From: an uncultured Gammaproteobacteria bacterium | GTDB taxonomy: Bacteria > Patescibacteriota > Patescibacteriia > UBA9934 | Assembly: GCA_964401485.1 (NCBI GenBank) | Contig: CAYNYL010000001.1 | Coordinates: forward strand, 2,103 to 63,017 | DNA: 60,915 nt | Direction of reading: 5' to 3' | In this document: positions 1 through 60,915 of the stretch, piece after piece | How positions within the stretch are numbered: position 1 is the first letter of the stretch | Layout of the letters: every line of letters starts with the position of its first letter | Position numbers and translations under genes: made by a program | The notes under the pieces: generated by a model | What the model was told of the DNA's origin: nothing | The model's input: the letters and a program-made list of their open reading frames with translations, nothing else | Databases searched by the model: none

Positions 1-56
1 TCGGTCGGGGTCGGGGTCGTCTCGGTCGGGGTCGGGGTCGTCTCGGTCGGGGTCGT
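1..56. repeat. 21-bp tandem repeat, about 2.7 copies visible, encoding TTPTPTE
   Basis: tcggtcggggtcggggtcgtc at 1-21 and 22-42, partial copy at 43-56. Confidence 0.9.
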
Positions 57-323
57 CGTGGTCGTCGTCCCGTTCGCCGCCTCGAGGGCGGAGACGCGGT
101 CCGTGAGCTCACGAATCTCCCGCCGACGGCGGTCGAGGCTGGCCGCGATGCGAACCACCTCGAGCCGGGTCTCGTCGGCGCGCTGACGCGCCTCGGCGAG
201 GTCGAGCTCGGCCGTCGGGGTTCCGCTCGGCTGCGCCGGGCGGCCCGCGGGGGCCGCCGGCTGGGACTGCGCGAACGCGGTCCCGCCGACCAAGAAGGAG
301 AGGACACAGAGGAGGTTGCGCAT
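1..323 (-). CDS. Secreted protein, runs off the window edge: signal peptide, coiled coil, Thr/Pro repeat linker (not in ORF track)
   Basis: Manual translation from ATG at 323: MRNLLCVLSFLVGGTAFAQSQPAAP...ELTDRVSALEAANGTTTTTTPTETTPTPTETTPTPT. Open to base 1; GGAGG at 330-334; high GC3. Confidence 0.8.
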   Translation of the reverse strand, partial: MRNLLCVLSFLVGGTAFAQSQPAAPAGRPAQPSGTPTAELDLAEARQRADETRLEVVRIAASLDRRRREIRELTDRVSALEAANGTTTTTTPTETTPTPTETTPTPT

Positions 324-506
324 GATGCGCCTCCAGCCCATCTAAGGGCGTTAGGGTTTACTTTGCACTGACCGCACGATCCCGCTTTCGCGGAAGGATG
401 CCGCCAGCGCGTTGCGACAATCCTTTGACTCGGCATCTAAAAGTCGGAGGGGAGCTTAAAGATACCGGGTCGAAGGATTGCCGCAGGCTTGAAAGAACGA
501 CACACA

Positions 507-535
507 TTTATAGCATTTTTTGAGGATTTTGTCAA
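507..535 (-). promoter_or_regulatory. sigma70 promoter for the gene starting at 323
   Basis: Minus strand TTGACA-17 nt-TATAAA with TG extended -10. Confidence 0.7.
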
Positions 536-590
536 TACTGAACCCTGGCAAAAATGAAAAAACGCCCGAAAATAGGCATAATTTACGATC

Positions 591-620
591 TTGACAAAAA
601 ACCCCCCTTTCGGCTAAAGT
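591..620 (+). promoter_or_regulatory. sigma70 promoter with no downstream plus-strand ORF
   Basis: TTGACA 591-596, 18-nt spacer, TAAAGT 615-620. Confidence 0.5.
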
Positions 621-625
621 TCGGT

Positions 626-717
626 CAACAAGTCCCCTTCTAGGGCTTTTTCCTGAAACTTGTGACACCTCCTCCTTGTCGCAATGGATGGGAAATGCCC
701 CAAAAGGGGATTTTTTT
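626..717 (+). ncRNA. Candidate small RNA with anti-SD (CCUCCUCCU) hairpin loop
   Basis: Upstream promoter; stem 660-667/677-684 with loop CCTCCTCCT; CCCC-AAAA-GGGG hairpin plus T7 at 698-717. Ends are estimated. Confidence 0.4.
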
Positions 718-1633
718 ATGTCCAAGAAGCTGTTAAAAAGAGGGCCAAAAGAAGGGTCGCGCTTACAAATAAATACCGCTTAAGAAGCGCAGGCGAAAGC
801 TTATCGAGTAAATGAATTCGCGTGATTCCAAGATAAAGATAGAAGAAGATCGTAAACACGGCCGAGTTGACAAGGAAAAACGTTGGGAGCATCGAAACCG
901 CCAAGTAGACCTCGGTTAGTAGCACCGCCCCAACGAAGGCAAACACCCTGCCCTTTTCCGGAACAATCTTACTTACCCAAAACACGCCCTCGATCGCAAA
1001 CAGCGAAATCCAAAAGACCATGAGCGCCGGAATCCAGACTGGAAGAAGGAGGAAGAGCTGCACCGCATAAGTCCCCGCCGTGAAGAAAAACATTCCAATC
1101 AAGAACAAAATGAACGAGAGATACTCGAGCGCATAGGCTTGGTACGAGCTCGGGAGATGATAAAAGGCAAACAAGTTTTCGGCATACAGCCAAACGCCAA
1201 GCGTTACAATAACCCCAAGCAGCAACTTAATCGCCGTAAACTCAAGAAAAAGAAAGAAGAGTAACGAAGCGCCGAGGAAGAAAAGTGGCGTAAGAAAAAA
1301 TGACCAAAACGCTACGGACTGTGGTCGCCAATCAACAAACCAATCAAAGACAATCTTTGCAAGAAGTGCGTAAATTGCCACGTGCCAAAGCTCCAGATCA
1401 GTTCCGAAATACAACGTGGCCCCAAGAAGAATTCCTCCCGTAAGGAACGTATAGACCCAAAAAAACGGCGTTTGCGACTGCCATTTAAGTAATCGCGCGA
1501 AGAGAATCGCGATCAACAGGAAAAATCCCGCAACGACGCTAACGTGCACTGAACCAGCAAATTCAAGAATCAGGTAAAGCACCAGGGTCGCAAACCCAAT
1601 CGCGAGCGCATTAATTCGATAAAGCAGGATCAC
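716..1633 (-). CDS. Multi-pass membrane protein of unknown function
   Basis: 305 aa, almost entirely hydrophobic helices; overlaps the upstream gene by 4 nt. Confidence 0.75.
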   Translation of the reverse strand: MILLYRINALAIGFATLVLYLILEFAGSVHVSVVAGFFLLIAILFARLLKWQSQTPFFWVYTFLTGGILLGATLYFGTDLELWHVAIYALLAKIVFDWFVDWRPQSVAFWSFFLTPLFFLGASLLFFLFLEFTAIKLLLGVIVTLGVWLYAENLFAFYHLPSSYQAYALEYLSFILFLIGMFFFTAGTYAVQLFLLLPVWIPALMVFWISLFAIEGVFWVSKIVPEKGRVFAFVGAVLLTEVYLAVSMLPTFFLVNSAVFTIFFYLYLGITRIHLLDKLSPALLKRYLFVSATLLLALFLTASWT

Positions 1634-1995
1634 AGCGAAGCGGTTACAAATGGATAGAGTGTCTTAATTGTCCGAATTACCGGTTCTAAATCCGCTCCCC
1701 CTTGAATTCCATTCCCGACAAGAAGCGTCATTGCAAGATGTGCCTCCGTGTATTCTTTTGGCACCGCCTGTAGACGAAGCGACTCAAAGAGCGCATCACC
1801 GTCTTTATCCTCCTCGTAGGTTGAGAACATTTTTTGCACAGCGAGCTCGTAACCTACTTTCGTTACCCCAAGCGTCTGCGATAACGGTTCTTGTTCTAGT
1901 GGTTCCATTTCTCTCCCATATTCAATCGCCACAATCGCAAACAAGAGAATGAACGTGAGGCCAATTAAAATATGTGGAAACCAGGAACGGTGCAT
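1630..1995 (-). CDS. Hypothetical protein with N-terminal TM helix
   Basis: 121 aa, tightly packed between neighbours in the same orientation. Confidence 0.7.
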   Translation of the reverse strand: MHRSWFPHILIGLTFILLFAIVAIEYGREMEPLEQEPLSQTLGVTKVGYELAVQKMFSTYEEDKDGDALFESLRLQAVPKEYTEAHLAMTLLVGNGIQGGADLEPVIRTIKTLYPFVTASL

Positions 1996-1996
1996 A

Positions 1997-3058
1997 TTAT
2001 CCTTTTAACTCGTACCATTCTTTGATGACAACTCCAAGAATCATCGTAAGTGGAATCGCAAGGAGAGAACCAATAGCCCCGGCAAATATTGAATGATAGA
2101 GGAGAATCCCGACCTCGAACCCAACCGCGACTGCGATAATCGTAAAGACGGGCGAAATCCCCCCTACCCGCTTAAAGACGTTTGGCGTGATTACGTGATT
2201 TTCAAGTTGTTGAATAATGAAGAATCCGACCGCCGTTGCCCCGGCGAGCGGAAGCGAAACGGTTGATGCAACGAGCGTCGCAACAAGTCCTGCAACATTC
2301 GGTCCAAGAAATGGAATAATCTCGAGAAAACCGCCAATGAGCGCAAGAAGTAGAGCAAACGGGACATCAAGGATCGTAAGAACGATGAAATCAAGCGCGA
2401 AAATGATGATCATGATCAAAATCTGTCCGCGAAGCCAGGCGCTTACCTGTACCTGAACCTTTGGAACAAGCTTGAACAAAAATTGTTTCCATTCGATTGG
2501 GAAGTTGATTGCGTCAATCCCCTTTCGAATCGAAGAGCGTTCAAGAACAAGGTAGAGCGCAAGCACCATGACGATAATAATCGTGAGTGCACCTCCAAAC
2601 GCCGAGCTCACAAGTCCGCCAAGATAGTTCGCTAGATCAAAGATATTCCCGCTTGTCACGCCCTGACTTGAGAGAATCTCGGCGATTTCCGAAATATCCT
2701 CTTTAAAAATAGCCCCTGACGTGACGTTTTCCACGATTGGATACTGCGTAAGAAAGGCGGTAATCGGTCCATTGTACTGATCCGCTAACTCGGTAATTTG
2801 ACGGGCGAGCGACGGAAGAATCAATGCGGATAGAAGAACGAGAAGACCGATGCCCACGAGATAGCTCCCAACTACAGTTAGCGCCATCGGTACGCGAAAT
2901 CGAGCGAAGTACTTTGCCGTCGGCTCAACAAGAGCAGCTAGGATAAGTGAGGCGAAAACAATAATCGCGACGTTCTTTAAGAAATAAAGACTCGCTAAAA
3001 CAACAACGATCCCAAAGATCATGACCAAAGGACTCCCCGTCTTTTCTCGACTTCCCAT
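1997..3058 (-). CDS. AI-2E family (PerM-like) transporter
   Basis: Motifs WLRGQI, EIIPFLGP, IIQQLENHVITPNV, ISPVFTIIA, GSLLAIP. Confidence 0.9.
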   Translation of the reverse strand: MGSREKTGSPLVMIFGIVVVLASLYFLKNVAIIVFASLILAALVEPTAKYFARFRVPMALTVVGSYLVGIGLLVLLSALILPSLARQITELADQYNGPITAFLTQYPIVENVTSGAIFKEDISEIAEILSSQGVTSGNIFDLANYLGGLVSSAFGGALTIIIVMVLALYLVLERSSIRKGIDAINFPIEWKQFLFKLVPKVQVQVSAWLRGQILIMIIIFALDFIVLTILDVPFALLLALIGGFLEIIPFLGPNVAGLVATLVASTVSLPLAGATAVGFFIIQQLENHVITPNVFKRVGGISPVFTIIAVAVGFEVGILLYHSIFAGAIGSLLAIPLTMILGVVIKEWYELKG

Positions 3059-3090
3059 ATGAAACTAGTATAACATAGGGGGCAGAAGCT

Positions 3091-3531
3091 ATGAAAACGC
3101 TTGCGATCAACAAGTACGCAAAATCTGATTACGAGATCCTCTCGCTCCACGAGGGTGGGTTAGCGCTCACTGGCGCCGAAGTTAAATCGGCAAAACTTGG
3201 TCATATCCAGCTTAAAGGAAGCTTTTTGTCGATCGAGGGTGGTCAACTCGTTGTCAAAAACATGTTTATTGCCCGCTACGCGCCGGCTGGCCCCGAAGCT
3301 CCCCACGACGAAACTCGCACCCGAAACGTCCTTGTCCACGCCTCGGAACTTCGCCAATTTATCGGAAAAAAGCAGGCCGAAGGATTGACATTAGTGCCTA
3401 TTCGCGTGTATACTAAACGCAGTTTGGTAAAGCTTGAATTTGCGGTTGCAAAAGGAAAAAAGCAGTACGAAAAGCGCGATACCATCAAAAAACGAGATCT
3501 AGACCGACGACTCCGCCGAGGACTCGATTAG
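3091..3531 (+). CDS. smpB: SsrA-binding protein SmpB
   Basis: INKYAKSDY, GLALTGAEVKSAK, GKKQYEKRDTIKKRD; adjacent to tmRNA. Confidence 0.97.
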   Translation: MKTLAINKYAKSDYEILSLHEGGLALTGAEVKSAKLGHIQLKGSFLSIEGGQLVVKNMFIARYAPAGPEAPHDETRTRNVLVHASELRQFIGKKQAEGLTLVPIRVYTKRSLVKLEFAVAKGKKQYEKRDTIKKRDLDRRLRRGLD

Positions 3532-3567
3532 TCGACGCTCCCCGCTTATCCTTTTAGGAGGCTAGAC

Positions 3568-3948
3568 GGGGCCCGTCGGGATTCGACGGCAAAGGTTCCT
3601 TTCTAAAGATCAGGTCGAAGTCATTCCCTTCGTTAAAAGAATGAACGACATACTTGGAAACGTCAAAACCGCAGGACTTGTTCGAATGAACCTTCCTGCA
3701 TTTGCCCTCGCGTAACTAACGCATCGGCCATCTCCCCACTTCGCTCGTAGGTGGATCAGAGGTGTAATATAACGAGCTTGGGACGATTCGCCGGTTACGA
3801 ATCGTTTAACCTCCATTAACCGAAACGCCTCCGTGCATTTTCGTCATGCATTAAGCCGGAAGCGACCCCCAAAGCATGACTACACCTGTAAACACATCGA
3901 TAGAGAGATATTTGTCACACGGGAGTTCAACTCTCCCCGGGTCCACCA
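3568..3948 (+). ncRNA. ssrA: tmRNA, one-piece; probable tag AGLVRMNLPAFALA* at 3671-3715
   Basis: 5' GGGGCCCGTCGGGATTCGAC; 3' T-arm GGGAGTTCAACTCTCCC and CCACCA; tag frame ending FALA-TAA. The resume codon is inferred. Confidence 0.93.
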
Positions 3949-3968
3949 ATAATTTGTAATAGTTCGCC

Positions 3969-4517
3969 ATGCGCATCCACCGCCACCGTCAACGAAAATC
4001 ACAAATCGTGATTCCGCAGTATAAAGTTAACGATAAAATCCGTTCTGATGAGGTGCGGGTCATTTTTGGGGAAACAAATGACGTAATGACGCGGGAGGCA
4101 GCAATCGCGCTCGCCGAAGAGCATGGACTCGATTTGATCGAGGTTTCGCCAAAGGCAAACCCTCCGGTCTGTAAACTAATGGATTTCGGTTCATTTAAGT
4201 ACCAAAAGGAAAAGGAAGTGAAGAAACAAAAGGCCGCGCAAAAGGAAATTGAAATCAAGGGAATCCGACTTACGGTTCGAATCGGAGAGGGAGACCTCGA
4301 AATCCGACGAAAGCAAGCGCTTAAATTCCTCGAAAAGGGTTCAAAGGTCCGAATTGAGATGATTTTGCGAGGTCGAGAGAAGGCCTACCGAGATCGCGCC
4401 CAAGAAATTATCGATGGATTTATCGCGAGCGTGAAGGAAGTTCGACCTGTAAAAGTTGAATCCCCTCTTAAAAACGTCGGAAATCGTATCCATACGATTA
4501 TTGCAAACGAGGGATAA
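3969..4517 (+). CDS. infC: Translation initiation factor IF-3
   Basis: VNDKIRSDEVRVI, LDLIEVSPKANPPVCKLMDFG, MILRGRE. Confidence 0.97.
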   Translation: MRIHRHRQRKSQIVIPQYKVNDKIRSDEVRVIFGETNDVMTREAAIALAEEHGLDLIEVSPKANPPVCKLMDFGSFKYQKEKEVKKQKAAQKEIEIKGIRLTVRIGEGDLEIRRKQALKFLEKGSKVRIEMILRGREKAYRDRAQEIIDGFIASVKEVRPVKVESPLKNVGNRIHTIIANEG

Positions 4518-4568
4518 ATCCTTGACAGAATCCCCCATTCCGCATAAACTTCCACGGTATTCATTTAT

Positions 4569-4766
4569 ATGAAACAAAAGACCTACAAAGCACTCGCAAA
4601 ACGAGTCAAAATTTCGAAGCGAGGCAAGGTTCTTAAGCGTAAAGCAGGTCAAGACCATTTTAACGCACGTGAAAGCGGAAAAACCCGCCGAAACAAGCGT
4701 CGAGATGTGACCATGCCAGCCGTTGTCCAAAAGACAATTGAATCGCTGCTTCCATACCATAACTAA
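4569..4766 (+). CDS. rpmI: 50S ribosomal protein L35
   Basis: MKQKTYKALAKRVKISKRGKV; infC-rpmI-rplT order. Confidence 0.95.
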   Translation: MKQKTYKALAKRVKISKRGKVLKRKAGQDHFNARESGKTRRNKRRDVTMPAVVQKTIESLLPYHN

Positions 4767-4829
4767 TCGAGGATCGGGATCAGAAGTACCGCAAATGGGC
4801 GGTCCCCAGAACTCATTAATGAAATCACT

Positions 4830-5174
4830 ATGCCACGTGTCAAACGAGGAATGATTCATACCAAGCGACGCTCGTCGCTCATGAAAAAAGTGAAGGGATA
4901 CAAGTGGGGACGAAAGAATAAAATCCGTCTCGCACGCCCAGCGATGTTAAAAGCTGGTTCGTACGCCTTCCGCGACCGTCGCGCAAAAAAGCGCACGTTC
5001 CGCCAACTCTGGAACTTGAAAATTAACGCTGGGGCTCGTATGCACGGCATGACCTATTCGACCTTGATCCACGCGATGAAGGAGAAGGGAATGCTCATTG
5101 ACCGCAAGATTCTTGCGACTCTCGCTGAAAAGCACCCGGAAATGTTCAAAGCCGTAATCGATTCGGTTAAATAA
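4830..5174 (+). CDS. rplT: 50S ribosomal protein L20
   Basis: MPRVKRG, YAFRDRRAKKRTFRQLW, IDRKILA. Confidence 0.98.
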   Translation: MPRVKRGMIHTKRRSSLMKKVKGYKWGRKNKIRLARPAMLKAGSYAFRDRRAKKRTFRQLWNLKINAGARMHGMTYSTLIHAMKEKGMLIDRKILATLAEKHPEMFKAVIDSVK

Positions 5175-5196
5175 TCGATAGGGGTGCAAACCTCGC

Positions 5197-5223
5197 AAAA
5201 CCCCGCCTAACTGGCGGTTTTTT
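5197..5223 (+). terminator. Rho-independent terminator of rplT
   Basis: CCGCC-TAACT-GGCGG followed by a T run. Confidence 0.7.
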
Positions 5224-5248
5224 GTTTTGTCCCTTAAGATTCTCTTAT

Positions 5249-6046
5249 ATGGATTTGTTATTTGATATCGGCGGTACGTTCTCGAGATTCGCCATCGTGG
5301 AGAACGGGACGATCGGCCCCGTACAAAAAGTTCCCACTCCGAAAGATTTCGATACGGCAATGACCACTTTCTCTCAACTAATAAATAATTTACGCGGCAA
5401 TGGTCATTTTACTCAAGCTGCAGGTTGCTCCGTCGGTCCATTGAATTTCGAGAAATCAAGGATGATTCACCCACCGAATCTTCCAAGTTGGCATGATCAG
5501 CCCCTCCGGGACAGTCTTCAAAAGATCTGTGGTTGCCCTGTGAGCATTGAAAATGACGCGGATCTCGCAGGACTCGGAGAAGCAACTTATGGCGCCGGCA
5601 GGGGGAAGTCTATCGTCGTTTACTACACGATTAGCACGGGCGTCGGCGGAGCTCGAATTGTAGACGGTAAAATCGATAAAAGTCGTTTTGGAATGGAACC
5701 TGGGTATCAAATCATTGATCCAAATAATCCAAACGGTCACTTAGAAGGACTTGTTTCGGGCACAGCGCTACTTACTCGTTACAGGAAAGCCGGTGAGGAA
5801 ATACAGGATCCAGCGATTTGGAATAGCGTTGCGGAGTCTCTTGCGATTGGGCTCCATAATTCCATAGTTCATTGGTCGCCAGACATTATCATTCTCGGCG
5901 GATCGGTCATGAAAAGCCTACCACTCAATCTCGTTTCGGATCATCTTAAATCCCGCATGCATATTTTTACCGAGATTCCAGAACTCGTTCTTACGACGCT
6001 CGACGAACCGGGACTTTACGGCGCGCTTTCGCTTCTTAAAAACTAA
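5249..6046 (+). CDS. ROK family sugar kinase (glucokinase-like)
   Basis: FDIGGT, ENDADLAGLGE, ISTGVGG, GHLEGLVSG, ILGGSV; start placed at ATG 5249. Confidence 0.9.
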   Translation: MDLLFDIGGTFSRFAIVENGTIGPVQKVPTPKDFDTAMTTFSQLINNLRGNGHFTQAAGCSVGPLNFEKSRMIHPPNLPSWHDQPLRDSLQKICGCPVSIENDADLAGLGEATYGAGRGKSIVVYYTISTGVGGARIVDGKIDKSRFGMEPGYQIIDPNNPNGHLEGLVSGTALLTRYRKAGEEIQDPAIWNSVAESLAIGLHNSIVHWSPDIIILGGSVMKSLPLNLVSDHLKSRMHIFTEIPELVLTTLDEPGLYGALSLLKN

Positions 6047-6097
6047 ACGGCCGGCAACCCGTAGGATCGCCGACCGCACGCACACATCCTCCGAACT

Positions 6098-6943
6098 TTA
6101 CGCGAGCTCGGGGAACTCGCGACAAATGAGCGAAGCGACGTGGCCCGAGATGTCTCCGAACGCTCCTTGACTCGCGTAGTAACGGAGCCCTTCCGCGAAC
6201 CCCATCCCGTCGGGATGCGTCGCGACGAACCCACCGTTCAACTTGGTTGCCGACTTGATCTCGGGAACCGCGTTTGCGACCGCAATCACGCGCGCTTCGG
6301 GGATCACGAGCTCAAGGTCGTTCACCCCGTCAATCGCCGTGAGGACTTCCTCGGTCGTGATGCCGAAGGCCTTGCAAATCGCCTCGACGCCAAGCCCCTT
6401 GTGCAGGCTCCCGGGTAGCACGTCGACACAGCCGTCGCTGAATCGGTGCACCTTGAGCGGAAACTTTCGATCGTTGATCACGTCTAGAAAGTACTCCGCC
6501 CACGGAACAGTCGCCTCAAGATCCGTTCCCGAGGGAAAGAGCGAGATCACCGCCTCCTTGAGTTCGGGTCGACAGGACTGACGCTGTCCTCGACAGTAGA
6601 AGGTCCGTTCGATCGGGCTGAGTTCGATATGCCGTGCAAAGATCGCGAGGTCCCTCGCACCTCCCTTCACAGCCTCATGCACACGGTAGGCCGGCGGGTT
6701 GCGTTCGACCGTCTCGAGCACAACCGCACCCGTCTCTGCAATGACGAAGTCCCAAACCATCCCGATCCCGCAAGCGAGTCCGCGCGCATAATCGGCATTC
6801 TTCCCCGTAACGGGACCAACCTTGATTCCGAACGTCTGAAGCCCGCGAAGGACTCGACCAACGCGCGGATCAATCGGCCCACCCTGAGGCATCACCGTTC
6901 CATCAACGTCAAAGCCAACCAATCTAATCGTTTTTTTCGACAT
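6098..6943 (-). CDS. HAD-superfamily class IIB (Cof/SPP-like) phosphatase
   Basis: FDVDGT, VTGK, AETGA, DVLPGSLHKG, DGVNDLE, AVANA; SD AGGAGG. Confidence 0.85.
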   Translation of the reverse strand: MSKKTIRLVGFDVDGTVMPQGGPIDPRVGRVLRGLQTFGIKVGPVTGKNADYARGLACGIGMVWDFVIAETGAVVLETVERNPPAYRVHEAVKGGARDLAIFARHIELSPIERTFYCRGQRQSCRPELKEAVISLFPSGTDLEATVPWAEYFLDVINDRKFPLKVHRFSDGCVDVLPGSLHKGLGVEAICKAFGITTEEVLTAIDGVNDLELVIPEARVIAVANAVPEIKSATKLNGGFVATHPDGMGFAEGLRYYASQGAFGDISGHVASLICREFPELA

Positions 6944-7038
6944 CTATCCTCCTTCCCTTTCGGGATACCCAAACTTAGCGTATTCCTTTAAATTTGTACA
7001 TATTTTGGCCATTTCCCTGCTTTCTTAAACCTCTTTCA

Positions 7039-7067
7039 TTGACAAAAAGGCCATTTTCTGCTACTAT
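7039..7067 (+). promoter_or_regulatory. sigma70 promoter for 7151
   Basis: TTGACA-AAAAGGCCATTTTCTGC-TACTAT, 17-nt spacer. Confidence 0.75.
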
Positions 7068-7150
7068 TTCAAGTCATGTTGGCCGGTAATCGGCTAGCAG
7101 ACACAGTTCTATAGACCCCAGAAGCCGCCAAGTGCGGTAAGGAGAAGGCG

Positions 7151-8035
7151 ATGAACCAGATCGAAACCTGCCTCGAGAACCTCGAGAACGCGCGAGATGC
7201 GCTTCTCACGGCGCAGGGAGAGCAGGCCACCGCCGAGCGCGAGCTCGCGACGGCGAAGACCGTCCTCGACACGGCGAAGGCCGCAACGCCCCAGGACGCC
7301 ACGGCGATCGCGACGGCGCAGACCAACTTCGACAAGGCGACCGAGACGGTCACCAAAGCGAAGAAGGCCACGAATCGTGCCAAGGCTGGGGTGATCGCAG
7401 CCGAGGGCTCGCTCAAGCGCGCCCAGGATCTGCTCACCGCCCCGCCCGAAGCGCCCCCGTCGGTCAGCGAGCGTGCGTTCCCCTTGATCGTCGCCTCCCT
7501 GGTCGGCCTCACCGCGGTCGTCGTCGGCCTGCTCTGGGCCTACGGAAGCGCGCCCGAGCTCGCGACTGCCGACGCGCTCGACAGCGTGGCGGTCGACGTC
7601 CGAGCGACGAAGGGCAAGGTCACGGAGCTCAAGACCCGCATGACCGACGTCGAACGTCGGATCACGCTGATGGAGCAGGTCCCGACGACGTCGCGCGCCG
7701 GAGCGGTCGTCACGACCCAGGGCTCGGCCGTCGACCCGACCACCCTCGCGGTGGCGGCGTCGGACGTCAATTGGTATCCGGCGAACGAGGAGGAGCCCAA
7801 CCGCTCCTTCTGGACCCGGCCGGACGGCGTGACGGTCGTGTTCATGGGAGTGCTCCTCGAGGACGCCTGTTGGCTCGCGAACGACACCAACACGATGCTC
7901 GGGTGCAACGTCCGCGAGTCGGACAAGGCCCCGTTCCTCGCCTCCTGCGGGGACGGCCCGCGCGGGATCAAGGCCGCGACGGCGACGTGCCCCGAGGTGG
8001 TCATCACCTCCTCGGCGCCGCTCACCCGCGGCTGA
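7151..8035 (+). CDS. GC-rich hypothetical membrane protein: Ala-rich coiled coil, TM helix, coiled coil, Cys-containing C-terminal domain
   Basis: 294 aa, high GC3, SD AAGGAG, hydrophobic LIVASLVGLTAVVVGLLWA. Confidence 0.8.
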   Translation: MNQIETCLENLENARDALLTAQGEQATAERELATAKTVLDTAKAATPQDATAIATAQTNFDKATETVTKAKKATNRAKAGVIAAEGSLKRAQDLLTAPPEAPPSVSERAFPLIVASLVGLTAVVVGLLWAYGSAPELATADALDSVAVDVRATKGKVTELKTRMTDVERRITLMEQVPTTSRAGAVVTTQGSAVDPTTLAVAASDVNWYPANEEEPNRSFWTRPDGVTVVFMGVLLEDACWLANDTNTMLGCNVRESDKAPFLASCGDGPRGIKAATATCPEVVITSSAPLTRG

Positions 8036-8068
8036 CCAATGGTCCGAGCCACCTGACGGCTCAACTAC

Positions 8069-8118
8069 GACCGGTCCTGCAATGCGCAAGCATCTCGCGG
8101 GACCGGTCTTCTGCTTTA
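8069..8118 (+). terminator. Terminator after 8035
   Basis: GACCGGTCCTGC...GCGGGACCGGTC stem with inner ATGC-GCAA-GCAT, then TTCTGCTTT. Confidence 0.7.
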
Positions 8119-8209
8119 CAAAAATGAAAAAATGCATTAGTATTACCCGTCGTACTCTTTAGATCTTCAAATCGGGGCGACATGCCCTTTCAACAAAACG
8201 AGGCTTCAC

Positions 8210-9724
8210 ATGTTCAGCATTCACTTGCAGGGCGACAAAGGCGCTACCAAGCTCGAGGCGAACGACCACCTCTACATCTTCATCAAAAATGACGAAATCA
8301 ACATCCTCGGAGGTGAACCTATCGCTACCTTTGACTACAAGGAGCCGGGCGTACTCACGTTCACACTCCTTGTGGAACACATTCGAGCAGAGATCCGTAG
8401 GACCGACGATGTTGTTGAATTCGCGGAACGGCTGGTGCCGATCGAATTTCGTTCCGGTGCCGACGTTACGATCAACAGGCAAACGATCGAGGTGCGCGAG
8501 GGCGTCATCCTGAACTTCGACGCCAACTCACTCGACAATTGCACCCTTCCGCCCACGGAACGCTTACGTGCACCGCAACACGGTGGAGCGCTTACCTACA
8601 GCGAACCGGATACGAACGAGCCCGAGCTCCCGGAGGAGCCCACCGTCCAAAAGGCCGTACAGCCCACTCTCGTACCGGCCGAACGGACCGTGGGACCGAT
8701 GGGAAGCGAGGAGGATATGCAACGTGACGCCCTTCCCTACGACGACGAAAAGCAGGCGATCAGAATCGCCGTAGAGTCCTTGCAAACGTCGGAAGGCGTC
8801 ATCGCGTACGAAGGGCTCCTCGAGATCGTGAGACTTCGGTTTCCTAAAATTGCAAATCGCCTTGGAGCCTATTACCTCAAAGCCTTCCGAAAGGAGCTGA
8901 TGCAGGAGAGCGCGAGGGCCTGGGAGATCATGAGTTACTTCTCGGGCGGAATGCGACAAGAGTTCGAAGCGCTACGAGCACAAGTCACAGAGAAGCTCGC
9001 TGAGATCGATGCAGTGCGCACTCTCTTCGACGAAGAGCGCACAACGACCAAAAAAGAGATCGATGAGCAGTGGGTCCTGTGGAAGAAGGCACGAGCACAG
9101 GTCATGCGAGACCACAAGAGAGCCGAGCGAGAGCAGAGGCTCTTGCCGCGCATCAATTTCGCGGTCCTACTCGTAGCGAGCGCCTCGCTCTGCCTCTTCC
9201 CTCGAGCGTGCGTGCAAGAACCCTCGTCGGACATTACGATCGAGGAGCTCGATTTGCGAATCGCACAGGAGATCGAGAAACGACTCGAGGCTCAACCGAA
9301 CGACTCAAGTCCGACGCCGGAGGTCGTGTTGGTCGTTCGGCAACCAGCCAAGAACGCCATCATCAACGGCGCAAATCCAGAAGTCATCGCGGACGATGGA
9401 GCGCTACCCGCTGAGCCAGAAGTCATTGAGGACCCAGAGATCGAACCCGACACAGGTATCGAACTTGCGGACATCGAACCCCTCGAAGAGGCGCACCCGA
9501 TTTCGCCAGCCTACCTGCAGATCAAGTGCGAATCGGACTCCTGCTCCTTCTGGGCCACGCAAAACGGTAGCATCTATGCCTACCGCGCGACCCCGGTACG
9601 AGAAGGCGCCTGCGAGATCGGCCCCTGCATCGTCGATCTCTCGGGCAAACTCGTTCCCGACACGTGTCTCGGACGCTCGACTAACGATTGTCCCGAAATC
9701 GAGATGATCGCGAAGATCCGATGA
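8210..9724 (+). CDS. Hypothetical single-pass membrane protein: cytoplasmic domains, coiled coil, acidic linker, Cys-rich C-terminal domain
   Basis: 504 aa; TM INFAVLLVASASLCLF; five C-terminal Cys; own promoter TTTACA-17-TAGTAT at 8115-8143. Confidence 0.75.
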   Translation: MFSIHLQGDKGATKLEANDHLYIFIKNDEINILGGEPIATFDYKEPGVLTFTLLVEHIRAEIRRTDDVVEFAERLVPIEFRSGADVTINRQTIEVREGVILNFDANSLDNCTLPPTERLRAPQHGGALTYSEPDTNEPELPEEPTVQKAVQPTLVPAERTVGPMGSEEDMQRDALPYDDEKQAIRIAVESLQTSEGVIAYEGLLEIVRLRFPKIANRLGAYYLKAFRKELMQESARAWEIMSYFSGGMRQEFEALRAQVTEKLAEIDAVRTLFDEERTTTKKEIDEQWVLWKKARAQVMRDHKRAEREQRLLPRINFAVLLVASASLCLFPRACVQEPSSDITIEELDLRIAQEIEKRLEAQPNDSSPTPEVVLVVRQPAKNAIINGANPEVIADDGALPAEPEVIEDPEIEPDTGIELADIEPLEEAHPISPAYLQIKCESDSCSFWATQNGSIYAYRATPVREGACEIGPCIVDLSGKLVPDTCLGRSTNDCPEIEMIAKIR

Positions 9725-9832
9725 CCCCCTGCCCCCGGCCAGCAACAGCTGTGTCCGGGGGCTCATTGCATCTAAAGCCCCCTTGCCAATTTTTTGCCCC
9801 CCTGTTAAGATATTCGCACGGAATTACCAATT

Positions 9833-9909
9833 GGGTCGGTAGTTCAACTGGTTAGAGCACCGCCCTGTCACGGCGGAAGTTGCGGGTTCGAGTCCCGTCC
9901 GACCCGCCA
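9833..9909 (+). tRNA. tRNA-Asp(GTC)
   Basis: Cloverleaf, anticodon loop CT-GTC-AC, encoded CCA; promoter TTGCCA-17-TAAGAT at 9783-9811. Confidence 0.97.
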
Positions 9910-9915
9910 CGACCA

Positions 9916-9940
9916 CATCACCCCAAAAGGGTGGTGTTTT
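9916..9940 (+). terminator. Terminator after tRNA-Asp
   Basis: CATCACCC-CAAAA-GGGTGGTG-TTTT. Confidence 0.7.
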
Positions 9941-9982
9941 CGTTTTAAACACTGTTCGTATAGACAAAAGAAAAAACCACGC

Positions 9983-10663
9983 TTATTGCGTGGCTTCTTC
10001 CGCTCCCCCCTCCTCGGCCCGATCGACAACAAGATCTGCTCGGCGCTTAAGTTCCGCGGGAAGCTCGTCGAGCGATCCTTCAAGGAGCTCATCATTAAAG
10101 AAAATCACCGGAATCTGCTCATTTGTCGCTCCAAGAACGTCGCGGAACGTTCGAATAATCGACATATCAAGAAGCGTATCGAAGGCGTAGAGGCGGACCT
10201 CTGGATATTCTTGCTGGAAGCTACTTAGGCGATGCCATGCCCGCAAACAATCCTCACATCCGTCATTTGCAAGAAACGCGACAACCGTTGGGATTTTATC
10301 CTCACACTTTTCATTAAAAGCTTTCGTAAGAAGGTAATCTCGAATTTGGAGGAGAGAGTGCTCCGCCTTAAGTTGCATGACCTCAATATCGTCCGAGCCC
10401 TTTTGCTCTTCGAGATAGGTAATTCGTACGCCAAGGGCGCCGAGCTCTTCCCCGAATGACTGTCGGCGGGAAAGATCACACTCCGCCCCCGCTCGTAGCT
10501 CGTCTTCAAGCTCATCGCTTGCAAGTTGCAGCGAAAGGCCGTTGCGAATCGAACCGATATCAACCGTTCGACGTTGCTCGAGCTCGTCGGAGACAACCAT
10601 CGCGGTGACAAACATCACCGCCGTAATTAAGAACGCTGTAATATATTTCGTTGCATGTTTCAT
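9983..10663 (-). CDS. Membrane-anchored protein with C-terminal thioredoxin-like CxxC domain
   Basis: Start moved to MKHATKY; N-terminal TM; GCEDC motif, then VRLYAFD and IPVIFFN resembling a Trx fold. Confidence 0.65.
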   Translation of the reverse strand: MKHATKYITAFLITAVMFVTAMVVSDELEQRRTVDIGSIRNGLSLQLASDELEDELRAGAECDLSRRQSFGEELGALGVRITYLEEQKGSDDIEVMQLKAEHSLLQIRDYLLTKAFNEKCEDKIPTVVAFLANDGCEDCLRAWHRLSSFQQEYPEVRLYAFDTLLDMSIIRTFRDVLGATNEQIPVIFFNDELLEGSLDELPAELKRRADLVVDRAEEGGAEEATQ

Positions 10664-10671
10664 AGATAAAG

Positions 10672-11904
10672 TTATCTCCACGGCACGTCTCGCGAAAACA
10701 CGACGTCGTAGATTGATTTTAACGCCCAAACCGCGGCGATGGCTGGATAGATCGCAAGAATCGCTATATCCCAACTAATAAATCGGCGGTTCACGGTTTT
10801 CCGTCCGATGTAGAGGAAGATTCCAACAATCGCGAGCATTGAAATCGTAATGAGAATCGGCGAGGCACGGTCGATATACATCCAGCCAACAGTAATATCA
10901 TCAAAACTAAACCCAAGGACACGATACTGAATTCCCGAAATCCAGGACGCGAGACGCACGATCGTATTTGGCGCGAGGTATAAAAACGAGACGATGGAAA
11001 AAATCGAGTATGGAAGCACGATCATTCCAAGATTACCGTACTTTGGCGAAAACAATAGTCGACGATAATCGATCATGTTGCGCAAAAACCCAGTAAGCCA
11101 ACGAACGCGCTGCTTCAAAAGCGCATTAAACGTCGCTGGACCAACCGTGTACACAAATGAATCGGACGAATAGCCGATGCGGTACCCAGCGGATTGAATC
11201 CGCAGAGCAATTTCGAGGTCCTCGGTATGGTGGGCGTAGCTATACCCTCCGAAACGGTCAAAAACCGATTTTCGAAAAAGCGAAAATGGACCTGGAGCAA
11301 TATAGAGCGCATCCATCGCCGAAATCGCGCTTCGCATCGCATTCCCGATCTCGTACTCCACTTTTTGGAGATACTGCAAGAACGAACGTGGTTGATCGAT
11401 TGTAAGCGTCGGAACAACGGCCATGATCGCATCCTCGTTAAAATGTTTGATACTATTTTTTAGCGCCTGTGAATCAACGCGCGAATCGGCGTCGAGACAC
11501 CCAACGAATTCGCTGTCGACGTGCTCGAGCGCAAAATTTAGAGCGTGGTACTTACTTCCCTGATTTGTTTTTTGAAGAAGAACAACATTTTCTTCGTTTT
11601 TAAATTCTTGAAGCGCTTTCCACGTTCCGTCGGTTGAACCATCGTCAACGACGACGATCTTTACCATCTTTTTGGGATAGTCGAGCGCGAGAAGTGATCG
11701 TATCGTTTTTTTCACCGTCTTCTCCTCGTTGTAGCAAGGAACGATGATCGAAACTGTCTTTGTCGTCAGAATTGGCTTCTTTTTCGCAGAACCATGGTTC
11801 TTTTCGAGATAGTCAAACAGGTAGATTAAAAGAAGCACCTGAATAAAAATCTGGAAGAACAGGAAGGTTTGATACACGATGTCGGAAGCGTCGCTAAGCT
11901 CCAT
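10672..11904 (-). CDS. Processive GT2 glycosyltransferase (PgaC/IcaA/cellulose synthase-like)
   Basis: IIVPCYNEE, VDDGSTD, LDADS, TEDLE, QRVRW; flanking TM helices. Confidence 0.92.
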   Translation of the reverse strand: MELSDASDIVYQTFLFFQIFIQVLLLIYLFDYLEKNHGSAKKKPILTTKTVSIIVPCYNEEKTVKKTIRSLLALDYPKKMVKIVVVDDGSTDGTWKALQEFKNEENVVLLQKTNQGSKYHALNFALEHVDSEFVGCLDADSRVDSQALKNSIKHFNEDAIMAVVPTLTIDQPRSFLQYLQKVEYEIGNAMRSAISAMDALYIAPGPFSLFRKSVFDRFGGYSYAHHTEDLEIALRIQSAGYRIGYSSDSFVYTVGPATFNALLKQRVRWLTGFLRNMIDYRRLLFSPKYGNLGMIVLPYSIFSIVSFLYLAPNTIVRLASWISGIQYRVLGFSFDDITVGWMYIDRASPILITISMLAIVGIFLYIGRKTVNRRFISWDIAILAIYPAIAAVWALKSIYDVVFSRDVPWR

Positions 11905-11905
11905 A

Positions 11906-13009
11906 CTAGTTTTCCCTTGCGATATCTTGATAGTCCGTAAGCACCTCTTCGTGCGCACGGATCATTGGTCCAATTCCTCGCGTAAAGTCGGGCGCTAATC
12001 CTTGCACAACGAATCGATCTTGAAATAAGTTAATATGAAACGCTTCATCATCTTCAAATGGACGAAGATCCCCCGTCTCCGATACGTAGTATCGTATACC
12101 CTCCTTTTCTATCACACTTCCGGTCGTATGCATACCACAATTACACACCGGGCTACTCTCAACGAATGAGAAGAAGAGGGTCGGATCAACGTCTATAATG
12201 CGTCGATTCCAGTTTTCGCCATAAAGCAGTTTCGCCGTCGCCTCGCTCGGTACAAAGCGTAAAATTCCCCCCGGTTCGACCGCATAGACGGACGGAGTCG
12301 AGGCGATCTTCACAAGCCAAGTTCCAGGACGCACGCGAACCGATGGACCGAGATCAATTTCTGCAAGCACCGAATCATCCACCGTTTTTACCGATTCAAA
12401 ATCGCTAAACCAGCTGAAATAGATTGTTTCATTTGGAAATGGATGACGCTCCCCCGCTCCCCCGATAAAGTACACGGCAGGAAGCGACTTTGAGCGCACA
12501 AGATCCCCAATCGCGATACCGTTTGGAAGCGATTGATCAATCGTATCACGATCCGGGAAGAACGCAGCGACCGGATCATATTCCTGGATATCTTTTACGA
12601 GGAGTACGCTTGAGGACGGTGACGCACTGACGGAAAACGGTTCGGAAAGGGCTCGACCGCGAACGCGCCCATCCCCATTTCGTGCATCAATTCGAATACG
12701 AAGGCCTTCCGCATCAATATTTGGAACCGTCCATTCATAGGTACCGTTCACAGGGAGCGCCGTCTCGAGCAGGTTAAAACTGAGTCCGTCGTCAAACGAA
12801 ACATAGACATCCACATTCGTTGCAGGACCCTGAACATTCCAACGTACCGTCTCCGTTTCCGTTCCAACAACCGCGACCGGGAACTCGACCGAAACACTCA
12901 AATACCCAAATCGTGCACTCACAAAGTAGGCACAGACGGAAACCGTAAACGCAATAAACAGTGCCGATAACACGACTCGGATTGACGATGGACGGTAAGA
13001 GAACTCCAT
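11906..13009 (-). CDS. CPR-type secreted surface protein (Ig-like domain plus repeated surface module)
   Basis: N-terminal TM or signal; GDLVRSKSLPAVYFI...RHPFPNETIYFSWF and RPGTWLVKI...VYAVEPGG modules. Confidence 0.75.
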   Translation of the reverse strand: MEFSYRPSSIRVVLSALFIAFTVSVCAYFVSARFGYLSVSVEFPVAVVGTETETVRWNVQGPATNVDVYVSFDDGLSFNLLETALPVNGTYEWTVPNIDAEGLRIRIDARNGDGRVRGRALSEPFSVSASPSSSVLLVKDIQEYDPVAAFFPDRDTIDQSLPNGIAIGDLVRSKSLPAVYFIGGAGERHPFPNETIYFSWFSDFESVKTVDDSVLAEIDLGPSVRVRPGTWLVKIASTPSVYAVEPGGILRFVPSEATAKLLYGENWNRRIIDVDPTLFFSFVESSPVCNCGMHTTGSVIEKEGIRYYVSETGDLRPFEDDEAFHINLFQDRFVVQGLAPDFTRGIGPMIRAHEEVLTDYQDIAREN

Positions 13010-13054
13010 GTCACAAAGTATACCTCGAGATCGAGTGTGCTACAATTTATCTGT

Positions 13055-13372
13055 ATGGAAGAAAAACCACGCGGAACAAATTCAAAACTACTTCTTCAAG
13101 AAATTCGCGCGCTTCAAGATTCGATCGACGAACTTACCGATGCGGTTTCTCGAATGAAAACACCTCGACTTGGTCGAGGGATTGTTGGAATGCTCGTTCA
13201 GAGCATGATCCAGGGACTTGGATTTGTCATTGGCACCACCGTTCTCTTTGCCATTATTATTTTCGCGCTTCGACAAGCCGTTACGAGCCCACCATTCCAA
13301 AAATGGCTCAATAGCCAAATCGAGTCCGCCATCGATCGCTCACTCAACTCACTCCTTTCTAACGGACGATAA
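13055..13372 (+). CDS. DUF5665-like small membrane protein
   Basis: GMLVQSMIQGLGFVIGTT; ATG 8 nt after a TGC-TACAAT box. Confidence 0.7.
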   Translation: MEEKPRGTNSKLLLQEIRALQDSIDELTDAVSRMKTPRLGRGIVGMLVQSMIQGLGFVIGTTVLFAIIIFALRQAVTSPPFQKWLNSQIESAIDRSLNSLLSNGR

Positions 13373-14768
13373 GTTCAAGCGATCCCCGCTTACCCGTTAC
13401 GAGGTAGGCGGTTTTTTTCGTACCGCGAAGGATTTTCCTTGTGCGAAGGGCATGATCCATTTGATAGACGAAGGTCTCATTCTCAACCGAAACAGAAACC
13501 GGGAACACATTCGAGTAGAGGTGCCAACGTGTAGTGAGCTCGGAAGGCGGGGTCGCGACGTAAATCGGGATCCGTAAACGCGCATAACGCAAAACAGCCA
13601 TCGCCTGTTCATCCTCAGCGAGAATGGCGACAAGATCAATCGCCCCGAGATCTTCGAGTTGCACAAGCGTTGAAGCAAGGACCGCCTGAATCGAGAGGCC
13701 AACATGCGCGTGGTGCTCAAGTGGACGATAGAGTTGCGGGTTTTTCTCCGCCTCCTCGATAATGACTCGAAGCGTCGCCACCGATTCGATCGGATACTCG
13801 CCGACCGCCGATTCCGAGGAGAGCATAACGCCGTCCGCATGATCAAATACCGCATTTGCCGTATCGGTAATCTCGGCACGGGTCGCACGCGGGTGGAGAG
13901 TCATCGAATGGAGCATTTGGGTAGCGACGATCACCGGCACTCCGAAGCGGCGTGCCTCATCGATAATTTCTTTTTGGAGAACCGGGAGCTCTTCAAACGG
14001 CATTTCAATCGCGAGATCACCGCGCGCTACAATCGCACCATCTGCGACCGCCAAAATCTCTTCAAGTCGCTCAATCGCCTGTCGACGTTCGATTTTCACA
14101 ATGAGTTGCGGAACGGGACGCGAAAGCACGCGACATTTTTTCGCAATAAGCGCGCGGACACGCTCAACCGTAATCGGATCGGTGACAAAAGAGAGCGCCA
14201 CGAGATCGACCCCTTGCTCGAGTCCGAATAGAAGATTTTGTTCATCCTGCTCCGTGAATGAAGGAATCGAAATAATGGAGTCCGGAACATTCATTCCCTT
14301 GTGCGAACTCACCATCCCCCCATTTACAATCCGAATGACAATTTCGTTTTTTACAATGCGGATCACTCGTGCCTCAATGACCCCATCGTCCAAAAATACG
14401 CGATGATCTTTTTTTACATCTTGTGCAAGCGTTGGAACATCGATCGGAAGTCGGTTATCCCCTTCGTATGTATCGATCGCACCCGATAATCGCCACTCCT
14501 CCCCCTTTTTCAACTCAAGCCCATCCTTTGGAAGAATCCCAAGTCGAAGTTTCGGACCCTGTAGGTCTTGGAGGATGGCAACCTCTTTTCCCGCTTTCTT
14601 CTGTGCCTTTCGAATCGCGCGAATATATCCCGCATGATCATCGTGCGTTCCGTGCGAGAAATTCAATCGCGCAACCGACATGCCGGCGTGAATCATTCTT
14701 GCAATAGTAACCACGTCTTTTGACGCTGGTCCGATTGTCGCAACGATTGTGGTACGAATTCCCTCCAT
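13359..14768 (-). CDS. pyk: Pyruvate kinase
   Basis: TIVATIGPAS, ARLNFSHG, DLQGPKLR, VKIE, ARGDL, ATQMLHSM, DGVMLSSESAVGEYP. Confidence 0.97.
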   Translation of the reverse strand: MEGIRTTIVATIGPASKDVVTIARMIHAGMSVARLNFSHGTHDDHAGYIRAIRKAQKKAGKEVAILQDLQGPKLRLGILPKDGLELKKGEEWRLSGAIDTYEGDNRLPIDVPTLAQDVKKDHRVFLDDGVIEARVIRIVKNEIVIRIVNGGMVSSHKGMNVPDSIISIPSFTEQDEQNLLFGLEQGVDLVALSFVTDPITVERVRALIAKKCRVLSRPVPQLIVKIERRQAIERLEEILAVADGAIVARGDLAIEMPFEELPVLQKEIIDEARRFGVPVIVATQMLHSMTLHPRATRAEITDTANAVFDHADGVMLSSESAVGEYPIESVATLRVIIEEAEKNPQLYRPLEHHAHVGLSIQAVLASTLVQLEDLGAIDLVAILAEDEQAMAVLRYARLRIPIYVATPPSELTTRWHLYSNVFPVSVSVENETFVYQMDHALRTRKILRGTKKTAYLVTGKRGSLELIVR

Positions 14769-14790
14769 ACGTTACGTACAGTGTACCACA

Positions 14791-15273
14791 CTACCGGGCC
14801 TTTCGTTTCTTTCGTTGGGTGCGTGCGAGGCGTTCAAGTTCATCCTGGAAGTGTTCAATATCTTCAAACGCGTGGTAGACCGAAGCAAAGCGAATATACG
14901 CAATTTTATCAAAATGCTGGAGATGCTTCATTACGAAATCCCCGAGCTCCTTGCTCGTAATCTCCCCCGTTCGCTTCTTTTGAATATCGCGCTCAATCCC
15001 CTGCACAAGCGATTGGAATGCATTTTCCGTATAGGACCGTTTTTCAAGCGCGTTTTTAAGTCCACGCAACAGTTTTTCTCGGGCGTAAGGCTCTCGTGTT
15101 CCATCGCGCTTCTTCACGGACACGTCGAGCAATTCGATTTGTTCAATTGTTGAAAACCGAAATCCGCACTTCTTTTTTTCACATTCGCGACGACGCCGAA
15201 TTTGCGACGCTTCGCTTGCGGGACGTGAATCAACGACCCGCGTGTCTTTATTTCCGCACACGGGGCATCGCAT
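14791..15273 (-). CDS. nrdR: Transcriptional repressor NrdR
   Basis: MRCPVCG, VVDSR, IRRRREC, RFST.E, ATP cone, AYIRFASVY. Confidence 0.97.
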   Translation of the reverse strand: MRCPVCGNKDTRVVDSRPASEASQIRRRRECEKKKCGFRFSTIEQIELLDVSVKKRDGTREPYAREKLLRGLKNALEKRSYTENAFQSLVQGIERDIQKKRTGEITSKELGDFVMKHLQHFDKIAYIRFASVYHAFEDIEHFQDELERLARTQRKKRKAR

Positions 15274-15274
15274 A

Positions 15275-16579
15275 CTACATCATCTTACGTCGAATAAACG
15301 CTGGAATTCCGAGATCTTCTTCTTCCGCTTCTTTCTCTTCACGCGTATCAATCCGTTGCGTGTCAAAACGCGTTCCACGATCCACCGGTTGAGGCGTTTG
15401 TTGTTGGACCGGCTGTTGCATTGATTGCTGTACCGGTGGTTGATAGGTTTGAACGGGCTGCGGCTCGCGCATTGGCGGCTCCGGAGCGAGTCGACGCTTT
15501 TCAAACGGTGATACAGGCTCGCGCATCTCGCGCCGCCCTCCGACAGGTTCCGCGTAGTTCGGGCGCCAACTTGCAACCGGCGCTATGTCCATATCCCCCG
15601 CAAGTCCCGGACTTAACCGGCGATCGCGATTATCAAATCCCGTCGCAACAACCGTAATACGCACCTCATCTTTTAATGATTCATCAATTTGCGCTCCAAA
15701 GATCACCTTCGCATCATCGTCCGCTGATCCCGTGATAATCTTCGCCGCTTCCGCAACCTCGTACATCGCGAGGTCCGTTCCTCCGGTAACTGTAAAGAGA
15801 ATTCCTTTCGCCCCATCAATCGAGAGCTCAAGAAGCGGAGAGGCGATCGCCATTTTTGCTGCCTCAACCGCGCGGTTTTCCCCACTTGCCTTCCCGATTC
15901 CCATAAGCGCCGATCCCGCATTTTGCATAATCGCTTTCACGTCGGCAAAGTCAACGTTAATAAGTCCAGGGAGCGTAATGATTTCCGAAATCCCCTGCAC
16001 GCCCTGTCGGAGTACATCGTCGACAATCTGAAATGCCTCAAGAAGCGAAGTTTTCTTGTCGATAATTTGAAGCACGCGATCGTTCGGGATCGTAATAATC
16101 GTATCAACCTGTGCAGCGAGCTCTTGGTAAGCGTCGTCCGCAATGCGCTTTCGTTGCGCCCCTTCAAAGCTAAACGGCTTCGTTACGACGGCAACCGTAA
16201 GTGCTCCGATTTCTCGAGCAATTTTTGCAACCTCTGGAAGCGCTCCGCTTCCCGTTCCTCCGCCAAGTCCACCCGTTAAAAAAACCATGTCCGAACCCGC
16301 AAGTGCGTTACGAATATCGTTCGCATTTTCCTCCGCCGCGCGACGCCCAAGATCCGGATTCATTCCCGCCCCGAGTCCACGCGTGACCGTTTTTCCGATA
16401 CTAATTTTTGTTGATGATTGATTCTCTTGAAGTGCTTGTACGTCCGTATTCACCGCAATGAAATCGACTCCGCGCAACTTTTCTTGAATCATCCGGTTGA
16501 GCGCAGATCCTCCACCTCCGCCAACTCCAAGGACCTTTATCTTTGCAAAGGTTTCGATTTCCGGTTTCACTTGTCCCAT
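15275..16579 (-). CDS. ftsZ: Cell division protein FtsZ
   Basis: GVGGGG, GGGTGSG, NVDFADV, C-terminal IPAFIRRK; Q/P-rich linker. Confidence 0.99.
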   Translation of the reverse strand: MGQVKPEIETFAKIKVLGVGGGGGSALNRMIQEKLRGVDFIAVNTDVQALQENQSSTKISIGKTVTRGLGAGMNPDLGRRAAEENANDIRNALAGSDMVFLTGGLGGGTGSGALPEVAKIAREIGALTVAVVTKPFSFEGAQRKRIADDAYQELAAQVDTIITIPNDRVLQIIDKKTSLLEAFQIVDDVLRQGVQGISEIITLPGLINVDFADVKAIMQNAGSALMGIGKASGENRAVEAAKMAIASPLLELSIDGAKGILFTVTGGTDLAMYEVAEAAKIITGSADDDAKVIFGAQIDESLKDEVRITVVATGFDNRDRRLSPGLAGDMDIAPVASWRPNYAEPVGGRREMREPVSPFEKRRLAPEPPMREPQPVQTYQPPVQQSMQQPVQQQTPQPVDRGTRFDTQRIDTREEKEAEEEDLGIPAFIRRKMM

Positions 16580-16746
16580 AGGAGAATATTACGAGCGATG
16601 AACACAATTTGTATTCGTTATCGCTTTTGCTAGCCAAAATTTGTATTCGAATCTTAACACACCCTATTGAAAGTACAACGATCCATTGCGTGGATTGTGA
16701 ATAACAAAAATGACCCCAACGGGTCATTTATAATTCTTTGCTAGCC

Positions 16747-17994
16747 TTAGGGAATAATGCGCTGGATCAGCTTTTTTGCGAGCGTCTTTAGTTGTGCAAA
16801 TCCTTTGAAATTAAAGCTGAAACGAGAGGTGCTTGCGGAACGAATCGTGTGGCCCCAGACAATCAACCCGACAGCCGTCGAGAACGCGGTATCTCGCACC
16901 TCGTCGACCGCACTCGTTACTCCTAGCGGAGCGCCAACAACCGCAGGAAGACGCAAAATCTTTTTCGCGACCTCGGTAAGACCAGGAAGCTTCATCCCTC
17001 CCCCGGTAAGCACAATTCCAACCGGCAACATTCCCGAGCGATCAATTTTTTGAAGTTCATCATCAATCGCCTCAAACAACTCCTCCGCGCGCGCTTCAAG
17101 AATTTCCGAAATAAACCGCGTCTTCACAATCTCTTGCTCGGTCGATCCATAGTCCGAAAGAAGGAACTCGTTTTTCTTATGGACCGAGTCTGGGAGCACC
17201 GTTCCAACCGATCGCTTAATCGCCTCGGCAACCTCAAGACTTGTTCGAAGACCAATCGCGATGTCATTTGTAAAATGATCCCCTCCAAACGGAAGGACGG
17301 CAGTATGGAGAATGTCTCCCTCCTCGAAAACAACGAGCGTTGACGTCGCCGCACCAACGTCCACAAGGCAAACCCCGAGCTCTTTTTGTCGTTGCGTAAG
17401 AACAGCTTCAGCGACCGCAAGCGGAGAAAATACAAGATCCTCGATATCAAGCCCCGTTCGGTGAACACTTTTTGTCATGTTCTTAATTTGCGAGGTAAGA
17501 GTTTGGATGATCACCGCGTCAACTTCAAGCCGAATTCCATTCATTCCCACCGGATCTTTAATCCCCTGCTGTCCATCTACACTAAAACTTTTCGGGATGA
17601 CATGAAGAATTTCATAATTCGACGGCGTTGCAACTGTTCGCGCAGCATCAATCGCCCGTGCAACATCATCCTCGTTAATTTCTCCATCCGGCTTTGAAAC
17701 ACCAACCACCCCACGACTTTCTTGAACAAGAATATGCTGGCCAGCAATCGAAACCCAAGCGCGGTTAAGCGCCGTACCCGTCATCCGTTCTGCCCTCTCA
17801 AGGGCCTTTGAAATAGACGAAACAACATCCTCCATGCTCGAAATCGTTCCCTTGTGAACCCCTACCGAAGGCACTTCGATAGCTCCTGTAACATGGAGCA
17901 TCGTTCCCCCGTCTTCACTTGGCATATTTTGTCCTACAACAACACGAATCGTCGAGGAACCGATATCAAGTCCTGTAATTAAAGCGTCCGCCAT
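16747..17994 (-). CDS. ftsA: Cell division protein FtsA
   Basis: GLDIGSS, LVDVGA, PFGGDHFTNDIA, VLTGGG, FSTAVGL. Confidence 0.97.
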   Translation of the reverse strand: MADALITGLDIGSSTIRVVVGQNMPSEDGGTMLHVTGAIEVPSVGVHKGTISSMEDVVSSISKALERAERMTGTALNRAWVSIAGQHILVQESRGVVGVSKPDGEINEDDVARAIDAARTVATPSNYEILHVIPKSFSVDGQQGIKDPVGMNGIRLEVDAVIIQTLTSQIKNMTKSVHRTGLDIEDLVFSPLAVAEAVLTQRQKELGVCLVDVGAATSTLVVFEEGDILHTAVLPFGGDHFTNDIAIGLRTSLEVAEAIKRSVGTVLPDSVHKKNEFLLSDYGSTEQEIVKTRFISEILEARAEELFEAIDDELQKIDRSGMLPVGIVLTGGGMKLPGLTEVAKKILRLPAVVGAPLGVTSAVDEVRDTAFSTAVGLIVWGHTIRSASTSRFSFNFKGFAQLKTLAKKLIQRIIP

Positions 17995-18030
17995 ACTGGT
18001 TACCGTCTATTATAGCAGAAAATGAAAAAT

Positions 18031-18393
18031 CTAAAACCCGAGCCAATCGAGGAGATACCCCTGTAAAATAAGGACTCCAACCACTACCGCCGTGAGGGCT
18101 GTTAATAACACCGCTCCCGCCATAAGATCCTTAACCTCTTTAACCATCGGATGGAGGCGCGGCTTTAGCGCGTCCGAGATCCGTTCAAAGGCGGTGTTCA
18201 AGACCTCAAGAACAAGGACTGATGAGGTCATGACAAGAAGAAGTACGCTCTCCCAGGTCGCCAAGGGGAAGTAAACGATAAGCGCGATAACGACCACGGC
18301 TGCAAAAAGTTCGAGTCGGAAATTGCCCTCGGACTTTGCGATTCCGTAAAGCCCCCGAAGGGCATGACGAATGCTTTTTAGGACACGGATCAT
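18031..18393 (-). CDS. dgkA: Diacylglycerol/undecaprenol kinase
   Basis: EGNFRLE, EVLNTAFE, VKDLMAGAVL. Confidence 0.9.
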   Translation of the reverse strand: MIRVLKSIRHALRGLYGIAKSEGNFRLELFAAVVVIALIVYFPLATWESVLLLVMTSSVLVLEVLNTAFERISDALKPRLHPMVKEVKDLMAGAVLLTALTAVVVGVLILQGYLLDWLGF

Positions 18394-18818
18394 AGAACTG
18401 CTTTTACAACCGCATCTTGTATCGGAAACATTCGCTTCGCATCTTCTGGTTTCTCGTGATCATAGTCAAAGATATGAAGGACCCCGTGAACGACCAGGTC
18501 CACCACCTCAAGCTCAAGATCATTGTCTGTTGCCTGGCGTACAAGTTGCGGATAGGAAATAACGATATCGCCGAGCGACTCGTTTTCTTCACGAGCTTCC
18601 CGGTAGGAAAATGAAAGAACGTCGGTTACCGAATCTTTTCCTCGATGAAGTCGATTTAACCGCTGAATCTCTGCGTCCCCAACAAACAACACAGCAATTT
18701 CGCCGTCACTCTTCGCGCCGAGCGTCCTTGATAGTTCACTCGCGATACGCTCAAAAAGCGCCTGAGAAAAGCGCTCTTGTTCCGGAATTTCCGTTTGATC
18801 AACATCAAGCTTCAACAT
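18390..18818 (-). CDS. ybeY: rRNA maturation RNase YbeY
   Basis: LN..HRGKD.VTDVLSF, LGDIVIS, HGVLHIFDYDH. Confidence 0.95.
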   Translation of the reverse strand: MLKLDVDQTEIPEQERFSQALFERIASELSRTLGAKSDGEIAVLFVGDAEIQRLNRLHRGKDSVTDVLSFSYREAREENESLGDIVISYPQLVRQATDNDLELEVVDLVVHGVLHIFDYDHEKPEDAKRMFPIQDAVVKAVL

Positions 18819-19719
18819 GCTGGTAACTATTTACCATCATTTGGAACGTCTGCAAATACTCGATCGTCATCGCGTCATTCAATTCGTAGCGGAAGACGGC
18901 AAATGCCCCGTTTTCGAGCTCAATCATCACGGTACGCTTATCTTTACTCGTGTAGGCAACAAAGCCGTTTTTTGTCGTCGATTTCGTTGCGCCGGAAGGA
19001 ACGGTACCGGTTGCTTCATAGGCGAGGGAAATCGACTCTGTTCGTGGAAGAGCGATCGTAAATCCGGCGAGGCCCTCGGTTACGGCCCAAGCCTTCGGAT
19101 AATAAATTTCATAGCCCAAGGAATCCGGACGAGCGCCCTTGTACACAAGAACGGAGCCCGTATCAAACAAGGTCGACGGCGAAAGGCCGAGCGGGTCATA
19201 ACGGTGGAAGACCTCGTTCCCATCAAGGAACGAATCCGCATCCGAATCAGCGTTGCGGAAATCGGTTCCGTAAAGCGCCTCTTCTCGATCCGTAAGTCCA
19301 TCGCTATCCGTATCAACGCCAGGTGTTGGTTCAAGGACGGGCTCTGGAACAACCGGGGTTGCAATCGGTTGACGTGGAGCATCCGGAACAACGACCTCTT
19401 CTCCGGGAAGAACAACGAAGTAGTAATACGCGCCAGCGCTAAGAAGGGCAACGAATAGAAGGAAAATGACACTGAAAATAGCGACGTTGCGAACGAGGTG
19501 CGAACGACGTTTTACAACAAGCGGAGCCTGCGCGACCGGCCGCTCAGCGACCGGCTTTGGTGGCTCGGGGGCGACGATAGGAGCAGGAACACTATTTTGG
19601 TTCAGGGGTCGTTCGGCTTGAACACCTAAAAATTCCTTCGGCATGACACGAATTTCGAGCCCTGCTGGCAGAACGGCAGAAGGCATTGTAGATTGTTCTT
19701 TTTTCCCCCTTTGAAACAT
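18805..19719 (-). CDS. Single-pass membrane protein with TSP3-like Ca-binding motifs
   Basis: Pro-rich cytoplasmic N-terminus, TM helix, DTDSDGLTDREE, DSDADSFLDGNEV...YDP. Confidence 0.8.
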   Translation of the reverse strand: MFQRGKKEQSTMPSAVLPAGLEIRVMPKEFLGVQAERPLNQNSVPAPIVAPEPPKPVAERPVAQAPLVVKRRSHLVRNVAIFSVIFLLFVALLSAGAYYYFVVLPGEEVVVPDAPRQPIATPVVPEPVLEPTPGVDTDSDGLTDREEALYGTDFRNADSDADSFLDGNEVFHRYDPLGLSPSTLFDTGSVLVYKGARPDSLGYEIYYPKAWAVTEGLAGFTIALPRTESISLAYEATGTVPSGATKSTTKNGFVAYTSKDKRTVMIELENGAFAVFRYELNDAMTIEYLQTFQMMVNSYQHVEA

Positions 19720-19720
19720 A

Positions 19721-20389
19721 TTACTTCGGCAAGTCGACGAGCTTTCCAGGACCCTTTGGATCGTAACCAGAAATAACCTCTACTCCATCGAGGAACGTAT
19801 CTCCATCCGTATCGGGATCAAGCGGGTCGGTATCGTACTTTTGAACCTCGTCTTTATCCGGAAGCCCATCATTATCCGTATCCGAACGATCGGCATCTGT
19901 TCCATATCTTGCCTCTTCGGCGTCCGTTAACCCATCATTATCCGTATCGACCGTCGAAGTAACGACTGGCTCTGGAGTCGTAGGCTCTTCAACCGGTGGC
20001 TCTAAATCTGGAATCGTAATCTCTGTTACGGGAGCCTGCTCAGCTGGAAGGCTAATGAGCTCGCGATACGCTAGGAAGGCAGCAACTCCAAGAACAATCA
20101 AGATCAAGGTCAGCATACCAAACACGAGAAGAAATACCCCCTTCCCCGAGGATGCTTCCGGAGCAACGGGTGCAAGCGGAGCACGCGCCGTGTCGGGTCG
20201 CGAAGACTCGGGAAGTGTTGGACTAGGAAGTGGCTCCGAAGGCGGAAGCGTAGACCGAGGCGCTTCAACGACCGGATCTGAATCCGCAAACGGATCAACC
20301 GCATCCGCTACCGGGATAACCGGCTCTTGAGGAGGAGTTGGCGGAACAGGAAGATTCGCGGGCGTTGAGTTGTTCTCATCGTCAAACAT
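19721..20389 (-). CDS. Single-pass membrane protein with three TSP3-like motifs
   Basis: DTDNDGLTDAEE, DTDNDGLPDKDE, DTDGDTFLDGVE...GYDP. Confidence 0.85.
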   Translation of the reverse strand: MFDDENNSTPANLPVPPTPPQEPVIPVADAVDPFADSDPVVEAPRSTLPPSEPLPSPTLPESSRPDTARAPLAPVAPEASSGKGVFLLVFGMLTLILIVLGVAAFLAYRELISLPAEQAPVTEITIPDLEPPVEEPTTPEPVVTSTVDTDNDGLTDAEEARYGTDADRSDTDNDGLPDKDEVQKYDTDPLDPDTDGDTFLDGVEVISGYDPKGPGKLVDLPK

Positions 20390-20408
20390 ATAGTTCTATT
20401 GTAACAAA

Positions 20409-21113
20409 TTATTCCGTTGGGCTAAAACCGTTTTGCACTTCTTCGTAATCCGAGTAGCCGTCTCCATCCGTGTCGATCGATGAATACTCGTCAATACAGG
20501 CGAGACGCTCGTCCTCGGTCGGAAGCGAAGGACAGATTCTTGGATCATTCGCCTCAATCGCTCGTGTCAATGCTTCGCTCACGATCCCGAAATCGGAACG
20601 ACAAATCGTTCTTCGCTCCTCATTTGCAATTTTTTCACAAAGACTCGGGTCATTCTCCTTTCGCGCAACGAGCGCGTAGAGAAGATCCTCGCACCCCTCT
20701 TTCTCGTCCCCCGAAAGCACGCCACATGCCTTTGCGTCGAGGAGCTCGACCGCGGTCACCGTCACACAATTCACACGCGCCTCGCCGGAAAGTTCCCGGC
20801 ACAGCTTCGGATCTAAAAATTCACTCGCAAGGTCTTTCCGAACCGTCGCCTCGCAATCGGCACCAACCGCACCCGACTCTACACACGTCGCGATCCCCTC
20901 CTCGTACCGCGTCTCAACAACCGAGCGCGTCTCGCTCGCCCCGCGAGCCGAACGAATCACATTCACTGCAAATACGAGCGACCCGATAAGAATCAAAACG
21001 ACGACCACGAGAAAAACCCAAGGAAGTACCGGCGCCCGATAAGGACGGGGAGCTTGCGCTTCTGGCGCAGGTCTCCCCTCCTCACTCAACTGATAGAATT
21101 GATAGTCCCCCAT
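20409..21113 (-). CDS. Single-pass Cys-rich helical-repeat protein with terminal TSP3-like motif
   Basis: Repeated LC..L....R..C units; DTDGDGYSDYEEV. Confidence 0.8.
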   Translation of the reverse strand: MGDYQFYQLSEEGRPAPEAQAPRPYRAPVLPWVFLVVVVLILIGSLVFAVNVIRSARGASETRSVVETRYEEGIATCVESGAVGADCEATVRKDLASEFLDPKLCRELSGEARVNCVTVTAVELLDAKACGVLSGDEKEGCEDLLYALVARKENDPSLCEKIANEERRTICRSDFGIVSEALTRAIEANDPRICPSLPTEDERLACIDEYSSIDTDGDGYSDYEEVQNGFSPTE

Positions 21114-21114
21114 A

Positions 21115-24100
21115 CTACGGTGTACAAATGTTGAATTTCACGTTCTGGATTCGAACCGTTCCAGGGTCCCCGGTTGCCGTTTCATCGTCAAAGTAGAAGC
21201 GGAACGGAACCGTTTGACTTCGATCTTCGTCACAGGTGAATCCTTCCGGCCATGGAAGCTCGACACTATTTCCTTCTCGAACGATACCATTCGTTTCAAC
21301 ACCATTGACGATGAATAAGAATCGGATCGACGCAAGAAGTCGGGTCACCATATCCTCGATTCCATCGGCGAGCGGAGGCGGGTTCGAGGTGTATTGAACT
21401 GTGTAAGCGTAGTCGATACCCGTATCTGGATCAATTCCCGTTCCTGGATTCATATAGCCACTCGACCAACGAACCATGTTCGCCTGCGGGGATGGTGTGC
21501 TGACAAAGAGATTTGGCTCAACAGACACCGTGAAGACCGACACGCCATCATTTCGGATCGACTCGATCAATGTTCCGTTTTGCGGAAGATTATACGAAGA
21601 CGAGAGCGCATCGTCGGGACCCTGTCCGGAGGCGTGCTGACCATAGCTCAAGAGAATAATCGCACGCTTTTCGCCGTTCCAGTTGGTGTTTAGCCCCCGC
21701 CAGGCACTAGAGAGTGCAGAGTTCATATCTCCCGCTCCGTAGGAGGAGCTAAGCGATGTGTATCCCTGAATCAGGTTAAGAAGCGCCGTTTGGCTCGACT
21801 CGCCACAGAATCCATCAGCAGAACACACCACACTATCCCTTGAAACACGTGCCGCGGGAGCCGTCGTCGGGTAACTGTAGAGCGCAACCTTTGCATCAAG
21901 ATCTTCATCCGCAAAGACCGTATTTACGATTCGTGTCGCAATGTCTTTCTCAACACTAAGCCGACTTGGCTGTCGTCGACCCGACTGGGAGGTGCGATCA
22001 ACAACGATCGCCACCTTAGCGTCTCCACCCTCAAACAAGAAGTCGATATCCGCCACCGGAGTCGTCGCGACGCGACAAGCCGGAACAACGAGTGAACCGA
22101 ATGTCGGAGTGAAGAGCGATGAACGGCCTTCGCTGAGCGTCGTATAACTGTTGAATTCTGCGCTCGTTTCGGTTCTCGATCCCGAAAGATTGGTTGAGAT
22201 TCGAAGAAGACTTGGTGAGGTTGAGGTAGGACACGCGAGCGAACAAGATGCGTCACAAGCGCCAAACTCACAGACTCCCCCACCGATCGCACAATTCGCA
22301 AATGATGTTCCCGATGTCGGCGAGCAGTATGATCCATTATTTGCCCCTCCATTACACATTCCTACACGTGCGCACACGTAATTCGTTCCTTGATCGATGA
22401 ACCCATCCCCAACTTGCGACGGCTCACAGGTCGAGAAAATATCTCCGCCCTCCGAGATGAAGACGTATGGAATATCGCTTTGATCGCAGTATTCGCCACC
22501 ATTTCGAATTCCGTCCCCACAATAGGCCCCACTCGTCGCGACGAACTGACACGAAGTTGAGCAGTAATTGCAGGTTGATCCGTAAGACGATCGGCACATT
22601 TCTCCGTTTTGATCTCCCGCGTCGCAGGCCTCAATTCCAGAGTGCACGTATCCGTCACCACAGACGTTCAATCGACACTCATTTGTACAGGCATCCGTAT
22701 TATTTCCATTTCCGTCATCGCACGCCTCGCCCGCATCGAGCGTTCCATTTCCGCAGGTAATCGGCCCCTTACACTCAATTCCGATATATCCACGATCCGT
22801 CGTCCAAGTACAAAGGTCACCAGCTGATCCATCATCATTACAGATTCGCGTTCGCGTTGTTTGTACTGGGTTTGCGGAACAATCACCGTCTTGTGCCCCA
22901 GCACTCGAGCAGTCCGCATCAACCGAACAAATCGAACCGCGCTTCGCCGGATCGCCCGAAACACAGACGGTCGAGACCGGACATTCATTACGAATCGCCG
23001 GACCTCCGCATGAGTTCCCATTACAATCATCACTCGACTGACATGGCATTCCAGCAAACACTCCCCGCACACAAAGCTTTCCGTCCCATGACTCTGTATT
23101 TCCATCACACTGCTCCCCAGGTTCAATTACCGCATTTCCGCAAAATGGCGCAGGTCCTGAACAATCCCAGGCGCAGGTACCCGCAGGGTTGCTCCCATAC
23201 TCACCATTCGCAACACCTCCGCAAAGTCCCCCACCAAAAGCGCGTCCGTTTGTTCCATCTCCACAATCACAGACTTCTCCAGCACCGACCGTTCCATCTC
23301 CACAATAAAGGGCCGTCGCGTAGGTGCAGCTCGCGCCACAGTATCCATATTCTCCGTTTTGCGCTCCGTCGTCACACTGCTCCCCAACTCCGTCAATAAC
23401 ACCGTTTCCACACGTTGCCGGAACACATGCCGCCGAGGTATTCGCAACGAAGGCCGAGCAGGTAGCGTTACAAATTTGCGCGCGAAGTCCGTCAAGCGTT
23501 CCGTCTCCATTTGTATCACATGGAACCGCGGAACCCTGTTGACCGATTTCGCAGTATTCCGCAGATCCAACAACACCGTCTCCACAAAGACTCGTCTCTC
23601 CGTAGACTGCCCCCTCACACATAACCGAGGTTCCGATAAATCCGTCTCCAATTGAGTTTGATCCCGCAACCGTAAGGCGATTCTTATTCCCTACATCAAT
23701 CGGATAAATCCACGTCGCCTCGTCATACTCAAGCTCCGCCGTCAATTCGTAATCGAACGGTCCTCGAGCTCGGTAGTGGTAGACGTATGAATCGTTTGGA
23801 CAGATGTAGTGTGATGTTCGCTCGTCAAAACAGGTAGAAGGATCTTGATTTGGATAGGCAGAGTTGCCACAGCTCGCATAGCTATTGAGCGGATCGACTG
23901 GAAGTGTTGTTCCAATTTCATTTCCAAGCGGAGTCGACCAAGTAGGCCAAGCGCTCGAGGCAAGTCCGCGAACAAATGATCCTGACGCAACCGTTGGAAC
24001 CGCACTTACGCACTGCTCGCCCTGCGGACATTCAAGAGAAGACGTGCAGGCGCGATCCGTCGTAACCGAGCAACGTCCGTTCTTTGTCGCATATGATTGG

Positions 24101-27100
24101 AGCGCGAGCTCAACCGAGCGCAAATCGGTAAGACGGCGCATATCTCGCGCAAGTCGAGCCTTTTCATCCGCACAGACTTCCCCAGCCGAAACATTACAGT
24201 CACGGTTTGACGAACAGGTCGTCGCTGTATATTCCCCATCATTGAAACAGAGTCCGGTTGATTCAAGATTCGTAACGAAGCGGAAATTTTCAAGGATTTG
24301 CTCGTGAATTGCGCGCGTCGCCTCGCTCGCCCCTTCGTTGTACGAGATAACATACATGTTTGGATAGGTTGCTCGACTCGCCGTGAAGTTTGGAGCGGCA
24401 ACATACACCGTTCGACCATCCTGTACCGCCTCAAATCCATCAAGTACACGCGAGGTTGGAGAGCCTGTAAATCCTTGCGCCTTGTACCACTCCATTGGCG
24501 AAAGATACGTCGGGTTCGCCGAAATACGAATTCCGATCGCATCGTTTGTTGCATCATCGTTTACACGAAGCAAGTACTCCTTAAGAACGGTTGGCGACTC
24601 TGTATCAGTTGGCGCGATAATCGAAAGCGATGGTAGATCATCGGTTATCACCGCTCGATCACCAGCGTCACGACAATAATGCATCGAAAAGTTCATCCAA
24701 CCTGCCCCTTCGTCAATCATTGCATTTTTTGAGGAACCATCGTCAATGAACGGGAACAAATCTCGACTTGGCCAAGGATTTGCACAAACAGAGGTCGTGA
24801 CCGTCCTCGTTCCAGCAACCGTGGTATTTAAATCAGATCCCGGCGAGGTTGTAATTTTTGCTTGCGCCACAACTTTTGCAGAACCGGAGGCATTACCGGC
24901 AACAATCTCCGCGCGCGGACCAGCCTCTTCATCAACAAGCACAATTTCACCACGAGAATCCTCTCGCCATTCTCCCCAAGTCCAATCGTACACATTTTCA
25001 ATCGGCTCGATCGGGATTCGGCGTCCACGTGAATATGAAACCGGGGTCGCTTTAAAGACATGGCGCTCACCCGTCGCCGTAAAGACGCCAGGGTTCGTTC
25101 GGGACGTGTCCGATACTTCAATTTGGTCAAGCGAACACACCTCGCTTCCCGTCTCAAAAATCGTTCCTGCGTCCGAGCGCATCGAAACACCAAGAGCGTT
25201 CTTTACTCCCGGAACAGTCACTTCCTCTCCTCGATCATTTGTCGTCGTTCGATCCGACAACACCTCAAGTCGGTACTGCGCATTCGGTTGCAATAGTGCG
25301 CGATAGTGGAAAGAAACATCCGTTGTCGTATCCTCATTCGCCTCTTGAGAGACCGATGAAATAGGAAGGACACATAGCCCCGCTTCGATTGCGCGGACAT
25401 TTTCTCCGCGAACAAGAAGCTTGAGTCCACGAATCGCACGACCAAAGATCGAACCACCACCTCGCACCAAATCTCCCTCAACGAGAATCGAGTGATCCGC
25501 CGGGCAGGTTTGATTTGTTACCTCATTCAAACTTAGGACAAGGAAAACGTTATTTTCAAATGAAGTCGTGCTCATTTCTTGCGTGAATGTACCGTAAAGC
25601 GACGCGTTGCGACAAACATCCTGACCATTTGGATAGAGTGTTACGGTTGGACGAAGCGAACAGCACGCATTTGCGCCAACCCCATGGGTCTGCGGGTCGG
25701 AGCAATCAAGATCAGACTGCGCCGAACAAGTAAGCGTAAGACTCGCTTCATCGGCAAGATTATACGCGCTCGCCGCAACGCGGACAGTGGCGGAGGCGCG
25801 ATTCGTTTCCTCACTTACACGCGCGGAGGCGCCGTCTGCGATTCGCGCAAGCTGAAGTGGATCTTCTCGTCCGTCACCCGCGAGGCCAACCTCGCATCCC
25901 GGATATTCAAAGACACTTTGCACACCGTCTCCGCAGATCGCTGGAACGGCGTAGCTAAGAGACGATCCTTCAAGGAGACAACTTGAGGAACACCCATCAC
26001 CGTTAATCTTATTTCCATCATCGCAATCCTCTCCCGCGCCGCTCGCCGTTCGATCAAGTTCATTATTTCCACAGAATCCGACAATGTTTCCCCCCTCGCG
26101 GACGCAAGAAGAAGAGCACCCATCTCCCGAAACAGCATTTCCATCGTCACAACTTTCGTATGGTGATTCGATTCGTCCATTCCCGCATACTGCGAACACA
26201 TCGAGCTGACTTGGTGAGCCCTCGTTCAAACAAATGGAGGAGCACCCATCGCCACTTCGTCGATTTCCATCATCGCAATCTTCACCTCCAAGCGTCGCAA
26301 GGTATCCAACGCTTCCGTTTCCACACGCGCTTCCAACCGATGACCTTGAACCCTCATTCAAACAAAGAGAGGAACATCCGTCGCCAGAAACCGTATTTCC
26401 ATCATCACAATCTTCCCCGGAACCATTTGCACCGCGATTAAGCGTTCCATCTCCGCAAATACCAATATGATCCGCTCCCTCCCGCAAACACATCGAGGAA
26501 CATCCGTCTCCACTCACGCCGTTTCCATCTTCGCACTCCTCACCTACCTCAATCGTTCCATTTCCGCAGATGGCCGAAAGCGCCGTACTTCCAAGCGGAA
26601 GACAGGAAGCTGAACATCCTGGGGCGATCGATCCCCGATCAGAATCGATAAGCGACGCCCCGGCTGGGGACACGAACTCCGCAACCCCTTCTTCGTCAAT
26701 AATCGGCTGTTCCCAACTCCATGTAACCGAATCCGCATTCAACCGCTGTCCGGCAACCGAACAACTATCTCCCGAACCGAACGCCTGCACCGCGTACTCT
26801 TGCGTTGCCCCTATCTCGGAAAGAACGCGAAGTTCCGGCTCGAGGCTTATTCGCGAAACGGCACATTCGATATTCGTCGCCTTGGTTTTGAAGACCCATG
26901 AATAATCGGTCGCGTAGTTCAAACGTGTAAGCGATACTCCGCTCTCGCTTTGCGCCTCTCCACTAATCACCGCGCGGTAATACTTATCCGCCGTAAGTGG
27001 GCCATCTAGAACGAATGCTATTTGCTTACATGGCTCCCCGCTCGCAGATGGGATACAACGTGCGCGGTCCGTCACCGTTCGAGTAAAGGAAAGACAGAGC

Positions 27101-29835
27101 TCGTTTTGACACTCCTGTAGGCGCACTCCCCCGGCAGACTCAATCGCTTGATCCATTGATAAATTGAATTCGGCTCCAACCTCGATATTGACACATGCCT
27201 CGGTACAGCTTGCGAGCGGCCAAACTTGTACGACATACGGATCGGTAAAGTTCACTTCAAGTTGCGCTGAATCCGATTTTCGCGAAGTTCGCTCTTCGGC
27301 GACTACTTCCGTTCGCCCCTCGGAAAGCGCCGTCGCCACCGCGCACTGCTCACCGGTAATCATTGAACAAGCCCCCGCCTCAAGCGAAGCGACCGATTCG
27401 TCAATCGACCAGAACCAGTTCATGTCGTCACCGCGAAGAACTTGGCAGGTATTCGTTCCTGCAAATGCTCTAAATTCACTCGTTTCATTAAGCGCGTTAA
27501 GCGACTCGATCGCTGGAAGAACTCGAACACGATCAACCGCGCACAGCTCGGCGCTTTCTCGCGTTGTAAATGTAAACTGACTATCCGCACCCGCCAAAAT
27601 ACCCGTGTCGCTTTGAACATCCTTCGTTACAACAACGCGGTACACGGTTCCAGGCTCAAGCATCGCGCCATTTTTTGGCACCCAACTAAAAGCCGTTCGG
27701 TCAGGACTCGTCGAAAGCGACAACTCTCCATCGACTTTTTGACCGTTCGCACATCGTTCCGTTTGACAACGCTCGACGTAAATTGTCTCTCCTTCTTTAA
27801 GAGAGGATGGGAGCATTCGGGTCGTAAATTCTGCGTACACCTCCGCGTTCACACAGGCCCCATTTGTAAAGACATTGTTTGGGACAGCGCTTAAACGATC
27901 CTCGCTACAGGCAACGACAAGCGACGGAATATTTGCAAGATTTCCGGTTGAAAAATGCCACACGTAGGCAGATTCTCCTACGCCCGTGCTCGTTTCTCCC
28001 GCGCTTCCAACAGTAAAAGTCATTCGATTACTTTCCCGTCCATCCGCAAGCTCAACAAACACACCACCTGTTCGGGCATTCTCCGGAACGGTTGTTGTAA
28101 TTTGCGCATCAGACCACGACCTAACCGTTGCCGACACATCGTCCGCAAAGAAGAGCGAGGCGGTCGAAGCGCCAAATCCCGAACCGTGAACGATGACGTT
28201 CGCCCCCTGGAGCGCCTGCGTTGGAGAAAGCGCACAAATTCCTGGAGTTGGGGTTCCGGATGTGATGACAAATGGTAGTGTATTTGAAACGCGTCCGTCA
28301 TAGCGAACGAGGGTAAGCGTGTGCGGAGCCTCAACAACACGAAGTCCATTCGTGTAGCTACTTGGGACCATGACCGTAACCTGTGTCGAGGCCCAGTAAT
28401 CTTCAGAACAAGCTTCCGGGAACGTAACATCGGCAACGGCCGTATCTCCGGTAGAGACATTGGTAAAGCGAACCGTTCCGGTTCGAGCACCAAAGAACGC
28501 ACCGTTTAATGTCACATACTGCTTGATCGGACCTGCGCTTGGAGAAAGAGCCGACAAGACGGGCGCCCCCTCGGTTCCAGCACTCTCTGCACAGACGCCG
28601 TTTGTACACACGCCCGAAGAACAATCGCTATTTTGGGTACAGACTTCCCCACCGCAACTTCCACAAACACCCCCACAATCCTCTCCCGTCTCGCCCTCGG
28701 ACGGATCAATCACATTATTGTAACAATGAAGCGGACCAATCGACACACGAACCGTTTCCTCTACAGTATTTCCCGCTAAATCTTCAACCGAAATACCGAT
28801 TGTATACGGACTCGCATCTTGGTAACCCGTCGTATCCCAAGCAGAAAGAAGCGAGACCGCCTTCGGATCCTCCCCCGTTCCCGTAACAGAATCGATAAAC
28901 GCACCATCAACCGTAAACACTCCTACTGCAACACCCGCATCGTCGGTCGCATCAACACGAATCGGGGCAACCGCATTCGTCGCAAGCTGTGTACCAACGG
29001 TCGGAACAATAAACTCTGCTCGTGGATTCTCCGTATCCACAATCGACCCGCTCGTGAATTCAGCAAGACAACGCCCACCACTGCAATCAATGCGTTTTCC
29101 ATTTGCGCTCTTGAGCGTATTTTCGACCGTGACCGTGTAGGCCGTATTCTCTACAAAACAGCGTCGATCGGCATTCGGCTCCGGACAGAGAGCCTCGGGA
29201 ACAAACTTAAGACGATTACCGGAAACAGTTACCGTTCCAGGAACCACTTCACCCGTCGCCTTTGTACGAATAACAAGCGCATTATTTGCAGTACTTTCAT
29301 CAATCGTCCTTGAAAGCGTCGCGCTTACAACGATATTTCGAATCGCAACCTCTCCGGTCGGCTCAACCTTTGTTACAACAAATGTCGCCCCGGATCCACC
29401 GCCGAGACCACCGATTCCCCCGCCAGACCCGTCTCCACCCGGACCCCCCGAACCCGTTCCATTCGTCGCCCCAAGAATCGAGTTAAGAACAAAACTCGTA
29501 ATCGCAAATGACAAAAGAATAATTCCCAAACCAATTCCTGCCGAAATAAGAATCCGCTTCGCTCGCGCAATTTTCTCTTCATTTCCCCCACTCGTCATCC
29601 ACGTAAATCCTCCGTAAATCACAAGGACGAGCGCAACAACTCCAAGCATCCCAAGCGCCGCGCGAATCAAATTTGCGACAATCTCCGGAAGACTTGCGTC
29701 CCCAAATCCCGCGCGAGCGCCAACTTCCGCAACGCCGTCTGCCTGCGCAAGCGCCGGGACTGAATCGCCCAAAACCCCGCCGAAAAGGACGACGAGGAAT
29801 GTGAGTAGAAGAAATGAGAGAATGCGTTTAGACAT
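21115..29835 (-). CDS. Giant (2906 aa) pilin-fused surface adhesin: TrbC/VirB2-like pilin, Ig-like, IPT/TIG, DUF4215-like Cys repeats, pilin-like helix, vWA-like C-terminus
   Basis: YGGFTWMTSGGNEEKIARAKRILISAGIGLGII; LSPSAGP/LSPTQA IPT starts; at least 12 CG(N/D)G..C repeats; IVVDRTSQS...IILLSYG vWA-like region. Confidence 0.85.
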   Translation of the reverse strand: MSKRILSFLLLTFLVVLFGGVLGDSVPALAQADGVAEVGARAGFGDASLPEIVANLIRAALGMLGVVALVLVIYGGFTWMTSGGNEEKIARAKRILISAGIGLGIILLSFAITSFVLNSILGATNGTGSGGPGGDGSGGGIGGLGGGSGATFVVTKVEPTGEVAIRNIVVSATLSRTIDESTANNALVIRTKATGEVVPGTVTVSGNRLKFVPEALCPEPNADRRCFVENTAYTVTVENTLKSANGKRIDCSGGRCLAEFTSGSIVDTENPRAEFIVPTVGTQLATNAVAPIRVDATDDAGVAVGVFTVDGAFIDSVTGTGEDPKAVSLLSAWDTTGYQDASPYTIGISVEDLAGNTVEETVRVSIGPLHCYNNVIDPSEGETGEDCGGVCGSCGGEVCTQNSDCSSGVCTNGVCAESAGTEGAPVLSALSPSAGPIKQYVTLNGAFFGARTGTVRFTNVSTGDTAVADVTFPEACSEDYWASTQVTVMVPSSYTNGLRVVEAPHTLTLVRYDGRVSNTLPFVITSGTPTPGICALSPTQALQGANVIVHGSGFGASTASLFFADDVSATVRSWSDAQITTTVPENARTGGVFVELADGRESNRMTFTVGSAGETSTGVGESAYVWHFSTGNLANIPSLVVACSEDRLSAVPNNVFTNGACVNAEVYAEFTTRMLPSSLKEGETIYVERCQTERCANGQKVDGELSLSTSPDRTAFSWVPKNGAMLEPGTVYRVVVTKDVQSDTGILAGADSQFTFTTRESAELCAVDRVRVLPAIESLNALNETSEFRAFAGTNTCQVLRGDDMNWFWSIDESVASLEAGACSMITGEQCAVATALSEGRTEVVAEERTSRKSDSAQLEVNFTDPYVVQVWPLASCTEACVNIEVGAEFNLSMDQAIESAGGVRLQECQNELCLSFTRTVTDRARCIPSASGEPCKQIAFVLDGPLTADKYYRAVISGEAQSESGVSLTRLNYATDYSWVFKTKATNIECAVSRISLEPELRVLSEIGATQEYAVQAFGSGDSCSVAGQRLNADSVTWSWEQPIIDEEGVAEFVSPAGASLIDSDRGSIAPGCSASCLPLGSTALSAICGNGTIEVGEECEDGNGVSGDGCSSMCLREGADHIGICGDGTLNRGANGSGEDCDDGNTVSGDGCSSLCLNEGSRSSVGSACGNGSVGYLATLGGEDCDDGNRRSGDGCSSICLNEGSPSQLDVFAVCGNGRIESPYESCDDGNAVSGDGCSSSCVREGGNIVGFCGNNELDRTASGAGEDCDDGNKINGDGCSSSCLLEGSSLSYAVPAICGDGVQSVFEYPGCEVGLAGDGREDPLQLARIADGASARVSEETNRASATVRVAASAYNLADEASLTLTCSAQSDLDCSDPQTHGVGANACCSLRPTVTLYPNGQDVCRNASLYGTFTQEMSTTSFENNVFLVLSLNEVTNQTCPADHSILVEGDLVRGGGSIFGRAIRGLKLLVRGENVRAIEAGLCVLPISSVSQEANEDTTTDVSFHYRALLQPNAQYRLEVLSDRTTTNDRGEEVTVPGVKNALGVSMRSDAGTIFETGSEVCSLDQIEVSDTSRTNPGVFTATGERHVFKATPVSYSRGRRIPIEPIENVYDWTWGEWREDSRGEIVLVDEEAGPRAEIVAGNASGSAKVVAQAKITTSPGSDLNTTVAGTRTVTTSVCANPWPSRDLFPFIDDGSSKNAMIDEGAGWMNFSMHYCRDAGDRAVITDDLPSLSIIAPTDTESPTVLKEYLLRVNDDATNDAIGIRISANPTYLSPMEWYKAQGFTGSPTSRVLDGFEAVQDGRTVYVAAPNFTASRATYPNMYVISYNEGASEATRAIHEQILENFRFVTNLESTGLCFNDGEYTATTCSSNRDCNVSAGEVCADEKARLARDMRRLTDLRSVELALQSYATKNGRCSVTTDRACTSSLECPQGEQCVSAVPTVASGSFVRGLASSAWPTWSTPLGNEIGTTLPVDPLNSYASCGNSAYPNQDPSTCFDERTSHYICPNDSYVYHYRARGPFDYELTAELEYDEATWIYPIDVGNKNRLTVAGSNSIGDGFIGTSVMCEGAVYGETSLCGDGVVGSAEYCEIGQQGSAVPCDTNGDGTLDGLRAQICNATCSAFVANTSAACVPATCGNGVIDGVGEQCDDGAQNGEYGYCGASCTYATALYCGDGTVGAGEVCDCGDGTNGRAFGGGLCGGVANGEYGSNPAGTCAWDCSGPAPFCGNAVIEPGEQCDGNTESWDGKLCVRGVFAGMPCQSSDDCNGNSCGGPAIRNECPVSTVCVSGDPAKRGSICSVDADCSSAGAQDGDCSANPVQTTRTRICNDDGSAGDLCTWTTDRGYIGIECKGPITCGNGTLDAGEACDDGNGNNTDACTNECRLNVCGDGYVHSGIEACDAGDQNGEMCRSSYGSTCNYCSTSCQFVATSGAYCGDGIRNGGEYCDQSDIPYVFISEGGDIFSTCEPSQVGDGFIDQGTNYVCARVGMCNGGANNGSYCSPTSGTSFANCAIGGGVCEFGACDASCSLACPTSTSPSLLRISTNLSGSRTETSAEFNSYTTLSEGRSSLFTPTFGSLVVPACRVATTPVADIDFLFEGGDAKVAIVVDRTSQSGRRQPSRLSVEKDIATRIVNTVFADEDLDAKVALYSYPTTAPAARVSRDSVVCSADGFCGESSQTALLNLIQGYTSLSSSYGAGDMNSALSSAWRGLNTNWNGEKRAIILLSYGQHASGQGPDDALSSSYNLPQNGTLIESIRNDGVSVFTVSVEPNLFVSTPSPQANMVRWSSGYMNPGTGIDPDTGIDYAYTVQYTSNPPPLADGIEDMVTRLLASIRFLFIVNGVETNGIVREGNSVELPWPEGFTCDEDRSQTVPFRFYFDDETATGDPGTVRIQNVKFNICTP

Positions 29836-29836
29836 G

Positions 29837-31552
29837 TTAGCGGGTATGACAAGCCGTAGCCGTTGCTACACCATCACAGCAGTACGGTTTTGAAGGAGAA
29901 ACCCCACAGGATTCCCCGACAAGCCCCGGACCCTCCGACGGGAAGAAGCAATTTTGATAAAGATCTTGTACCTGATTTGTAACCTCGACCGCGTACGAGT
30001 GCGTTGTCTCAGGAGTCGATTCGAGGAAGACCCCGTGACGAATCGTCACCTGTGTCTTCACCGCCGACGCTCCGGAAGCGATCGCTCCACCCGCATCAAG
30101 CTCTTGTCGCGTCACGTTGTACCAAAGTTCATGATCAGGCGTTGGCGTTAAGAGGATCGAGTCGGAATGCAGGCTCGCACTCGACATCAACCCATCAAAA
30201 ACGATCGTTACCGGCGTATCAAGAAGGGTGTTTTCCGCCCGAATATCCGGAGAAATCGTTTCGATCGTTGGAGCCCCGCTTCGGACCGCGTCCGTCGTTC
30301 TAAACGCGAACAAGTAATCATCTCCCGCAACTCCATCTGCATCCCCGTCAAGCGCATTCCCCGTCATGTCAACGATTCCGTCCGCTGGGAACAAATCTAC
30401 CTGTGGCGGATTCGCTCCAACCGTTCCCGCATGCGCGGTCACCTCAATCGCCGAAGCGCCCGGGAGGCAGAACATCGTGGTTCCACATGCATTCACCCCA
30501 CAAACCGCCGTAGGCCTAAAGCTCACCGTCTTGTATCCGTTTGAAATCTCAAATGTTCCGTCGACCGGGGCTCCCGCGCTCGTCACCGTCAACCCATCAA
30601 ATCCCTCCGCGACAACTCCTGTTGCAGAAAGCGGGTCGATCGGTTCGGAGAAGTGGAACTCAACCGAAATATTCTTGTCATAGCTTCCGCCCGATCTTGG
30701 AAGCACTCCTTCAACCGTCGGAGGCGTCGTATCAAGCGTCGTTCCTACCGTGAAAAACCATCGGTATCCACCTGTCCCCAGAACCTTCTTTCCATCCGCG
30801 CTACGAATCGTATCGCGAAGCACCACCGTATACTGCATATCAGCGGTCGCAGAACCAAGAATCGGAGGCGTGATCGTTACCGTCTTATTTCCCGGCGCCA
30901 TCGCAACCCGGACATCTGTCGCCTTAAGCGCGCTATTCTCACCCTCGCGGGTAACGTAAATTTTTACATTTTCATCGTTCAAGGCCGTGGCACCATTTCC
31001 CGCTTCGTAGCCCTTGATAAACGACGCTGGATCCATTTCATTTGCAAATGTTACGAAGATCTTCGCATTGCGAGGAACATCGGTTGCTCCTCGACTTGGA
31101 TAATGATCCCGAATCGCACGCCCATAAGATCCAGAGTATGGCTCAAGAGACACCCCTCCCGAACCGTTCGAATTTCCGCCCCCACCAAATAGTCCCGACC
31201 CACCCGTCAACGCATTGAAGACAAACGTCGTAATCGCGTAGGAGAGAAGAATAATCGCAAGACCGATGCTTGCCCGAATAATCGTATTTTTCGCAACAAG
31301 AACCTTGTCATCATCGCCTCCCGCCGTCATCCAAAGAAACCCCGCATAAATCATCAATACAAGGAAAATGACCCCGAGGATCGAAAGAAACACGCGAATC
31401 AATCCACCGATAATCTCGGGAAGCGTCGCGTCCCCAAGACCCGCGGAAGAAGCGATATCGGCGAGCCCAAAAGACTGTGCGTGAACCGCCCCTGGAACCA
31501 CAACGACTCCGAGGAGAAAAAGGATCGACGAAAGGACAAGAATTTTCCTCAT
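29837..31552 (-). CDS. Pilin-like N-terminus plus SbsA/Big_5-type Ig domains
   Basis: YAGFLWMTAGGDDDKVLVAKNTI; YPSRGATDVPRNAKIFVTFANEMD; FHFSEPIDP. Confidence 0.85.
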   Translation of the reverse strand: MRKILVLSSILFLLGVVVVPGAVHAQSFGLADIASSAGLGDATLPEIIGGLIRVFLSILGVIFLVLMIYAGFLWMTAGGDDDKVLVAKNTIIRASIGLAIILLSYAITTFVFNALTGGSGLFGGGGNSNGSGGVSLEPYSGSYGRAIRDHYPSRGATDVPRNAKIFVTFANEMDPASFIKGYEAGNGATALNDENVKIYVTREGENSALKATDVRVAMAPGNKTVTITPPILGSATADMQYTVVLRDTIRSADGKKVLGTGGYRWFFTVGTTLDTTPPTVEGVLPRSGGSYDKNISVEFHFSEPIDPLSATGVVAEGFDGLTVTSAGAPVDGTFEISNGYKTVSFRPTAVCGVNACGTTMFCLPGASAIEVTAHAGTVGANPPQVDLFPADGIVDMTGNALDGDADGVAGDDYLFAFRTTDAVRSGAPTIETISPDIRAENTLLDTPVTIVFDGLMSSASLHSDSILLTPTPDHELWYNVTRQELDAGGAIASGASAVKTQVTIRHGVFLESTPETTHSYAVEVTNQVQDLYQNCFFPSEGPGLVGESCGVSPSKPYCCDGVATATACHTR

Positions 31553-31609
31553 AATTGCTCCTATTATAAACCAAAACGCGCAAGTTGCCTTGCGCGTGCT
31601 GTGGACGAC

Positions 31610-34234
31610 TTAGCGCCAAATTCGATACTTCTTTCCCTCTTTTTGATAGCGGAGATCAAATCCGTTCACCGCCTTGCCAAAAGGCATAGAAGAATACATC
31701 GACTCCGGTAAGACCAGTACTTTTTTCCCCCACTCTTTTCCGAAAATTTCCTCCACAAGAGCGGAAGACGCAATAGGCCGAAGAAGGAGCTGGTCAGCAT
31801 CATCAACACCCTCGGACACAACCCGATCAATCAAATAGATCGTATCCCTCCCAGAAAATTGAACGAGAGTCGTTCCGTAGGCCGGAATAAGCGACGATCC
31901 AATCGGAATACCAGCAACCATATCGTCCTCAAGAGTTTGAACGCGAGCACCCCATGTTTTCAATACCTGCTCATTATAGACTGGCCTTCGGGTCATGCTA
32001 TTGTCAATGTAGTAAACATCCGGGAGTGATTTTGAACGGACAAACGCGCCAACAGTAATCGTTTTTTCTCGATCAGCACCTACACCACTTCCAAAAAGAT
32101 CCTCCTCTTGATCCCCCGAAGCGGAACTACAATCCGAAGTATTTTTGAGCGAGACCGTATCAGTCATAGTTGGAGACTGATTGCCGTGGGCCGTTCGCAC
32201 GCGCGCATAGAGCGTGTAGTCTCCTTTTCTTGCCGGAAGAAGATACGTTGAGCGCATGACAGGATAATACCCGGTCCCGATACTTGGATCATCAACCATC
32301 GTCAACGAATTTTCGTCATACCGAGTCCACTGAGCTCCGATAAAATCCGGGTCATCCGAGATCACAACATCGGAAACATACTTTCCCCCAAACTCAACCT
32401 CAATCAAGCGTTCCGAGGAACAACCATCTCCGGAGATTGCAAAGTACGGTCGATTCGGGAATGTTTGGTTGGATTGCGACGGATAGAGCGTCGATCCGTC
32501 GGTTTGTGTATAGGCCGTTTTATTTCCTGCCTCGTCAGAAACGATCACGTTATAGGTATATGTGGTATTTGGCTGAAGTCCCGAGTGTGTATACGTCACA
32601 TCATCCGTTTGCGTCGAAAGGAGGGTTCCATTTGCCTCAATATCAGCAACCGAGTCTAAGTCGGCGCCATCTTCCGCAAAGTACACTTTGTACACGAGCG
32701 CCGATTGTGCGCTCGTTTCATCCGTCGATGCCGTCCAAGAAAGATCGGAGGAGAAAAAGTCTCCATCGACCGTAATCGCTCCCCCACCCCCAACCGTTGG
32801 AGAAGTCGAATCCCCATCCGGTACGCCGTCCATAAACATAACGTAAACCGCCCCCCGACCATTTCCACCATCATCGTCAGGATATACTCCCATCGCAAAA
32901 TCAACGATATCGTCTCCATCCAAATCTCCAATGGCACCAAGGTCTCCGGCACCGACCTGATCGCTCGCGTCTAGCGTAGCGGTAAAATTCCCCGAGGTCC
33001 CCGAGATTTTCGTATACCCGGCACCACTCGCCCCAGCGGTTGCGTCAAGCGTACCATCTGGATCCATGAACAAAACGTAAATCGCTCCTGCGGTACTGTT
33101 TTCGTCATCATCACTAAACGCGCCAACCGCAAGCTCCGGAACACCATCCCCGTTCAAATCTCCAATTGTCGACACAGCGGTCCCAAACCCATCTCCAGCC
33201 TCAAGTGGCCCAGATGGAAACCCTCCGACTCCGATTGCGATTTGCTGGTATGAGGAAATTGTTCCATTCGTATTCAAGAAAAAGACGTACACACATCCAG
33301 CGTTTAAAAGCCCGGTATCGTCGAGATACGCTCCAGCGGCGATTTCGTTTCGCCCGTCTCCATTAAGATCCCCAGCACTTCCGACCGCTACGCCAAATTG
33401 ATCCGAGCCAGTCCCTGCACCCGAAAGTACCCCGGAAAAACCCGTGGTCGTGTCACTAATTTTTGCAAATCCCGTCGTATTATCAAGAGTCCCATCCGCA
33501 TCAAGGAAAAAAATGTAGACCGCGCCCATATCCCCACCGCCATCATCATCATTTGGGGCACCGACGATAAGATCAACTACGCCATCTCCGTTTAAATCCC
33601 CAATCGAGTCAAGATATCCATTTCCGATTCGGTCATTTGCGTCGAGGGTTATCGTCCAGTCCCCAACATCATCAGAAATTTTCGACCATCCAGTTCCACT
33701 CACGCCCGCCGTTGCGTCAAGCGTTCCATCAGAATCGAGGAACAATACGTAAACCGCCCCGCGATTTCCAGCCGCTCCCCCGTCATCGTCCCCAGAAGCT
33801 GATACAGCAATATCCTCAACCCCATCCCCATTCAAATCTCCAAGCGCCGCAACTCCCACACCAAAGTTGTCTGAATCATCAATCACCGCATCAAAACCAC
33901 CATCCGTATCCGAGATTTTTTGATAACTCGCAACCGTTCCATTCGCGTTCATGAACAAAATATAGACCGCTCCGCGATTTGATCCACCATCGTCATCATT
34001 TTTTGCACCAACGACCAAATCAATCACTCCATCGTCATTCAAGTCCCCAATATTCGCAACCGAGGATCCGAAGTTATCACCATCATCAAGTGTCGCCGTA
34101 AACGTTCCGTCCGTGTCCGAAATCTTTTGATACGTCAGCACCTCACCGTCAGCCATGAAGGCAAAACGCCCAACGGTAAATACAAATACTGCCACCAACA
34201 AGGGTCCGAAAATTCCAGACAGAATTTTCCTCAT
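31610..34234 (-). CDS. FG-GAP/integrin-alpha-like repeat protein with FN3 and CPR surface module
   Basis: Six GDL(N/D)GDG..D/E...G repeats; LSWTASTD...LQPNTTYTYNV FN3; VRSKSLPDVYYI module. Confidence 0.85.
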   Translation of the reverse strand: MRKILSGIFGPLLVAVFVFTVGRFAFMADGEVLTYQKISDTDGTFTATLDDGDNFGSSVANIGDLNDDGVIDLVVGAKNDDDGGSNRGAVYILFMNANGTVASYQKISDTDGGFDAVIDDSDNFGVGVAALGDLNGDGVEDIAVSASGDDDGGAAGNRGAVYVLFLDSDGTLDATAGVSGTGWSKISDDVGDWTITLDANDRIGNGYLDSIGDLNGDGVVDLIVGAPNDDDGGGDMGAVYIFFLDADGTLDNTTGFAKISDTTTGFSGVLSGAGTGSDQFGVAVGSAGDLNGDGRNEIAAGAYLDDTGLLNAGCVYVFFLNTNGTISSYQQIAIGVGGFPSGPLEAGDGFGTAVSTIGDLNGDGVPELAVGAFSDDDENSTAGAIYVLFMDPDGTLDATAGASGAGYTKISGTSGNFTATLDASDQVGAGDLGAIGDLDGDDIVDFAMGVYPDDDGGNGRGAVYVMFMDGVPDGDSTSPTVGGGGAITVDGDFFSSDLSWTASTDETSAQSALVYKVYFAEDGADLDSVADIEANGTLLSTQTDDVTYTHSGLQPNTTYTYNVIVSDEAGNKTAYTQTDGSTLYPSQSNQTFPNRPYFAISGDGCSSERLIEVEFGGKYVSDVVISDDPDFIGAQWTRYDENSLTMVDDPSIGTGYYPVMRSTYLLPARKGDYTLYARVRTAHGNQSPTMTDTVSLKNTSDCSSASGDQEEDLFGSGVGADREKTITVGAFVRSKSLPDVYYIDNSMTRRPVYNEQVLKTWGARVQTLEDDMVAGIPIGSSLIPAYGTTLVQFSGRDTIYLIDRVVSEGVDDADQLLLRPIASSALVEEIFGKEWGKKVLVLPESMYSSMPFGKAVNGFDLRYQKEGKKYRIWR

Positions 34235-34287
34235 ACGACAAGTAGTATAGCAAAAGCCAGCCCTTTCGAGCTGGCGTTATGCACATC

Positions 34288-36906
34288 CTACATCTTTAGA
34301 TCGGCACGATATTGCTTCACTGTCTTTAGGAGCGACGGATTGACCGTAAGGTCACTCGCCTGATCGACAATCTCTCCCATTGTAAGTCCGCTCAATTGTT
34401 CCGCATCAACTTGAATCACGAAGTTTGTTCTCCACTTCGCTCCGAAAATACTCGCAATCACCGCCTCGCTTGCAAATGGACGAAGCGTCGGGCGTGCAAC
34501 ATTTCCCGAGGAGCCATCGATCCAGTAGTACACCCCGGAAGCGTATAAAATCAATGTTCCCGGCTTTGGTAGTACATATTCTTCCCCAAGAGGCATCTGT
34601 CGGATCGAGGCGCGTTCGAGCGAATCAATTTGTGAAACCGGCTCCCAGGTCTGCATTACAAGCGCGGAAAGAACTCGATACGCCTCAGACCCGTCTTCAG
34701 CGATGTAGAAATATTGATTTCCATTGTTCATTCTTACAAATTCGCCGTAGTGGGCAACAAGCTCCGCTGTCCGCGTTGAGAATACTCCAGCCCTGTAAAT
34801 CACTTTATTCCCCGCCTGATCCCGAGCAACGACAACGATTGGATACTCGGTATTTACTTGCAACCCAGTTAATTCAAACGAGGTCACACCAGTAACCGTC
34901 GAAATGAGCGCGGCATTAGTCGCGACACGTGGCAATGTGTTAATCGGTAGATTTCCAGTCGGCTTGTAGATGTCATAGCTTATTTGAGATGCCTGTGACA
35001 CGTCATCCGTCGCCTCAACCCACGAAAGGCCAATCGTCGTTTCACCAACACTCACAGCCTTAATCACACGATCGGAAAGAGTCGGAGCAACCCGATCGAC
35101 AACCGCCTCGGTCGACTGCGTAAGTTGCGAATAAATCGATTTGGTCAAATCATTGTCGCGCACAATAACGGCAAACCGATACTCCGTTCCCGGCTGAAGA
35201 CCTGACACTATTTTCGAGGTGATACCGGACTGAGGTGCCCCAGCGGAAATTCCGTTCGTTTCCGCTGCCAAAACCGTCGAAAGGTCATTTGAAGAGACAG
35301 CATAGCGCACTTCATACACGAGTTGGTCAGAAGGAGTCGTGTCATCGGTAGCCGGCGACCAAGAAATCGTAACTGAATTTGACCCAACTGCGGATGATTG
35401 CAATGTTCCCGAACCAGGAACAGAAGGAGGAACAGGGAGCGGAGCACCGCCGCCGCCCGACCCTCCGGAACCACTTCCACCAGAACCCGACGATCCACAC
35501 GTCGCCTCCCCGTCAAGGAAGAGAACGTACGCCGATCCACGACCATTACCCCCATCGTCATCCGCATGCGCCCCCGCTAAAAGATCGCAAATCCCGTCCC
35601 CGTTCAAGTCGCCAAAACCTGAAAGCGCAGACCCAAAGAAATCTGTATCATCAAGTGGTGCCGTAAAGTTTCCAGCGGTATCAGAAATTTTTTGATACGA
35701 GGAGACCGTTCCATCCGAATTCATCATCGCGACATAGATTGCCCCGCGATTCGTTCCTCCATCATCGTCGCTTTGTGCGCCAATCGCAAGATCCGGAACT
35801 CCGTTATTATCCAAATCTCCAACTTTTGTAACAGCCACCCCGGCAAAGTCTCCCGCATCAAGCGTCGGATAAATATTCGTGTAATGATCGATCGTGCCGT
35901 CGGTATTTAGGAAGAAGATGAACGCTGATCCTGCATTAACGGCAGGGGCATCTTCAAGATACGCGCCGACCGCAAGCTCATTCACTCCATCGCCGTCGAG
36001 ATCACCAACGTTCGCGACGGAAACTCCGAACTGATCCGCACCCGTGCCGGCACCTGAGAGCGCCCCGACAAACCCCGTCGTCGTATCGCTTATCTTCACT
36101 TCAGAGTCAACCGTTCCGTCCGTATTCATGAACAAAATGTAAACGGCACCCAAATCCAGTCCGCCATCATCATCATTTTGCACTCCAACCGCAAGATCGA
36201 TCGTTCCATCTCCATCGACGTCCCCCATGTTTGCCACCGACATTCCGAATAGATCCTGGTTATCTAGAGTGCCGCCAAATCCGCCGTCCGTATCCGAAAT
36301 CTTTTGATAGGACGCGACCGTCCCATCCGTGTTCATAAATAGAATATAGAGCGCACCACGATCAACTCCGCCATCATCGTCTCCAGTTGCACCAACCGCG
36401 ATATCGATCACTCCGTCACTATTCAGGTCTCCGATGCCTGCAATTGCCATTGCGGAAAATCGATCATTATCATCAAGCGTCGCGGTAAATCCGCCTTCCG
36501 TATCAGAAATCTTTTGATAGGACGCGACCGTCCCATCCGTGTTCATGAATAGAATATAGACCGCCCCACGATTCGCTCCCCCATCATCGTCACCCCGCGC
36601 CCCAAGGGCGATATCAGCAACGCCATCCTCGTTCAAATCGCCAATGACGCTCACGGCGTGACCAAGATTGTCGGTATCATCGAGCGTCGCGGTAAATCCG
36701 CCTTCCGTATCAGAAATCTTTTGATAAGACAAAACCTCACCGTTTGCTTGAAGCGCAATTCCCCACGAGATGACAAACGCAACAACCGCGGCAACCGCGG
36801 TCATTCCAAGGACCATGCCCGGCGAGAACGGAGAGAATCGAACCGTTTCTTTTTTCCTTAACGATTTACCCGATTTCTTTTTCGCCGCCGACCGTGTTTT
36901 TTTCAT
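34288..36906 (-). CDS. FG-GAP repeat protein with two FN3 domains and CPR surface module
   Basis: Six FG-GAP-like repeats; ISWSPATDD...LQPGTEY; LSWVEATDD...LQVNTEY. Confidence 0.85.
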   Translation of the reverse strand: MKKTRSAAKKKSGKSLRKKETVRFSPFSPGMVLGMTAVAAVVAFVISWGIALQANGEVLSYQKISDTEGGFTATLDDTDNLGHAVSVIGDLNEDGVADIALGARGDDDGGANRGAVYILFMNTDGTVASYQKISDTEGGFTATLDDNDRFSAMAIAGIGDLNSDGVIDIAVGATGDDDGGVDRGALYILFMNTDGTVASYQKISDTDGGFGGTLDNQDLFGMSVANMGDVDGDGTIDLAVGVQNDDDGGLDLGAVYILFMNTDGTVDSEVKISDTTTGFVGALSGAGTGADQFGVSVANVGDLDGDGVNELAVGAYLEDAPAVNAGSAFIFFLNTDGTIDHYTNIYPTLDAGDFAGVAVTKVGDLDNNGVPDLAIGAQSDDDGGTNRGAIYVAMMNSDGTVSSYQKISDTAGNFTAPLDDTDFFGSALSGFGDLNGDGICDLLAGAHADDDGGNGRGSAYVLFLDGEATCGSSGSGGSGSGGSGGGGAPLPVPPSVPGSGTLQSSAVGSNSVTISWSPATDDTTPSDQLVYEVRYAVSSNDLSTVLAAETNGISAGAPQSGITSKIVSGLQPGTEYRFAVIVRDNDLTKSIYSQLTQSTEAVVDRVAPTLSDRVIKAVSVGETTIGLSWVEATDDVSQASQISYDIYKPTGNLPINTLPRVATNAALISTVTGVTSFELTGLQVNTEYPIVVVARDQAGNKVIYRAGVFSTRTAELVAHYGEFVRMNNGNQYFYIAEDGSEAYRVLSALVMQTWEPVSQIDSLERASIRQMPLGEEYVLPKPGTLILYASGVYYWIDGSSGNVARPTLRPFASEAVIASIFGAKWRTNFVIQVDAEQLSGLTMGEIVDQASDLTVNPSLLKTVKQYRADLKM

Positions 36907-36907
36907 A

Positions 36908-37369
36908 TTATGTTGTTGGATTGATTTTCTTTAGAACGATTTGTACCGCTTCGCGAACGCGTGCGCCGTCAACAAGTCCCTTAAGATCACCCATAACAAC
37001 TCCCATCGCTCTTCCAACATCTTTCAAATCATCCGTCGTTTTCTCTCCAAGAATTTTCTCGATTCGCGCCTCGAGCTCTTCTTGCGACATCTCAGCCGGA
37101 AGGTAGCGTTTCAAAATAACGATTTCTTTTTCGTACTGCTCCGCAAGATCCGCGCGCGCACCCGTTACAAACTCCTTCGCCGCCTCCTGGAGCTTCTTCA
37201 CGTCCCCGCGAATAATCGAAACAACATCCGCGTCGGCAAGCTCCGTTTTAAGCTCAATCGCCTTGTTCTTAAGCGAAGACGATAGCATCCGAAGCGTATC
37301 AAGAACTTGTAAATCCTTATCACGCATCGCCTGCTTAATGTCTTCTTTAATTTGTTCCTGTAAATTCAT
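36908..37369 (-). CDS. GatB/YqeY domain protein
   Basis: True start MNLQEQIKEDIKQAMR; EIVILKRYLP; VGRAMGVVM; follows rpsU. Confidence 0.92.
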   Translation of the reverse strand: MNLQEQIKEDIKQAMRDKDLQVLDTLRMLSSSLKNKAIELKTELADADVVSIIRGDVKKLQEAAKEFVTGARADLAEQYEKEIVILKRYLPAEMSQEELEARIEKILGEKTTDDLKDVGRAMGVVMGDLKGLVDGARVREAVQIVLKKINPTT

Positions 37370-37386
37370 ATGGCTCAAGTATAAAC

Positions 37387-37415
37387 AAAACACGCTTCTT
37401 TTGGAAGCGTGTTTT
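37387..37415. terminator. 12-bp inverted repeat after rpsU
   Basis: AAAACACGCTTC-TTTTG-GAAGCGTGTTTT. Confidence 0.7.
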
Positions 37416-37421
37416 CCCGTT

Positions 37422-37670
37422 TTAGCGTCGAACCGTGCGCAAATCCTCTTCTTTAATCTTTCCGGTTTTGAGTTCGTACTCGAAGATTGCCTTCTTCTCG
37501 AGTCGTCGAATCGCACTCTTGTGGCGCTTCGTCTTACTCTCTTCTCGGGAGAAGAATCGGTTTGCCTTTGCATTCAAAAGCTTGCCGGATTGTTGCAAAC
37601 GCTTTGTAAAGCGTCGGAACAAGGCTTCAAAACTTTCTCCTTTCTTTTTTGTGACGTAAATATCTGACAT
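37422..37670 (-). CDS. rpsU: 30S ribosomal protein S21
   Basis: KKKGESFEALFRRFTKRLQQSG...RFF; rpsU-yqeY synteny. Confidence 0.85.
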   Translation of the reverse strand: MSDIYVTKKKGESFEALFRRFTKRLQQSGKLLNAKANRFFSREESKTKRHKSAIRRLEKKAIFEYELKTGKIKEEDLRTVRR

Positions 37671-37733
37671 AATTCACCTACTTTTTGTGGGTCGAGTGTA
37701 GCACGGGTCTTTTTCCCTGTCAATCTTCCCCCG

Positions 37734-39059
37734 TTATTCTCCAAGCATTTTCTTTACCATTGGAACGACCTTGTTTGAAGCAACGATTTCTTGCGCTCCA
37801 GACTCCATATCTCGAACAATAATCGTTCCATCGAGTACTTCCTTTTGTCCAAGGATCAGGGCAATCTTCGCCTTTCGCTTATCCGCGATTTCAAGTTGCG
37901 CCTTGAGCGATCCTTTTCCAAAGGCTTCTCCAACTTGAATTCCCGCCTCGCGGAACGCCTCGAAGATAAGCATTCCCTTGCGTCGCGCCGCGTCTCCGAG
38001 CTGGCAGAAAAAGACCGTTGTCTCGTAAATATCTGGCGCTTCGATTCCCGCCTCCTTCATCGCGAGAATGATGCGCTCAACTCCGATCGCAACTCCGATC
38101 GCTCCCTTCGCCTCCGGTCGAGCCCCAAGAAGCGTCAACAAATCATCATAGCGACCTCCGCCCGCAAGCGAATTCTGCGCCTTCTCGCCCGAGTCATTAA
38201 CCGATACGAACTCGAAAACGGTTTTTCCATAGTAATCGAGTCCGCGCACAAGGAACGGATCGAGCTCGTAGGCAACTTCCGCTTCGTCGAGATACTCAAG
38301 CACCTTCATAAAGTGCGTTTTTGAATCGTCGTCGAGCCAGTCGATAATCTGTGGAGCCTCCGCCATGAATGGCGCGATTTCCGGCTCCTTCGAGTCAAGA
38401 AGTCGAAGCGGATTCTTTTGCAGTCGCTTCTTATCCGTCTCCGAAAGGTGCTTTCGGAATTGCTTGAAGTAGCGCGAAAGTTCAGCGGTGTACTCGCGAC
38501 GCACAGCTGACGTTCCGATCGAGTTGATCTTTACCTTGACGGAAAGCCCAAGCTCTTTAAAGAGTCTGTCCACCATTAAAATAATTTGTGCATCTAAAAT
38601 TGGATCGTCACTTCCGATCGCTTCAAGTCCAAGTTGCCAAAACTGTCGGTAACGCCCCGCCTGTGGTCGGTCATAGCGGAACATTGGTTCAAAGTACCAA
38701 AGCTTTACCGGCTGTGGCTTATTAAGCATTCCGTGCTCGATATACGCACGAACAATTTGCGCAGTTGCTTCAGGACGCATCGAAACCTTCTCTCCCCCTT
38801 GATCGACAAATGAGAACATTTCTTTTTCGATGATATCCGTTCCCTTTCCTACCCCACGTTCAAAAAGCGACGTCTTCTCAAGATATGGAAGGCGAATTCG
38901 GTGAAAGCTGTACGAATTTGCAAAGCGAGCGCAAGCTTGCTCGACAGAATCCCAATACGCCTGCTCTTCCGGCAAAATGTCGCGGAATCCGCGAAGAAGC
39001 TCTGGAACTTTAGATTGTTTCTTTTCCCCCGATCCCTCCGCTACTTTTTTCGATGGCAT
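37734..39059 (-). CDS. hisS: Histidine--tRNA ligase
   Basis: RGFRDILP, MRPEATA, FRYDRPQAGRYRQF, VRGLDYY, GGGRYDDL, IGVERII. Confidence 0.98.
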   Translation of the reverse strand: MPSKKVAEGSGEKKQSKVPELLRGFRDILPEEQAYWDSVEQACARFANSYSFHRIRLPYLEKTSLFERGVGKGTDIIEKEMFSFVDQGGEKVSMRPEATAQIVRAYIEHGMLNKPQPVKLWYFEPMFRYDRPQAGRYRQFWQLGLEAIGSDDPILDAQIILMVDRLFKELGLSVKVKINSIGTSAVRREYTAELSRYFKQFRKHLSETDKKRLQKNPLRLLDSKEPEIAPFMAEAPQIIDWLDDDSKTHFMKVLEYLDEAEVAYELDPFLVRGLDYYGKTVFEFVSVNDSGEKAQNSLAGGGRYDDLLTLLGARPEAKGAIGVAIGVERIILAMKEAGIEAPDIYETTVFFCQLGDAARRKGMLIFEAFREAGIQVGEAFGKGSLKAQLEIADKRKAKIALILGQKEVLDGTIIVRDMESGAQEIVASNKVVPMVKKMLGE

Positions 39060-39061
39060 AA

Positions 39062-39673
39062 TTAATACAAGTACTCCGGCGTTTTAATCGCGCCCGCCTT
39101 ATCAAGCGGAAGTCCGCGAATCCATACTTTTCCGATAATTGCATCGGACGAAATCGCCCCAATCTTTCTTGAATCAAGGCTTGCGTCACGATTATCTCCA
39201 AGAACATAGAACTCATCGAGTCCAAGCGTCACCTTTTGGCGCCCATGGGTATACTCACTTAGATAATCTTCCCTTAGAATTACCCCATTTGGGTATTCCG
39301 CATTGTAAATACGGATGGTTCCCTCAATGATTTCAACCGTCTCTCCGGGTAGACCTATAACACGTTTTATGTAGTTTTGTCCAGGGTTATTTGGTGGTCG
39401 AAAGACAATCACATCGCCTCGCTTTACATCGGCAAAATGGTACGTAATTTCGTCCACAATCAAGTATTCGTCATCATGGAAATTTGGTTCCATGGACGCC
39501 CCCTTCACAATAAACGGCTTAATAAGGAAGATTCGGATCGGGATTACAATCGCCGCCGCAATCACCATGATCTGCAAAATTTCGACCATGAATAGGACCG
39601 CCGAACCAAAAGTCGCCCCAAAAAGTCGGTGCGCGAGACCTGGATTTTCCGATGAAGAGTTGCGAAAAAACAT
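39062..39673 (-). CDS. lepB: Signal peptidase I
   Basis: GASMEPNF, YIKRVIGLPGE, GDNRDASLDSR. Confidence 0.96.
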   Translation of the reverse strand: MFFRNSSSENPGLAHRLFGATFGSAVLFMVEILQIMVIAAAIVIPIRIFLIKPFIVKGASMEPNFHDDEYLIVDEITYHFADVKRGDVIVFRPPNNPGQNYIKRVIGLPGETVEIIEGTIRIYNAEYPNGVILREDYLSEYTHGRQKVTLGLDEFYVLGDNRDASLDSRKIGAISSDAIIGKVWIRGLPLDKAGAIKTPEYLY

Positions 39674-39726
39674 AAAAGTACTCGCATTATACCATTTTTT
39701 AAAAAAAGCGTATACTCACACTATCT

Positions 39727-41190
39727 ATGAATGAGGCAAGCATTGATTTTCTCAAGAAAAAGTACGATTTGGCCCCAAAACGCGTCCCAAAAAGTAAAAA
39801 ACGCTTGATTTTTAGAGGGCTTCTTCTTGCCTCCGTCCTTGGCGTCGCCCTTCTCTTTGCCGCGTCCTATCAAATCAGCCGATCCCAGTACCCCGACACC
39901 TCTTCCTCTCTCTCTTTTGCAAATACCCTGAGAAGCCTCGTTACTTCGGGTGACAAGACACTTTCCGGGGAAGAGGATGACCGAATCAACGTCCTTCTCC
40001 TTGGGATCGGTGGAGCTGGACATGAGGGTCCAGAGCTTACCGATACAATCATTCTCGCCTCATTCCGCCCCTCGACAAACGAGGTCGGAATGCTTTCTAT
40101 CCCTCGCGATCTCGTCGTGCCGGTTGACGGCTACGGCTATCGAAAGATCAACAACATTAACGCATTTGCGGAAGCCACCGAGAAAGGAAGCGGTCCGCTA
40201 GCCTCCGCCACCGCGGTTGAGGAATTATTCGGTCAAAAAATCGATTACTACGTAAAAGCTGACTTTTCAAGCTTCGAAGAATTGATTGATGCGGTCGGAG
40301 GAATCGACGTATTTGTTGATCGAAGCTTTGTCGACACGACCTACCCAACGGAAGACTACCTCGTCCAAACCGTTTCGTTTGAAAAAGGATGGGCACACAT
40401 GGATGGCGAGACGGCGCTTGCATTTTCGCGCTCCCGTCACGGAAACAACGGTGAAGGAACCGACTTTGCGCGCGCGGCTCGTCAACAAAAAATCTTACTC
40501 GCTGCAAAAGATAAAATTCTTTCCTCACAAGTGCTTCTCAACCCAAGCAAGCTCAACAAGATGATCGATCTCGTTACGAGCAATGTAAAAACAAACATGA
40601 CAGGATGGGAAATGCTCAAGTTTGCCCGCTTTGCCCCAAATATCGCAAATGACAACGTAAGCCACTACGTGCTTGACTCCTCCCCCGGAAGTCCGCTCTA
40701 CGCATCAACAATTAACGGAGCCTACGTACTCCTCCCAAGACGTGATGACTATTCCGAACTAAAGTCGATCGCCGAAGATATCTTCACCGAAGGAACGCCA
40801 TCCACTGTCGCTGAAGCCCCAAAGTCGCTCGAAAAGACCGCCACGGTCGAAATTAAAAACGGAACGACGACAACCGGACTCGCATTTGAAGCCTCCCTCC
40901 TCCTTGATACAGCGGGATTTGATATTGTCACAATCGGAAACGCCGACAGCAAAGACTACGAGACAACGATTATCTACGATTTAACGAACGGAAAAAAGGC
41001 GGATGAACTTGCGCGCCTAAAAGAATATCTTGAGGCGGAAATCCCCCTTACGCCGGGCGGATGGATCGCGAGTGACACCGTCGAACCACGAACCCTAACG
41101 CTTGACGAACCGCCAAGCGCCTCGGTACCGGGAATTGATTTCCTCGTAATTCTCGGCGCAAACGCGACCCCGCTCGTCCTCGCGAATTGA
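39727..41190 (+). CDS. LCP (LytR-CpsA-Psr) family protein with LytR C-terminal domain
   Basis: INVLLLG, TDTIIL, SIPRD, KINNIN, SRSRH, DFARAARQQ; VEIKNGT...GLA. Confidence 0.93.
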   Translation: MNEASIDFLKKKYDLAPKRVPKSKKRLIFRGLLLASVLGVALLFAASYQISRSQYPDTSSSLSFANTLRSLVTSGDKTLSGEEDDRINVLLLGIGGAGHEGPELTDTIILASFRPSTNEVGMLSIPRDLVVPVDGYGYRKINNINAFAEATEKGSGPLASATAVEELFGQKIDYYVKADFSSFEELIDAVGGIDVFVDRSFVDTTYPTEDYLVQTVSFEKGWAHMDGETALAFSRSRHGNNGEGTDFARAARQQKILLAAKDKILSSQVLLNPSKLNKMIDLVTSNVKTNMTGWEMLKFARFAPNIANDNVSHYVLDSSPGSPLYASTINGAYVLLPRRDDYSELKSIAEDIFTEGTPSTVAEAPKSLEKTATVEIKNGTTTTGLAFEASLLLDTAGFDIVTIGNADSKDYETTIIYDLTNGKKADELARLKEYLEAEIPLTPGGWIASDTVEPRTLTLDEPPSASVPGIDFLVILGANATPLVLAN

Positions 41191-41223
41191 CGTAGGGACT
41201 AATTAATGCAATACTAGCCCGCT

Positions 41224-42594
41224 ATGTCTAAGCACGTCCCGACAATTGCCCTCGTTGGTCGAACGAACGTCGGAAAATCCACCCTGTTTAACCGGCTCAT
41301 CGAGGAACAAAAGTCCCTCGTTTCACGCACCGCCGGAACTACCCGCGACCGATTTGAAGGACGCTGTATTTGGCGTGGACGTGCAGTCCGAATCGTTGAC
41401 ACGGGCGGACTCGATGTAAAGAGCGATGACATTTTGAACCTCGAAACAATTAAGCAAGCGGAGCTCGCGATCAAGGACGCCGACGTCCTCGTTTTCATTG
41501 TTGACGCACAAACAATCCCACAAACCGCCGATCGCGAACTCGCCCTTCAATTTCTTAAATCGAAAAAGCCCGTCATCTTCGCCGCAAACAAGGCAGACAA
41601 CGGACGAATTCGTGCCTCGCTTCAGGGAGAGGAATGGGCACGCTTCCCTCTTAAGAATCCGTTCCCGCTTTCAGCACGTCAAGGAAAAGGAGCAGGGGAT
41701 CTTCTCGATGAAGCATTCCGCCTCCTTGAAGAACAAGGAAAGCCCGCCGTTGAAATTATTGATCACGCCTCAACGCGCGTCGCGGTCATCGGCCGACCAA
41801 ACGTCGGAAAATCCACCCTTCTAAACCACATCGTTGGAGAGGAACGTTTTATCGCTAGCGACGTCGAGCATACGACCCGCGGACCAAACGACATCACGAT
41901 CGAAAAAAATGACAAGCGCTACACGTTCGTTGATACGGCAGGAATTAGAAAGATGGCACGAATTAAAGCCGGCGACTCAAAGCTCGAACTCTCAGGCGTT
42001 GACCACAGCCTTCGCGCGATGAAAAAAGCCGACGTGATTTTATTTGTCATCGACACTTCAAAAGCAATCAAACACCAAGATAAATTTCTTGCAGGAGAAA
42101 TTGACCAAGCAGGAAAAAGCGTTGTGATTATCGCAAATAAATGGGACCTAATTCCGGACAAAGATACAAATACAATCAACAAGTACGAGGATTACATTCG
42201 AGACAAATTCCCGGGACTCTCCTACGCACCAATCATTTTTACGAGCGCACTTTCCGGGAAACGCGTCGCAACAATTTTTGACATGATCGACGAGCTCTAC
42301 CGTGCACGCTTTATCGAGCTAACAGCCGAGCAAACGAAGGAGTTTATCTCCCGCGCGATTATGGCCCACAAGCCGTCTCGTGGAACCGGCGTTGCCCATC
42401 CAAAGATCACCTACTTTAGGCAAACTCGCGTCAATCCACCGGTATTCGAACTCGGAATCAAACAACTTCGTCGCGATAATATTGCGGATTCCTACCTGCG
42501 ATTTCTCAAAAATCAGCTAAGAAGCTATTATCAGTTTATCGGAACGCCGATTATTATCCGCGTGTCTCCGCGCAAAAAATCGCATACCACCTAA
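41224..42594 (+). CDS. der: Ribosome biogenesis GTPase Der (EngA)
   Basis: Two GTPase domains: GRTNVGKST and GRPNVGKST, DTGG/DTAG, NKAD/NKWD. Confidence 0.97.
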   Translation: MSKHVPTIALVGRTNVGKSTLFNRLIEEQKSLVSRTAGTTRDRFEGRCIWRGRAVRIVDTGGLDVKSDDILNLETIKQAELAIKDADVLVFIVDAQTIPQTADRELALQFLKSKKPVIFAANKADNGRIRASLQGEEWARFPLKNPFPLSARQGKGAGDLLDEAFRLLEEQGKPAVEIIDHASTRVAVIGRPNVGKSTLLNHIVGEERFIASDVEHTTRGPNDITIEKNDKRYTFVDTAGIRKMARIKAGDSKLELSGVDHSLRAMKKADVILFVIDTSKAIKHQDKFLAGEIDQAGKSVVIIANKWDLIPDKDTNTINKYEDYIRDKFPGLSYAPIIFTSALSGKRVATIFDMIDELYRARFIELTAEQTKEFISRAIMAHKPSRGTGVAHPKITYFRQTRVNPPVFELGIKQLRRDNIADSYLRFLKNQLRSYYQFIGTPIIIRVSPRKKSHTT

Positions 42595-42595
42595 T

Positions 42596-43129
42596 ATGTA
42601 CTTGATCGTCGGGCTTGGAAATCCGGATCCCCACTACAAATACACACGCCACAACTTTGGCATGCTCGCCGTTGACGCCTACGTTGACGGGCTCAAGGAA
42701 TCCTTTTCTCGCTCCGCCGAACTTCGCGCCGATCTCGTTGAAACAAAATTAAACGACAAGAAGGTGATTTTCATGCGCCCACGCACGTACATGAACGATT
42801 CCGGATCCGCCGTTCGCGCCGTAATCGATGCATTCAAAATCCCAACACAACAAGTGCTCGTCCTTTACGACGACACAACCCTCCCGTTTGGCGAAATCGA
42901 TCTTCGCGCAACACAATCAAGCGCTGGCCATAACGGGATGAAATCGATCTACCAACATTGGCCGTCTGGTGCACCGCTCCCCTACCGTCTTCGAATCGGA
43001 ATCGACGAACCGCCACAGCAAATGGAGAAGGCGGATTTTGTTCTTTCGTCTTTTTCGAAAGAAGAGCGCGCGAGCCTTCCCGAAATTTTTGTCAAAACCG
43101 GATCGGCGATTGATCATTTTATTGCATGA
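42596..43129 (+). CDS. pth: Peptidyl-tRNA hydrolase
   Basis: IVGLGNP, TRHNFG, TYMNDSG, AGHNGMKS, RLRIGI. Confidence 0.97.
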   Translation: MYLIVGLGNPDPHYKYTRHNFGMLAVDAYVDGLKESFSRSAELRADLVETKLNDKKVIFMRPRTYMNDSGSAVRAVIDAFKIPTQQVLVLYDDTTLPFGEIDLRATQSSAGHNGMKSIYQHWPSGAPLPYRLRIGIDEPPQQMEKADFVLSSFSKEERASLPEIFVKTGSAIDHFIA

Positions 43130-44223
43130 CCTCGCTTGATCTTCCAGAGAAGGCCTATCTTGTCGCCCTCGCCCACTTTCCGCAAATTGGATCCCGACGC
43201 GGGGCACAGCTTCGAAGTCAGCTTGGCACCATCTCTCATGCGTTTTCAGCCCCGAAGGAACGACTTCTTGAAACCGGACTTCCCGTTTCCGTTCTTGAAG
43301 CGTTTTGTCATTGGCGCGAAACGATCCATGTCGCAGACCTCTACCAGCAGGCATTAAGCTACGGTCTTACGCTTATTACAGAAGAAGACGACTCGTACCC
43401 CGCTCTTCTAAAAAAGATCCCAGATCCCCCGCTCCTTCTATTTGTCGAAGGAACGCTCCCAAAAAATGATACGCCATTTATTTCTATCGTAGGGTCGCGC
43501 TTCGCGACCGCCTATGGCCAACGGGTCGCGAAAGATTTCGTGACAGCGTTTGCGAAGGCGGGGCTTACGCTCGTAAGCGGGCATGCCTACGGGATCGACG
43601 AGATGGTCCATAGAACCGCCATCGCGAACGGACGTGCAAGTGTTGCCGTCCTCGCCTCAGGGCACAGTGAACTCACTGGTCGTCAACGCGAAATCGCAAA
43701 CGCAATTCTCGCACAGGGAGGGGCAATTATCTCCGAATTCCCTCTCGGGACTCCCGCGCTCAATTTCCACCACCCGATTCGTAATCGAATTATTTCGGGC
43801 ATGTCAGCAAAGACGGTGATTATCGAGGCTGGACTTAAATCAGGCTCGATCATGACCGCAAACCTTGCAATCGATCAAGGTCGCGACGTATACGCGGTCC
43901 CAGGCTCGATTTACGCTCCAACCTCGGCCGGAACCAACTTCCTTCTTTCTCGAGGAGCGTTCCCCGCGATCTCTCCCGAAGAAATTATTGAGTCGCTCGG
44001 ATTCGTCGTTGGCGGAACAACGGCAATTCCCGCAAAACGCCAGGAGACGGATTCAAAAGAAGTCTCCGCCATTCTTCCGCTTCTTTCACGCCAGCCAATC
44101 CATATTGATGAACTCGGGAGACGCGCCGGACTCACCGCCCAAGAAGTCGCAATCGCCCTCTCCGAACTTGAGGTGACTGGACGAATTCACCAAATTGGTG
44201 GAATGTATTATATTCTTGTCTAA
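43126..44223 (+). CDS. dprA: DNA-processing protein DprA
   Basis: IPDPP, IVGSR, VSGHAYGID, RNRIISG, SGSIMTA, AVPGSI; C-terminal winged helix. Confidence 0.95.
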   Translation: MTSLDLPEKAYLVALAHFPQIGSRRGAQLRSQLGTISHAFSAPKERLLETGLPVSVLEAFCHWRETIHVADLYQQALSYGLTLITEEDDSYPALLKKIPDPPLLLFVEGTLPKNDTPFISIVGSRFATAYGQRVAKDFVTAFAKAGLTLVSGHAYGIDEMVHRTAIANGRASVAVLASGHSELTGRQREIANAILAQGGAIISEFPLGTPALNFHHPIRNRIISGMSAKTVIIEAGLKSGSIMTANLAIDQGRDVYAVPGSIYAPTSAGTNFLLSRGAFPAISPEEIIESLGFVVGGTTAIPAKRQETDSKEVSAILPLLSRQPIHIDELGRRAGLTAQEVAIALSELEVTGRIHQIGGMYYILV

Positions 44224-44227
44224 CTCT

Positions 44228-45520
44228 ATGTACTCGGGACTCTACGACGAACTCCTCTCTTACGGAAACCTCGCAAGTTTTGGTTACCGCGATTCTAAAG
44301 CGGAACTTGAGAAATCGTTGAAGCGTACGCGTGCGTTTCTTGATGCGCTTGGCAGTCCCGATCGAGATCTTGTGCTCGTGCATGTAACAGGGACATCTGG
44401 AAAAGGTTCCGTTTGTTTTGCTATCCATCAAATTCTTCGCGCGTCCGGAAAATCCGTTTTTACCTATCTCTCCCCACACACGACGAGTTTCAGCGAGCGT
44501 TTTTTATTTAACGACGGACTTGTTTCGGAAGAAGTCATTACGGGGGCGATGAAAGATGTGATTGGGGTCTACAAAACATTTTTTAAATCGAATTCTCCGC
44601 TCTCGTTTTTCGAACTTGTTTCTTGCCTGGGACTCGTCATTGCAAAAAAAGCAGGCGCCACCCACGCCGTGATCGAGGTTGGTCTCGGAGGTCGCTACGA
44701 CGCAACGAACGTGATTCGCACACCGGAAGTTGTTGCCGTGATCACAAATATCGACAAGGACCACACCGACGTTCTTGGAAACTCGCTTAAAAAGATCGCC
44801 TTTGAAAAAGCGGGCATTATTAAAAAAGATGGCGTTGTGATTTGCGGAGAGGCGCGACCGGGGCTCAAGTCTATTTTTAAAAAGGAGGCGATCGAAAAGT
44901 CCGCAGCACTCTTTTTCATTCCTCCTTCGGCGCCGTCCCCTGAAATTAGCGAGTCTGCACGTCACCGCGCGCACAATGCCTCGCTCGCTCTTCGCGCCGT
45001 ACTCGAACTCGGAATCGACGAAACGGTTGCGCGAACAGCCCTACAAAGTGCGAGACGCCTCCCGTGCCGATTCGAAACGGTGAGCGAGTCCCCGCTTATT
45101 ATCCTTGACGGAGCGCACAGCCCAGCGAAAATGAAAACGACCGCCGAAACGATTAAATCGCTCGGGATGCCGGTCCATATTCTCTTCGCCGCCGCGCAAA
45201 ACAAAGACGTGAAAGACATGCTCGCGCCCCTCATCGAAGTGGCGGAAACAATTTCGACCACCCGCTTCTCGCTTCGTGAACGCCCTGTCCACCACCCTGT
45301 CGAACTCTTGAAACTCATCCCCGAACCACTTCGTGGAGACGCCTTCCTCTCCCCGCGCGACGCCCTCGCGACGATTCGTAAAAAACAAAAAGAAGCGAAG
45401 GGCCGATTCGCAATCGTCGTAACCGGATCCCTCTTCCTCGCCGGAGAACTCCGCGACCTGTGGTATCCTGAAGCCGAAATCCGTAAACAAGCGACAAGCT
45501 TTCCGAAAAAAACCCTATGA
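44228..45520 (+). CDS. folC: FolC-like folylpolyglutamate synthase (Mur ligase family)
   Basis: HVTGTSGKGS, SPH, EVGLGGRYDATNV, TNIDKDH, EKAGI, LDGAH, TGSLFLAGE. Confidence 0.9.
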   Translation: MYSGLYDELLSYGNLASFGYRDSKAELEKSLKRTRAFLDALGSPDRDLVLVHVTGTSGKGSVCFAIHQILRASGKSVFTYLSPHTTSFSERFLFNDGLVSEEVITGAMKDVIGVYKTFFKSNSPLSFFELVSCLGLVIAKKAGATHAVIEVGLGGRYDATNVIRTPEVVAVITNIDKDHTDVLGNSLKKIAFEKAGIIKKDGVVICGEARPGLKSIFKKEAIEKSAALFFIPPSAPSPEISESARHRAHNASLALRAVLELGIDETVARTALQSARRLPCRFETVSESPLIILDGAHSPAKMKTTAETIKSLGMPVHILFAAAQNKDVKDMLAPLIEVAETISTTRFSLRERPVHHPVELLKLIPEPLRGDAFLSPRDALATIRKKQKEAKGRFAIVVTGSLFLAGELRDLWYPEAEIRKQATSFPKKTL

Positions 45521-47835
45521 TTAAACTCCTAATCGTCGAGTCTCCAACCAAAGCGAGAACGATTAAAAAATTCCTTGGTGCCGGCTACAACGTCGTCTCC
45601 TCCTTTGGTCATATCCGCGATCTGCCAAAACGGGAGATGGGAATCGATTTCGAGAATGACTTCGAGCCAAAATACATCGTTCCAACCGACAAGAAGGACA
45701 AGGTAAAGGAATTAAAGGACGCCGCAAAACGCGCCGATGAAATCTACCTCGCAACCGACGAAGACCGCGAAGGAGAGGCGATCGCTTGGCATATTGCGAA
45801 TGTTCTTGATATTGACCCGGCGAAAGCAAAACGGATTACCTTTCACGAAATTACGAAATCCGCAATCGAGCACGCGCTTGAAAAACCGCGCCATATCGAA
45901 CAAGACCTCGTTGATGCGCAACAGGCTCGCCGAATTCTTGATCGTATCGTCGGATATGAACTCTCGCCATTTCTTTGGAAGAAGGTCCAACGCGGACTTT
46001 CGGCGGGGCGCGTTCAGTCCGTTGCCGTGCGCCTAATCGTTGAGCGAGAGCGGGAACGTCGCGCGTTTAAACAAGAAGAATACTGGAGCGTTGAAGGACT
46101 GTTTAAGCAAGCAGAGAGCGAAATTTTTGATGGGAAACTCGTGTCGGTCGACGGAAAGAAGCTCGACAAACTTGCGATTAAGACCGGCGAGGAAGCAAAC
46201 GCGATTATCGCGCGTGTAGACGGCAAGCCGTTCATCGTCGATAGCGTCGAGAAAAAGCATGCGAATAAACAACCGCCGACCCCGATTCGAACCTCAATCC
46301 TCCAACAAGAAGCGAACAACAAACTTGGAATGAGCGCGAAGCAAACGATGACGCTCGCGCAAAAGCTCTATGAAACAGGAAAGATTACGTACATGCGTAC
46401 GGATTCGATGAATTTGTCGGAGGCGTTCCTTTCTTCATCACAAGAGTACTTACAAAAAACGTTTGGCGAGAAGTACGCGGGCGGAAAGAAAGTCTACAAG
46501 ACGAGCGATAAGAGCGCGCAAGAGGCGCACGAAGCGATTCGTCCAACCGATATCAACGCGACCCCGGAATCGCTTAAAACCGTTCTCGAGTCCGGTCAGT
46601 GGCGTCTTTACGATTTGATTTGGCGCCGAACGCTCGCCTCGCAAATGCCACCAGCCTCAATCGAACGCACAACGATTGATTTCACGGCTGATAACGTAAC
46701 GTTCCGCGCGAATGGAAGCATGATCGTTTTTGACGGGTACATGAAAGTCTACCGCGGATCAAAGGAAACCATTCTTCCAAACCTCTCGAAAGGCGATTCG
46801 CTAAACGCCGAAAAAATCGAGGCAAAGCAACACTTTACGGAACCTCCCGCCCGCTACTCCGACGCGACACTTATTAAAGTCCTCGAAGAGCATGGAATCG
46901 GTCGACCGTCGACCTACGCGCCAACAATCGCGACGATTGAAAGTCGCGGCTACGTAACGCGGGACGACAATAAAAAGCTTGCCCCGAGCGATATCGCGGA
47001 AATCGTGAACGACCTTCTCGTTGAACACTTCGCCTCGATCGTCGACCTTGAGTTTACGGCGCATATGGAACAAAAACTCGACGACGTCGCGGATGGCAAA
47101 CTCGAGCCAACCCCAATGCTCCACGAATTCTACGATCCATTCCACAAAAATATTGCGGATAAAACGAAGGAAGTTTCGCGCGATGATATCATGCCCGCGA
47201 AAGAACTGGGCGTTGACCCAAAGACGGGTAAACAAGTACTATTCTTGACCGGTCGTTTTGGTCCCTACGTTCAACTCGGCGAATACACGCCTGAAGATAA
47301 AAAAGAAAAGAAACCAAAGCCACCGCGCGCCTCGCTTCCAAAAGACATGAAGCTCGACGACCTCACGTTTGAAAAAGCGCTCGCCCTTCTCGCCTTCCCG
47401 AAAAAAATCGGTGAGAAAAACGGTGAGGATATCGTGATCATGAACGGTCCATACGGTCCGTACGTGAAAAATGGAAAGACAAACGTCTCGCTTCCGGAAG
47501 GAACGAACCTGCTCGCGATTACCGACGAAGAGGCTCTCGCCGTCTTCGAAGGTGGTGCCGCGCTTAAATCAGCTTCCGCAACCCCGCTCGCCGAACTCGG
47601 TACCGATCCTGAATCGGGTGGAACGATCCAAGTCAAAACCGGTCGCTACGGCCCCTACGTTACGGACGGAAAAACCAATGTCTCGATTCCAAAATCCGAA
47701 GACCCGGCAACCCTCACCTCCGAACGCGCGATCGAACTCCTCGCGAAGAAACGCGCAAATCCTTCTACTGGCTGGAAAAAAGGAAAAGGCGGCTTCAAGG
47801 GCAAGAAAAAACCCTCGGAAACCTCCGAAGAATAG
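45517..47835 (+). CDS. topA: DNA topoisomerase I
   Basis: LIVESPTKA, ATDEDREGEAIAWH, SAGRVQS, ITYMRTDS, GIGRPSTY; three G(R/P)(F/Y)GPYV C-terminal repeats. Confidence 0.98.
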   Translation: MIKLLIVESPTKARTIKKFLGAGYNVVSSFGHIRDLPKREMGIDFENDFEPKYIVPTDKKDKVKELKDAAKRADEIYLATDEDREGEAIAWHIANVLDIDPAKAKRITFHEITKSAIEHALEKPRHIEQDLVDAQQARRILDRIVGYELSPFLWKKVQRGLSAGRVQSVAVRLIVERERERRAFKQEEYWSVEGLFKQAESEIFDGKLVSVDGKKLDKLAIKTGEEANAIIARVDGKPFIVDSVEKKHANKQPPTPIRTSILQQEANNKLGMSAKQTMTLAQKLYETGKITYMRTDSMNLSEAFLSSSQEYLQKTFGEKYAGGKKVYKTSDKSAQEAHEAIRPTDINATPESLKTVLESGQWRLYDLIWRRTLASQMPPASIERTTIDFTADNVTFRANGSMIVFDGYMKVYRGSKETILPNLSKGDSLNAEKIEAKQHFTEPPARYSDATLIKVLEEHGIGRPSTYAPTIATIESRGYVTRDDNKKLAPSDIAEIVNDLLVEHFASIVDLEFTAHMEQKLDDVADGKLEPTPMLHEFYDPFHKNIADKTKEVSRDDIMPAKELGVDPKTGKQVLFLTGRFGPYVQLGEYTPEDKKEKKPKPPRASLPKDMKLDDLTFEKALALLAFPKKIGEKNGEDIVIMNGPYGPYVKNGKTNVSLPEGTNLLAITDEEALAVFEGGAALKSASATPLAELGTDPESGGTIQVKTGRYGPYVTDGKTNVSIPKSEDPATLTSERAIELLAKKRANPSTGWKKGKGGFKGKKKPSETSEE

Positions 47836-47837
47836 CT

Positions 47838-47869
47838 AAAAAAGATCTACCCTCGGGTAGGTCTTTTTT
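47838..47869. terminator. Bidirectional terminator after topA
   Basis: AAAAAAGATCTACC-CTCG-GGTAGGTCTTTTTT. Confidence 0.8.
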
Positions 47870-47998
47870 CCATTATATCCATGCGATCACGGTGGACGAA
47901 AAAAACGTGTAAATTTCTCAACAATTTCACTAGCATTTTTCAGCTCCGGTGATCGGATCCCAATTTTCACTCCCAAGAAGTCCCCCTCCCTAGATTAT

Positions 47999-48027
47999 CT
48001 TAGAGCTCACAAATTGTGACCTCTAAG
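47999..48027. other. 29-bp near-perfect palindrome, function unknown
   Basis: CTTAGAGCTCACAAATTGTGACCTCTAAG. Confidence 0.6.
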
Positions 48028-48059
48028 TTTTATACATGCGCCCCGCCAAAAAACATAAA

Positions 48060-48089
48060 GTCCGCCGTCCCACGAGGGAGACGACGGAC
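48060..48089 (-). terminator. Terminator of the 48114-48698 gene
   Basis: Minus strand GTCCGTCGTCTC-CCTCGT-GGGACGGCGGAC then TTTATGTTTTTT. Confidence 0.75.
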
Positions 48090-48113
48090 AATGAGAACCC
48101 TCCGGTGAACCGA

Positions 48114-48698
48114 TCACACCTCGACGAGGCGGCTGAGAATCCTGTGTCGATCACGCGCGTTCGGCTTGTAGTCGACCACGATCACCGGACCGAGAACGTT
48201 GCGAGTGATCACCGGATAGGAATCGAAGCCCTCGCACGGCACGTAGCACCGAAAATCAGGCGCCCACCAGTACGACTGCTCTGCGCCGATGCTACGCACG
48301 CGGTCCGGGTGCTCGAGCGCGAAGAAGATCGGAAGAAGGCCAAGACCGGGAAGGTCACTGTCCTTCATCGGATCCTCGCGCTTGAACGCGACCTGCCGAA
48401 CACGGAGCGTTGGCCGATCGACCCACGTTCCGTCTCCAATCCGGTAGTAGTTCGGACCGCCCCTGATCGTCGACCGAAGATCCCGGGTGAACGCTTCCCC
48501 GAACTCCATGTCGAGCCAGCGGAAGAGAAATTCGAGGGTCGCTTCGGGCGTAGAGAGCAGAATCTCGAACACTGGTATCGACCCCTTCCTGTTCCTATCC
48601 TTGAGAAGCCCCTCGTAAGCAGGATCCCACTCGAGCCCGGCGTTTGACACCATGAGCCGCATCAGGGCGCGAAGCTGTTTCGGTTCGCGGTAAAGCAT
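48114..48698 (-). CDS. GC-rich hypothetical protein with own promoter and terminator
   Basis: Start MLYREP with GGAGG SD; promoter TGGACA-17-TATTAT at 48749-48777. Confidence 0.65.
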   Translation of the reverse strand: MLYREPKQLRALMRLMVSNAGLEWDPAYEGLLKDRNRKGSIPVFEILLSTPEATLEFLFRWLDMEFGEAFTRDLRSTIRGGPNYYRIGDGTWVDRPTLRVRQVAFKREDPMKDSDLPGLGLLPIFFALEHPDRVRSIGAEQSYWWAPDFRCYVPCEGFDSYPVITRNVLGPVIVVDYKPNARDRHRILSRLVEV

Positions 48699-48828
48699 GA
48701 CTACCTCCGATCTGTACGAAGCGGGACGCTCCGTAAAACAGACCGAAAATAATACCAAAATACCGCCGTTTTGTCCATACCTAGCCCTAAATCTCGCAAA
48801 AATACAGAAAACAGGCTAAGCTAAAATC

Positions 48829-50319
48829 ATGTTAACGACAAAGGTCACAACGGACTTTGCCCTCCTTGAGGCAAAGCTCAATCCAGAACGGTATAGCCGA
48901 GAGGATATCGAGCTCGTCTCCCGCGCCTTTGAATTCTCAAAACTCTACCACGAAGGCCAAAAACGCAAGACCGGCGAACCCTACTTTACGCACTGTTTCG
49001 CCACCGCCCTCAAACTTGCCGACCTCCGCCTCCCCGCCCAAGTCATCGCCGCCGGCATTCTCCATGACACCGTTGAAGATACCGAAGCGACAAGCGACGA
49101 TATCAAGCGCGATTTCGGTGAGGACGTCGCGTCGATGGTTGAAGCGGTCACAAAACTTGGAAACATTAAGTACCGGGGACTTGAGCGTTACGTCGAGAAC
49201 CTACGAAAAATGTTTATTGCGATGGCGGAAGATGTCCGGGTCATTTTCATTAAGTTTGCCGACCGGATGCACAACATGGAAACGCTCTACGTCATCCCGG
49301 AAGAAAAGCGTCGACGCATCGCGACTGAGGTACTCGAAATTTACGCGCCAATCGCAAACCGTCTCGGAATGGGAGAATACCGCGGACTGTTCGAAGACTA
49401 TGCGTTTAAGTATCTCCAACCGAAAGAATATAACTGGACGAAACATCTTCTCGAGCAACGCGTAAAAAAGTTCGGGCCGTCTATGAACAAGGCGATGCAA
49501 GATGTCGAGTCAGAGCTCAAGCGTCATGAAATCAAACCAAAGAACATCCACGGTCGTATTAAGTTTTGCTACAGCCTCTACAAAAAGCTGAAGAAGTACG
49601 ACAACGATATTAACAAGGTCTACGACATCGTTGCCCTTCGAATTATCGTCGAGGACGTAACGGAGTGCTACGCGACGCTTGGAATCCTCCACAGCCTCTA
49701 CAAGCCTCTTGCCGGCCGTATTAAGGACTACATCGCCCAACCAAAACCAAACGGCTACCAATCCCTCCACACGACCGTTTTTTCGGAAGACGGCGCGATC
49801 CTCGAATTCCAAATCCGCACCGAGGAAATGCACGACGAGGCGGAATACGGAATTGCCGCCCACTGGCGCTACAAGGAAAATGCCCCCGAATCAAAGCAAG
49901 CAAAGAAAGTAAAATGGATGGCCGACCTCGCGCATATCCAAAAAGAACTCCACCAAGAGAATTTCATGGAGCGCCTCGACGAACTCAAGCTCGACATGTT
50001 CCAGGGCCGAATCTTCGTGTTCTCGCCAAACGGCGACGTGTTTGATCTTCCTGAAGGCTCAACGCCGGTCGACTTTGCCTACGCGGTCCACACCGATATC
50101 GGAAACAAAACGTCGGGCGCAAAAATCAACAACCAAATCGCCTCTCTTGAAGCCGAACTTCGCTCCGGCGACATGTGCGAAATCATCATCGACAAAAATC
50201 GAAAATTTCCGAATGAAAGTTGGCTCACTTTTGTGAAAACCGCCCACGCCCGCGTCAAAATCAAGGACGCCCTAAAGAAAAACAAACGCGGAGTCCTCCG
50301 CTCACTCCTTAGCCGTTAG
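48829..50319 (+). CDS. rel: RelA/SpoT homologue (HD, synthetase, TGS; short C-terminus)
   Basis: GEPYFTH, LHDTVED, KFADRMHNM, GRIK, KPNGYQSLHT, EFQIRT, AAHWRYK, TPVDFAY.VHT. Confidence 0.95.
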   Translation: MLTTKVTTDFALLEAKLNPERYSREDIELVSRAFEFSKLYHEGQKRKTGEPYFTHCFATALKLADLRLPAQVIAAGILHDTVEDTEATSDDIKRDFGEDVASMVEAVTKLGNIKYRGLERYVENLRKMFIAMAEDVRVIFIKFADRMHNMETLYVIPEEKRRRIATEVLEIYAPIANRLGMGEYRGLFEDYAFKYLQPKEYNWTKHLLEQRVKKFGPSMNKAMQDVESELKRHEIKPKNIHGRIKFCYSLYKKLKKYDNDINKVYDIVALRIIVEDVTECYATLGILHSLYKPLAGRIKDYIAQPKPNGYQSLHTTVFSEDGAILEFQIRTEEMHDEAEYGIAAHWRYKENAPESKQAKKVKWMADLAHIQKELHQENFMERLDELKLDMFQGRIFVFSPNGDVFDLPEGSTPVDFAYAVHTDIGNKTSGAKINNQIASLEAELRSGDMCEIIIDKNRKFPNESWLTFVKTAHARVKIKDALKKNKRGVLRSLLSR

Positions 50320-51182
50320 CTCTTAAGAAGCCGTTCAAGCAAGTATTTGAGGTCCTGCTTCGAGTAAAAATGAAGCGTAACAGTTCCGCTCGTCTCTTTC
50401 ATTTTAATCACCGCCTTTGTCCCAAAATGATCGCGAAGTTCCGCCTCCATCGAGAGGATCGTTGGGTGACGGTCGGCCGGTGGCTTTGGAATAAAATGCC
50501 CCGCACGCGATTTTACTTCGTTAATACTAAGTCCATCATTTAAAATTTCATGAAAAAGCGCGACACGGCGTTCTGGATTTTTTTCATTAACAAGCGCGCG
50601 AGCATGTGACCGCTTTAGCCGCCCCTCCATTACCGCCTCCTGAATTTCAGGCTCAAGCGACAAAAGCCCAAGGGTCGCGCGAACATGATCCCGACTCTTC
50701 CCCATCTTCTCCGCAATCTGATCGAGTTCAAATCCAAAGAGATCCGCGAGCGATTGGTAGGCCTGCGCCTCTTCAATCGCGTTTAGATCGTGGCGCTGGA
50801 TATTTTCGATAAGCGCAAGGACAAGCTTTTGCGGTTGCGTCGCCTCGCGCACAACAACCGGAACGGAGGCAAGCCCCGCTTCAAGCGACGAACGAAGTCG
50901 GCGCTCTCCCGCGATCAACTCATAACGCCCGCCCCCAAGGTCCGTCACAACAAGCGGTTGAAGCACCCCGTGCTCCTTAACGCTCGCAACCATCTCGGCG
51001 AGCTCGCTTGGCGCAAAATGCTTTCGTGGCTGGTGTGGGTTTGGAACAATCGCCGACGGCGGTACCTCTAAAATACGAAGCCCCTTCGCCTCTTCCGCCT
51101 CAACCGTATTTGGCATTGGCGCAATTTTTTGCGGGATAAGCGCCCCGAGCCCACGCCCGAGCCCTCCTAGTGGTTTATTCAT
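50316..51182 (-). CDS. parB: ParB/Spo0J partition protein
   Basis: GLGRGLGALI, NPHQPRK, GVLQPLVV, IAGERRLR, ENIQRHDLNAIEEA. Confidence 0.96.
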   Translation of the reverse strand: MNKPLGGLGRGLGALIPQKIAPMPNTVEAEEAKGLRILEVPPSAIVPNPHQPRKHFAPSELAEMVASVKEHGVLQPLVVTDLGGGRYELIAGERRLRSSLEAGLASVPVVVREATQPQKLVLALIENIQRHDLNAIEEAQAYQSLADLFGFELDQIAEKMGKSRDHVRATLGLLSLEPEIQEAVMEGRLKRSHARALVNEKNPERRVALFHEILNDGLSINEVKSRAGHFIPKPPADRHPTILSMEAELRDHFGTKAVIKMKETSGTVTLHFYSKQDLKYLLERLLKS

Positions 51183-51943
51183 AGTATTTCTTTGGTGATA
51201 AATTCTTGTGCAAGCCGTTCGTAGGCCTTTGATCCTTTTGAATCTGGATCATAGTGCAAAATGCTCTTTCCAAAACTCGGCGCCTCGGCTAAACGAATAC
51301 TGCGTGGAATAACCGAACGGAAAATCTTCTCCGGGAAATGACGGTAGAGCTCTTCAAGCACCTGCTTTGAGAGTTTCGTGCGTGGATCAAACATCGTAAT
51401 AACCGCCCCCATGACTTGGAGCTCCGGCTTAATCGACTGCTTGATTAAATCGACCGTTTTCATCAACTGACCAAGTCCCTCAAGAGCAAAATATTCCGCT
51501 TGGACCGGAATTAACACACTGTCCGCCGCAACAAGTCCGTTGATCGTAAGAAGTCCAAGGGACGGCGGGTTATCGATCAAAATATAATCATAGTCATTGC
51601 GCACTTCAAGAAGCGCCTGGTGGAGTTTCCGCTCACGGTTAAGTTCGCTTACGAGCTCGATCGACGCTCCCGCGAGGTTTTCGTTCGCGGCGAGAAGATG
51701 GAGTCCGTCGTGGCTCGTTTTGACCATGACCTCCTTCGCACGCCGAAGTCCCGTCATCGCCTCATACGTTCCATGGAGCTCGCGCGGATCAACACCAAGA
51801 CCCGACGAAGCGTTGCCTTGTGGATCAAGATCAACAAGAAGCACGTACTTTCCAAGCTCTGCAAGATGCGCCGCAAGGTTAACGCTCGTTGTCGTCTTTC
51901 CAACGCCCCCTTTCTGATTCACAATCGAAACAATATGACCCAT
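51179..51943 (-). CDS. parA: ParA/Soj ATPase
   Basis: NQKGGVGKTT, DLDPQGN, IDNPPSLG, EAPSFG. Confidence 0.97.
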   Translation of the reverse strand: MGHIVSIVNQKGGVGKTTTSVNLAAHLAELGKYVLLVDLDPQGNASSGLGVDPRELHGTYEAMTGLRRAKEVMVKTSHDGLHLLAANENLAGASIELVSELNRERKLHQALLEVRNDYDYILIDNPPSLGLLTINGLVAADSVLIPVQAEYFALEGLGQLMKTVDLIKQSIKPELQVMGAVITMFDPRTKLSKQVLEELYRHFPEKIFRSVIPRSIRLAEAPSFGKSILHYDPDSKGSKAYERLAQEFITKEIL

Positions 51944-52013
51944 AGTTCTTCGCCATTATACCCTGCCCTTCCCTAAAAACAAAACAACGCCCGCAGGCGT
52001 CGTTTTGTACAAA

Positions 52014-52790
52014 CTACTTCGCAAGTGTTCGATAGGTAAGAACATTAAACACCGCCATTACACCAATGTATACGAAGAATCCAACGAGCCCCACTATACC
52101 CGCAATACTGATACCGAGCATACTAAGCCCCGCACCAATAACCGAAAGCGCCATAGCGTCGCTCCCAAGTGCAGAAGCTGTGCTTCCAAGAAGAAGTCCG
52201 ATTCCAAAAACGACGTAAACCGGGTAAAGGATCACATATGTTCCAACATTTGCGAGTTGACCCATAAACCCCTGGAGGCCGAACAAATCCCAACGATATC
52301 CAAGCGTCGCCTTTGAACTAGCATGCAACGCTTCGATCGGTCCCATTCCGCGATCAAGAACATAGTACGGAGCAAGCATAAATCGTGCCATCCACATAAA
52401 TCCCGGCACAACAAGCAGGAGGAGCCCACCAATCACGATAACTCCGTAAAGAAAATTCACAGCGAGAAACGAGAGTGCCGTTTCACGATGAGCGAAAATT
52501 GCACCGACCGGGAGTGGTTGGTCATCAGCAACCGCAAGAAAAATATGCCCCCAAGCATTTGCAATGATTGCGACCGGAATAAGACAGAGTAGCAATCCAA
52601 GGAAAATGATCACACCTCCAGTGATATCTCCAATGACGGCGCCTATCAATAGAACAAAGAGCGGTGGGATACTAACAAGAATCGATGACAAGAGTCCGAG
52701 CCCAACAAGCGCTAACATGCGCTTTTTAAAAAGCATCCACGAAGAGCTCATAAGTGCGCTTACGTGAAATTTTGGTTGCGACTGCAACAT
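52014..52790 (-). CDS. Integral membrane protein (DUF975-like)
   Basis: LLVVPGFMWMARFMLAPYYVLDRGMGPIEALHAS pattern; multiple TM helices. Confidence 0.7.
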   Translation of the reverse strand: MLQSQPKFHVSALMSSSWMLFKKRMLALVGLGLLSSILVSIPPLFVLLIGAVIGDITGGVIIFLGLLLCLIPVAIIANAWGHIFLAVADDQPLPVGAIFAHRETALSFLAVNFLYGVIVIGGLLLLVVPGFMWMARFMLAPYYVLDRGMGPIEALHASSKATLGYRWDLFGLQGFMGQLANVGTYVILYPVYVVFGIGLLLGSTASALGSDAMALSVIGAGLSMLGISIAGIVGLVGFFVYIGVMAVFNVLTYRTLAK

Positions 52791-52866
52791 ACACAGAAGG
52801 GTAAAGAATTATTAGCCAAAGTATACCAAAATTTGACCAAAAGCCAAAAATCCCGTATAGTCCGCC

Positions 52867-52943
52867 TGCGGGGTAGAGCAGCCCGGTAGCTCGTCTGGCT
52901 CATAACCAGAAGGTCATTGGTTCAAATCCAATCCCCGCAACCA
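52867..52943 (+). tRNA. tRNA-Met(CAT), initiator type
   Basis: Cloverleaf, CAT anticodon, A11:U24, T-loop TTCAAAT, encoded CCA; promoter TTGACC-17-TATAGT upstream. Confidence 0.95.
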
Positions 52944-52948
52944 AAAAT

Positions 52949-52976
52949 CCGTCTATGGAACTATAGGCGGTTTTTT
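52949..52976 (+). terminator. Terminator after tRNA-Met
   Basis: CCGTCTAT-GGAACT-ATAGGCGG-TTTTTT. Confidence 0.8.
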
Positions 52977-53033
52977 GTTTGGTTTGCGGTTTTAATATAT
53001 GGCTTGTTTTAGCCATTTTTATAGCATTTTCCA

Positions 53034-53062
53034 TTGACAAAAGCCGTTTTTTATGCTATAGT
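53034..53062 (+). promoter_or_regulatory. sigma70 promoter
   Basis: TTGACA-AAAGCCGTTTTTTATGC-TATAGT. Confidence 0.8.
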
Positions 53063-53109
53063 AATTCTCCGTTCTTTGGGGCTCATCCCAAGACGGACCG
53101 GAGGACATT

Positions 53110-53223
53110 ATGTCCAAGTACGCCCCGACCTCCGCCGGCCTTTCGACCAACACCAACTTCGGGGCGATCCTCGTGATCGCCCTGTACCTCGACGGGTTCC
53201 TGACCGGCACCTTGCCGTTCTGA
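53110..53223 (+). CDS. 37-aa hydrophobic peptide (not in ORF track)
   Basis: MSKYAPTSAGLSTNTNFGAILVIALYLDGFLTGTLPF*; GGAGG SD; nearly all codons end in G/C. Confidence 0.7.
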   Translation: MSKYAPTSAGLSTNTNFGAILVIALYLDGFLTGTLPF

Positions 53224-53267
53224 ACCGTCGCCTCGTCGGCAGTCCCTGAAAAGACATGCCGGCGAGC

Positions 53268-53306
53268 CCCTCAATGCGCATGAACCAAGTTCGTGCTTAT
53301 CGAGGG
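53268..53306. repeat. Structured repeat, copy 1
   Basis: CTCAATGCGCATGA-ACCAAGT-TCGTGCTTATCGAG. Confidence 0.85.
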
Positions 53307-53357
53307 ACCTTTCCCAAATCAACCCCAGCGCCGCTTTGCGCGGCAACGGAGGCCACC

Positions 53358-54245
53358 ATGGCCCGTTCGAACATCATCAGCCTCTCCCTCGCCGCCACCC
53401 TCTTCGGGGGTTGCGACCCCGCGGATGTGTACAACATCACCGTGGAGAGCGACGAGGCTGACACGTTCGTCGACATCGACGTCACGGTGACCCCGGCGTC
53501 CGAGGAGACCGAGAGCGACTGCGAGCCGTTCGTGCATGAGCACAGCGGCGTGCGGTTCAACACCGCGTCGCGCCCGACCGTCGAGTTCAACTCGACCCTG
53601 ACGGGCTTCGCGACCGACATCGGAGATTCGCTGGACATCGGCGGCGCCTTCCACACGGTCGGCGGATGCGGAGAAGGGGTCACGATCGAACAGATCGCGA
53701 TCAACATCCGCAACCTCGAGAGCGTCGACCTCCTGACCTCGACCGTGGCGACCGTCGTGATCGACGGGCACAGGATGAGCGTCGAATGCACGCCCGTGAC
53801 CTACCCCGACGGTCTTGTCGAGTACTGGTGCATCATGGATCTCTCCGTCCAAGACGGCGAGTTCGATGTCCTGCCCAACTCGAACGGCGTCCCGTTCCAG
53901 CTGGTCCTCGACGAGCTCCCCGAGCTCAAGAGCGGCGAGCAGTCGACGGTGACCCTCTACTACAAGTGGAGCGACATCGAGACCGGGAATGGGTACGTAG
54001 ACGGCGGCGGATGGGCCGTGATCGACAGCGACAGCTTCGTGATCGACCCCTACTACGCCGACGAGTGGTGCTACACTCGCGAGCGTCGCCTCGCGGACAA
54101 CGACGGCGACACCTACGGGGATCCGAACAACTACCTGTTCGTCGCCGTGTGCGATCCGTGGCAGGACGGCTACGTGGACTGGACCGAGGGTCGTGACGAC
54201 TGCGACGACAACAACGCGGACGTCTACCCCGGCAACGGTTGCTGA
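53358..54245 (+). CDS. Lipoprotein with C-terminal MopE-like putative metal-binding motif
   Basis: Lipobox FGG-C; DNDGDTYGDP; DDCDDNNADVYPGNGC; SD GGAGG. Confidence 0.8.
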   Translation: MARSNIISLSLAATLFGGCDPADVYNITVESDEADTFVDIDVTVTPASEETESDCEPFVHEHSGVRFNTASRPTVEFNSTLTGFATDIGDSLDIGGAFHTVGGCGEGVTIEQIAINIRNLESVDLLTSTVATVVIDGHRMSVECTPVTYPDGLVEYWCIMDLSVQDGEFDVLPNSNGVPFQLVLDELPELKSGEQSTVTLYYKWSDIETGNGYVDGGGWAVIDSDSFVIDPYYADEWCYTRERRLADNDGDTYGDPNNYLFVAVCDPWQDGYVDWTEGRDDCDDNNADVYPGNGC

Positions 54246-54308
54246 CACTGTCGTAGCGACAGCTTCGCTACACCGACCGCTGGCCATGCAACGTGCATGG
54301 TCGGCGGG

Positions 54309-54348
54309 TCACTCAATGCGCATGACAATGGTCGTGCCTATCGAGTGA
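54309..54348. repeat. Structured repeat, copy 2
   Basis: CTCAATGCGCATGA-CAATGG-TCGTGCCTATCGAG, followed by a long T run. Confidence 0.85.
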
Positions 54349-54375
54349 TTTTTTATTTTTCATGGCATTTTTGGC

Positions 54376-54404
54376 TTGACAAAAGCCCATTTTTCCAGTA
54401 ATAT
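54376..54404 (+). promoter_or_regulatory. sigma70 promoter for 54454
   Basis: TTGACA-AAAGCCCATTTTTCCAG-TAATAT. Confidence 0.7.
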
Positions 54405-54453
54405 GCTCGGTTGCGTTTTTGCAACCCCAGCCTTAAATGGCTATGGAGTTCCT

Positions 54454-55170
54454 ATGTTCCGCACCCCCGCCACCGTTGTCGTGGCGTTCGCCCTTTCGGC
54501 CTGCACCGCTCCCGTCGTCCCCGAGGACGACTCGGCGAGCGAGACGGGCGGATTCGAGGACACCGACCCGGTCGAGCCCCTCCCCGAGGACCCGATCGTC
54601 GTCACCGTCGCCCTATCCTTCATCCCCCTCCCCGACGGCGTCACCTACGCGCGCCAAGGGGAGCCGGCGCCGCTCGGCGGGATCGACATCGCGGTCGAGC
54701 CGACCGACACCCGTGTGATCTTCGAACGGATCGCACCGAAGATCGCGCTTGCGATCGAGGAGTGGCTAGAGATTCCCTCCGCCTTCTCGACCGATCCGAC
54801 GATCCCGAATCGTGACCGTCTCGTCGGCGAGTGCACCCTGCAGGATCTGTGGGGTACAGTCTACGGGGGACCGGTCGGGATCGAAGGCTGGGACCTCACC
54901 TTCAACGACGGCTTCGTTGTCTACGGAGGTGAATCGATCACCTTCTCCACTGCGTGCACCCCGCCCGACGGTACGAACCCGTACCCCTTCGCCTTCGGGA
55001 TCGATCTCCCGATCGAAGAAGACGGCGAGATCGAGGCGTACGCGGAAGACAAGGAGGGCAACCGGCTCGAACTCCAGTTCGAGTACCGAAACATGAACGG
55101 GCTCCCCTACCCGTCCTCGTACGTGCTCCTCCCGTACGACCTCGGCTGGCCGGGCGATTCGCCAAACTGA
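54454..55170 (+). CDS. Lipoprotein of unknown function
   Basis: MFRTPATVVVAFALSA-C lipobox; acidic linker; beta-rich domain. Confidence 0.8.
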   Translation: MFRTPATVVVAFALSACTAPVVPEDDSASETGGFEDTDPVEPLPEDPIVVTVALSFIPLPDGVTYARQGEPAPLGGIDIAVEPTDTRVIFERIAPKIALAIEEWLEIPSAFSTDPTIPNRDRLVGECTLQDLWGTVYGGPVGIEGWDLTFNDGFVVYGGESITFSTACTPPDGTNPYPFAFGIDLPIEEDGEIEAYAEDKEGNRLELQFEYRNMNGLPYPSSYVLLPYDLGWPGDSPN

Positions 55171-55300
55171 TCGCCCGAGCGCGCTGCCCCGGCATCCCCT
55201 GAAAAGGATGACCGGGGCATTTGAATTTCGAGCTGGTACTTGCAAAAAGTGCTATAATAGCGTAAGATACGGTACTGTTCCTTCAACCTTGGAGACCCGA

Positions 55301-56104
55301 ATGCTTTGGCTCATTCTCGTTGCCTGTTCGATACCGAACGTCGAGACCGCGGAGTACAACCCGCCCCACGTCGTCGTCGACAAGGCTTCGGAAACGATGC
55401 CCTTCGTCGAGGACTACCCGCCATGGGAAGACACGGGAGTCGATAGCGACACCGAGGTCGACTCGGATACCGCAATCGATACCAGTGGCGACACCGGCCT
55501 CGACTCAGACACGGAAATCGACTCGGACGTCGACAGCGACACCGAAGTCGCCCCTCCGTCGGCTTCCCTCTCCCTGCGCTTCCTCCCGTCGGAGGAACGA
55601 AGCATCGAGTGGACGTCGTACGGCGACATCGCCGATCACGGCACGGTCGTCGTCGAAGCGAACCTGAGCGAAGGAGCTCGAATCGCGCTGACCGAAATCG
55701 CGATCCCGCGATTCATCGGCACCTCGAGCCCCGCGACCTACGAAGGGGATCCCGTCTACGACGACGCGGGCGAGTACACCTGCGCCCTCGTCGACGAGGA
55801 CGGAAACTCGGTCGGAAGACGCTCCGCGTCAACGAACTACGGCGTGAACCTCGTGTTCACGTCGAGCTCAACCCGACTCCTGACGCTCCGTTGCGAAACA
55901 CGGATCGTCGCCTTCGCCCCTCGCTCGAGCGCGATCGACCTCCCGACCTCACTCGTCGCCACCGCGACGGTGGACGGGGAAGTGATCCCGCTCACGCTCT
56001 CCTACGCCGAGCATAACATCAACTCCGGCACGGCGACCTACGCGGTCTCCGTGATCCCGGAGCCTCTCGGAGGCTATGATACCGGCGCCGATACCGGCTT
56101 CTAG
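55301..56104 (+). CDS. Lipoprotein with Asp/Ser/Thr repeat linker
   Basis: MLWLILVA-C; DTGVDSDTEVDSDTAIDTSGDTGLDSDTEIDSDVDSDTEV; extended -10 TGC-TATAAT at 55250-55258. Confidence 0.78.
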   Translation: MLWLILVACSIPNVETAEYNPPHVVVDKASETMPFVEDYPPWEDTGVDSDTEVDSDTAIDTSGDTGLDSDTEIDSDVDSDTEVAPPSASLSLRFLPSEERSIEWTSYGDIADHGTVVVEANLSEGARIALTEIAIPRFIGTSSPATYEGDPVYDDAGEYTCALVDEDGNSVGRRSASTNYGVNLVFTSSSTRLLTLRCETRIVAFAPRSSAIDLPTSLVATATVDGEVIPLTLSYAEHNINSGTATYAVSVIPEPLGGYDTGADTGF

Positions 56105-56203
56105 CCAACTGCCCCACCCCTCAAAAGGTGGGGCGCTTTGTTTACAAAAAATCGCTATTGGTGTATCATGGTCCATCGCTCCTTCCCCAACCCCGAGGTT
56201 CTA

Positions 56204-56821
56204 ATGATACTTCTAATCGGGCTTCTGTCCGGTTGCTATCAATTCCACCTGCCGGAAGTCAACATTCCTTCCGAACCAGGCAAGCTCGTTCTTGTGGAAG
56301 CTCGTTTTTCCGAGGGTGAATTCGGCCGAACAGCGAATGGCCTCTACGACTTTGGGGTCATGACCTTCAAGATCATGACCGAAGAAGACATCACGGTTGC
56401 TATCTCCGGAATCACCCTCCTTGTCGAACGGCGCGACCACAACGGCTCGGGAGCATTTATCCCGTCCCACGCGAACGACTTCTTCGACGAATGCGGACTC
56501 TACGAGTACGGAACGGTGACCCCCGCCTTCGTTGGAGAAGCCGGTCCCTATGCGGTCGGCTTCCATGGACGCCTCGATGGGCTCACGAACAACACCGAGG
56601 TTTCACTCCGAATCTTGTGCTCCCTAGAGGACGGCGAACCCGGCAAGGAGGCCGACCTCGCCTTCGACTTGCCCCTCGAATCCGGGATCCTCCTCTCTGC
56701 AGTGCGAGACGACGGAACGGCGATCGATCGACTGTCCTCGATCACGTACCTCCCCGTGATCACGAACCTGCCCTCGGTTGGCTGGGCCGTTCACTTCCCA
56801 CCGGCCCCACCTACCTACTAA
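56204..56821 (+). CDS. Lipoprotein of unknown function
   Basis: MILLIGLLSG-C; promoter TTTACA-17-TATCAT at 56141-56169. Confidence 0.75.
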   Translation: MILLIGLLSGCYQFHLPEVNIPSEPGKLVLVEARFSEGEFGRTANGLYDFGVMTFKIMTEEDITVAISGITLLVERRDHNGSGAFIPSHANDFFDECGLYEYGTVTPAFVGEAGPYAVGFHGRLDGLTNNTEVSLRILCSLEDGEPGKEADLAFDLPLESGILLSAVRDDGTAIDRLSSITYLPVITNLPSVGWAVHFPPAPPTY

Positions 56822-56936
56822 CCGCCTCCGTCAGGACGCTTCCCAGAAGCCGCCTCTTCACCGCCTTGACCCAACGAGGCGGTCTTCTTTTTGCCAAAAT
56901 TCCACCTACGCGCTAGGCTAAAAACAGGAGGTGTTC

Positions 56937-57245
56937 ATGTCACCCTACGTTAGCCTCGCCGAACTTCGCGAAGACTTGCTCGTGCGCGTAAAGCCCGACA
57001 CATCCCTCTTCGAGCTGATCGAGTACCTGTTCGAAACCGAAGATGGCGGGATCGTTCTCCGCCTCGACTTCGTTCGCGACCACCCGGGAGCCTTCTCCCG
57101 GTTCGCGAAGTACATGATGGTCCTTCGCCGGTCGACCTACACGGTCACAACCGCTCTCGTCGAGTACCGCTCCCCGAACCCGCCGCACAACTGGATCGAG
57201 GAGGACGGCGACGCGACGGTCGCGTTCTACATCATGCGCTCGTAA
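56937..57245 (+). CDS. Hypothetical cytoplasmic protein
   Basis: SD AGGAGG 5 nt before ATG; promoter TTGCCA-17-TAGGCT at 56891-56919; terminators on both sides ending GGCGGTCTTCTTTTT. Confidence 0.7.
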   Translation: MSPYVSLAELREDLLVRVKPDTSLFELIEYLFETEDGGIVLRLDFVRDHPGAFSRFAKYMMVLRRSTYTVTTALVEYRSPNPPHNWIEEDGDATVAFYIMRS

Positions 57246-57346
57246 TGCGCCCCTGACCCCAACTACCGCCTCGCTTGTGGCCAACGCCACTCCAGAAGAT
57301 CGCCATTCGCATCTTCCGCCAACAACAAAGCAGGGCGGTCTTCTTT

Positions 57347-58072
57347 TTACATAACATTGCCCCGCTCCTTTACATACAAACAAAACGCACACCCCTCCCC
57401 CGCCTCCGGCAAAACCCCGCCCTCGAGCACCCCCTTAATCTCCAAAATCCTCCCCGCGACCCATGAATCATCCCCATCATACGCAATCACCCGCACGTCA
57501 AATTCAAGCTTCCCGTTAAACGCCTCCTCGTCCGGCCTCCCCGTACAATAGACAAAATACGCCCGATCGCTAACCGGAAGCCCGTTCCCCCGAAGAAGCC
57601 ACTGATACACCTCGATCTGCCGTTTGTACGCCCCGTGCCACTCGCTATCAAGCGCCGTAACCGGCTCCCCCTTCGCCGTCGCCTTATAATCAACAACGAT
57701 ATACCGCCCGTCCTCCCCAATCCATAAATCATCAATCGCCCCCGAAACAACAAGCCCCGTCGCCTCGTCCCGTACCTCCACCCCTTCGAAATTCTCCCGC
57801 CAACGGTTAAGAAGCTCGTGCCTAGCCGGCACCGCCGCGACTCCGTAGGCTTCCTGGAGCGGATGTGCTGTCCCGTTCGCCCGATGGACGTCAAATTCGG
57901 CCTTTAAAAGCGAGTCAACGGCTTTGTTAAGGTTAAACGGTGGTCCCGACGGTCGTTTTACTCCAAGGACATTGTCGAGATAGAAACATCTCCGGCATTC
58001 CCCGAAGAGCTCAATCTTCGACCTCGACAGCCTCCACCTCGCTCCTCCATAATTCCAATTTGCACTGCGCAT
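57347..58072 (-). CDS. PD-(D/E)XK nuclease, RecB/Cas4-like, with four conserved Cys
   Basis: LSRSKI...CRRCFY, GAIDDLW, VVDYKAT, QIEVY, CAFC. Confidence 0.88.
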   Translation of the reverse strand: MRSANWNYGGARWRLSRSKIELFGECRRCFYLDNVLGVKRPSGPPFNLNKAVDSLLKAEFDVHRANGTAHPLQEAYGVAAVPARHELLNRWRENFEGVEVRDEATGLVVSGAIDDLWIGEDGRYIVVDYKATAKGEPVTALDSEWHGAYKRQIEVYQWLLRGNGLPVSDRAYFVYCTGRPDEEAFNGKLEFDVRVIAYDGDDSWVAGRILEIKGVLEGGVLPEAGEGCAFCLYVKERGNVM

Positions 58073-58115
58073 AGTACGGTTAGTGTACCATCCTTTTCAT
58101 GCTAAAATCCGAGCT

Positions 58116-58376
58116 ATGCGCCTTATCGACAAAAAAGACACCGTCTTCCGGTATCTAAAATCCCTCCCCAAGGGCAAAACCGTGACCTACAAGGAGGTCG
58201 CCCTCGCCTGCGGTCTTTCGAGCCCCCGCCATGTCGGCCATATCCTCCAAATGAACGAAGACCCCGACCTCGTCCCGTGCTACAAAGTCATCCTCTCATC
58301 CGGCCATCTCGCCCGCGGCTACAAATTCGGCGGCCCCGAGGAACAAGCGCGGAGGTTGAGGGAGGATCAAAAATAA
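58116..58376 (+). CDS. MGMT family DNA alkyltransferase (C-terminal domain only)
   Basis: GKTVTYKEVA, PRHVG, VPCYKVI (PCHRV-like), GYKFGG. Confidence 0.88.
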   Translation: MRLIDKKDTVFRYLKSLPKGKTVTYKEVALACGLSSPRHVGHILQMNEDPDLVPCYKVILSSGHLARGYKFGGPEEQARRLREDQK

Positions 58377-58433
58377 AGGTCATAAAAAAGTCATTTTCAG
58401 AACGCGGAATTCGTGCTAAATTCCGAAATGCAT

Positions 58434-58806
58434 TCGAACTTTAACAAGGTCGGCGAAAATGGTCGGGGCCCTTTTAAATTTCACGCTTGGATCAGCCTAG
58501 CTCCAAATCTCCCCCAAGGACGCTTTTAAGAGCTTCCTTGGAGGGGATTTCTTGGAGCAAGTCCCCGAGTATTAATTCATTAGCTCCCCAATACCACTAT
58601 GTCTTATTTTAAGATATACCGGGATCATGCGCTACAATACCGTTGGTCGCTTTACGCGGCAAACAGGGAAATCGTAGCCACAAGCGAAGCATACACTACC
58701 AGGTGGAGTGCTAAGCGATCCGCGGAACGTGTCAAGCAAATCGCATCAAGCGCTTTCATTAGCGAATAGTGCGATTTCACCCTTCGCCGACCTTATTAAA
58801 GCTCGA
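58434..58806. repeat. 24-bp inverted repeats (58434-58457 and 58783-58806) bracketing a hairpin and a YegP-like ORF
   Basis: TCGAACTTTAACAAGGTCGGCGAA versus reverse complement TCGAGCTTTAATAAGGTCGGCGAA: 22/24 identical. Confidence 0.85.
58599..58769 (+). CDS. YegP/DUF1508 family protein, single domain, 56 aa (not in ORF track)
   Basis: MSYFKIYRDHALQYRWSLYAANREIVATSEAYTTRWSAKRSAERVKQIASSAFISE*; matches the F.I..D....YRW.L.A.N.EI.A.SE.Y pattern. Confidence 0.88.
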   Translation: MSYFKIYRDHALQYRWSLYAANREIVATSEAYTTRWSAKRSAERVKQIASSAFISE

Positions 58807-58922
58807 CTACTCGTCCTAAGCAATATAGCCCGTATTTCATGCTACAGATTTAAATGCAAAACTTGCGTACCAATCATCTTAAAGACTAATTCTCTGTTTA
58901 AAATTAAAACGCTACGAAACCA

Positions 58923-59447
58923 CTACTCAACCTTGACGTAGCTTGCACGCAATTTGTTTACCAGCTCCAGCATAGCGGCAAATGACGATTCAGCCTTCGG
59001 CAAAAAAAGTTCACCTCGCGCCTTGGAAAGATGCAAAGTATTTCTAATCCCCTGTAATTCAGCTATTTCCTTAGTTAACTTACTACCTAAGAATTTCTCC
59101 TGTTTTTTAATCATATCCTGTAACCAAATACGCGACTCTTGTTTCTTTTTAGATGACCGATATGCAATTATTAAATCTTGTTTTTGTTTTTTAAACTCGC
59201 TCGGCAAAACTTGAAGGTGCCTATATTGCACATCTTCGTGCACGATGTTTTCTCGTCGTGTTCGGAACAAGAGGAGCGCTTCGATTACGGAGACATTGTA
59301 CAGGATGATCGTTCGAACGGTTTCATCTTTAAATTCATCATCGATGCTTTGTGCTAGCATCCAGAGAAAGCCCGCGAACTTAACCGACTCGATAATATTA
59401 TACCGAAGTGCCTTTGGGGTAATAAACGCAAAGGCGTCTCTTTCCAT
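58923..59447 (-). CDS. Hypothetical protein, possible HEPN-like RNase
   Basis: Helical; SVIEALL early and IRNTLH near the C-terminus; low GC. Confidence 0.55.
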   Translation of the reverse strand: MERDAFAFITPKALRYNIIESVKFAGFLWMLAQSIDDEFKDETVRTIILYNVSVIEALLLFRTRRENIVHEDVQYRHLQVLPSEFKKQKQDLIIAYRSSKKKQESRIWLQDMIKKQEKFLGSKLTKEIAELQGIRNTLHLSKARGELFLPKAESSFAAMLELVNKLRASYVKVE

Positions 59448-59450
59448 AAA

Positions 59451-59645
59451 TTATTTTGATCGACTTGTTTCGATCATCTGTATAAGCTTCGAGAGTGAGG
59501 GCGCACCTTCATTTCGTAACACGGTCGACAATTTAGCATCACCGCGGTAACCCAAATCAATCTTGTACTGTTTTTCAATAGTTTTAACCAACGTGTCACC
59601 ACGCTTCTTTTGAATTCGGCCGTTTTTTGCTCGTGATGCAGGCAT
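59451..59645 (-). CDS. Small basic protein, 64 aa
   Basis: MPASRAKNGRIQKKRGDTLVKTIEKQYKIDLGYRGDAKLSTVL; in operon with the RM genes. Confidence 0.75.
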   Translation of the reverse strand: MPASRAKNGRIQKKRGDTLVKTIEKQYKIDLGYRGDAKLSTVLRNEGAPSLSKLIQMIETSRSK

Positions 59646-59672
59646 ACTTAAAGTGTATATAACGAGAGCAGC

Positions 59673-60593
59673 TTAGTCCAATAATAAATCCACAAACTTC
59701 ACCGCTCGATTCTTTTCCCAATCCATTATCTTCACATAACGACCATTATGTTTGCGGGGGCGCCGACACTTACAACCCTCGCACTCATATTTTTCTATTC
59801 GATCCGGCAGTTCACCGAAAAGCGTTAGTGCACCAGGAATTATTTTACTTTCGTGATGACAGCTCATTGGAATCACGCACCGCACACCATCCATCTGAAA
59901 AATATTCCAACTAATAATCTCAGCGAACTCTTCTCGTACGCCCACTGTTGGCTTTTGATTAAATTTTGCTTCGTAGTAATCAATTAGCGTATAGAGCAAG
60001 TTTTCACGGGCGATGAGTACGTTATCGCCTTGCCATTCATATCCATAACTCGCTTTGTATGCTTCTTTTGCCCACGTCAGCCAGTCTTTTTTATTGTCGC
60101 AGTAACGAGAGACAACTTTGAGTTTACGATCTAAAAAACCAACCCTACTTGGAATACTAATCAGTACACCGTGAGCAGTAGGGTTATAGCGGGTGACTAT
60201 AAAAGGTGCTTCGCCACAGGTAATTTCAAGCTTAAGTTCACGTACGTAGTCCCGCCAGTTATTTTTGTTTGGCTGGTACGGCTCAAGGGCTTTGTTCATT
60301 TGTTCAACAGTCTTGAGTGGAGTGAACACTTCGGCTTTTTCTTTAGTGCGATGACGTTGCTCCTCTAGACTCTTTGCGGCACGGGGTTGAATCAGAAGAC
60401 GGTACTTCCCTGTTACAAGATCTGGCTTGATGTATTTGTCTGGAGCAAATGCTTTTCCGAATTTCTCATAGGAATCAGTTGCCCAGATGATGTTCTTTTT
60501 TGTGGTGCGGTCGACTAGTAAAGTATCAAGTAAGACACCCTGACGGCGGAGGGTGCTTTCTTTAATATCGATATCATACGGAGCCGCCACCAT
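59673..60593 (-). CDS. Restriction-modification accessory subunit (methylase-like, no NPPY motif)
   Basis: LLVDRTTKKNIIWAT, AEVFTP, LEITCGEAPF, YGYEWQGDNVLIAREN, IISWNIFQMDG. Confidence 0.8.
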   Translation of the reverse strand: MVAAPYDIDIKESTLRRQGVLLDTLLVDRTTKKNIIWATDSYEKFGKAFAPDKYIKPDLVTGKYRLLIQPRAAKSLEEQRHRTKEKAEVFTPLKTVEQMNKALEPYQPNKNNWRDYVRELKLEITCGEAPFIVTRYNPTAHGVLISIPSRVGFLDRKLKVVSRYCDNKKDWLTWAKEAYKASYGYEWQGDNVLIARENLLYTLIDYYEAKFNQKPTVGVREEFAEIISWNIFQMDGVRCVIPMSCHHESKIIPGALTLFGELPDRIEKYECEGCKCRRPRKHNGRYVKIMDWEKNRAVKFVDLLLD

Positions 60594-60596
60594 AGC

Positions 60597-60915
60597 TTAA
60601 GACATCGGCTTCACATTCTTTTCGATGAAGTCTATTTCGGCTTTATCGAGCCCGTACTTTTTGTATAGTTGCTTATCAATCTCAGCAACTGACTTGGACC
60701 AATCAATATCTGACTTCTTTGTGAAGTCCTGTAGGGGTACATTTTTCCATGTCCCCTTCGGGTTATCTTGTGTGACTTTTAATGTTCCTAACATAGCTCT
60801 ACAGAACTTCGTTTTGATATATTTGAGACAACTATGGGCTTCACCTTCTGTAGCAAAAGAACCAATCTGCAAAAATGAGTATGTACAACCCGTAAGGGGT
60901 TCTCCCGTAAGGGGT
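60597..60915 (-). CDS. C-terminus of an Eco57I-like (type IIG-related) RM methyltransferase, 5' end outside window
   Basis: LKYIKTKFCRAMLGTLKVTQDNP...VPLQDF...IDKQLYKKYGL..EIDFIE; frame open to the window edge. Confidence 0.85.
   Translation of the reverse strand, partial: PLTGEPLTGCTYSFLQIGSFATEGEAHSCLKYIKTKFCRAMLGTLKVTQDNPKGTWKNVPLQDFTKKSDIDWSKSVAEIDKQLYKKYGLDKAEIDFIEKNVKPMS

Follow-up and report, generated by a model that had tools for sequence, protein, structure and literature searches.

A structured 5' leader with an anti-Shine-Dalgarno loop represents a previously uncatalogued RNA family in a small-genome, Patescibacteria-like order

Introduction

Stable hairpins that expose an unpaired, C-rich motif complementary to the Shine-Dalgarno (SD) sequence are known from RsaE/RoxS (RF01820) and from hairpins 7, 13 and 14 of S. 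aureus RNAIII, a molecule that is both an mRNA and a regulator. In the activator pseudoknot of IncI-alpha/IncB repZ and in the preQ1-II and SAM-II pseudoknots, translation is set by long-range pairing between a hairpin loop and the ribosome-binding site. For the long, structured 5' leaders of Lactobacillus slpA and E. coli ompA, which work by pairing at the 5' terminus, a conserved anti-SD loop is not known, and the STAB-SD of cry3A is an SD-like leader sequence that binds 16S rRNA. To our knowledge, regulatory RNAs of Patescibacteria are almost undescribed, and the cells of these bacteria possess very few protein regulators.

Here, we describe a 5' leader at positions 330-500 of the window (the whole 60,915-nucleotide stretch of DNA that was analyzed) and confirm that it is one member of a real, previously uncatalogued RNA family. 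The leader is a well-supported, lineage-limited structured RNA that displays in a hairpin loop an anti-SD copy of the docking sequence of the ribosome. Throughout, G000 denotes the source genome of the window, G001 its sister genome, and G110 a genome of another genus.

Results

Anatomy of the leader at the source locus

The original prediction held that a structured 5' leader stands behind a promoter and contains a long hairpin, a CCGC-GAAA-GCGG hairpin and a small hairpin adjoining the SD. All three structures are present where they had been placed, and the leader was borne out by a near-consensus promoter and by its folding energy. The promoter, the hairpins (HP1, HP2 and the small one), the SD and the ATG all lie on the minus strand and can be read directly, as follows.

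530-535, minus strand: -35 box TTGACA, read directly
507-515, minus strand: extended -10 box, TG-n-TATAAA, read directly, separated from the -35 box by a 17-nt spacer
486-500, minus strand: 5' head of the transcript with GUUCUUU, about 15 nt, predicted to be single-stranded (unpaired in the minimum free energy (MFE) fold)
413-485, minus strand: HP1, a long imperfect hairpin of 73 nt (MFE fold, covariance model matches and covariation)
446-451, minus strand: apical loop of HP1, CCCUCC, with the anti-SD pentamer CCUCC at 446-450 (unpaired probability about 1.0)
365-410, minus strand: HP2, with a GAAA tetraloop at 386-389 within CCGC-GAAA-GCGG (393-382) (MFE fold)
336-349, minus strand: small hairpin adjoining the SD (MFE fold)
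330-335, minus strand: SD sequence UGGAGG, read directly
321-323, minus strand: start codon ATG, read directly
1-323, minus strand: 5' part of the gene, encoding a signal peptide, a coiled coil and a Thr/Pro repeat (from the ORF lists), the rest of the gene lying across a 100-N gap on C1:1182-2000

HP1 consists of a 13-bp base, a 3-bp helix between two C-A mismatches, and an 8-bp helix with a U-G wobble. When positions 310-510 of the minus strand were folded with RNAfold, the free energy was -92.1 kcal/mol compared to a mean of -61.2 kcal/mol (sd 4.6) for shuffled sequences (z = -6.78), and none of the 200 shuffles reached the native energy. Folding of the sense strand is 16 kcal/mol more favorable than that of the antisense strand (-71.6 vs -55.6 kcal/mol), and the GNRA and UNCG tetraloops are found on the sense strand only. 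The proposed complementarity between the loop sequence CCUCCG and the UGGAGG of the gene proved correct, with six pairs including one G-U. In the nested fold, pairing with codons 4-5 largely sequesters the SD of the window (unpaired probability 0.03). No terminator was detected between the hairpins and the gene, either in the window or in the other members checked, which takes attenuation out of consideration.

Promoters similar to that of the leader are present elsewhere in G000. The GUUCUU(U) motif recurs about 8-15 nt past the -10 box in unrelated, strongly promoted transcripts of this genome and its relatives (window positions 491-497 and 53070, C1:144905, and loci L006, L007 and L012), and could pair with AAGAA just 5' of the SD in some leaders. 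Upstream of the promoter, the intergenic segment at window positions 600-715 (minus strand) is also highly conserved in G001; it contains AAGGAGGAGG, an imperfect hairpin and a terminator-like hairpin, the stem of the latter differing between G000 and G001.

The junction between the leader and the GC-rich gene

The GC content rises from about 47% upstream of the leader to 72-84% in the gene, with a step from 0.44 to 0.77 across the leader element, and the window opens at a 100-N scaffold gap inside the Thr/Pro repeat. Together with the other contigs of 60-70% GC in the bin, these features raised the suspicion of a chimeric join, that is, of a 47%-GC genome assembled to 75%-GC contaminant DNA at the end of a scaffold. 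The sister genome G001, however, contains this junction too, bordered on either side by orthologous DNA: the same upstream gene for a 305-aa membrane protein and the same promoter, a leader identical over 107 nt, and, after the leader, a complete orthologous high-GC gene of 366 aa. Furthermore, in G110, a diverged leader and its gene are embedded in a 39.8-kb contig with DNA of 49-56% GC on both sides, and 29 genomes share the arrangement of leader followed by GC-rich gene. We therefore reject an assembly artefact, the probability of which we consider negligible.

The comparison with G001 also bears on the smaller hairpins. The helix of HP2 is retained, and its apex changes from GAAA to a UUCG tetraloop with compensatory changes in the stem. 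The sequence of the small hairpin is not conserved; in G001, a different small hairpin overlaps the SD.

The G000 bin is uneven in composition, although it was scored as only 0.1% contaminated. Contigs C4 and C21 have 30-34% GC, and C14, C16, C20, C23, C26, C28 and C31-C38 have 60-70% GC, with host-type promoters present in C14. Some of these off-GC contigs may be contaminants and others separately assembled GC-rich islands.

A lineage-limited RNA family

The scan against Rfam that accompanied the original prediction as a suggestion was run and identified no known family. The minus strand of window positions 1-3000 gave no match in Rfam 15 at E <= 10, and the hairpins of 10 other members gave none at E <= 0.1, which places the leader outside Rfam. 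Covariance models were limited to HP1 because MAFFT misaligned HP2. Model R1, derived from two near-identical sequences, was too narrow and, beyond the genus, matched G110 only; R2, built from G000 and G110, recovered further copies in the family; and R3 was built from six copies. The R3 model matched 36 of the 151 genomes of the order (about a quarter), mostly with one copy per genome, including 28 of 64 and 7 of 65 genomes in two sister families. As a specificity control, 150 other genomes sampled across the class were searched with R3 and yielded no matches. The leader family was thus found to span two sister families of this small-genome, Patescibacteria-like order. A pattern scan of metagenomes returned 10 loci, of which nine were chance matches in coding DNA and one was the G110 contig itself.

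In one genome, G084, the leader copy is preceded at a distance of about 110 nt by another, shorter hairpin with a CCUCCUCC loop (L067:1707-1795, minus strand). A CCCUUU/AAAGGG stem closes this hairpin and a U-run comes after it, all upstream of the promoter of the leader; the motif may thus exist here as an independent small RNA.

Conservation and covariation of HP1

Across homologous leaders, a test for covariation, as suggested in the original prediction, revealed strong structural selection on HP1. In 28 aligned copies, 93.3% of the cells form standard pairs, and compensatory changes affecting both partners occur in 26 of the 30 pairs (219 cells). The covariation score was 0.728 compared to 0.228 for shuffles, with 0 of 500 shuffles reaching the observed value, and sliding the partner by 1-3 columns reduced pairing to 44% or less. 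The alignment was fitted to the model and hence favors the structure of the model; each sequence folded alone yields the same hairpin. The stability of HP1 ranges from -31 to -53 kcal/mol in all members folded.

When the 30 homologues were folded independently by MFE, every apical loop contained CUCC or CCUCC, usually in the form CCUCC, CCUCCUCC or CCUCCA, making the anti-SD pentamer the most conserved unpaired feature of the hairpin. Such conservation is what a functional contact between the loop and the SD predicts. The other conserved parts of HP1 are the basal UCC/GGAG helix, the GGCC-type helix between the mismatches, the GGYRUC/GAYRCC helix with its U-G wobble, and a 2-nt bulge on the 3' side, whereas the apical stem varies freely. 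Besides the loop motif, a single bulge is the only conserved unpaired position, with U in at least 70% of the sequences. Conservation of HP2 and of the SD-adjoining hairpin was not found beyond the genus, and the spacer between HP1 and the start codon is not conserved, ranging from 33 to 175 nt across the family.

The organism and its ribosome

The genome is about 1.09 Mb in size and was scored as 100% complete. Neither Omp85 nor ribosomal protein L30 was found in it, which, along with its small size, fits Patescibacteria. In GenBank, the sister MAG G001 (L026, contig CAZBFR010000043.1) is titled 'uncultured Gammaproteobacteria bacterium', a title at odds with its genome of about 0.8 Mb and with a lineage that lacks Omp85 and L30.

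The idea that the ribosome in the lineage of the leader has lost its anti-SD was drawn from Tsurumaki 2022 (PMC9297842). It was rejected: two family members retain the canonical anti-SD tail at the end of their 16S rRNA, and the genome encodes uL1. Given that the 16S rRNA retains its anti-SD, GGAGG is a genuine ribosome site for which the loop is able to compete.

The downstream gene and its protein

A promoter of the form TTGAC-N-TGnTAnnnT precedes the hairpin at 28 of 30 loci, at a distance of 13-102 nt in 26 and about 190-220 nt in two, and an SD-led ORF starts 33-175 nt after the hairpin at 29 of 30. The product of this ORF has a signal peptide, followed by segments of coiled coil and a beta-type C-terminus rich in Gly/Ala. 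For the leader-headed proteins (window 1-323 with G000:C1:1182-2000, and loci L037, L041, L052, L057, L058, L060, L063-L065 and L068), AlphaFold suggests, with low confidence (pLDDT 53), a coiled-coil stalk and an 8-stranded beta domain. Nine of about 22 complete proteins terminate in F or Y after a stretch of alternating hydrophobic residues, resembling the outer-membrane beta-signal, and the look-alikes of the protein in the atlas are porin and OMP_b-brl clusters (0.89), a lead only. No Pfam family was identified for the leader-headed protein.

The 26 downstream proteins fall into 18 BLAST groups. The G001-type protein has only three relatives among 5.8 billion proteins and a single locus in the genome collection. 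With the downstream proteins so diverged, no part of the locus is better conserved than the leader.

The leader-headed genes have a GC content of 0.61-0.74 and a GC3 of 0.71-0.97 in genomes of about 50% GC. In G000, a GC3 of at least 0.75 occurs in only 18 of 672 long ORFs (about 3%). High GC3 was considered as a sign of high expression and rejected, the GC3 of EF-Tu in G000 being 0.45.

Other GC3-rich ORFs of G000 include those at window positions 7151-8035, 53255-54242 and 54375-55167, and many stand behind TTGACA-AAA..TTTT-TGCTAT promoters. SD-like motifs precede 73% of the GC3-rich ORFs vs 24% of ordinary ORFs, in an approximate count into which some shadow ORFs entered. In the high-GC block, the leader-headed gene is followed by one (G000:C1:2-1048, L001, minus strand) that encodes five MopE-type putative metal-binding repeats (PF11617, E = 4e-41), a family typical of high-GC diderm bacteria such as myxobacteria.

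Predicted pairing of the loop with the SD

Complementarity between the loop and the SD of the same mRNA was present in all 25 members tested, with 5-7 bp and a duplex energy of -4 to -12 kcal/mol. It is poor, about -4 to -5 kcal/mol, in G019, G094, G114 and G012. The mean duplex energy of cognate loop-SD combinations (-8.51 kcal/mol) was indistinguishable from that of non-cognate ones (-8.53 kcal/mol; permutation p = 0.54), such that, across the 25 members, no genome-specific co-variation of the loop with its own SD was detected beyond the constant core. Thus, of the loop-SD pseudoknot originally proposed, the complementarity and the invariant loop pentamer held up, and co-variation of the two partners did not appear. 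The co-variation test has little power, since the anti-SD tail of the ribosome constrains both partners as well. The base following CCUCC is mostly A, whatever stands before GGAG. Local pairing already occupies the SDs for the most part in nested folds (mean unpaired probability 0.22), so that a contact with the loop may be unnecessary or hindered.

Discussion

Proposed mechanism

We tentatively favor, at slightly below an even chance, a leader that acts in cis as an anti-SD element, throttling or gating translation and probably also stabilizing the mRNA. This reading builds on the observed structure, its conservation, the invariant loop motif and the fixed place of the leader between the promoter and an SD-led gene. 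The near-consensus sigma-70 promoter would start the transcript shortly upstream of the leader, and the very stable HP1 would fold first, its apical loop presenting CCUCC, the pentamer of the 16S anti-SD tail. A variable structured spacer (here, HP2 and the small hairpin) would follow, and then the GGAGG-type SD and the gene for a predicted secreted, coiled-coil and beta-rich protein with extreme use of G/C-ending codons. Through a loop-SD contact of 5-7 bp, the loop may rival the ribosome for the SD of its own mRNA, and such a contact would throttle or gate translation initiation of an export protein that is presumably transcribed very strongly. The stable hairpins would probably also lengthen the life of the mRNA. 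From this arrangement, we infer that the leader may function as the translational switch envisaged in the original prediction.

Alternative explanations

The same loop could instead act on other transcripts, the leader being a dual-function or trans-acting anti-SD RNA, of which the loop, in the leader itself or in a fragment processed from it, binds SDs on other mRNAs in the manner of the C-rich loops of RsaE/RoxS or RNAIII and co-ordinates those accessory genes, a minority, that are SD-led and GC-rich. Any GGAGG suits the loop equally well, and non-cognate SDs pair with it as well as the cognate one; the concentration of SD-like motifs in GC3-rich ORFs (73% vs 24%, by rough count) points the same way, as does the second hairpin of G084, which, with its CCUCCUCC loop, terminal U-run and position upstream of the leader promoter, looks stand-alone. 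We nevertheless consider a trans-acting role unlikely, given that in 29 of 30 genomes the hairpin sits inside the leader with no terminator before the gene, and that it occurs as one copy per genome, always tied to one type of gene. A second candidate partner is a protein: HP1 could be an operator, its loop and conserved internal motifs serving as the target of an RNA-binding protein through which the translation, stability or membrane targeting of this mRNA is controlled, the candidates being a KH-type protein with affinity for the anti-SD sequence or the regulator of the gene product itself. The conserved paired and bulged positions (UCC/GGAG, GGYRUC/GAYRCC with the U-G wobble, the 2-nt bulge and the shifting C-A mismatches) exceed what helix stability needs, and the conserved A after CCUCC is unexplained by SD pairing; likewise, the two conserved helices and the bulge are unexplained by an anti-SD role and hint at a protein partner. 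With no candidate protein gene linked to the locus and upstream neighbors that differ between genera, we regard an operator of this kind as improbable.

A pure stability or processing element, which would protect the 5' end of an abundant mRNA or serve as an RNase III site with an incidental loop sequence, is consistent with very stable hairpins directly behind the near-consensus promoter of a probably abundant envelope protein, and a helix of at least 30 bp is long enough for RNase III. An incidental loop, however, would not keep CUCC or CCUCC in 30 of 30 homologues while the flanking stems are rewritten, and the predicted unpaired 5' tail of 13-100 nt is poorly suited to 5'-end protection; we judge this explanation to be quite doubtful. 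The riboswitch- or thermometer-like behavior suggested in the original prediction, in which a ligand or heat opens an SD-hiding structure, is very improbable. It would accord with the presence of two or more hairpins upstream of the SD and with a short loop-SD contact that could be temperature-sensitive. However, no riboswitch or thermometer in Rfam matched the leader, and its conserved part, in the 28-sequence alignment, is a single continuous helix without a junction or pocket, followed by a non-conserved spacer (33-175 nt). As for a thermometer, the SD (330-335) lies outside HP1, 78 nt downstream of it, and HP1, at -31 to -53 kcal/mol, is too stable, unlike the ROSE and fourU elements.

Implications

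This RNA offers a testable model of post-transcriptional control in bacteria in which most genes appear to lack an SD. The leader probably heads whichever envelope or host-contact gene is expressed most strongly in a given genome and, as the best conserved part of a fast-evolving locus, provides a handle for finding such genes in new genomes. In a broader and rather unlikely scenario, the CCUCC-loop hairpin would be the control element of a special expression slot in episymbiont-type bacteria, in which a single promoter and leader act as a gate for SD-dependent translation, both in cis and, perhaps, on other SD-led, GC-rich genes in trans, with a hypervariable coiled-coil stalk and outer-membrane-type beta-barrel as the payload. 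Because the organism has no Omp85/BamA, the payload protein may be destined for the outer membrane of a host.

Comparison with known systems

Like RsaE/RoxS and hairpins 7, 13 and 14 of RNAIII, the leader presents an unpaired, SD-complementary motif on a stable hairpin. Its motif differs from theirs in being the full CCUCC, located in the 5' leader of the gene that follows and without a terminator of its own, and there is no similarity to RsaE/RoxS (RF01820) in either sequence or model. As with leaders of the slpA and ompA type, a strong promoter precedes a long structured leader, and the gene encodes an envelope protein with a signal peptide and a probably very high abundance; here, however, the invariant feature is the loop. 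In most members, the hairpin lies 13-102 nt from the -10 box. The inferred pairing of loop and ribosome-binding site parallels the long-range contacts of the repZ, preQ1-II and SAM-II pseudoknots, from which the leader is distinguished by having no visible ligand pocket, antisense RNA partner or leader peptide. With the STAB-SD of cry3A, the leader shares a sequence of the ribosome-docking type that stands at a long distance from the start codon in a gene with high, here probable, expression; in contrast to STAB-SD, it exposes the complement of such a site, an anti-SD that is unable to bind the 16S tail.

Follow-up and report, generated by a model that had tools for sequence, protein, structure and literature searches.

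A previously undescribed small RNA family with an anti-Shine-Dalgarno-like apical loop, conserved in a clade of Patescibacteria

According to our analysis, the first part of the window (by which we mean the whole stretch of 60,915 nucleotides that was analyzed) contains two minus-strand genes, here called A and B, separated by a gap of 390 nt. Gene A (716-1633, minus) encodes a 305-aa membrane protein, and gene B, which is GC-rich, begins at the ATG at 323-321 (minus) and extends past the window start. The homologues of gene A are named Patescibacteria or Uhrbacteria, and the host is a Patescibacterium; the source of the sequence is a wastewater metagenome. Inside the gap lies an element which had been predicted, from the sequence alone, to be a small RNA (sRNA) gene with a plus-strand TTGACA/TAAAGT promoter that has no open reading frame (ORF) behind it. 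The promoter scan agrees with this description, since the −35 box TTGACA (591-596, plus) and the −10 box TAAAGT (615-620, plus), separated by an 18-nt spacer, make up the best sigma-70-like match in positions 1-2500 (10/12), and no conserved ORF follows. The −35 box is invariant in four spacer variants of the window lineage and the −10 hexamer is invariant within that lineage, where the spacer differs at 6 to 7 of its 18 positions but never in its length; the conserved block opens exactly at the −35 box, following a 42-nt indel.

The predicted transcript (627-717, plus) is approximately 89 nt long. We place its start at the purine at position 627 (A in the window, G in the variant from run X39), 7 nt past the −10 box, and its 3′ end in the U-run. 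This terminator U-tract (711-717, plus) consists of U7 in the window and of U5 to U6 in relatives, and it overlaps the stop codon of gene A, which is convergent with the sRNA. A stem closing at U633-A710 and followed by U5 to U7 has the form of an intrinsic terminator, and U-runs are present in all homologues; a simple terminator scan had missed the hairpin, whose long composite form falls outside the loop and stem limits of that scan. With its own promoter, a Rho-independent terminator, an intergenic position, and no conserved ORF across 10 lineages, the element has the makeup of a generic trans-encoded sRNA.

No conserved ORF was found in the element when the plus-strand ORFs, the minus-strand ORF, and a 21-aa ORF were checked across strains. 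The plus-strand ORFs 676-783 and 684-815 span a T-run of 5, 6, or 7 nt depending on the strain and are broken because the length of the U-run varies, while the substitutions in the 21-aa ORF at position 718 are non-synonymous for that ORF but synonymous for the gene on the opposite strand. A type I toxin or another small protein was considered and rejected, as the minus-strand ORF 614-703 and the plus-strand ORFs are neither hydrophobic nor conserved and are disrupted by the U-run indels. We likewise rejected an invertible promoter and an integron attC site, since, apart from the two −35 boxes, inverted repeats are missing on the flanks, and R′/R″ cores are absent.

The RNA folds as one composite hairpin (630-713; −36.8 kcal/mol, z = −4.76 versus shuffles). 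In its long basal and middle helix, the 5′ arm (630-653, plus) pairs with the 3′ arm (690-713, plus) through the segments 630-639/704-713, 643-646/697-700, and 648-653/690-695. Above it, the 5′ arm of the apical stem (660-667, plus) forms 8 bp with the 3′ arm (677-684, plus), including a U663·G681 wobble; both 3′ arms emerge from the fold as well as from the family alignment. The apical stem closes the 9-nt loop CCUCCUCCU (668-676, plus), an anti-Shine-Dalgarno (anti-SD)-like seed which is predicted to be unpaired (p~1.0). The original prediction had envisaged three hairpins ending in U7, with a central 8-bp stem exposing an anti-SD loop. Its U7 run (711-717) and its exposed loop on the stem 660-667/677-684 are both found, whereas the three-hairpin fold is much weaker (−17.4 versus −36.8 kcal/mol) and the single hairpin is favored by energy and by covariation.

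The loop copies the canonical 16S anti-SD core in two registers; the host's own 16S 3′ end may differ from this canonical sequence. The window contains the 8-mer CCTCCTCC twice, against 1.55 expected, which is no enrichment; what departs from chance is where it sits, in the apical loop, and that it is conserved. A 9-nt identity between 412-420 and 676-684 was discarded as being at chance level (approximately 0.4 expected). In the window itself, the two strands fold about equally (−36.8 kcal/mol on the plus strand versus −36.5 kcal/mol on the minus strand).

Conservation within the window lineage was studied in the NCBI MAG contigs L001 and L002, in one Logan and one JGI contig (L013 and L014), in a variant reconstructed from run X39, and in six Logan DNA runs. 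Positions 590-730 show zero substitutions in the six Logan DNA runs, L002, and L014, while gene A diverges at 22 to 27% of its bases and at 47 to 53% of its third positions. Across all variants, the only variable sites are 627-629 in the 5′ tail, 640, 642, and 685 in the internal loops, and the length of the U-run, and every one of them is unpaired in the plus-strand fold. The plus-strand folds of the variants are kept or better (−36.8, −40.1, and −36.7 kcal/mol), and the minus-strand folds are weakened by approximately 4 kcal/mol (−36.5, −32.1, and −32.2 kcal/mol). The loop shows zero substitutions in approximately 10 strain variants. Such invariance of 84 nt within the window lineage exceeds what a seed plus a structure would need, and it hints at a further constraint, for instance, a protein partner or the overlap with the 3′ untranslated region (3′UTR) of gene A. 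Since the RNA is invariant there, covariation is unobtainable inside the window lineage and distant homologues were needed.

The covariance model R1, built from three variants of the window lineage, gave a match of 52.6 bits in L003 and L004, the contigs of a gene A homologue with 64% identity. This copy follows a PDZ-protein gene encoded on the same strand, and it comes with a TTGACA-17-TAAATT promoter of its own and with a U7 run. One copy each was further identified in L015, L016, L017, L018/L019, L020, L021, and L022, which are loci of gene A homologues with long flanks, so that homologues were found beside every related gene cluster with enough flank, i.e., in eight further lineages. The copies occupy different intergenic positions (after PDZ, GATase, and other genes) and both orientations relative to the conserved cluster. 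All eight distant homologues have a TTGAC(A/G) box, a spacer of 16 to 18 nt, a −10 box of the TAnnnT type (TAAAGT, TAAATT, TAAGGT, TAACCT, TAGGTT, or TAATTT), and a U-run behind the hairpin. They score 29 to 53 bits with R1 and 70 to 86 bits with R2, a second model built solely from the eight distant sequences with the window lineage left out. Applied to the window, R2 recognizes 627-715 with 70.6 bits (E of 2e-18) on the plus strand versus 29.5 bits on the minus strand, and overall the covariance-model scores favor the strand carrying CCUCCUCCU over the opposite one by 40 to 55 bits.

In the covariation alignment of 10 distinct sequences, standard pairs occupy 93.1% of the cells, and 30 of the 34 pairs show compensatory double changes. 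The covariation score is 0.737 versus 0.279 for shuffled alignments, with none of 500 shuffles as high, and it falls to 0.13 to 0.23 when the partner is slid by 1 to 3 columns. Compensatory changes concern 23 of the 24 pairs of the long 5′/3′ helix and 0/3 and 2/4 pairs of the two small local hairpins. The U663·G681 wobble is retained in eight of the 10 distinct sequences and would read as a C·A mismatch on the other strand, which fixes the strand as plus. The loop CCUCCUCCU is identical in nine of the 10 lineages and is replaced by UCUCCUCCU in L018. A comparison of related genomes had been suggested as a check on the promoter, the loop, and the terminator; all three are conserved, with covarying stems and in differing gene contexts, and the pattern named beforehand as speaking against an sRNA, a kept stem with a free loop, is reversed, since here the loop is invariant and the stems vary. 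We therefore regard 627-715 (plus) as very probably a real, conserved, independently transcribed structured sRNA gene, and its relatives as a previously undescribed sRNA family conserved in a Patescibacteria clade.

The distribution of the family was surveyed around one syntenic gene cluster. A search for further copies in JGI metagenome contigs by two exact-pattern scans, with the stems free and the loop fixed, returned 0 matches and then 6 chance matches without stems, and a scan of genome contigs with gene A returned one locus. Neither a second copy nor a MITE or REP element was detected in the window or in the loci, and blastn against phages and plasmids gave no match. As for RNA data, two runs labeled as RNA-seq (X38 and X39) cover the region as unstranded contigs, of which one stops at 716 and another continues to 862, with a depth close to that of tmRNA and of neighboring coding patches. 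Being unstranded and of such a depth, these contigs are compatible with a transcript from either strand and may also stem from DNA carry-over or read-through. The k-mers of the element were absent from other RNA runs, and three further runs of the same study are listed at a 0.00 share.

The constant neighbor of the RNA is gene B. A gene of this type adjoins the RNA in the window (together with L001 and L002) and in L015, L016, L017, L018, L020, and L022, the arrangement being tandem in L015, L016, L018, L020, and L022 and divergent in the window lineage and in L017. In all cases, the gene-B-type gene has its own promoter, a leader of 130 to 240 nt, and an SD GGAG(G). The promoter of gene B in the window (507-535, minus), divergent from the sRNA, consists of TTGACA (535-530), a 17-nt spacer, and TATAAA (512-507); within the window lineage its hexamers are conserved and its spacer and flanks vary, and TTGAC(A/T)-N16-18-TAnnnT (TTAAGT in L016) stands ahead of the gene B leader in L015 to L018, L020, and L022. 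The translation start of gene B, a candidate target (321-334, minus), comprises the SD GGAGG (334-330), a 6-nt spacer, and the ATG (323-321). The gene-B-type products share a signal peptide, a coiled coil, and a Gly-rich C-terminal domain; they evolve fast, are weakly alike (e.g., 27% identity, E of 1e-7), and have no match in Pfam.

The leader of gene B contains a long hairpin (414-484, minus) with the apical region CUCCCCUCC (the complement of 446-454), in which a compensatory A-T to T-A change at 420/478 occurs in L002 and X39. A long leader hairpin with a C-rich, CCUCC-like apical loop is found in six of the seven lineages, i.e., in the window, L015, L016, L017, L018, and L020, the loop being CUCCCCUCC in the window, ACUCCUCCA in L018, and CCUCCUCC in L017; L022 has the SD-led gene without the long leader hairpin. 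Predicted duplexes between the sRNA loop and the gene B start amount to −7 to −15 kcal/mol and rank 1 to 6 among the 12 to 52 genes per locus, which places the gene B start region among the best predicted loop partners in each locus, yet not first everywhere. In full-length duplex predictions, no conserved complementarity between the sRNA and the gene B leader extends beyond the generic SD core of 4 to 6 nt.

Start signals were counted at the 49 gene starts of the window and compared with random positions. A 4-mer SD precedes six of the 49 starts (random, 8.4%) and a 5-mer SD precedes four (random, 2.2%), whereas 15 of the 49 have a TAnnnT box 5 to 12 nt upstream of the start codon (random, 6.7%). 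A TAnnnT box abutting the start codon is a signature of leaderless mRNAs. SD use at the starts of the window is thus near the random-position rate, and most genes are SD-less or leaderless. The counts of SDs and of −10 boxes fit the earlier description of core genes as leaderless in appearance and of GGAGG as rare and located in high-GC accessory genes. Strong SDs belong to four genes, namely, gene B, a HAD hydrolase in a high-GC island, the ORF 56940-57392, and the gene 29837-31552; the SD region of the HAD hydrolase, AAGGAGGA, is complementary to the loop over 8 bp. A duplex check against ribosome-binding site (RBS) regions, also suggested beforehand and carried out within the window, did return SD matches of 5 to 8 bp, but these are generic only.

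In the mechanism that we propose, a sigma-70-type promoter belonging to the RNA (591-620) would transcribe a molecule of approximately 89 nt, whose single irregular hairpin of approximately 84 nt would, together with the U-tract, double as an intrinsic terminator. The functional determinant would be the invariant apical loop CCUCCUCCU, predicted to pair with GGAGG-type SDs and thereby to block 30S binding or initiation. The adjoining gene B, with its strong SD and a structured leader that has a C-rich anti-SD-like loop of its own, would be the prime candidate target. On balance, we lean, if only slightly, toward a trans-acting sRNA which would silence SD-dependent mRNAs by SD occlusion, gene B being the first candidate. 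The anti-SD reading comes from the sequence of the loop, from its accessibility, and from the precedent of the cuckoo, CcsR, and NfeR1 RNAs; since most genes are SD-less or leaderless, the RNA would reach only a small class of mRNAs, those that depend on an SD. We infer that the RNA is transcribed in vivo, that it pairs with SDs and represses its targets, and which mRNAs these are, while the repression of the accessory surface-gene set as a class, proposed in the original prediction, is speculation.

When the window and seven loci were compared with Rfam 15 at gathering scores, only tmRNA and tRNAs were detected, and the E-value mode added nothing beyond sub-threshold matches, matches driven by the motif, and matches to miRNA hairpins. 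The closest analogues are the cuckoo RNAs, which comprise CcsR1 to CcsR4 of Rhodobacter and the alpha-r14 family of Sinorhizobium, including NfeR1, and which have CCUCCUCCC loops on variable stems (PMC4615179, PMC10746234, PMC8034643). The cuckoo motif is defined as an anti-SD-like CCUCCUCC(C) that is unpaired in a hairpin loop (PMC4615179), and the anti-SD seeds of NfeR1 silence ntrB and ABC-transporter mRNAs at the RBS according to reporter assays (PMC4615179, PMC10746234). The loop CCUCCUCCU shares 8 of 9 nt with CCUCCUCCC, and the stems differ freely in both groups; like the present RNA, the cuckoo RNAs are short, trans-encoded, and provided with a Rho-independent terminator. The motif as so defined is recognizable here, in a loop that is unpaired (p~1.0) and invariant in nine of 10 lineages on a stem where 30 of 34 pairs covary.

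The architecture is another matter. A cuckoo RNA consists of two to four adjacent modules of 24 to 50 nt, each with the motif, whereas the present RNA is a single hairpin of approximately 84 nt with one motif in 10 lineages. The Rfam ar14 model (RF02344) reaches 12.6 bits on L020 against a gathering score of 58.8 and has no match in the window at an E of ≤10. Moreover, the cuckoo RNAs belong to Alphaproteobacteria and to the CIN1 locus with its DUF1127 gene, whereas here the host belongs to the Candidate Phyla Radiation (CPR) and the neighbors are PDZ, GATase, and gene-B-type genes, with no DUF1127. Since the cuckoo architecture is absent and the phylum is different, we deem these RNAs a new family of a known kind of sRNA, and their resemblance to the cuckoo RNAs is most likely a convergence on the anti-SD sequence. 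That an 8-nt anti-SD motif has been fixed independently in Alphaproteobacteria and in the CPR argues that copying the anti-SD is a recurrent solution for repression by RNA.

Other known families are more distant. The only named bacterial sRNA family that surfaces for the window itself is MmgR/alpha-r8 (Rfam suhB, RF00519), which, like ar14, is a C-rich anti-SD-motif sRNA and which shares a small hairpin at the 5′ end, a CUCC element rich in C and U, and a terminator rich in U; with 16.9 bits (E of 0.57) against a gathering score of 41, and with an aligned C-rich element which is not the apical loop, the present RNA is not a member. C-rich anti-SD-like loops are also carried by the RF02278 and RF02837 RNAs. 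These families, i.e., the Betaproteobacteria toxic small RNA (RF02278) and anti-hemB (RF02837), are 57 to 92 nt long and end in a terminator, and the Betaproteobacteria toxic small RNAs are toxic when cloned in Escherichia coli (PMC4603805). On L020, RF02278 reaches 16.3 bits (gathering score, 50) and RF02837 reaches 14.3 bits (gathering score, 49.5), so both stay below threshold; the taxon and the architecture are different, and RF02278 has no match on the window. In Firmicutes, RsaE/RoxS, RNAIII, LhrC, and other sRNAs with UCCC loops have C-rich unpaired motifs that pair with SD regions. The UCCC-loop sRNAs of Firmicutes are discussed in PMC4615179. The RsaE group has the UCCC motif in several copies versus the single CCUCCUCCU here and shows no Rfam match at an E of ≤10. 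RsaE, which had been offered as the analogue, gives way to the CCUCCUCCC group of cuckoo, NfeR1, and CcsR RNAs as the nearest one. The earlier remark that no such sRNA was known from the CPR agrees with the literature searched, where no regulatory small RNA for this radiation was found.

Since the family combines promoter and terminator with strong covariation and with a loop that does not vary, it is ready for a covariance-model census of the CPR and for reporter tests. The rarity of SDs would make such an RNA unusually selective, and its constant pairing with the gene of a fast-evolving secreted protein offers a handle on surface regulation in uncultivated episymbionts. A wider reading, doubtful in our estimation, holds that the invariant sRNA mimicking the 16S tail and the related cis anti-SD leader hairpin could together act as a switch devoted to the small set of proteins whose synthesis depends on an SD; the main gene under its control would be GC-rich and fast-evolving and would encode a secreted coiled-coil surface protein with a possible part in host contact. 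If true, it would amount to class-specific translational control by initiation mode and to the first described regulatory sRNA circuit of the CPR.

The main rival to SD occlusion is a role as a protein-titrating decoy, in which a protein binding C-rich CCUCC-type loops would control the gene B leader and the sRNA would sequester this protein, following the logic of CsrB/RsmY with another motif. In six lineages, the sRNA and the gene B leader each present an apical loop rich in C at the tip of a long hairpin, which would suit such a decoy, as would the detection of the L015 leader hairpin by the sRNA model R2 (26.9 bits) and the invariance of the whole molecule in the window lineage, which befits a protein-bound RNA. 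There is also a precedent, since CcaF1, a DUF1127 protein, binds the cuckoo/CcsR RNAs and no longer does so when the loop is mutated (PMC8034643). However, each RNA has one motif, compared with many in known sponges, and the leader loops vary (CCCCUC, CCCUCC, and ACUCCUCCA) whereas the sRNA loop is fixed. Furthermore, no conserved candidate RNA-binding gene adjoins the RNA, because its other neighbors differ between loci. We consider the decoy unlikely.

A cis-acting attenuator is very unlikely. Here the hairpin and the U-run would be a regulated terminator, and read-through from the sRNA promoter would feed the gene B leader, as the position of the RNA upstream of gene B and on the same strand in L015, L016, L018, L020, and L022 would allow. 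In the window lineage and in L017, however, the RNA and gene B are divergent, so that read-through is unable to reach gene B; besides, gene B has its own conserved promoter in every locus, and no conserved alternative antiterminator pairing was found.

Very unlikely indeed is a mimic of the 16S 3′ tail, whose loop (CACCUCCU/CCUCCUU) would act not on mRNAs but on a factor that recognizes the tail, such as a maturation nuclease, a methylase, a hibernation factor, or a ribosomal protein that sequesters the anti-SD. The loop with its closing bases does match the canonical tail in two overlapping registers, and its invariance over deep divergence fits a partner as conserved as the ribosome, but the loci show no link to ribosome-biogenesis genes and the conserved adjacency of gene B would be left without an explanation. 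We know of no precedent for an RNA of this kind.

The last alternative, which the original prediction had itself raised, that the element is a mere terminator or 3′UTR of the gene 716-1633, including a minus-strand reading with a AGGAGGAGG loop, is hardly credible: the hairpin begins 3 nt past the stop codon of that gene, the strands fold equally (−36.8 versus −36.5 kcal/mol), and terminator-like hairpins of the minus strand lie beyond the element, with a gene A transcript probably running through, yet the reading fails because the RNA does not adjoin gene A in seven of the eight distant lineages (in L003, L015, L016, L018, L020, L021, and L022 the homologue lies away from that gene and on the same strand as it), while the covariance-model scores favor the CCUCCUCCU strand by 40 to 55 bits, the U·G wobble and the U-run are strand specific, and the loop is invariant while the stems change. 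The minus-strand terminator-like hairpins, with a U6 run, are located at 579-562 and, in strains of the L001 type, inside the promoter spacer. As these weak terminators lie only beyond the element, the gene A transcript probably traverses it; in the window lineage, the sRNA would therefore also be antisense to the 3′UTR of gene A, which may add to its complete invariance there.

The leader of gene B, the SD-led secreted-protein gene that adjoins the predicted sRNA, is itself a conserved structured RNA (395 to 545, minus strand). Its promoter, TTGACA-17-TATAAA, lies at 535 to 507 on the minus strand, and a 71-nt hairpin at 414 to 484 on the same strand has a C-rich apical region, CUCCCCUCC, while a second hairpin shows covariation between strains (CCGC-GAAA-GCGG versus UCGC-UUCG-GCGA). 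Equivalent leaders with CCUCC-type loops adjoin the sRNA in five other lineages, at the loci L015 (12077 to 12280), L016 (~8640 to 8885), L017 (~8875 to 9107), L018 (~12060 to 12277), and L020 (~13035 to 13292). Direct pairing of a CCUCC stretch with a GGAGG is seen in L022 and, 5' of the SD, in L020. The leader may be a cis-acting anti-SD element, or else a paralogue of the sRNA.

The divergent promoters of the sRNA and gene B are separated by a 42-nt indel (547 to 588), which contains a terminator-like minus-strand hairpin followed by U6 (579 to 562). Strains lacking the indel instead carry a hairpin, AGCCC-NNN-GGGCT, within the sRNA promoter spacer, which corresponds to 597 to 614 in the window and 4021 to 4038 in L001, a contig of the window lineage. 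Since AUUUUUU follows this hairpin when the minus strand is read, the spacer of one promoter appears to enclose a terminator that serves the convergent gene.

Gene-B-type genes occur at window 1 to 323 (minus strand), L002 1774 to 2847, L001 ~4262 to 5360, L016 8855 to 9886, L017 9107 to 9901, L018 12277 to 13209, L020 13292 to 14272, and L022 10312 to 11109, with a GC content of about 60 to 70% against ~50% for the genome. The encoded proteins evolve rapidly and gave no match to Pfam, and they have in common a signal peptide and a coiled coil, along with a Thr/Pro-rich linker and a C-terminal domain rich in Gly. Two of them end in Phe (L018 and L020) and that of L022 in FWD, termini reminiscent of those of beta-barrel outer-membrane proteins, which would be odd in CPR bacteria. 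At window 1 to 60, where the contig also ends, a short GC-rich repeat (TCGGGGTCGGGGTCGTC...) codes for a Thr/Pro/Glu-rich linker; it is shared low-complexity sequence, with k-mer depths from several hundred to >2,800 in the metagenomes examined.

A conserved cluster (window, 3091 to 3948; L015 to L022) comprises infC-rpmI-rplT, tmRNA, and smpB and, divergently, an AI-2E transporter, a ~120-aa protein, gene A (DUF5656), and a PDZ protein. The PDZ gene has been lost or moved in the window lineage, where gene A encodes 305 aa versus ~254 aa elsewhere. L001 (CAZBFR010000043.1) holds the Patescibacteria-type cluster and the sRNA; its title, "uncultured Gammaproteobacteria bacterium," probably reflects misbinning or mislabelling.

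The genome looks mostly leaderless. Of 49 start codons in the window, 15 have a -10 box (TATACT/TATAAT/TACACT type) 5 to 12 nt on their 5' side (e.g., those at 3058, 13009, 14768, 34234, 39673, 39727, 51943, and 58072), compared with 6.7% of random positions, and SD motifs are near their random rates (4-mer, 12% versus 8.4%; 5-mer, 8% versus 2.2%). A perfect TTGACA marks the promoters of the sRNA and gene B, whereas in most ordinary promoters no clear -35 box is present.

High-GC islands (6000 to 10000 and 53000 to 58000) have 58 to 66% GC versus ~50%. They are accessory, since a related strain in the RNA-seq-labelled run X39 lacks 5228 to 7026 (joint 5227 to 7027), a segment containing an SD-led HAD-hydrolase gene (6098 to 6943). 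Elsewhere, a single minus-strand ORF of 2906 aa spans 21115 to 29835; several other large ORFs, among them ones of 571, 874, and 872 aa, come after it on that strand.

Follow-up and report, generated by a model that had tools for sequence, protein, structure and literature searches.

In Mycoplasma, the vpma and vsp genes have the 5'UTR and the signal peptide in common, and not the mature part of the protein (PMC2268961); in other bacteria, it is common for CALINs to have no integrase close by (PMC4889954), which counts in favor of an integron-like reading of the locus described here. This locus lies in a 60.9-kb stretch of DNA, in its full length termed the window, from an uncultured member of the Patescibacteria (CPR) with affinity to Candidatus Uhrbacteria; as claimed in an earlier note on this DNA, it consists of six co-oriented, GC-rich genes downstream of a tRNA-Met gene. 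All six lie on the + strand, directly 3' of the tRNA, and they are orphans, mostly of lipoprotein type. With a probability of roughly 0.6, the locus is a hypervariable, lineage-specific island of surface lipoproteins, with conserved regulatory modules as the places where homologous recombination generates its diversity.

Position, Composition, and Integrity of the Island

52867..52943, + strand: tRNA-Met(CAT), initiator-like, the left anchor of the island
52949..52978, + strand: tRNA terminator hairpin and T-run, 100% identical in contig L005
53034..53062, + strand: promoter P1, TTGACA-17-TATAGT with TG extension, matching 11/12 positions and driving pep37-lipoA

The tRNA gene shows the C1:A72 mismatch of initiator tRNAs, and its anticodon stem has only 2/3 G-C pairs; two relatives have a group I intron in this tRNA, inserted at the site that corresponds to 52901 in the window. 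Promoter P1 is kept in contigs L005 and L009. The GC content of the island is 0.61, vs. 0.50 in the remainder of the window, and GC3 reaches 0.69–0.95 in island genes vs. 0.44–0.63 in core genes. The AT-rich spacers that had been described as alternating with these genes come down to two (52944-53109 and 54348-54453, GC 0.39 each), the other island spacers having a GC content of 0.53–0.62. DprA is also encoded in the window; its link to the locus is one of presence only.

The abrupt GC change at the tRNA gene, and the ending of the SRR13355621 Logan assembly inside this gene, would fit an assembly or binning artefact in which GC-rich foreign DNA was wrongly fused to a CPR contig. This reading, raised in the earlier note as mis-binning, has a vanishingly small chance of being correct and is effectively refuted: the same array is present in Logan contigs L001 and L002 (from SRR13355620 and SRR13355621), L002 is 100% identical from the core gene through the tRNA and the island out to the low-GC right flank, and L005 and L009, from other samples, link the same tRNA to island versions. 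Since independent assemblies cross both of its edges, the island is not chimeric; the assembly break is located at 52901, where the group I intron inserts, and this explains a graph branch without a chimera.

The P1 Operon and Its Junctions

The array is composed of two kinds of unit. In a J unit, a promoterless ORF is tied to the upstream gene by a conserved junction of ~130 nt, with the order strong hairpin A without U-tract, imperfect hairpin B, short leader, small hairpin C, Shine-Dalgarno sequence, and ATG; in a P unit, the ORF is preceded by a conserved sigma-70 promoter and a structured 5'UTR and followed by a 3' hairpin or terminator whose CCTSAAAA-type loop is conserved.

53110..53223, + strand: pep37, ORF for a 37-aa hydrophobic peptide, single transmembrane-like, first cistron
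53233..53265, + strand: hairpin A type 1, loop CCTGAAAA, bulged A, without U-tract (fold)
53267..53306, + strand: hairpin B copy 1, CTCAATGCGCATGAAC-CAA-GTTCGTGCTTATCGAG (fold; covariance-model score 110 bits)
53307..53357, + strand: leader with GGGACCTTTCCCAAAT, hairpin C, then Shine-Dalgarno sequence
53330-53344, + strand: hairpin C, GCCGC-TTTGC-GCGGC, inside the leader
53348-53352, + strand: Shine-Dalgarno sequence GGAGG of lipoA, inside the leader
53358..54245, + strand: lipoA, 295 aa, canonical lipoprotein by sequence, lipobox LFGGC, Cys19
54277..54307, + strand: hairpin A type 2, CCGCTGGCCATGCA-ACG-TGCATGGTCGGCGG, folding at -26.4 kcal/mol sense and -17.3 antisense
54308..54363, + strand: hairpin B copy 2, an "orphan" fused to a T-run (covariance-model score 36.6 bits)

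The N-terminus of pep37 differs in L005, and its place is taken in L009 by an unrelated hydrophobic peptide of 38 aa. LipoA represents an orphan family, meets the PROSITE-type lipoprotein rule, and ends in a Cys-rich tail (DGDxYGD...CDDNNADVYPGNGC). Hairpin B has 16 pairs, with two internal mismatches at constant positions in most copies. The leader and cassette that follow hairpin B copy 2 in L005, L009, and L090 are missing in the window, where this copy, fused to a T-run, probably now terminates the P1 operon.

The LipoB, LipoC, and LipoD Genes

54376..54404, + strand: promoter P2, TTGACA-17-TAATAT (two-hexamer scan)
54454..55170, + strand: lipoB, 238 aa, canonical lipoprotein by sequence, lipobox ALSAC, Cys17
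55185..55219, + strand: lipoB 3' hairpin, loop CCTGAAAA, bulged A, then ATTTGAATTT (fold)
55250..55258, + strand: promoter P3 of lipoC, extended -10 TGCTATAAT without a good -35 (read from sequence)
55301..56104, + strand: lipoC, 267 aa, LVAC motif at Cys9
56110..56135, + strand: lipoC 3' hairpin/terminator, loop CCTCAAAA (fold)
56141..56169, + strand: promoter P4, TTTACA-17-TATCAT (promoter scan)
56204..56821, + strand: lipoD, 205 aa (217 aa from start 56168), lipobox LLSGC

The 5'UTR that follows P2, up to 54453, is conserved and contains a hairpin (GGTTGC-N6-GCAACC); L005 also has this P2 module, and L090 has it in two places, before different genes. LipoB combines an acidic, Pro-rich stalk with a predicted all-beta domain, and lipoC a DSDTEVDSDT-type acidic repeat stalk with a beta-rich body. 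Structure prediction was poor (pLDDT 54 for lipoB and 32 for lipoA), and a fold-match search with these two predicted structures gave no significant match. LipoD is a distant relative of the lipoB family. In L090, the orthologue of the lipoB 3' hairpin carries a compensatory change from A-U to G-C.

The count of four lipobox proteins stands for lipoA and lipoB, which satisfies the PROSITE-type rule as well; lipoD passes only from the upstream ATG at 56168, a start that conflicts with P4, and lipoC (MLWLILVAC, Cys9, without basic residue) fails. The signal peptides of lipoC, and of lipoD from its Shine-Dalgarno-proximal start, are short and atypical. Of the gene starts given previously, those of lipoB, lipoC, lipoD, and cyt102 were off by one base each. 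An own promoter had been assigned to every gene except lipoA (53358); P3 was not called by the two-hexamer scan, and the promoter of cyt102 is at best weak (TTGCCA-17-TAGGCT, read from sequence).

Cyt102 and the Right Edge

56860..56892, + strand: intrinsic terminator ending in GGCGGTCTTCTTTTT, the first copy of a 15-nt repeat
56937..57245, + strand: cyt102, 102 aa, without signal peptide, no family match
57257..57348, + strand: structured 3' segment of 92 nt, ending in the second GGCGGTCTTCTTTTT (fold; sequence)
57347..58072, - strand: PD-(D/E)XK (Cas4-like) nuclease gene, GC 0.56, absent from L089

The terminator at 56860..56892 forms the left edge of a presence/absence polymorphism of cyt102. 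The segment at 57257..57348, which by its fold appears to act as a bidirectional terminator, is kept in L089 at 96% identity, though both neighboring genes, cyt102 and the PD-(D/E)XK gene, are absent there. Since L089 has the MGMT-like gene directly next to the segment instead, the PD-(D/E)XK gene is part of the variable region.

Recurring Non-coding Modules

Hairpins were found 3' of the array genes, as the earlier note had stated, and its observation that non-coding motifs recur between the genes is borne out: some are exact and confined to the island, and they exceed shuffle or chance expectation. Promoter-like sites, sigma-70-like in type, number 8 vs. 1.3 +/- 1.2 expected by chance; hairpin loops of the form CCCTSAAAAG were observed three times vs. 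0.28 expected, a count reached in 0/100 shuffles; CTCAATGCGCATGA and TTGACAAAAGCC occur in two exact copies each, in the island only. The junction folds have z-scores of -3.1 to -6.2. Across nine copies of hairpin B, 97.9% of the possible pairs are formed; 11/16 pairs are invariant, and the one covarying pair is broken in one copy. The covariance model of the junction module matches only in these arrays, apart from a weak echo at the other GC-rich gene, at 7151. Hairpin A is far more stable on the sense than on the antisense strand, through G-U pairs. The hairpins of the junctions and UTRs probably have their role in the mRNA, where they would protect or process 3' ends, terminate transcription, and take part in translation initiation.

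Locus Variants in Relatives

The comparison set consisted of five short contigs and one MAG, most of them 1.6–3.7 kb; the four further versions of the locus, from four other samples and one species-level MAG, are partial, and the window array is the sole complete one known. L005 and L089 come from one sample and possibly not from one genome. The window, L001, and L002 share the reference arrangement, and every partial version differs in gene content, which gives five architectures of the one locus. L005 has the same tRNA, P1, junction, and signal peptide (MARSNIISLSLA..LFGGCDPAD) with a different mature protein of 421 aa, followed downstream by an additional lipoprotein cassette, X266, and then lipoB. 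L009 has lipoA with a different signal peptide, then a junction and yet another lipoprotein; L004 has a junction, a cytoplasmic 125-aa ORF (cyt125), a second junction, and a lipoA homologue (58% identity). L090 carries X266, a P2 module with a new lipoprotein, a junction with another new lipoprotein, and a P2 module with a lipoB homologue (47% identity), and L089 lacks cyt102 and the PD-(D/E)XK gene. The locus is thus subject to whole-gene presence/absence and replacement among relatives, not to the identical gene order that the earlier note had named as contrary evidence.

The homology breaks sit in conserved modules, namely the ~130-nt three-hairpin junction, the promoter and 5'UTR module, and the signal-peptide codons. 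Between the window and L005, identity is 100% over 52940-53064, the sequences are diverged over 53065-53150, identity is ~96% over 53151-53425, and the sequences are unrelated by ~53500; homology is back at the lipoA stop codon. In L089, it is in the P4/5'UTR region that the similarity drops from lipoC (96% nucleotide identity) to lipoD (76% amino acid identity). One indel, that of X266, begins on its left precisely at the hairpin B 3' base and has no obvious flanking homology; plain homologous recombination explains this less well than an event that is site-specific or promoted by the hairpin.

Divergence and Selection

Between the window and its relatives, dS is 0.10–0.15 for lipoA, lipoB, and lipoC; it is 0.90 for lipoD (window vs. 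L089), which has diverged as much as flanking DNA, 0.67 for the MGMT-like gene, and 0.72–1.05 for ParA, ParB, and RelA. The adjacent lipoC (0.10) and lipoD (0.90) thus differ ~nine-fold between the same two genomes, which points to recombinational exchange. The difference persists when only C<->G changes at four-fold sites, to which GC3 pressure is irrelevant, are counted: they amount to 7/215 in lipoB plus lipoC vs. 10/60 in lipoD (p = 7e-4); for lipoA (window vs. L009) they amount to 7/117 vs. 36/285 in core genes, so that by these changes alone lipoA lies only marginally below the core (p = 0.05). Between lipoA copies with 58% protein identity, 26/38 four-fold differences are C<->G. The island GC3 of ~0.9 is actively maintained and not decaying; candidate causes are selection on codons and a recombination hot spot with GC-biased gene conversion.

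A local gene family whose evolution is limited to tandem duplication, deletion, and rapid divergence, with junctions that are purely RNA regulatory elements under purifying selection and with no exchange between lineages, would account for the faint paralogy between cassettes, the conserved and structured 5' and 3' modules, and the raised dN/dS (0.18–0.57 in the island vs. 0.02–0.10 in core genes). We consider it unlikely, given the dS gap between adjacent genes of one contig, the 125 nt of AT-rich non-coding DNA that are 100% identical between genomes with an MGMT-like dS of 0.67, and the occurrence across genomes of the same mature lipoA with different signal peptides and of the same signal peptide with different mature proteins.

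Origin of the Island

A database family search gave no match for any of the six array genes, and the island had no match in phage, plasmid, IMG/VR, and JGI collections or to a defense system. As far as their sequences go, the island proteins are lineage-restricted orphans joined by faint paralogy (lipoA~P0003, Z221~V232, lipoB~lipoD, X266~lipoA N-termini). The X266 domain has a paralogue in a core gene of the window (11906-13009; 40% identity, E = 6e-22); the suggestion of host mimicry finds no support in proteins of this kind. The island occupies the same site in genomes with a core dS of ~1 and is absent from relatives with 60–65% TopA identity; its residence in this lineage is long.

These observations bear on the very improbable case of an ordinary foreign genomic island, a high-GC donor block inserted once at the tRNA and then passively inherited, with the motifs as donor relics. 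The adjoining tRNA gene, the rise in GC from ~0.50 to 0.61 with GC3 up to 0.95, the more distant relatives without the island, and the lack of family matches agree with such an insertion; the promoters of the organism's own type, the core-genome paralogue, the gene content that differs in each relative sampled, the mosaic divergence, and a GC3 kept over long divergence without drift to the genome average do not, and neither do the lack of an integrase, of a repeat of the tRNA 3' end, and of matches in the mobile-element collections.

Mechanism of Diversification

ORFs that are unrelated, or barely related, have the same non-coding modules and signal-peptide codons beside them. The island has a fixed place directly 3' of the initiator-type tRNA-Met. 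Most of its products are predicted to be exported, to be lipid-anchored at the lipobox Cys, and to display at the cell surface an all-beta head carried by an acidic or Pro-rich stalk; they would be accompanied by small membrane peptides and sometimes by cytoplasmic proteins. The conserved modules may provide portable homology for RecA-type recombination, both inside the array and with DNA that the cells acquire from related lineages, by which the gene set would be reshuffled at the population level, and the surface proteins may be under diversifying selection for host attachment or because they are seen by phages or hosts.

The breakpoints could also be read as those of an integron-like gene-capture array, in which the three-hairpin junction, and above all its hairpin B, folds as a single strand into a recombination site for a recombinase encoded elsewhere in the genome, which cuts it so that promoterless cassettes enter and leave the array downstream of P1; the junction would then be analogous, not homologous, to attC sites or CALIN. 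Promoterless co-oriented ORFs behind a single promoter, separated by a conserved structured repeat, cassette contents that are unrelated and include the non-lipoprotein cyt125, the cassette-less orphan junction in the window with its break exactly at the hairpin B 3' base, and internal mismatches that hold their positions in most copies and recall attC extrahelical bases all speak for it. Yet no attC core site was found in the island junctions, with no R''/R' core (RYYYAAC...GTTRRRY) at any hairpin base and the AAC...GTT of hairpin B at its apex, and no tyrosine or serine recombinase or integrase among the ORFs of the window or on related contigs, in agreement with the earlier note on both counts. 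Furthermore, most breakpoints lie in signal-peptide codons, promoters, and 5'UTRs and not at one fixed position, each P-type unit brings a promoter and a terminator of its own, the mRNA strand is the one on which hairpin A is favored, and the cassettes are faint mutual paralogues, not captured foreign genes; an integron-like array is therefore quite unlikely. Nor, as far as visible, are the units autonomous mobile cassettes, self-contained as had been proposed: most breakpoints fall in shared promoter, leader, or signal-peptide sequence, as expected from homologous recombination in a fast-diverging paralogous family.

Comparison with Known Systems

We found no literature report of variable surface-lipoprotein loci in this CPR group. 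To call the locus an undescribed system was nevertheless an overstatement, since its logic is that of the variable lipoprotein loci of the Mycoplasma vsp/vpma type (PMC2268961). Unlike these, the island has co-oriented genes and no local recombinase; like them, it combines variable lipoproteins with shared 5' modules and signal peptides.

The gene array and its genomic setting

Six co-oriented genes follow a tRNA-Met(CAT) gene, as an earlier note on this DNA had described; they were seen both in the ORF list and in the sequence.

52867-52943, tRNA-Met(CAT), left neighbour of the island
53110-53223, + strand, pep37, peptide gene
53358-54245, + strand, lipoA, candidate lipoprotein gene
54454-55170, + strand, lipoB, candidate lipoprotein gene
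55301-56104, + strand, lipoC, candidate lipoprotein gene
56204-56821, + strand, lipoD, candidate lipoprotein gene
56937-57245, + strand, cyt102, predicted cytoplasmic protein gene

The tRNA has the C1:A72 mismatch, an initiator trait, but of the three G-C pairs in the anticodon stem it has only two. The island block has a GC content of 0.61, compared to 0.50 in the remaining window, and its genes have GC3 values of 0.69-0.95, compared to 0.44-0.63 in TopA, RelA, ParA, ParB and other core genes. A consensus scan found eight promoter-like sites where 1.3 are expected, including P1 (53034), P2 (54376) and P4 (56141), and the lipoC promoter is of the extended -10 type (TGCTATAAT); T-runs within the island promoters are 5-6 nt long. 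The individual promoters proposed in the earlier note are borne out by these four, whereas cyt102 has a weak candidate only; similarly, the proposed alternation with AT-rich spacers applies to two spacers and not to the remaining ones. The 3' hairpins and recurring non-coding motifs of that note were both recovered: a stable hairpin follows every island gene (fold z-scores -2.8 to -6.2), CCCTSAAAAG occurs three times (0.28 expected), each time forming a 3'-hairpin loop, CTCAATGCGCATGA and TTGACAAAAGCC are present in two exact copies apiece within the island only, and GGCGGTCTTCTTTTT forms the end of both distal terminators.

The tRNA adjacency and deviant composition agree with a classical, integrase-mediated tRNA-linked genomic island; this explanation fails since neither integrase nor att repeat was found in the window. 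Even with three mismatches allowed, the terminal 18-25 nt of the tRNA do not recur in the window, and Pfam scans of about 45 longer window ORFs, among them every ORF around the island, detected neither recombinase nor integrase, in agreement with the earlier note; the precomputed Pfam annotation of genes on the metagenomic Logan contigs likewise contained no recombinase.

The concern that the region could be mis-binned foreign DNA is contradicted by a single Logan contig (L002) that is 100% identical to the window and runs from the core gene across tRNA and island into the low-GC right flank; the same genes are present in the Logan assemblies of SRR13355620 and SRR13355621. The gene content of the window is typical of CPR (SmpB, tmRNA, IF3, L20, FtsZ, FtsA, DprA, TopA, RelA, ParA, ParB) and includes FG-GAP proteins as well as giant proteins whose N-terminus is T4SS-pilin-like. 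A scan of species-representative genomes, anchored on TopA, placed the organism in the Patescibacteria, with Candidatus Uhrbacteria UBA12070 among its named neighbours; the closest genome was the MAG CAZBFR01 (L009; TopA 81%, ParA 98% identity). No paper on Uhrbacteria lipoproteins, or on the run or MAG accessions, was found in the literature.

Several features of the surroundings were recorded alongside. A row of genes for large extracellular proteins (18805-36906, - strand) encodes three bacterial TSP3-repeat proteins, two proteins of 2906 aa and 571 aa that combine Ig-like domains with a T4SS-pilin-like N-terminus, and a pair of FG-GAP/fn3 proteins of 870 aa. To the left of the tRNA, the window has one DUF975/YciC-like membrane-protein gene (52014-52790), compared to two in tandem in L009 (16336-17980); the window protein had no relative in the scan of GTDB species-representative genomes. 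The tRNA-fMet anticodon loop is split by a group I intron of ~650 nt (Rfam RF00028, 59.8 bits) in two relatives, L009 (17748-18398, core 18171-18366) and L012 (15574-16218, core 15602-15827), with the insertion point corresponding to window position 52901; the L009 intron ORF (17767-18216) is a PD-(D/E)XK_5 homing endonuclease (Pfam E = 9e-42), and the window tRNA-fMet is intronless. A Logan contig of SRR13355621 breaks at this intron site; the break, considered as a sign of island heterogeneity, was rejected because the coincidence with the intron leaves it saying nothing on this point. The right flank (57347-60915, and contig L001 beyond the window end) is a defence-type neighbourhood, with a variably present Cas4-like PD-(D/E)XK nuclease, an MGMT-type DNA-binding protein that lacks the complete methyltransferase, a methyltransferase of type II (59673-60593, PADLOC E = 3e-94), an Eco57I/ResIII protein of 1331 aa, and a NucS-like protein; in the Logan contig L089, the genes beyond the MGMT-like gene differ from those in the window.

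Conserved modules between the genes

Alignment of the inter-cistronic regions defines a junction of ~130 nt, composed of hairpin A (12-14 G-C-rich pairs, no U-tract, two types of sequence), hairpin B (16 pairs, interrupted by two internal mismatches whose positions are kept in most copies), a leader that starts with GGGACCTTTCCCAAAT, and hairpin C (GCCGC-N5-GCGGC), followed by GGAGG and the ATG. Of the three hairpins, RNAalifold recovers B and C. In the nine copies of hairpin B, 97.9% of the possible pairs are formed and one pair covaries (G-C, A-U or U-G); since 11 of the 16 pairs never vary, the structural evidence is mostly sequence conservation. Folded as the sense strand, hairpin A is far more stable (-26.4 kcal/mol, compared to -17.3 for the antisense strand), which favours a role in the transcript. 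All junction copies lie on one strand; the minus-strand matches of a junction covariance model were palindromic echoes of these sites. The leader had no counterpart in Rfam, where the tRNA was the only match, both at the gathering threshold and with the cut-off relaxed to E <= 1; a peptide-coding leader (MRMNQVRAYRGTFPK) was considered and rejected, as the frame is in register in some copies, while others shift it or interrupt it by a stop.

Promoterless ORFs behind such a junction (J-type units) occur together with units that have their own promoter and 5'UTR (P-type units). The latter have a promoter and 5'UTR module of ~90 nt in common, and their 3' hairpins differ in the stem while keeping a CCTSAAAA-type loop; the lipoB hairpin shows a compensatory A-U to G-C change between the window and the Logan contig L090. 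The modules extend into the coding sequence: leader type 1 with the signal peptide MARSNII.. precedes lipoA and P0003 (a variant from another locus), leader type 2 with MRSI.. precedes the relatives' ORFs X266 and Y, and the P2 UTR with MFR.. precedes lipoB and Z221; V232 also begins with MFR.. behind a short J-type junction.

Applied to the window and 27 Patescibacteria loci, the covariance model matched array sites only, except for a weak match of 18.5 bits 5' of the other very GC-rich gene, 7151-8035. The homologous promoter of this gene (cATTGACAAAAAGGCC...TGCTACTAT), its hairpin-C/SD leader and its terminator all resemble their counterparts in the lipoprotein array, so that the cassette style occurs at more than one locus. 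The gene encodes a 70%-GC membrane protein within a second GC-rich patch (6000-9800) that adjoins tRNA-Asp (9833-9909) and also contains a HAD/S6PP-like hydrolase gene (6098-6943, GC 0.60) and an ORF of 504 aa (8210-9724).

Locus versions in relatives

The comparison loci are all short metagenomic contigs, and the source genome is represented by the 60.9-kb window. The gene content at the site differs among relatives, at odds with the identical gene order that the earlier note had set against its cassette reading: the window, L005 and L009 have the tRNA and P1 in common and differ downstream. In L005 (SRR29476910), the tRNA end and P1 are identical to the window and the peptide N-terminus differs; junction and signal peptide (MARSNIISLSLA..LFGGCDPAD) are as in the window, followed by a different mature protein of 421 aa, a junction, the extra lipoprotein X266 (absent from the window), lipoB (93% identity) and lipoC. 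L009 keeps P1, followed by a 38-aa hydrophobic peptide unrelated to pep37, lipoA (89% identical) with another signal peptide, and a junction with a further, different lipoprotein. In L004 (SRR16481186), a junction precedes a cytoplasmic ORF of 125 aa (cyt125), and a second junction precedes a homologue of lipoA (58% identity), with hairpin A behind it. L090 (SRR8893623) starts with a junction and X266 (93% identity to the L005 copy), followed by module P2 with the new lipoprotein Z221, a short junction with the new V232, and module P2 with a lipoB homologue (47% identity). In L089, lipoC and lipoD are directly followed by the MGMT-like gene, without cyt102 and the PD-(D/E)XK gene; it retains the 92-nt terminator segment that separates these two genes in the window. 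Strain-varying content is found in the J-type units pep37-lipoA-X266/Y, cyt125-lipoA and Z221-V232; lipoB, lipoC and lipoD have their own promoters. In distant relatives (60-65% TopA identity), the site is occupied by tRNA-Met, tRNA-Met and tRNA-Leu, and the GC-rich island is absent.

Homology between the window and L005 breaks off and resumes as follows:

52940-53064, 100% identity
53065-53150, diverged
53151-53425, about 96% identity; end of the peptide gene, junction and signal peptide
beyond about 53500, unrelated; similarity resumes at the lipoA stop codon

The break in L009 falls within the signal peptide; identity to L089 drops within the P4/5'UTR region, from 96% in lipoC to 76% in lipoD; and two GGCGGTCTTCTTTTT terminators bound the cyt102 and PD-(D/E)XK indels. 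A single event departs from this pattern: the gap corresponding to X266 opens in the window exactly 3' of the last base of hairpin B, where an orphan junction is fused to a T-run and now probably serves as operon terminator.

This boundary bears on a different explanation, an undescribed cassette-exchange system non-homologous to integrons, with the three-hairpin junction as recombination site: a recombinase encoded elsewhere in the CPR genome would cut at hairpin B, and promoterless ORFs would thereby enter or leave the array 3' of the promoter adjacent to tRNA-fMet, and the extreme, maintained GC3 would be the footprint of very frequent recombination via GC-biased gene conversion. The analogy with integrons and CALIN holds for the promoterless J-type units and fails on attC core sites and integrase; by eye, none of nine junction copies has an RYYYAAC...GTTRRRY pair at any stem base, consistent with the absence of attC consensus sites in the earlier note, and the AAC/GTT of hairpin B lies at the loop end. 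We consider such an integron-like mechanism improbable, and retain it as a minority alternative because the X266 boundary is precise at hairpin B.

Probable recent exchange and maintained GC3

Synonymous divergence varies sharply among neighbouring genes.

Table. Nei-Gojobori estimates of divergence between the window and relatives
Comparison; gene; dS; dN/dS
L009; ParA, ParB, RelA; 0.72-1.05; 0.02-0.10
L009; lipoA; 0.147; 0.40
L005/L089; lipoB; 0.136; 0.25
L005/L089; lipoC; 0.10; 0.23
L005/L089; lipoD; 0.90; 0.18
L005/L089; MGMT-like gene; 0.67; 0.17

Since strong GC3 pressure could depress dS, C<->G differences alone were counted at four-fold sites; these amounted to 7/215 in lipoB and lipoC combined vs. 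10/60 in lipoD (p = 7e-4), and to 7/117 in lipoA vs. 36/285 in core genes (p = 0.05). A mere effect of GC3 constraint is rejected on these counts for lipoB and lipoC relative to lipoD, and only marginally so for lipoA. The mosaic of dS values and the C<->G counts together argue that array segments were recently exchanged between genomes with much older backgrounds, while lipoD stayed in place.

C<->G transversions dominate at four-fold sites of the cassette genes (lipoA and its L004 and L090 homologues), where they make up 26 of the 38 differences between lipoA copies of 58% protein identity; in core genes, transitions dominate. This unusual substitution spectrum implies a sustained G/C pressure at third codon positions of the cassette genes; with GC3 maintained, the high GC content is not a fading foreign signature.

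The cassette proteins

The four lipobox proteins of the earlier note are upheld in part: lipoA and lipoB satisfy the PROSITE-type rule, as do P0003, X266 and the L090 lipoB homologue, whereas lipoD requires the upstream ATG 56168 and the signal peptide of lipoC is atypically short; V232 is also atypical, and Z221 passes except for its Cys at position 14. In the typical predicted architecture, a lipobox-containing signal peptide is followed by a stalk, which is acidic, rich in Pro or made of DSDT repeats, and by a beta-rich head. The predicted lipoB model is all-beta at low confidence, and its best PDB matches, type II cohesin and CBM3, are not significant (E about 2e-3, TM 0.27-0.39); structure prediction for lipoA gave no usable model (pLDDT 32).

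The cassette proteins are orphans. lipoA and lipoD fall into three and two 90%-identity clusters, respectively, among 5.8 billion sequences; a full HMMER scan of 1.84 billion sequences found two lipoB representatives, and the lipoB profile had no match in JGI metagenomes. For the six genes, Pfam and NCBIfam contain no family (the sole NCBIfam similarity, below threshold, links the acidic repeat of lipoC to MSCRAMM adhesin models), and PADLOC and PHROGs gave no match; blastn against phage and plasmid collections was also negative, as was a hairpin-B pattern search of JGI metagenomes and IMG/VR.

Pairwise BLASTP among the four lipoproteins of the window gave nothing significant; paralogy becomes visible only when variants from other loci are added (lipoA and P0003, 31% over 236 aa, E = 5e-15; Z221 and V232, 27% over 195 aa; L090 lipoB homologue and lipoD, 30% over 90 aa; common N-termini of X266 and lipoA). 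The C-terminal domain of X266 (L005, L090) is 40% identical (E = 6e-22) to residues 168-280 of the product of core gene 11906-13009 (- strand), a membrane-anchored protein of ordinary GC content without Pfam match. Given this paralogue in a core gene and the paralogy among cassettes, the cassettes look home-grown in CPR and not host-derived, contrary to the host mimicry suggested in the earlier note.

Interpretation and significance

On sequence evidence, we interpret the array as a hypervariable surface-lipoprotein island whose conserved regulatory modules may provide portable homology for recombination, a reading to which we assign a probability of roughly 60%; recombination via these modules would take place within the array and with DNA of related lineages. 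We infer that the array is expressed, that its products are lipidated and surface-exposed, and that a recombination pathway acts on it.

A life attached to other cells is generally assumed for CPR/Patescibacteria; to our knowledge, the molecules that mediate this contact are almost unknown. Predicted exported, lipid-anchored orphan proteins that are reshuffled among close relatives would be good candidates for host contact; alternatively, the array products could be targets of phage and host selection. The conserved junction and promoter modules offer a search handle for further arrays in new metagenomes, and can be used in long-read or PCR assays of within-population variation. A GC3 of about 0.9, kept in a genome with GC3 of about 0.5, also provides a compact natural test of GC-biased gene conversion vs. 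codon selection in bacteria.

Comparison with known systems

tRNA-linked and flexible genomic islands are a category of population genomics. The array resembles them in its fixed tRNA-adjacent position, deviant composition, differing gene content in close relatives, predicted surface-exposed products and adjacent restriction-modification genes; it differs in lacking integrase and att repeat, in changing gene by gene at internal conserved modules, and in that it appears to be old in its lineage. CALIN are clusters of attC sites lacking an integron-integrase; IntI is required for an integron and not for a CALIN. Integron arrays and CALIN, like the J-type units of the locus described here, consist of strain-variable, co-oriented promoterless ORFs of orphan content behind one promoter, parted by imperfect palindromes 60-140 nt in length that are mutually similar within an array (PMC4889954); unlike them, the locus has no R''/R' core sites, no IntI in the window and no single fixed breakpoint position, many of its units have their own promoter and terminator, and its cassettes are mutual paralogues. 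CPR populations, such as those of Peribacteria, differ mainly in extracellular, putative attachment proteins (PMC4736985); these are very large, cysteine-rich and vary in place, whereas here small lipoprotein cassettes have common junction modules.

The closest known systems are the vpma and vsp loci of Mycoplasma, where a conserved 5'UTR and signal peptide precede unrelated mature parts and recombination takes place within 72 nt of the start codon (PMC2268961). In the array, as in the Mycoplasma loci (M. agalactiae vpma, M. bovis vsp, M. hyorhinis vlp, M. pulmonis vsa), the lipoprotein genes form one cluster on the chromosome of a host-dependent bacterium with a small genome, highly conserved 5'UTR and signal-peptide codons stand ahead of mature parts with little or no similarity, the proposed substrate of recombination is the stretch of roughly 70 nt 5' of the start codon, and the repertoire varies by strain; as in vpma, a tRNA gene adjoins the locus (PMC2268961). 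The proteins are unrelated, however, and here the genes are all co-oriented, several with their own promoters, with no adjacent Xer-type recombinase, no inverted copies for promoter-swapping inversions and no long homopolymer tract; the variation is seen between genomes, and the three-hairpin inter-cistronic junction and the extreme GC3 are without parallel in the Mycoplasma loci. By analogy, the mycoplasma solution to surface variation, with 5'UTR and signal peptide as portable homology, may have a counterpart in an unrelated lineage with reduced genomes.

Follow-up and report, generated by a model that had tools for sequence, protein, structure and literature searches.

What is the function of an imperfect hairpin that stands twice, in direct orientation, on either side of a single predicted lipoprotein gene? 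The initial annotation of this DNA offered two answers: single-strand recombination sites of the integron attC or IS200/IS605 type, which would delimit a cassette, or a conserved RNA element. We examined the window (the whole stretch of DNA analysed, 60,915 nucleotides or 61 kb) together with related strains. The host is an uncultured wastewater bacterium with a small genome, probably Patescibacteria-like.

Two copies of one stem-loop at a lipoprotein locus

Copy 1 (53268-53306, + strand) is built of the arms CTCAATGCGCATGA (53270-53283) and TCGTGCTTATCGAG (53291-53304), which enclose the loop ACCAAGT and are extended by outer CC/GG pairs. Copy 2 (54309-54348, + strand) has its arms at 54312-54325 and 54332-54345 (the latter being TCGTGCCTATCGAG), the loop CAATGG and outer TCA/TGA pairs. 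These hairpins had been described as twins with the same two mismatch positions and with loops of 7 and 6 nt, and this is what we observed: position 4 is A.C in both, position 8 is C.T in copy 1 and C.C in copy 2, and both fold as predicted, with hairpin-alone RNA energies of -20.9 kcal/mol (z -6.0) for copy 1 and -21.2 kcal/mol (z -4.2) for copy 2. The GC-rich hairpins reported directly before each copy were likewise found, at 53232-53266 and 54277-54307.

As a test against chance, a plain 14-mer search is weak, since at least two matches with at most two mismatches were obtained in 8 of 100 shuffles. A covariance model (R1), for which four copies served as input and with which the window was searched with filters off, returned copy 1 at 74.4 bits (E 2e-19) and copy 2 at 65.1 bits (E 1e-16), the next-best match in the window being at 11.5 bits (E 0.5). 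The two hairpins are genuine copies of one conserved stem-loop. A third hairpin, at 8069-8108, had been associated with them through a common 9-mer; CAATGCGCA is indeed present at 8080, but this hairpin scores only 8.6 bits (E 3.5), and we rejected it as a family member and regard it as an ordinary terminator.

The locus starts downstream of a tRNA-Met (52867-52943), in an AT-rich stretch right after it that carries a sigma-70-like promoter (TTGACA, 17 nt spacer, TATAGT; 53034-53062, + strand) with 11 of 12 consensus matches and conserved in L010. The first cistron (53110-53223, + strand) is a hydrophobic small ORF of 37 aa, MSKYAPTSAGLSTNTNFGAILVIALYLDGFLTGTLPF, which is a called gene in L001, L002 and L009 and has a 39-aa homologue at the same place in L010; it has no Pfam match, and an exact-sequence look-up returned the source samples only. 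The GC-rich hairpin that follows it (53232-53266, + strand) has no U-tract, ends in CGGCGAG and is conserved in L007 and L010. Copy 1 comes next, and then a conserved 5'UTR (53307-53357, + strand) that contains GGACCTTTCCCAAATCAACCC, a small hairpin in which GCCGC (53330-53334) pairs with GCGGC (53340-53344) and three of five pairs show changes on both sides, GGAGG (53348-53352) and CCACC before the ATG. No promoter was predicted within this 5'UTR, which separates the hairpin from the next gene.

That gene, lipoA (53358-54245, + strand), encodes a predicted lipoprotein of 295 aa with a signal peptide ending in LFGGC and a C-terminal motif DNDGDxYGD...DCDD...PG; it belongs to no known family and has no Pfam match. 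A metatranscriptome contig of 241 nt from a single RNA run is 100% identical to 53391-53631, inside the gene, and lipoA is expressed or, at the minimum, represented in an RNA library. Its 3'UTR module (54253-54307, + strand) comprises a small hairpin (54253-54271) and the GC-rich hairpin 54277-54307, which ends in GGTCGGCGGG. Copy 2 is then followed by the T-run TTTTTTATTTTT (54349-54360, + strand), whose aligned counterpart in L010 is the T-run at the terminator of lipoC; a blastn block equates window 54352-55390 with L010 2683-3720. The promoter motif TTGACAAAAGCC is found again at 54376, in the promoter (54376-54404, + strand) of a separately transcribed lipoprotein gene at 54454-55170, where the hairpin-punctuated operon ends. 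Copy 2 and its T-run form a predicted intrinsic terminator, and copy 2 alone shows this combination of stem (54309-54348), TTTTTTATTTTT and new promoter at 54376; a simple terminator scanner did not list it.

One could argue that the hairpin is a dispersed repeat of the REP or MITE type which occurs twice in the window by chance, as it is a short imperfect, intergenic palindrome downstream of stop codons. However, its two copies in 61 kb belong to one operon, and no other contig of source run X1 (~11x over the region) matches either copy at 80% likeness. Hairpin-core pattern scans of 185,579 species genomes and JGI metagenomes, collections that lack this lineage, gave no true match (chance matches fell within coding regions of one Gemmatimonadetes and one Bacteroidales genome), and hairpin and UTR patterns found nothing among IMG/VR viral contigs. 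All nine contexts seen represent one lipoprotein locus family. This origin is thus exceedingly improbable, and already largely refuted. With regard to known RNA families, only tmRNA and two tRNAs pass the Rfam gathering threshold in the window, no Rfam match at E<=10 overlaps either hairpin in 52900-54500, and a literature search found nothing relevant on this element.

Conservation of the hairpin in related strains

A search for more copies and a custom covariance model had been suggested at the outset; we found eight distinct copies in four related strains (the window, L007, L010 and L011). All are on the sense strand, between cistrons of one tRNA-Met-linked lipoprotein locus family, and each is preceded by a GC-rich hairpin with the end CGGCG(A/G)G. 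Seven of the eight are followed by a 5'UTR and a ribosome-binding site, the 5'UTR being ~55 nt long and conserved in six; these seven have no downstream T-run, which is present for window copy 2 only. Homologues of copy 1 were found in L007, in L010 and in runs X10 and X21, and copy 2 of L011 lies in a different operon and has a shortened UTR.

The copies measure 35-41 nt, with stems of 16-17 bp that include two 1x1 mismatches, and their RNA folds have one common shape (-14 to -23 kcal/mol, z -2.9 to -6.0). In the eight-copy alignment 94% of stem cells are paired, and when the 3' partner is slid by 1-3 columns pairing falls from 85% to 20-47%. One stem pair is seen as GC (four copies), AU (two) and UG (one), and another alternates between GU and GC; the AU/GC variant is common to L007_B and L010_2, leaving few independent covariation events. 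The A.C mismatch is invariant, and the second mismatch is closed or shifted in two copies. The covariation of outer pairs that had been pointed out is visible in the window, but it is weaker evidence than it seems at first sight, since comparison with relatives assigns the 5' and 3' flanks to different neighbouring modules; in three relatives TCA stands opposite GGA, which gives an A.G mismatch and then 2-3 pairs. Chance does not account for copies that recur in related strains with compensatory changes, and neither does a purely local duplication, the objection anticipated in the initial annotation.

The strand that acts was assigned to the sense from position and orientation only. Folding energy does not contribute to this assignment, and we rejected G-U pairs as a pointer to the sense strand, since hairpins of antisense RNA have a similar stability, higher than on the sense strand in three of six copies. 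The possibility that translation continues through the hairpin was rejected too: some copies are in frame, but the L007_B loop contains a stop and copy 2 of L011 is out of frame.

The core stem is invariant at 22 of 28 positions and the loop is of 4, 6 or 7 nt and variable in sequence, which suits a folded strand and not a duplex site with fixed spacing. This bears on a further explanation, namely that two ~14-nt inverted arms around a short spacer constitute a double-stranded DNA palindrome for a dimeric protein, either a Xer/dif-like core site (as in IMEX or Acinetobacter pdif) or a transcription-factor operator. The inner arm GCGCATGA appears similar to the XerC arm of E. coli dif, GCGCATAA, and directly repeated sites flank dispensable DNA here as they do in Xer-exploiting islands. 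However, Xer/dif sites have ~11-bp arms and a fixed spacer of 6-8 bp, and a spacer of 4, 6 or 7 nt whose sequence is unlike even between copies of one genome is a poor fit to fixed-geometry dimer binding or to strand exchange across a homologous overlap. In addition, the window contains no recombinase gene, and the copies lie between cistrons, not at a promoter. We thus consider such a site very unlikely.

It is also conceivable that the hairpin has no function of its own, and represents the stem of a former terminator that was copied with the spacer during the duplication or insertion of genes and kept similar by gene conversion and a short divergence time. Copy 2 is a predicted working terminator, so that internal copies could be decayed ones; compensatory events are few; and the strain flanks have 88-94% nucleotide identity, a value that orthologous hairpins (~94%) barely exceed. 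Nevertheless, paralogues keep the hairpin amid unrelated flanks (window copy 1 versus copy 2, and copy 2 of L011), loop positions vary freely whereas stem positions do not, and changes in the middle of the stem (GC, AU, UG) preserve pairing. The spacer, moreover, is still 78-93% identical where lipoA is down to 58% amino acid identity. Taken together, these observations make a functionless relic unlikely.

Gene exchange around a conserved spacer

The two hairpins had been thought to delimit a cassette of ~1.04 kb, and the genes between them do differ in every strain examined; the genes between and after the copies vary in a cassette-like manner. L007 carries one additional cassette, orf125, whose product retrieved only itself in a protein search; this insertion or deletion falls within a ~110-nt direct repeat, so that its edge cannot be placed. 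A lipoC cassette is present in L010 and absent from the window, X9 and X10; its left edge coincides with the last base of the hairpin core, and in both L010 and L011 lipoC ends in an ordinary terminator, with no hairpin. For the swap between lipoA and lipoB, whose mature domains are unrelated, the breakpoints are at window positions 53495 and 54242, away from the hairpin (one lies inside the coding region, after ~55 codons, the other in the 3'UTR, 17 nt beyond the stop).

Other parts of the locus are shared across these exchanges. One 5'UTR stands upstream of three different genes, orf125, lipoA and lipoB (alignment A4), and the 3'UTR module of lipoA is found after lipoB as well, an unrelated gene, in L010 and in runs X9, X10, X12, X14, X18 and X19; many wastewater runs show lipoB, then this module, the hairpin and the T-run. 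The 158-nt stretch 54263-54420, which includes copy 2, is identical in run X14 and differs by 3 letters in X9, X12 and X19, where it lies downstream of a gene other than that of the window. Window copy 1 is a mosaic of two L007 copies (A on the left, B on the right), as is expected from recombination between direct repeats, and copy 1 of L011 joins a type-2 left arm to a type-1 right arm.

We also considered a diversity-generating retroelement target, in which a hairpin follows a variable region, and rejected it, as the window contains neither a reverse transcriptase nor a template repeat and the mature protein has diverged over its full length, not in a C-terminal variable region. No direct repeat of the tRNA-Met 3' end delimiting an integrated island was found in 52800-60915.

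Could the hairpin be a single-strand DNA recombination site (attC-, IS200/IS605- or REP-like), at which a recombinase encoded elsewhere excises and inserts lipoprotein cassettes? Several features are compatible with this: the direct repeats with a variable loop and an invariant mismatch, gene sets between hairpins that differ in every strain (orf125 in L007, lipoC in L010), the left edge of lipoC, the chimeric copy 1 of L011, and a promoter-proximal array of promoterless cassettes, as in integrons. On the other hand, identity with an attC or IS200/IS605 site was not borne out. RYYYAAC and GTTRRRY boxes are absent from these 35-41 nt, and the foot of all eight copies reads CTCAATG...ATCGAG, with no AAC/GTT pair at either end; the mismatches are symmetric, without extrahelical bases, and single-stranded DNA of either strand folds into a weak hairpin (-5 to -9 kcal/mol, z -1 to -3). 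Among ~40 Pfam-scanned ORFs of the 61-kb window, the check for IntI and Y1/HUH genes that had been proposed found no integrase, Y1/HUH transposase or RAYT, and Y1_Tnp/HUH had no match in the called genes of L001 and L008. No dispersed copies were found, the covariance model giving just two copies in the window, and contigs of source run X1 contain no joints between copies. Conservation across unrelated cassettes extends past the hairpin, by ~55 nt on its downstream side and 17 nt on its upstream side; the lipoA/lipoB breakpoints lie elsewhere; and lipoC does without a hairpin. A single-strand site is hence a doubtful explanation, which we judge to be quite unlikely, and it is similarly improbable that an integron-like system encoded outside the window, with a site unrelated to attC, shuffles lipoprotein cassettes behind one promoter.

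The other suggestion of the initial annotation, a conserved RNA element, fits the data better, since a conserved, covarying structure is located between cistrons that appear to be co-transcribed, with the strand given by orientation and not by energy. We propose that the hairpin is an intercistronic mRNA stem-loop, placed in a conserved spacer of ~110 nt that also provides homology for cassette exchange, a reading of the sequence that we hold with roughly even confidence. The structure, its conservation and covariation, the placement and orientation of the copies and the variable gene content are observed; action as RNA, a role in processing or stability and homologous exchange are what we infer. 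The hairpin would act in cis and part the cistrons of a lipoprotein operon (promoter 53034, 37-aa ORF, lipoA), which probably gives a single RNA, given that neither a U-tract nor a promoter stands after the internal copies. In each spacer, the 3' half of the GC hairpin, TGCATGGTCGGCGGGTCA, would be followed by the conserved hairpin, the C/A-rich 5'UTR with its small hairpin, GGAGG and ATG. The pair of hairpins may form a processing or stability boundary, leaving the upstream cistron with a protective 3' hairpin and the downstream one with a protective 5' hairpin beside an open ribosome-loading region. The invariant outer stem (CTCAATG/ATCGAG) and the A.C mismatch are probably recognised by a nuclease or an RNA-binding protein, while this outer-stem sequence could equally be a recognition site at the DNA level. 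Behind the last cistron, the hairpin and the UUUUUUAUUUUU after it would serve as an intrinsic terminator.

The conserved spacer, the signal-peptide codons and the 3'UTR module may at the same time represent portable homology, because they are conserved while the coding parts for the mature proteins are not. With this homology, lipoprotein genes could be exchanged, gained or lost between strains by ordinary homologous recombination, and the cassette-like appearance would arise without a dedicated recombinase. A hairpin-directed event would also explain the edge of lipoC at the last base of the hairpin core.

The locus is a naturally occurring modular operon of small size: one structured spacer appears repeatedly between coding sequences that are unrelated, and its slots are filled by different lipoprotein genes in strains from the wastewater plants of many studies. 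Should the stem-loop act in RNA processing or stability, a poorly studied lineage would contribute a cis-regulatory RNA that Rfam does not contain, and a case of non-coding 'punctuation' that doubles as homology for surface-protein gene swapping. If it is a recombination site, it would belong to a new cassette system. Either way, surface lipoproteins diversify fast at this locus (58% amino acid identity between lipoA and its L007 homologue; unrelated mature domains of lipoA and lipoB), and this fast diversification points to pressure from host, phage or partner interactions.

Comparison with known systems

At the foot of an attC hairpin lie the boxes R'' (RYYYAAC) and R' (GTTRRRY), and its recombined strand has an unpaired central spacer and extrahelical bases. 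An integron has IntI next to its array, and CALIN elements are defined by at least two attC within 4 kb that pass the attC model. The locus is similar to such arrays in its direct imperfect hairpins with variable loops and in its promoterless genes of strain-variable content behind one promoter. It is unlike them in that R''/R' and L''/L' boxes and extrahelical bases are missing, the hairpin is of 35-41 nt instead of 57-141 nt, no intI is nearby, conservation runs well past the hairpin into each 'cassette', the last gene, lipoC, has no hairpin, and lipoA and lipoB are exchanged at other points. With IS200/IS605 ends and REP/RAYT elements the hairpin shares the short imperfect palindrome, the direct orientation and readability on one strand, but no TnpA, Y1 or RAYT gene was found in the window, copies are not dispersed, no flanking cleavage tetranucleotide was identified, and the genes bracketed are those of an operon, not a transposase.

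The vlp, vsp and vsa families of Mycoplasma represent variable loci for surface lipoproteins in which the 5' regions are conserved. In these, as here, mature regions that are unrelated or highly divergent come after a conserved 5'UTR and lipoprotein signal peptide, and gene number varies between strains. The present genes differ in being, by our reading, co-transcribed, with a structured spacer between them, and in having no invertible promoters, homopolymer tracts or sites for a dedicated site-specific recombinase. As to intrinsic terminators, copy 2, with its 17-bp stem and UUUUUUAUUUUU at the operon end, resembles one, whereas in seven of the eight copies the U-tract is missing and a ribosome-binding site with a further gene comes next.

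The remaining comparison is with intercistronic mRNA stem-loops, such as the RNase III sites of the T7 early region, the REP stabiliser of E. coli malE-malF and the Rhodobacter puf hairpins, which mark processing or stability boundaries and of which a terminal copy can end the transcript. The hairpin differs from these in its stem, which with 16-17 bp and two 1x1 mismatches falls short of the length typical for RNase III substrates, and in that the whole conserved spacer (3' GC hairpin and 5'UTR) accompanies it while the genes that it separates are swapped between strains. It is like them in consisting of near-identical imperfect hairpins with internal mismatches, which are located between cistrons of a probable polycistronic transcript in the sense orientation.

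Genomic setting of the hairpin pair

The window (approximately 50% GC) derives from an organism found in metagenomes of wastewater and activated sludge, and carries genes for IF3, SmpB, tmRNA, FtsA/FtsZ, NrdR, pyruvate kinase, HisRS, TopA, RelA/SpoT, ParAB and DprA. This housekeeping set, together with a T4SS_pilin-domain protein, suggests a small-genome, Patescibacteria-like bacterium. In 21115-29835 and 29837-36906 (both minus strand) a 2906-aa ORF precedes a T4SS_pilin/Big_5 protein and two FG-GAP/fn3 proteins of ~870 aa each, apparently a large cluster of surface proteins such as small-genome episymbiont-like bacteria typically have.

A stretch of 61% GC (53000-58000), which begins directly after tRNA-Met (52867-52943), has both hairpins at its start and encodes lipoproteins of no known family. 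At least five such lipoprotein or secreted-protein genes are present (53358, 54454, 55301, 56204 and 56937), most of them with an AT-rich promoter of their own, of the TTGACAAAAGCC type, and with CC(T)GAAAAGG or CCTCAAAAGG as the loop of their terminator. No integrase and no tRNA-end direct repeat was found as a boundary of this block. At its far end, in a region that takes in 7713-11361 of contig L001, are genes for a PD-(D/E)XK nuclease (57347-58072, minus strand) and an MGMT-type DNA-binding domain (58116-58376, plus strand); a 1331-aa Eco57I/ResIII/T5orf172 restriction-type protein is encoded just past the window. A second GC-rich block (6060-9780, 58-66% GC), which ends at tRNA-Asp (9833-9909), may be another variable island beside a tRNA; it holds two ORFs without Pfam match (7151-8035 and 8210-9724), which have a promoter of the kind described above (TTGACAAAAAGG at 7039), and a HAD/S6PP-like hydrolase (6098-6943, minus strand).

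The operon starts with a predicted consensus promoter (53034), followed by a 37-aa hydrophobic ORF (53110-53223), a GC-rich hairpin (53232-53266), hairpin copy 1 (53268-53306), a 51-nt UTR with GGAGG, and lipoA, which encodes a 295-aa predicted lipoprotein (53358-54245). Two hairpins, the second of them GC-rich (54277-54307), then precede copy 2 (54309-54348), which is followed by a T-run and, at 54376, by the promoter that serves the next gene. The small ORF and lipoA are expected to share a transcript, as promoter prediction gave nothing between copy 1 and lipoA; the sole RNA evidence is a metatranscriptome contig that matches 53391-53631, inside lipoA, without a difference. The LipoA protein has no Pfam match. 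Its C-terminal motif, D.DGD.YGD...DCDD.N....PG (54195-54233), which we take to be of a putative metal-binding, MopE-like type, attracted many unrelated high-depth contigs (depth up to 217) from every sludge metagenome and from the one metatranscriptome, and so appears to be a short protein motif of very wide occurrence.

The initial annotation of two imperfect hairpins, each directly 3' of another GC-rich hairpin, was confirmed. The copies share the arms CTCAATGCGCATGA and TCGTGC(T/C)TATCGAG and are mismatched at the same two positions, while loops (7 nt in copy 1, 6 nt in copy 2) and outer pairs (CC/GG versus TCA/TGA) differ. A four-copy covariance model, applied without filters to the whole window, gave 74.4 bits for copy 1 and 65.1 bits for copy 2, the next-best match scoring 11.5 bits. 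The hairpin in which CAATGCGCA also occurs (8069-8108 in the initial annotation, here 8072-8105) scored 8.6 bits (E 3.5) and is not related.

Hairpin contexts and conservation in related strains

The lineage is missing from GTDB species genomes, JGI metagenomes and IMG/VR, where pattern scans yielded chance coding-sequence matches or none, and three related strains (L007, L010 and L011) were obtained from Logan contigs through protein look-ups. In L007 a GC hairpin, hairpin A and the common UTR precede orf125, a 125-aa gene without homologues in protein searches; a second GC hairpin, hairpin B and UTR precede a lipoA homologue (58% aa identity), which is followed by a GC hairpin and the contig end. 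L010 carries tRNA-Met, promoter, a 39-aa ORF, hairpin, UTR and lipoB (421 aa, similar to LipoA in the first ~55 residues only), then the same 3'UTR module, hairpin, a diverged UTR, lipoC, which ends in an ordinary terminator, and finally the promoter for a 238-aa lipoprotein, counterpart of window 54454-55170. L011 has one hairpin ahead of a lipoC homologue and another in a separate operon, where two further lipoprotein genes (221 and 232 aa) flank it. Contigs from six further wastewater runs (X9, X10, X12, X14, X18 and X19) place lipoB before this 3' module, with hairpin and T-run after it, and in run X5 806 nt separate hairpin and promoter. Thus, the gene set between hairpins differs in every strain, and all contexts found belong to one lipoprotein locus family. 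Among the contigs of the source run X1, in which this one has ~11x depth, no further contig had the hairpin, and no joints were seen. The hairpin-punctuated operon always opens with a conserved hydrophobic ORF of 37-39 aa (L010 225-344), with 27 near-identical C-terminal residues and a differing N-terminus.

Alignment showed that the repeated unit is larger than the hairpin, a spacer of ~110 nt that starts with TGCATGGTCGGCGGGTCA, or with GCCGGCGAGCCC after the small ORF, and continues 3' of the hairpin with GGACCTTTCCCAAAT(C/T)(A/C)ACCC, a small hairpin and ACGGAGGCCACCATGGCC. The same UTR precedes orf125, lipoA and lipoB; its small hairpin, GCCGC/GCGGC, is replaced by CCGGC/GCCGG before lipoC. 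The start region GGAGGCCACCATGGCC (53349-53363, at the same place in L007 and L010) includes the palindrome GGCCAccaTGGCC, which RNAalifold folds over the start codon in each of the three internal copies and which may act as a local translational control hairpin.

Over eight distinct hairpin copies, the core stem does not vary at 22 of its 28 positions and stem cells are paired in 94% of cases; one pair is GC (4), AU (2) or UG (1), and another GU or GC. All eight copies have the A.C mismatch at position 4. The second mismatch is unpaired in 6/8; in L011 copy 1 it has moved by one position, and in L011 copy 2 it is closed. Loop length varies freely (4, 6 or 7 nt), which argues against a duplex site of fixed geometry, such as a Xer-like site or an operator. 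RNA folds have the same shape for all copies (-14 to -23 kcal/mol); antisense RNA is about equally stable, so that energy does not pick a strand, and single-stranded DNA folds are weak on both strands (-5 to -9 kcal/mol, z -1 to -3).

Strain breakpoints

Comparison with L010 by blastn gave three blocks: window 52886-53495 with L010 1-605 (88% identity), 54242-54345 with 1739-1845 (85%) and 54352-55390 with 2683-3720 (94.5%). The lipoA/lipoB exchange is thus limited by a point ~55 codons into the gene and by the stop codon/3'UTR, away from the hairpin. The lipoC cassette (L010 1846-2682), missing from the window, runs from the last base of the hairpin core to the T-run of the lipoC terminator; its absence is why copy 2 stands beside a T-run in the window. 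The proposal of a ~1.04-kb cassette between two sites is borne out as regards strain-specific gene content in the slot; as to its limits, the lipoC edge falls at the hairpin and those of the lipoA/lipoB exchange do not. Recombination directed by the hairpin itself would account for a lipoC edge that coincides exactly with the hairpin foot, for the invariant foot sequence and for the chimeric arms seen in L011 copy 1; we give it a low probability.

The orf125 insertion/deletion falls inside the 110-nt direct repeat, and window copy 1 is a mosaic, its left side like L007 copy A and its right side like copy B, as recombination between the repeats would give. A functionless terminator relic, homogenised by conversion, is an unlikely alternative reading of the hairpin. 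LipoA is itself a mosaic relative to L007 632-1537, with nucleotide identities of 100% (53399-53443), 96% (54180-54224) and 44-67% over most of the middle, a pattern that points to diversifying selection on the mature part or to repeated exchange of segments within it.

A proposed intercistronic RNA stem-loop

The best-supported reading is that of a cis-acting RNA stem-loop marking boundaries of a polycistronic lipoprotein mRNA, in keeping with the conserved RNA element that the initial annotation had offered as its alternative. It fits the constant sense orientation at cistron junctions, the co-transcription expected for lipoA, the company of a GC hairpin upstream and of a covarying hairpin in the UTR, the conserved stem with free loop, and the terminal copy serving as terminator. 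The element would act as a processing or stability boundary, the upstream cistron gaining a 3' protective hairpin and the downstream cistron a 5' hairpin, with the invariant outer stem plus A.C mismatch as the probable recognition feature. The homology for exchange, gain and loss of lipoprotein genes between strains would come from the conserved spacer, the signal-peptide codons and the 3'UTR.

The attC or IS200/IS605 assignment first proposed is not borne out. The hairpin lacks attC boxes and extrahelical bases. It also differs from attC, IS200/IS605 and REP elements in being small and weakly folded as DNA, in having no dispersed copies and conservation that runs far past it, in the lipoA/lipoB breakpoints off the hairpin and in the hairpin-free 3' end of lipoC; no integrase or HUH gene was found in the 61-kb window. 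All this speaks against its placement in these groups. Neither Rfam nor a literature search returned a family or description for the element, which the best-supported reading places among intercistronic mRNA stem-loops, a known kind, here in an unusually clean modular, cassette-like setting.
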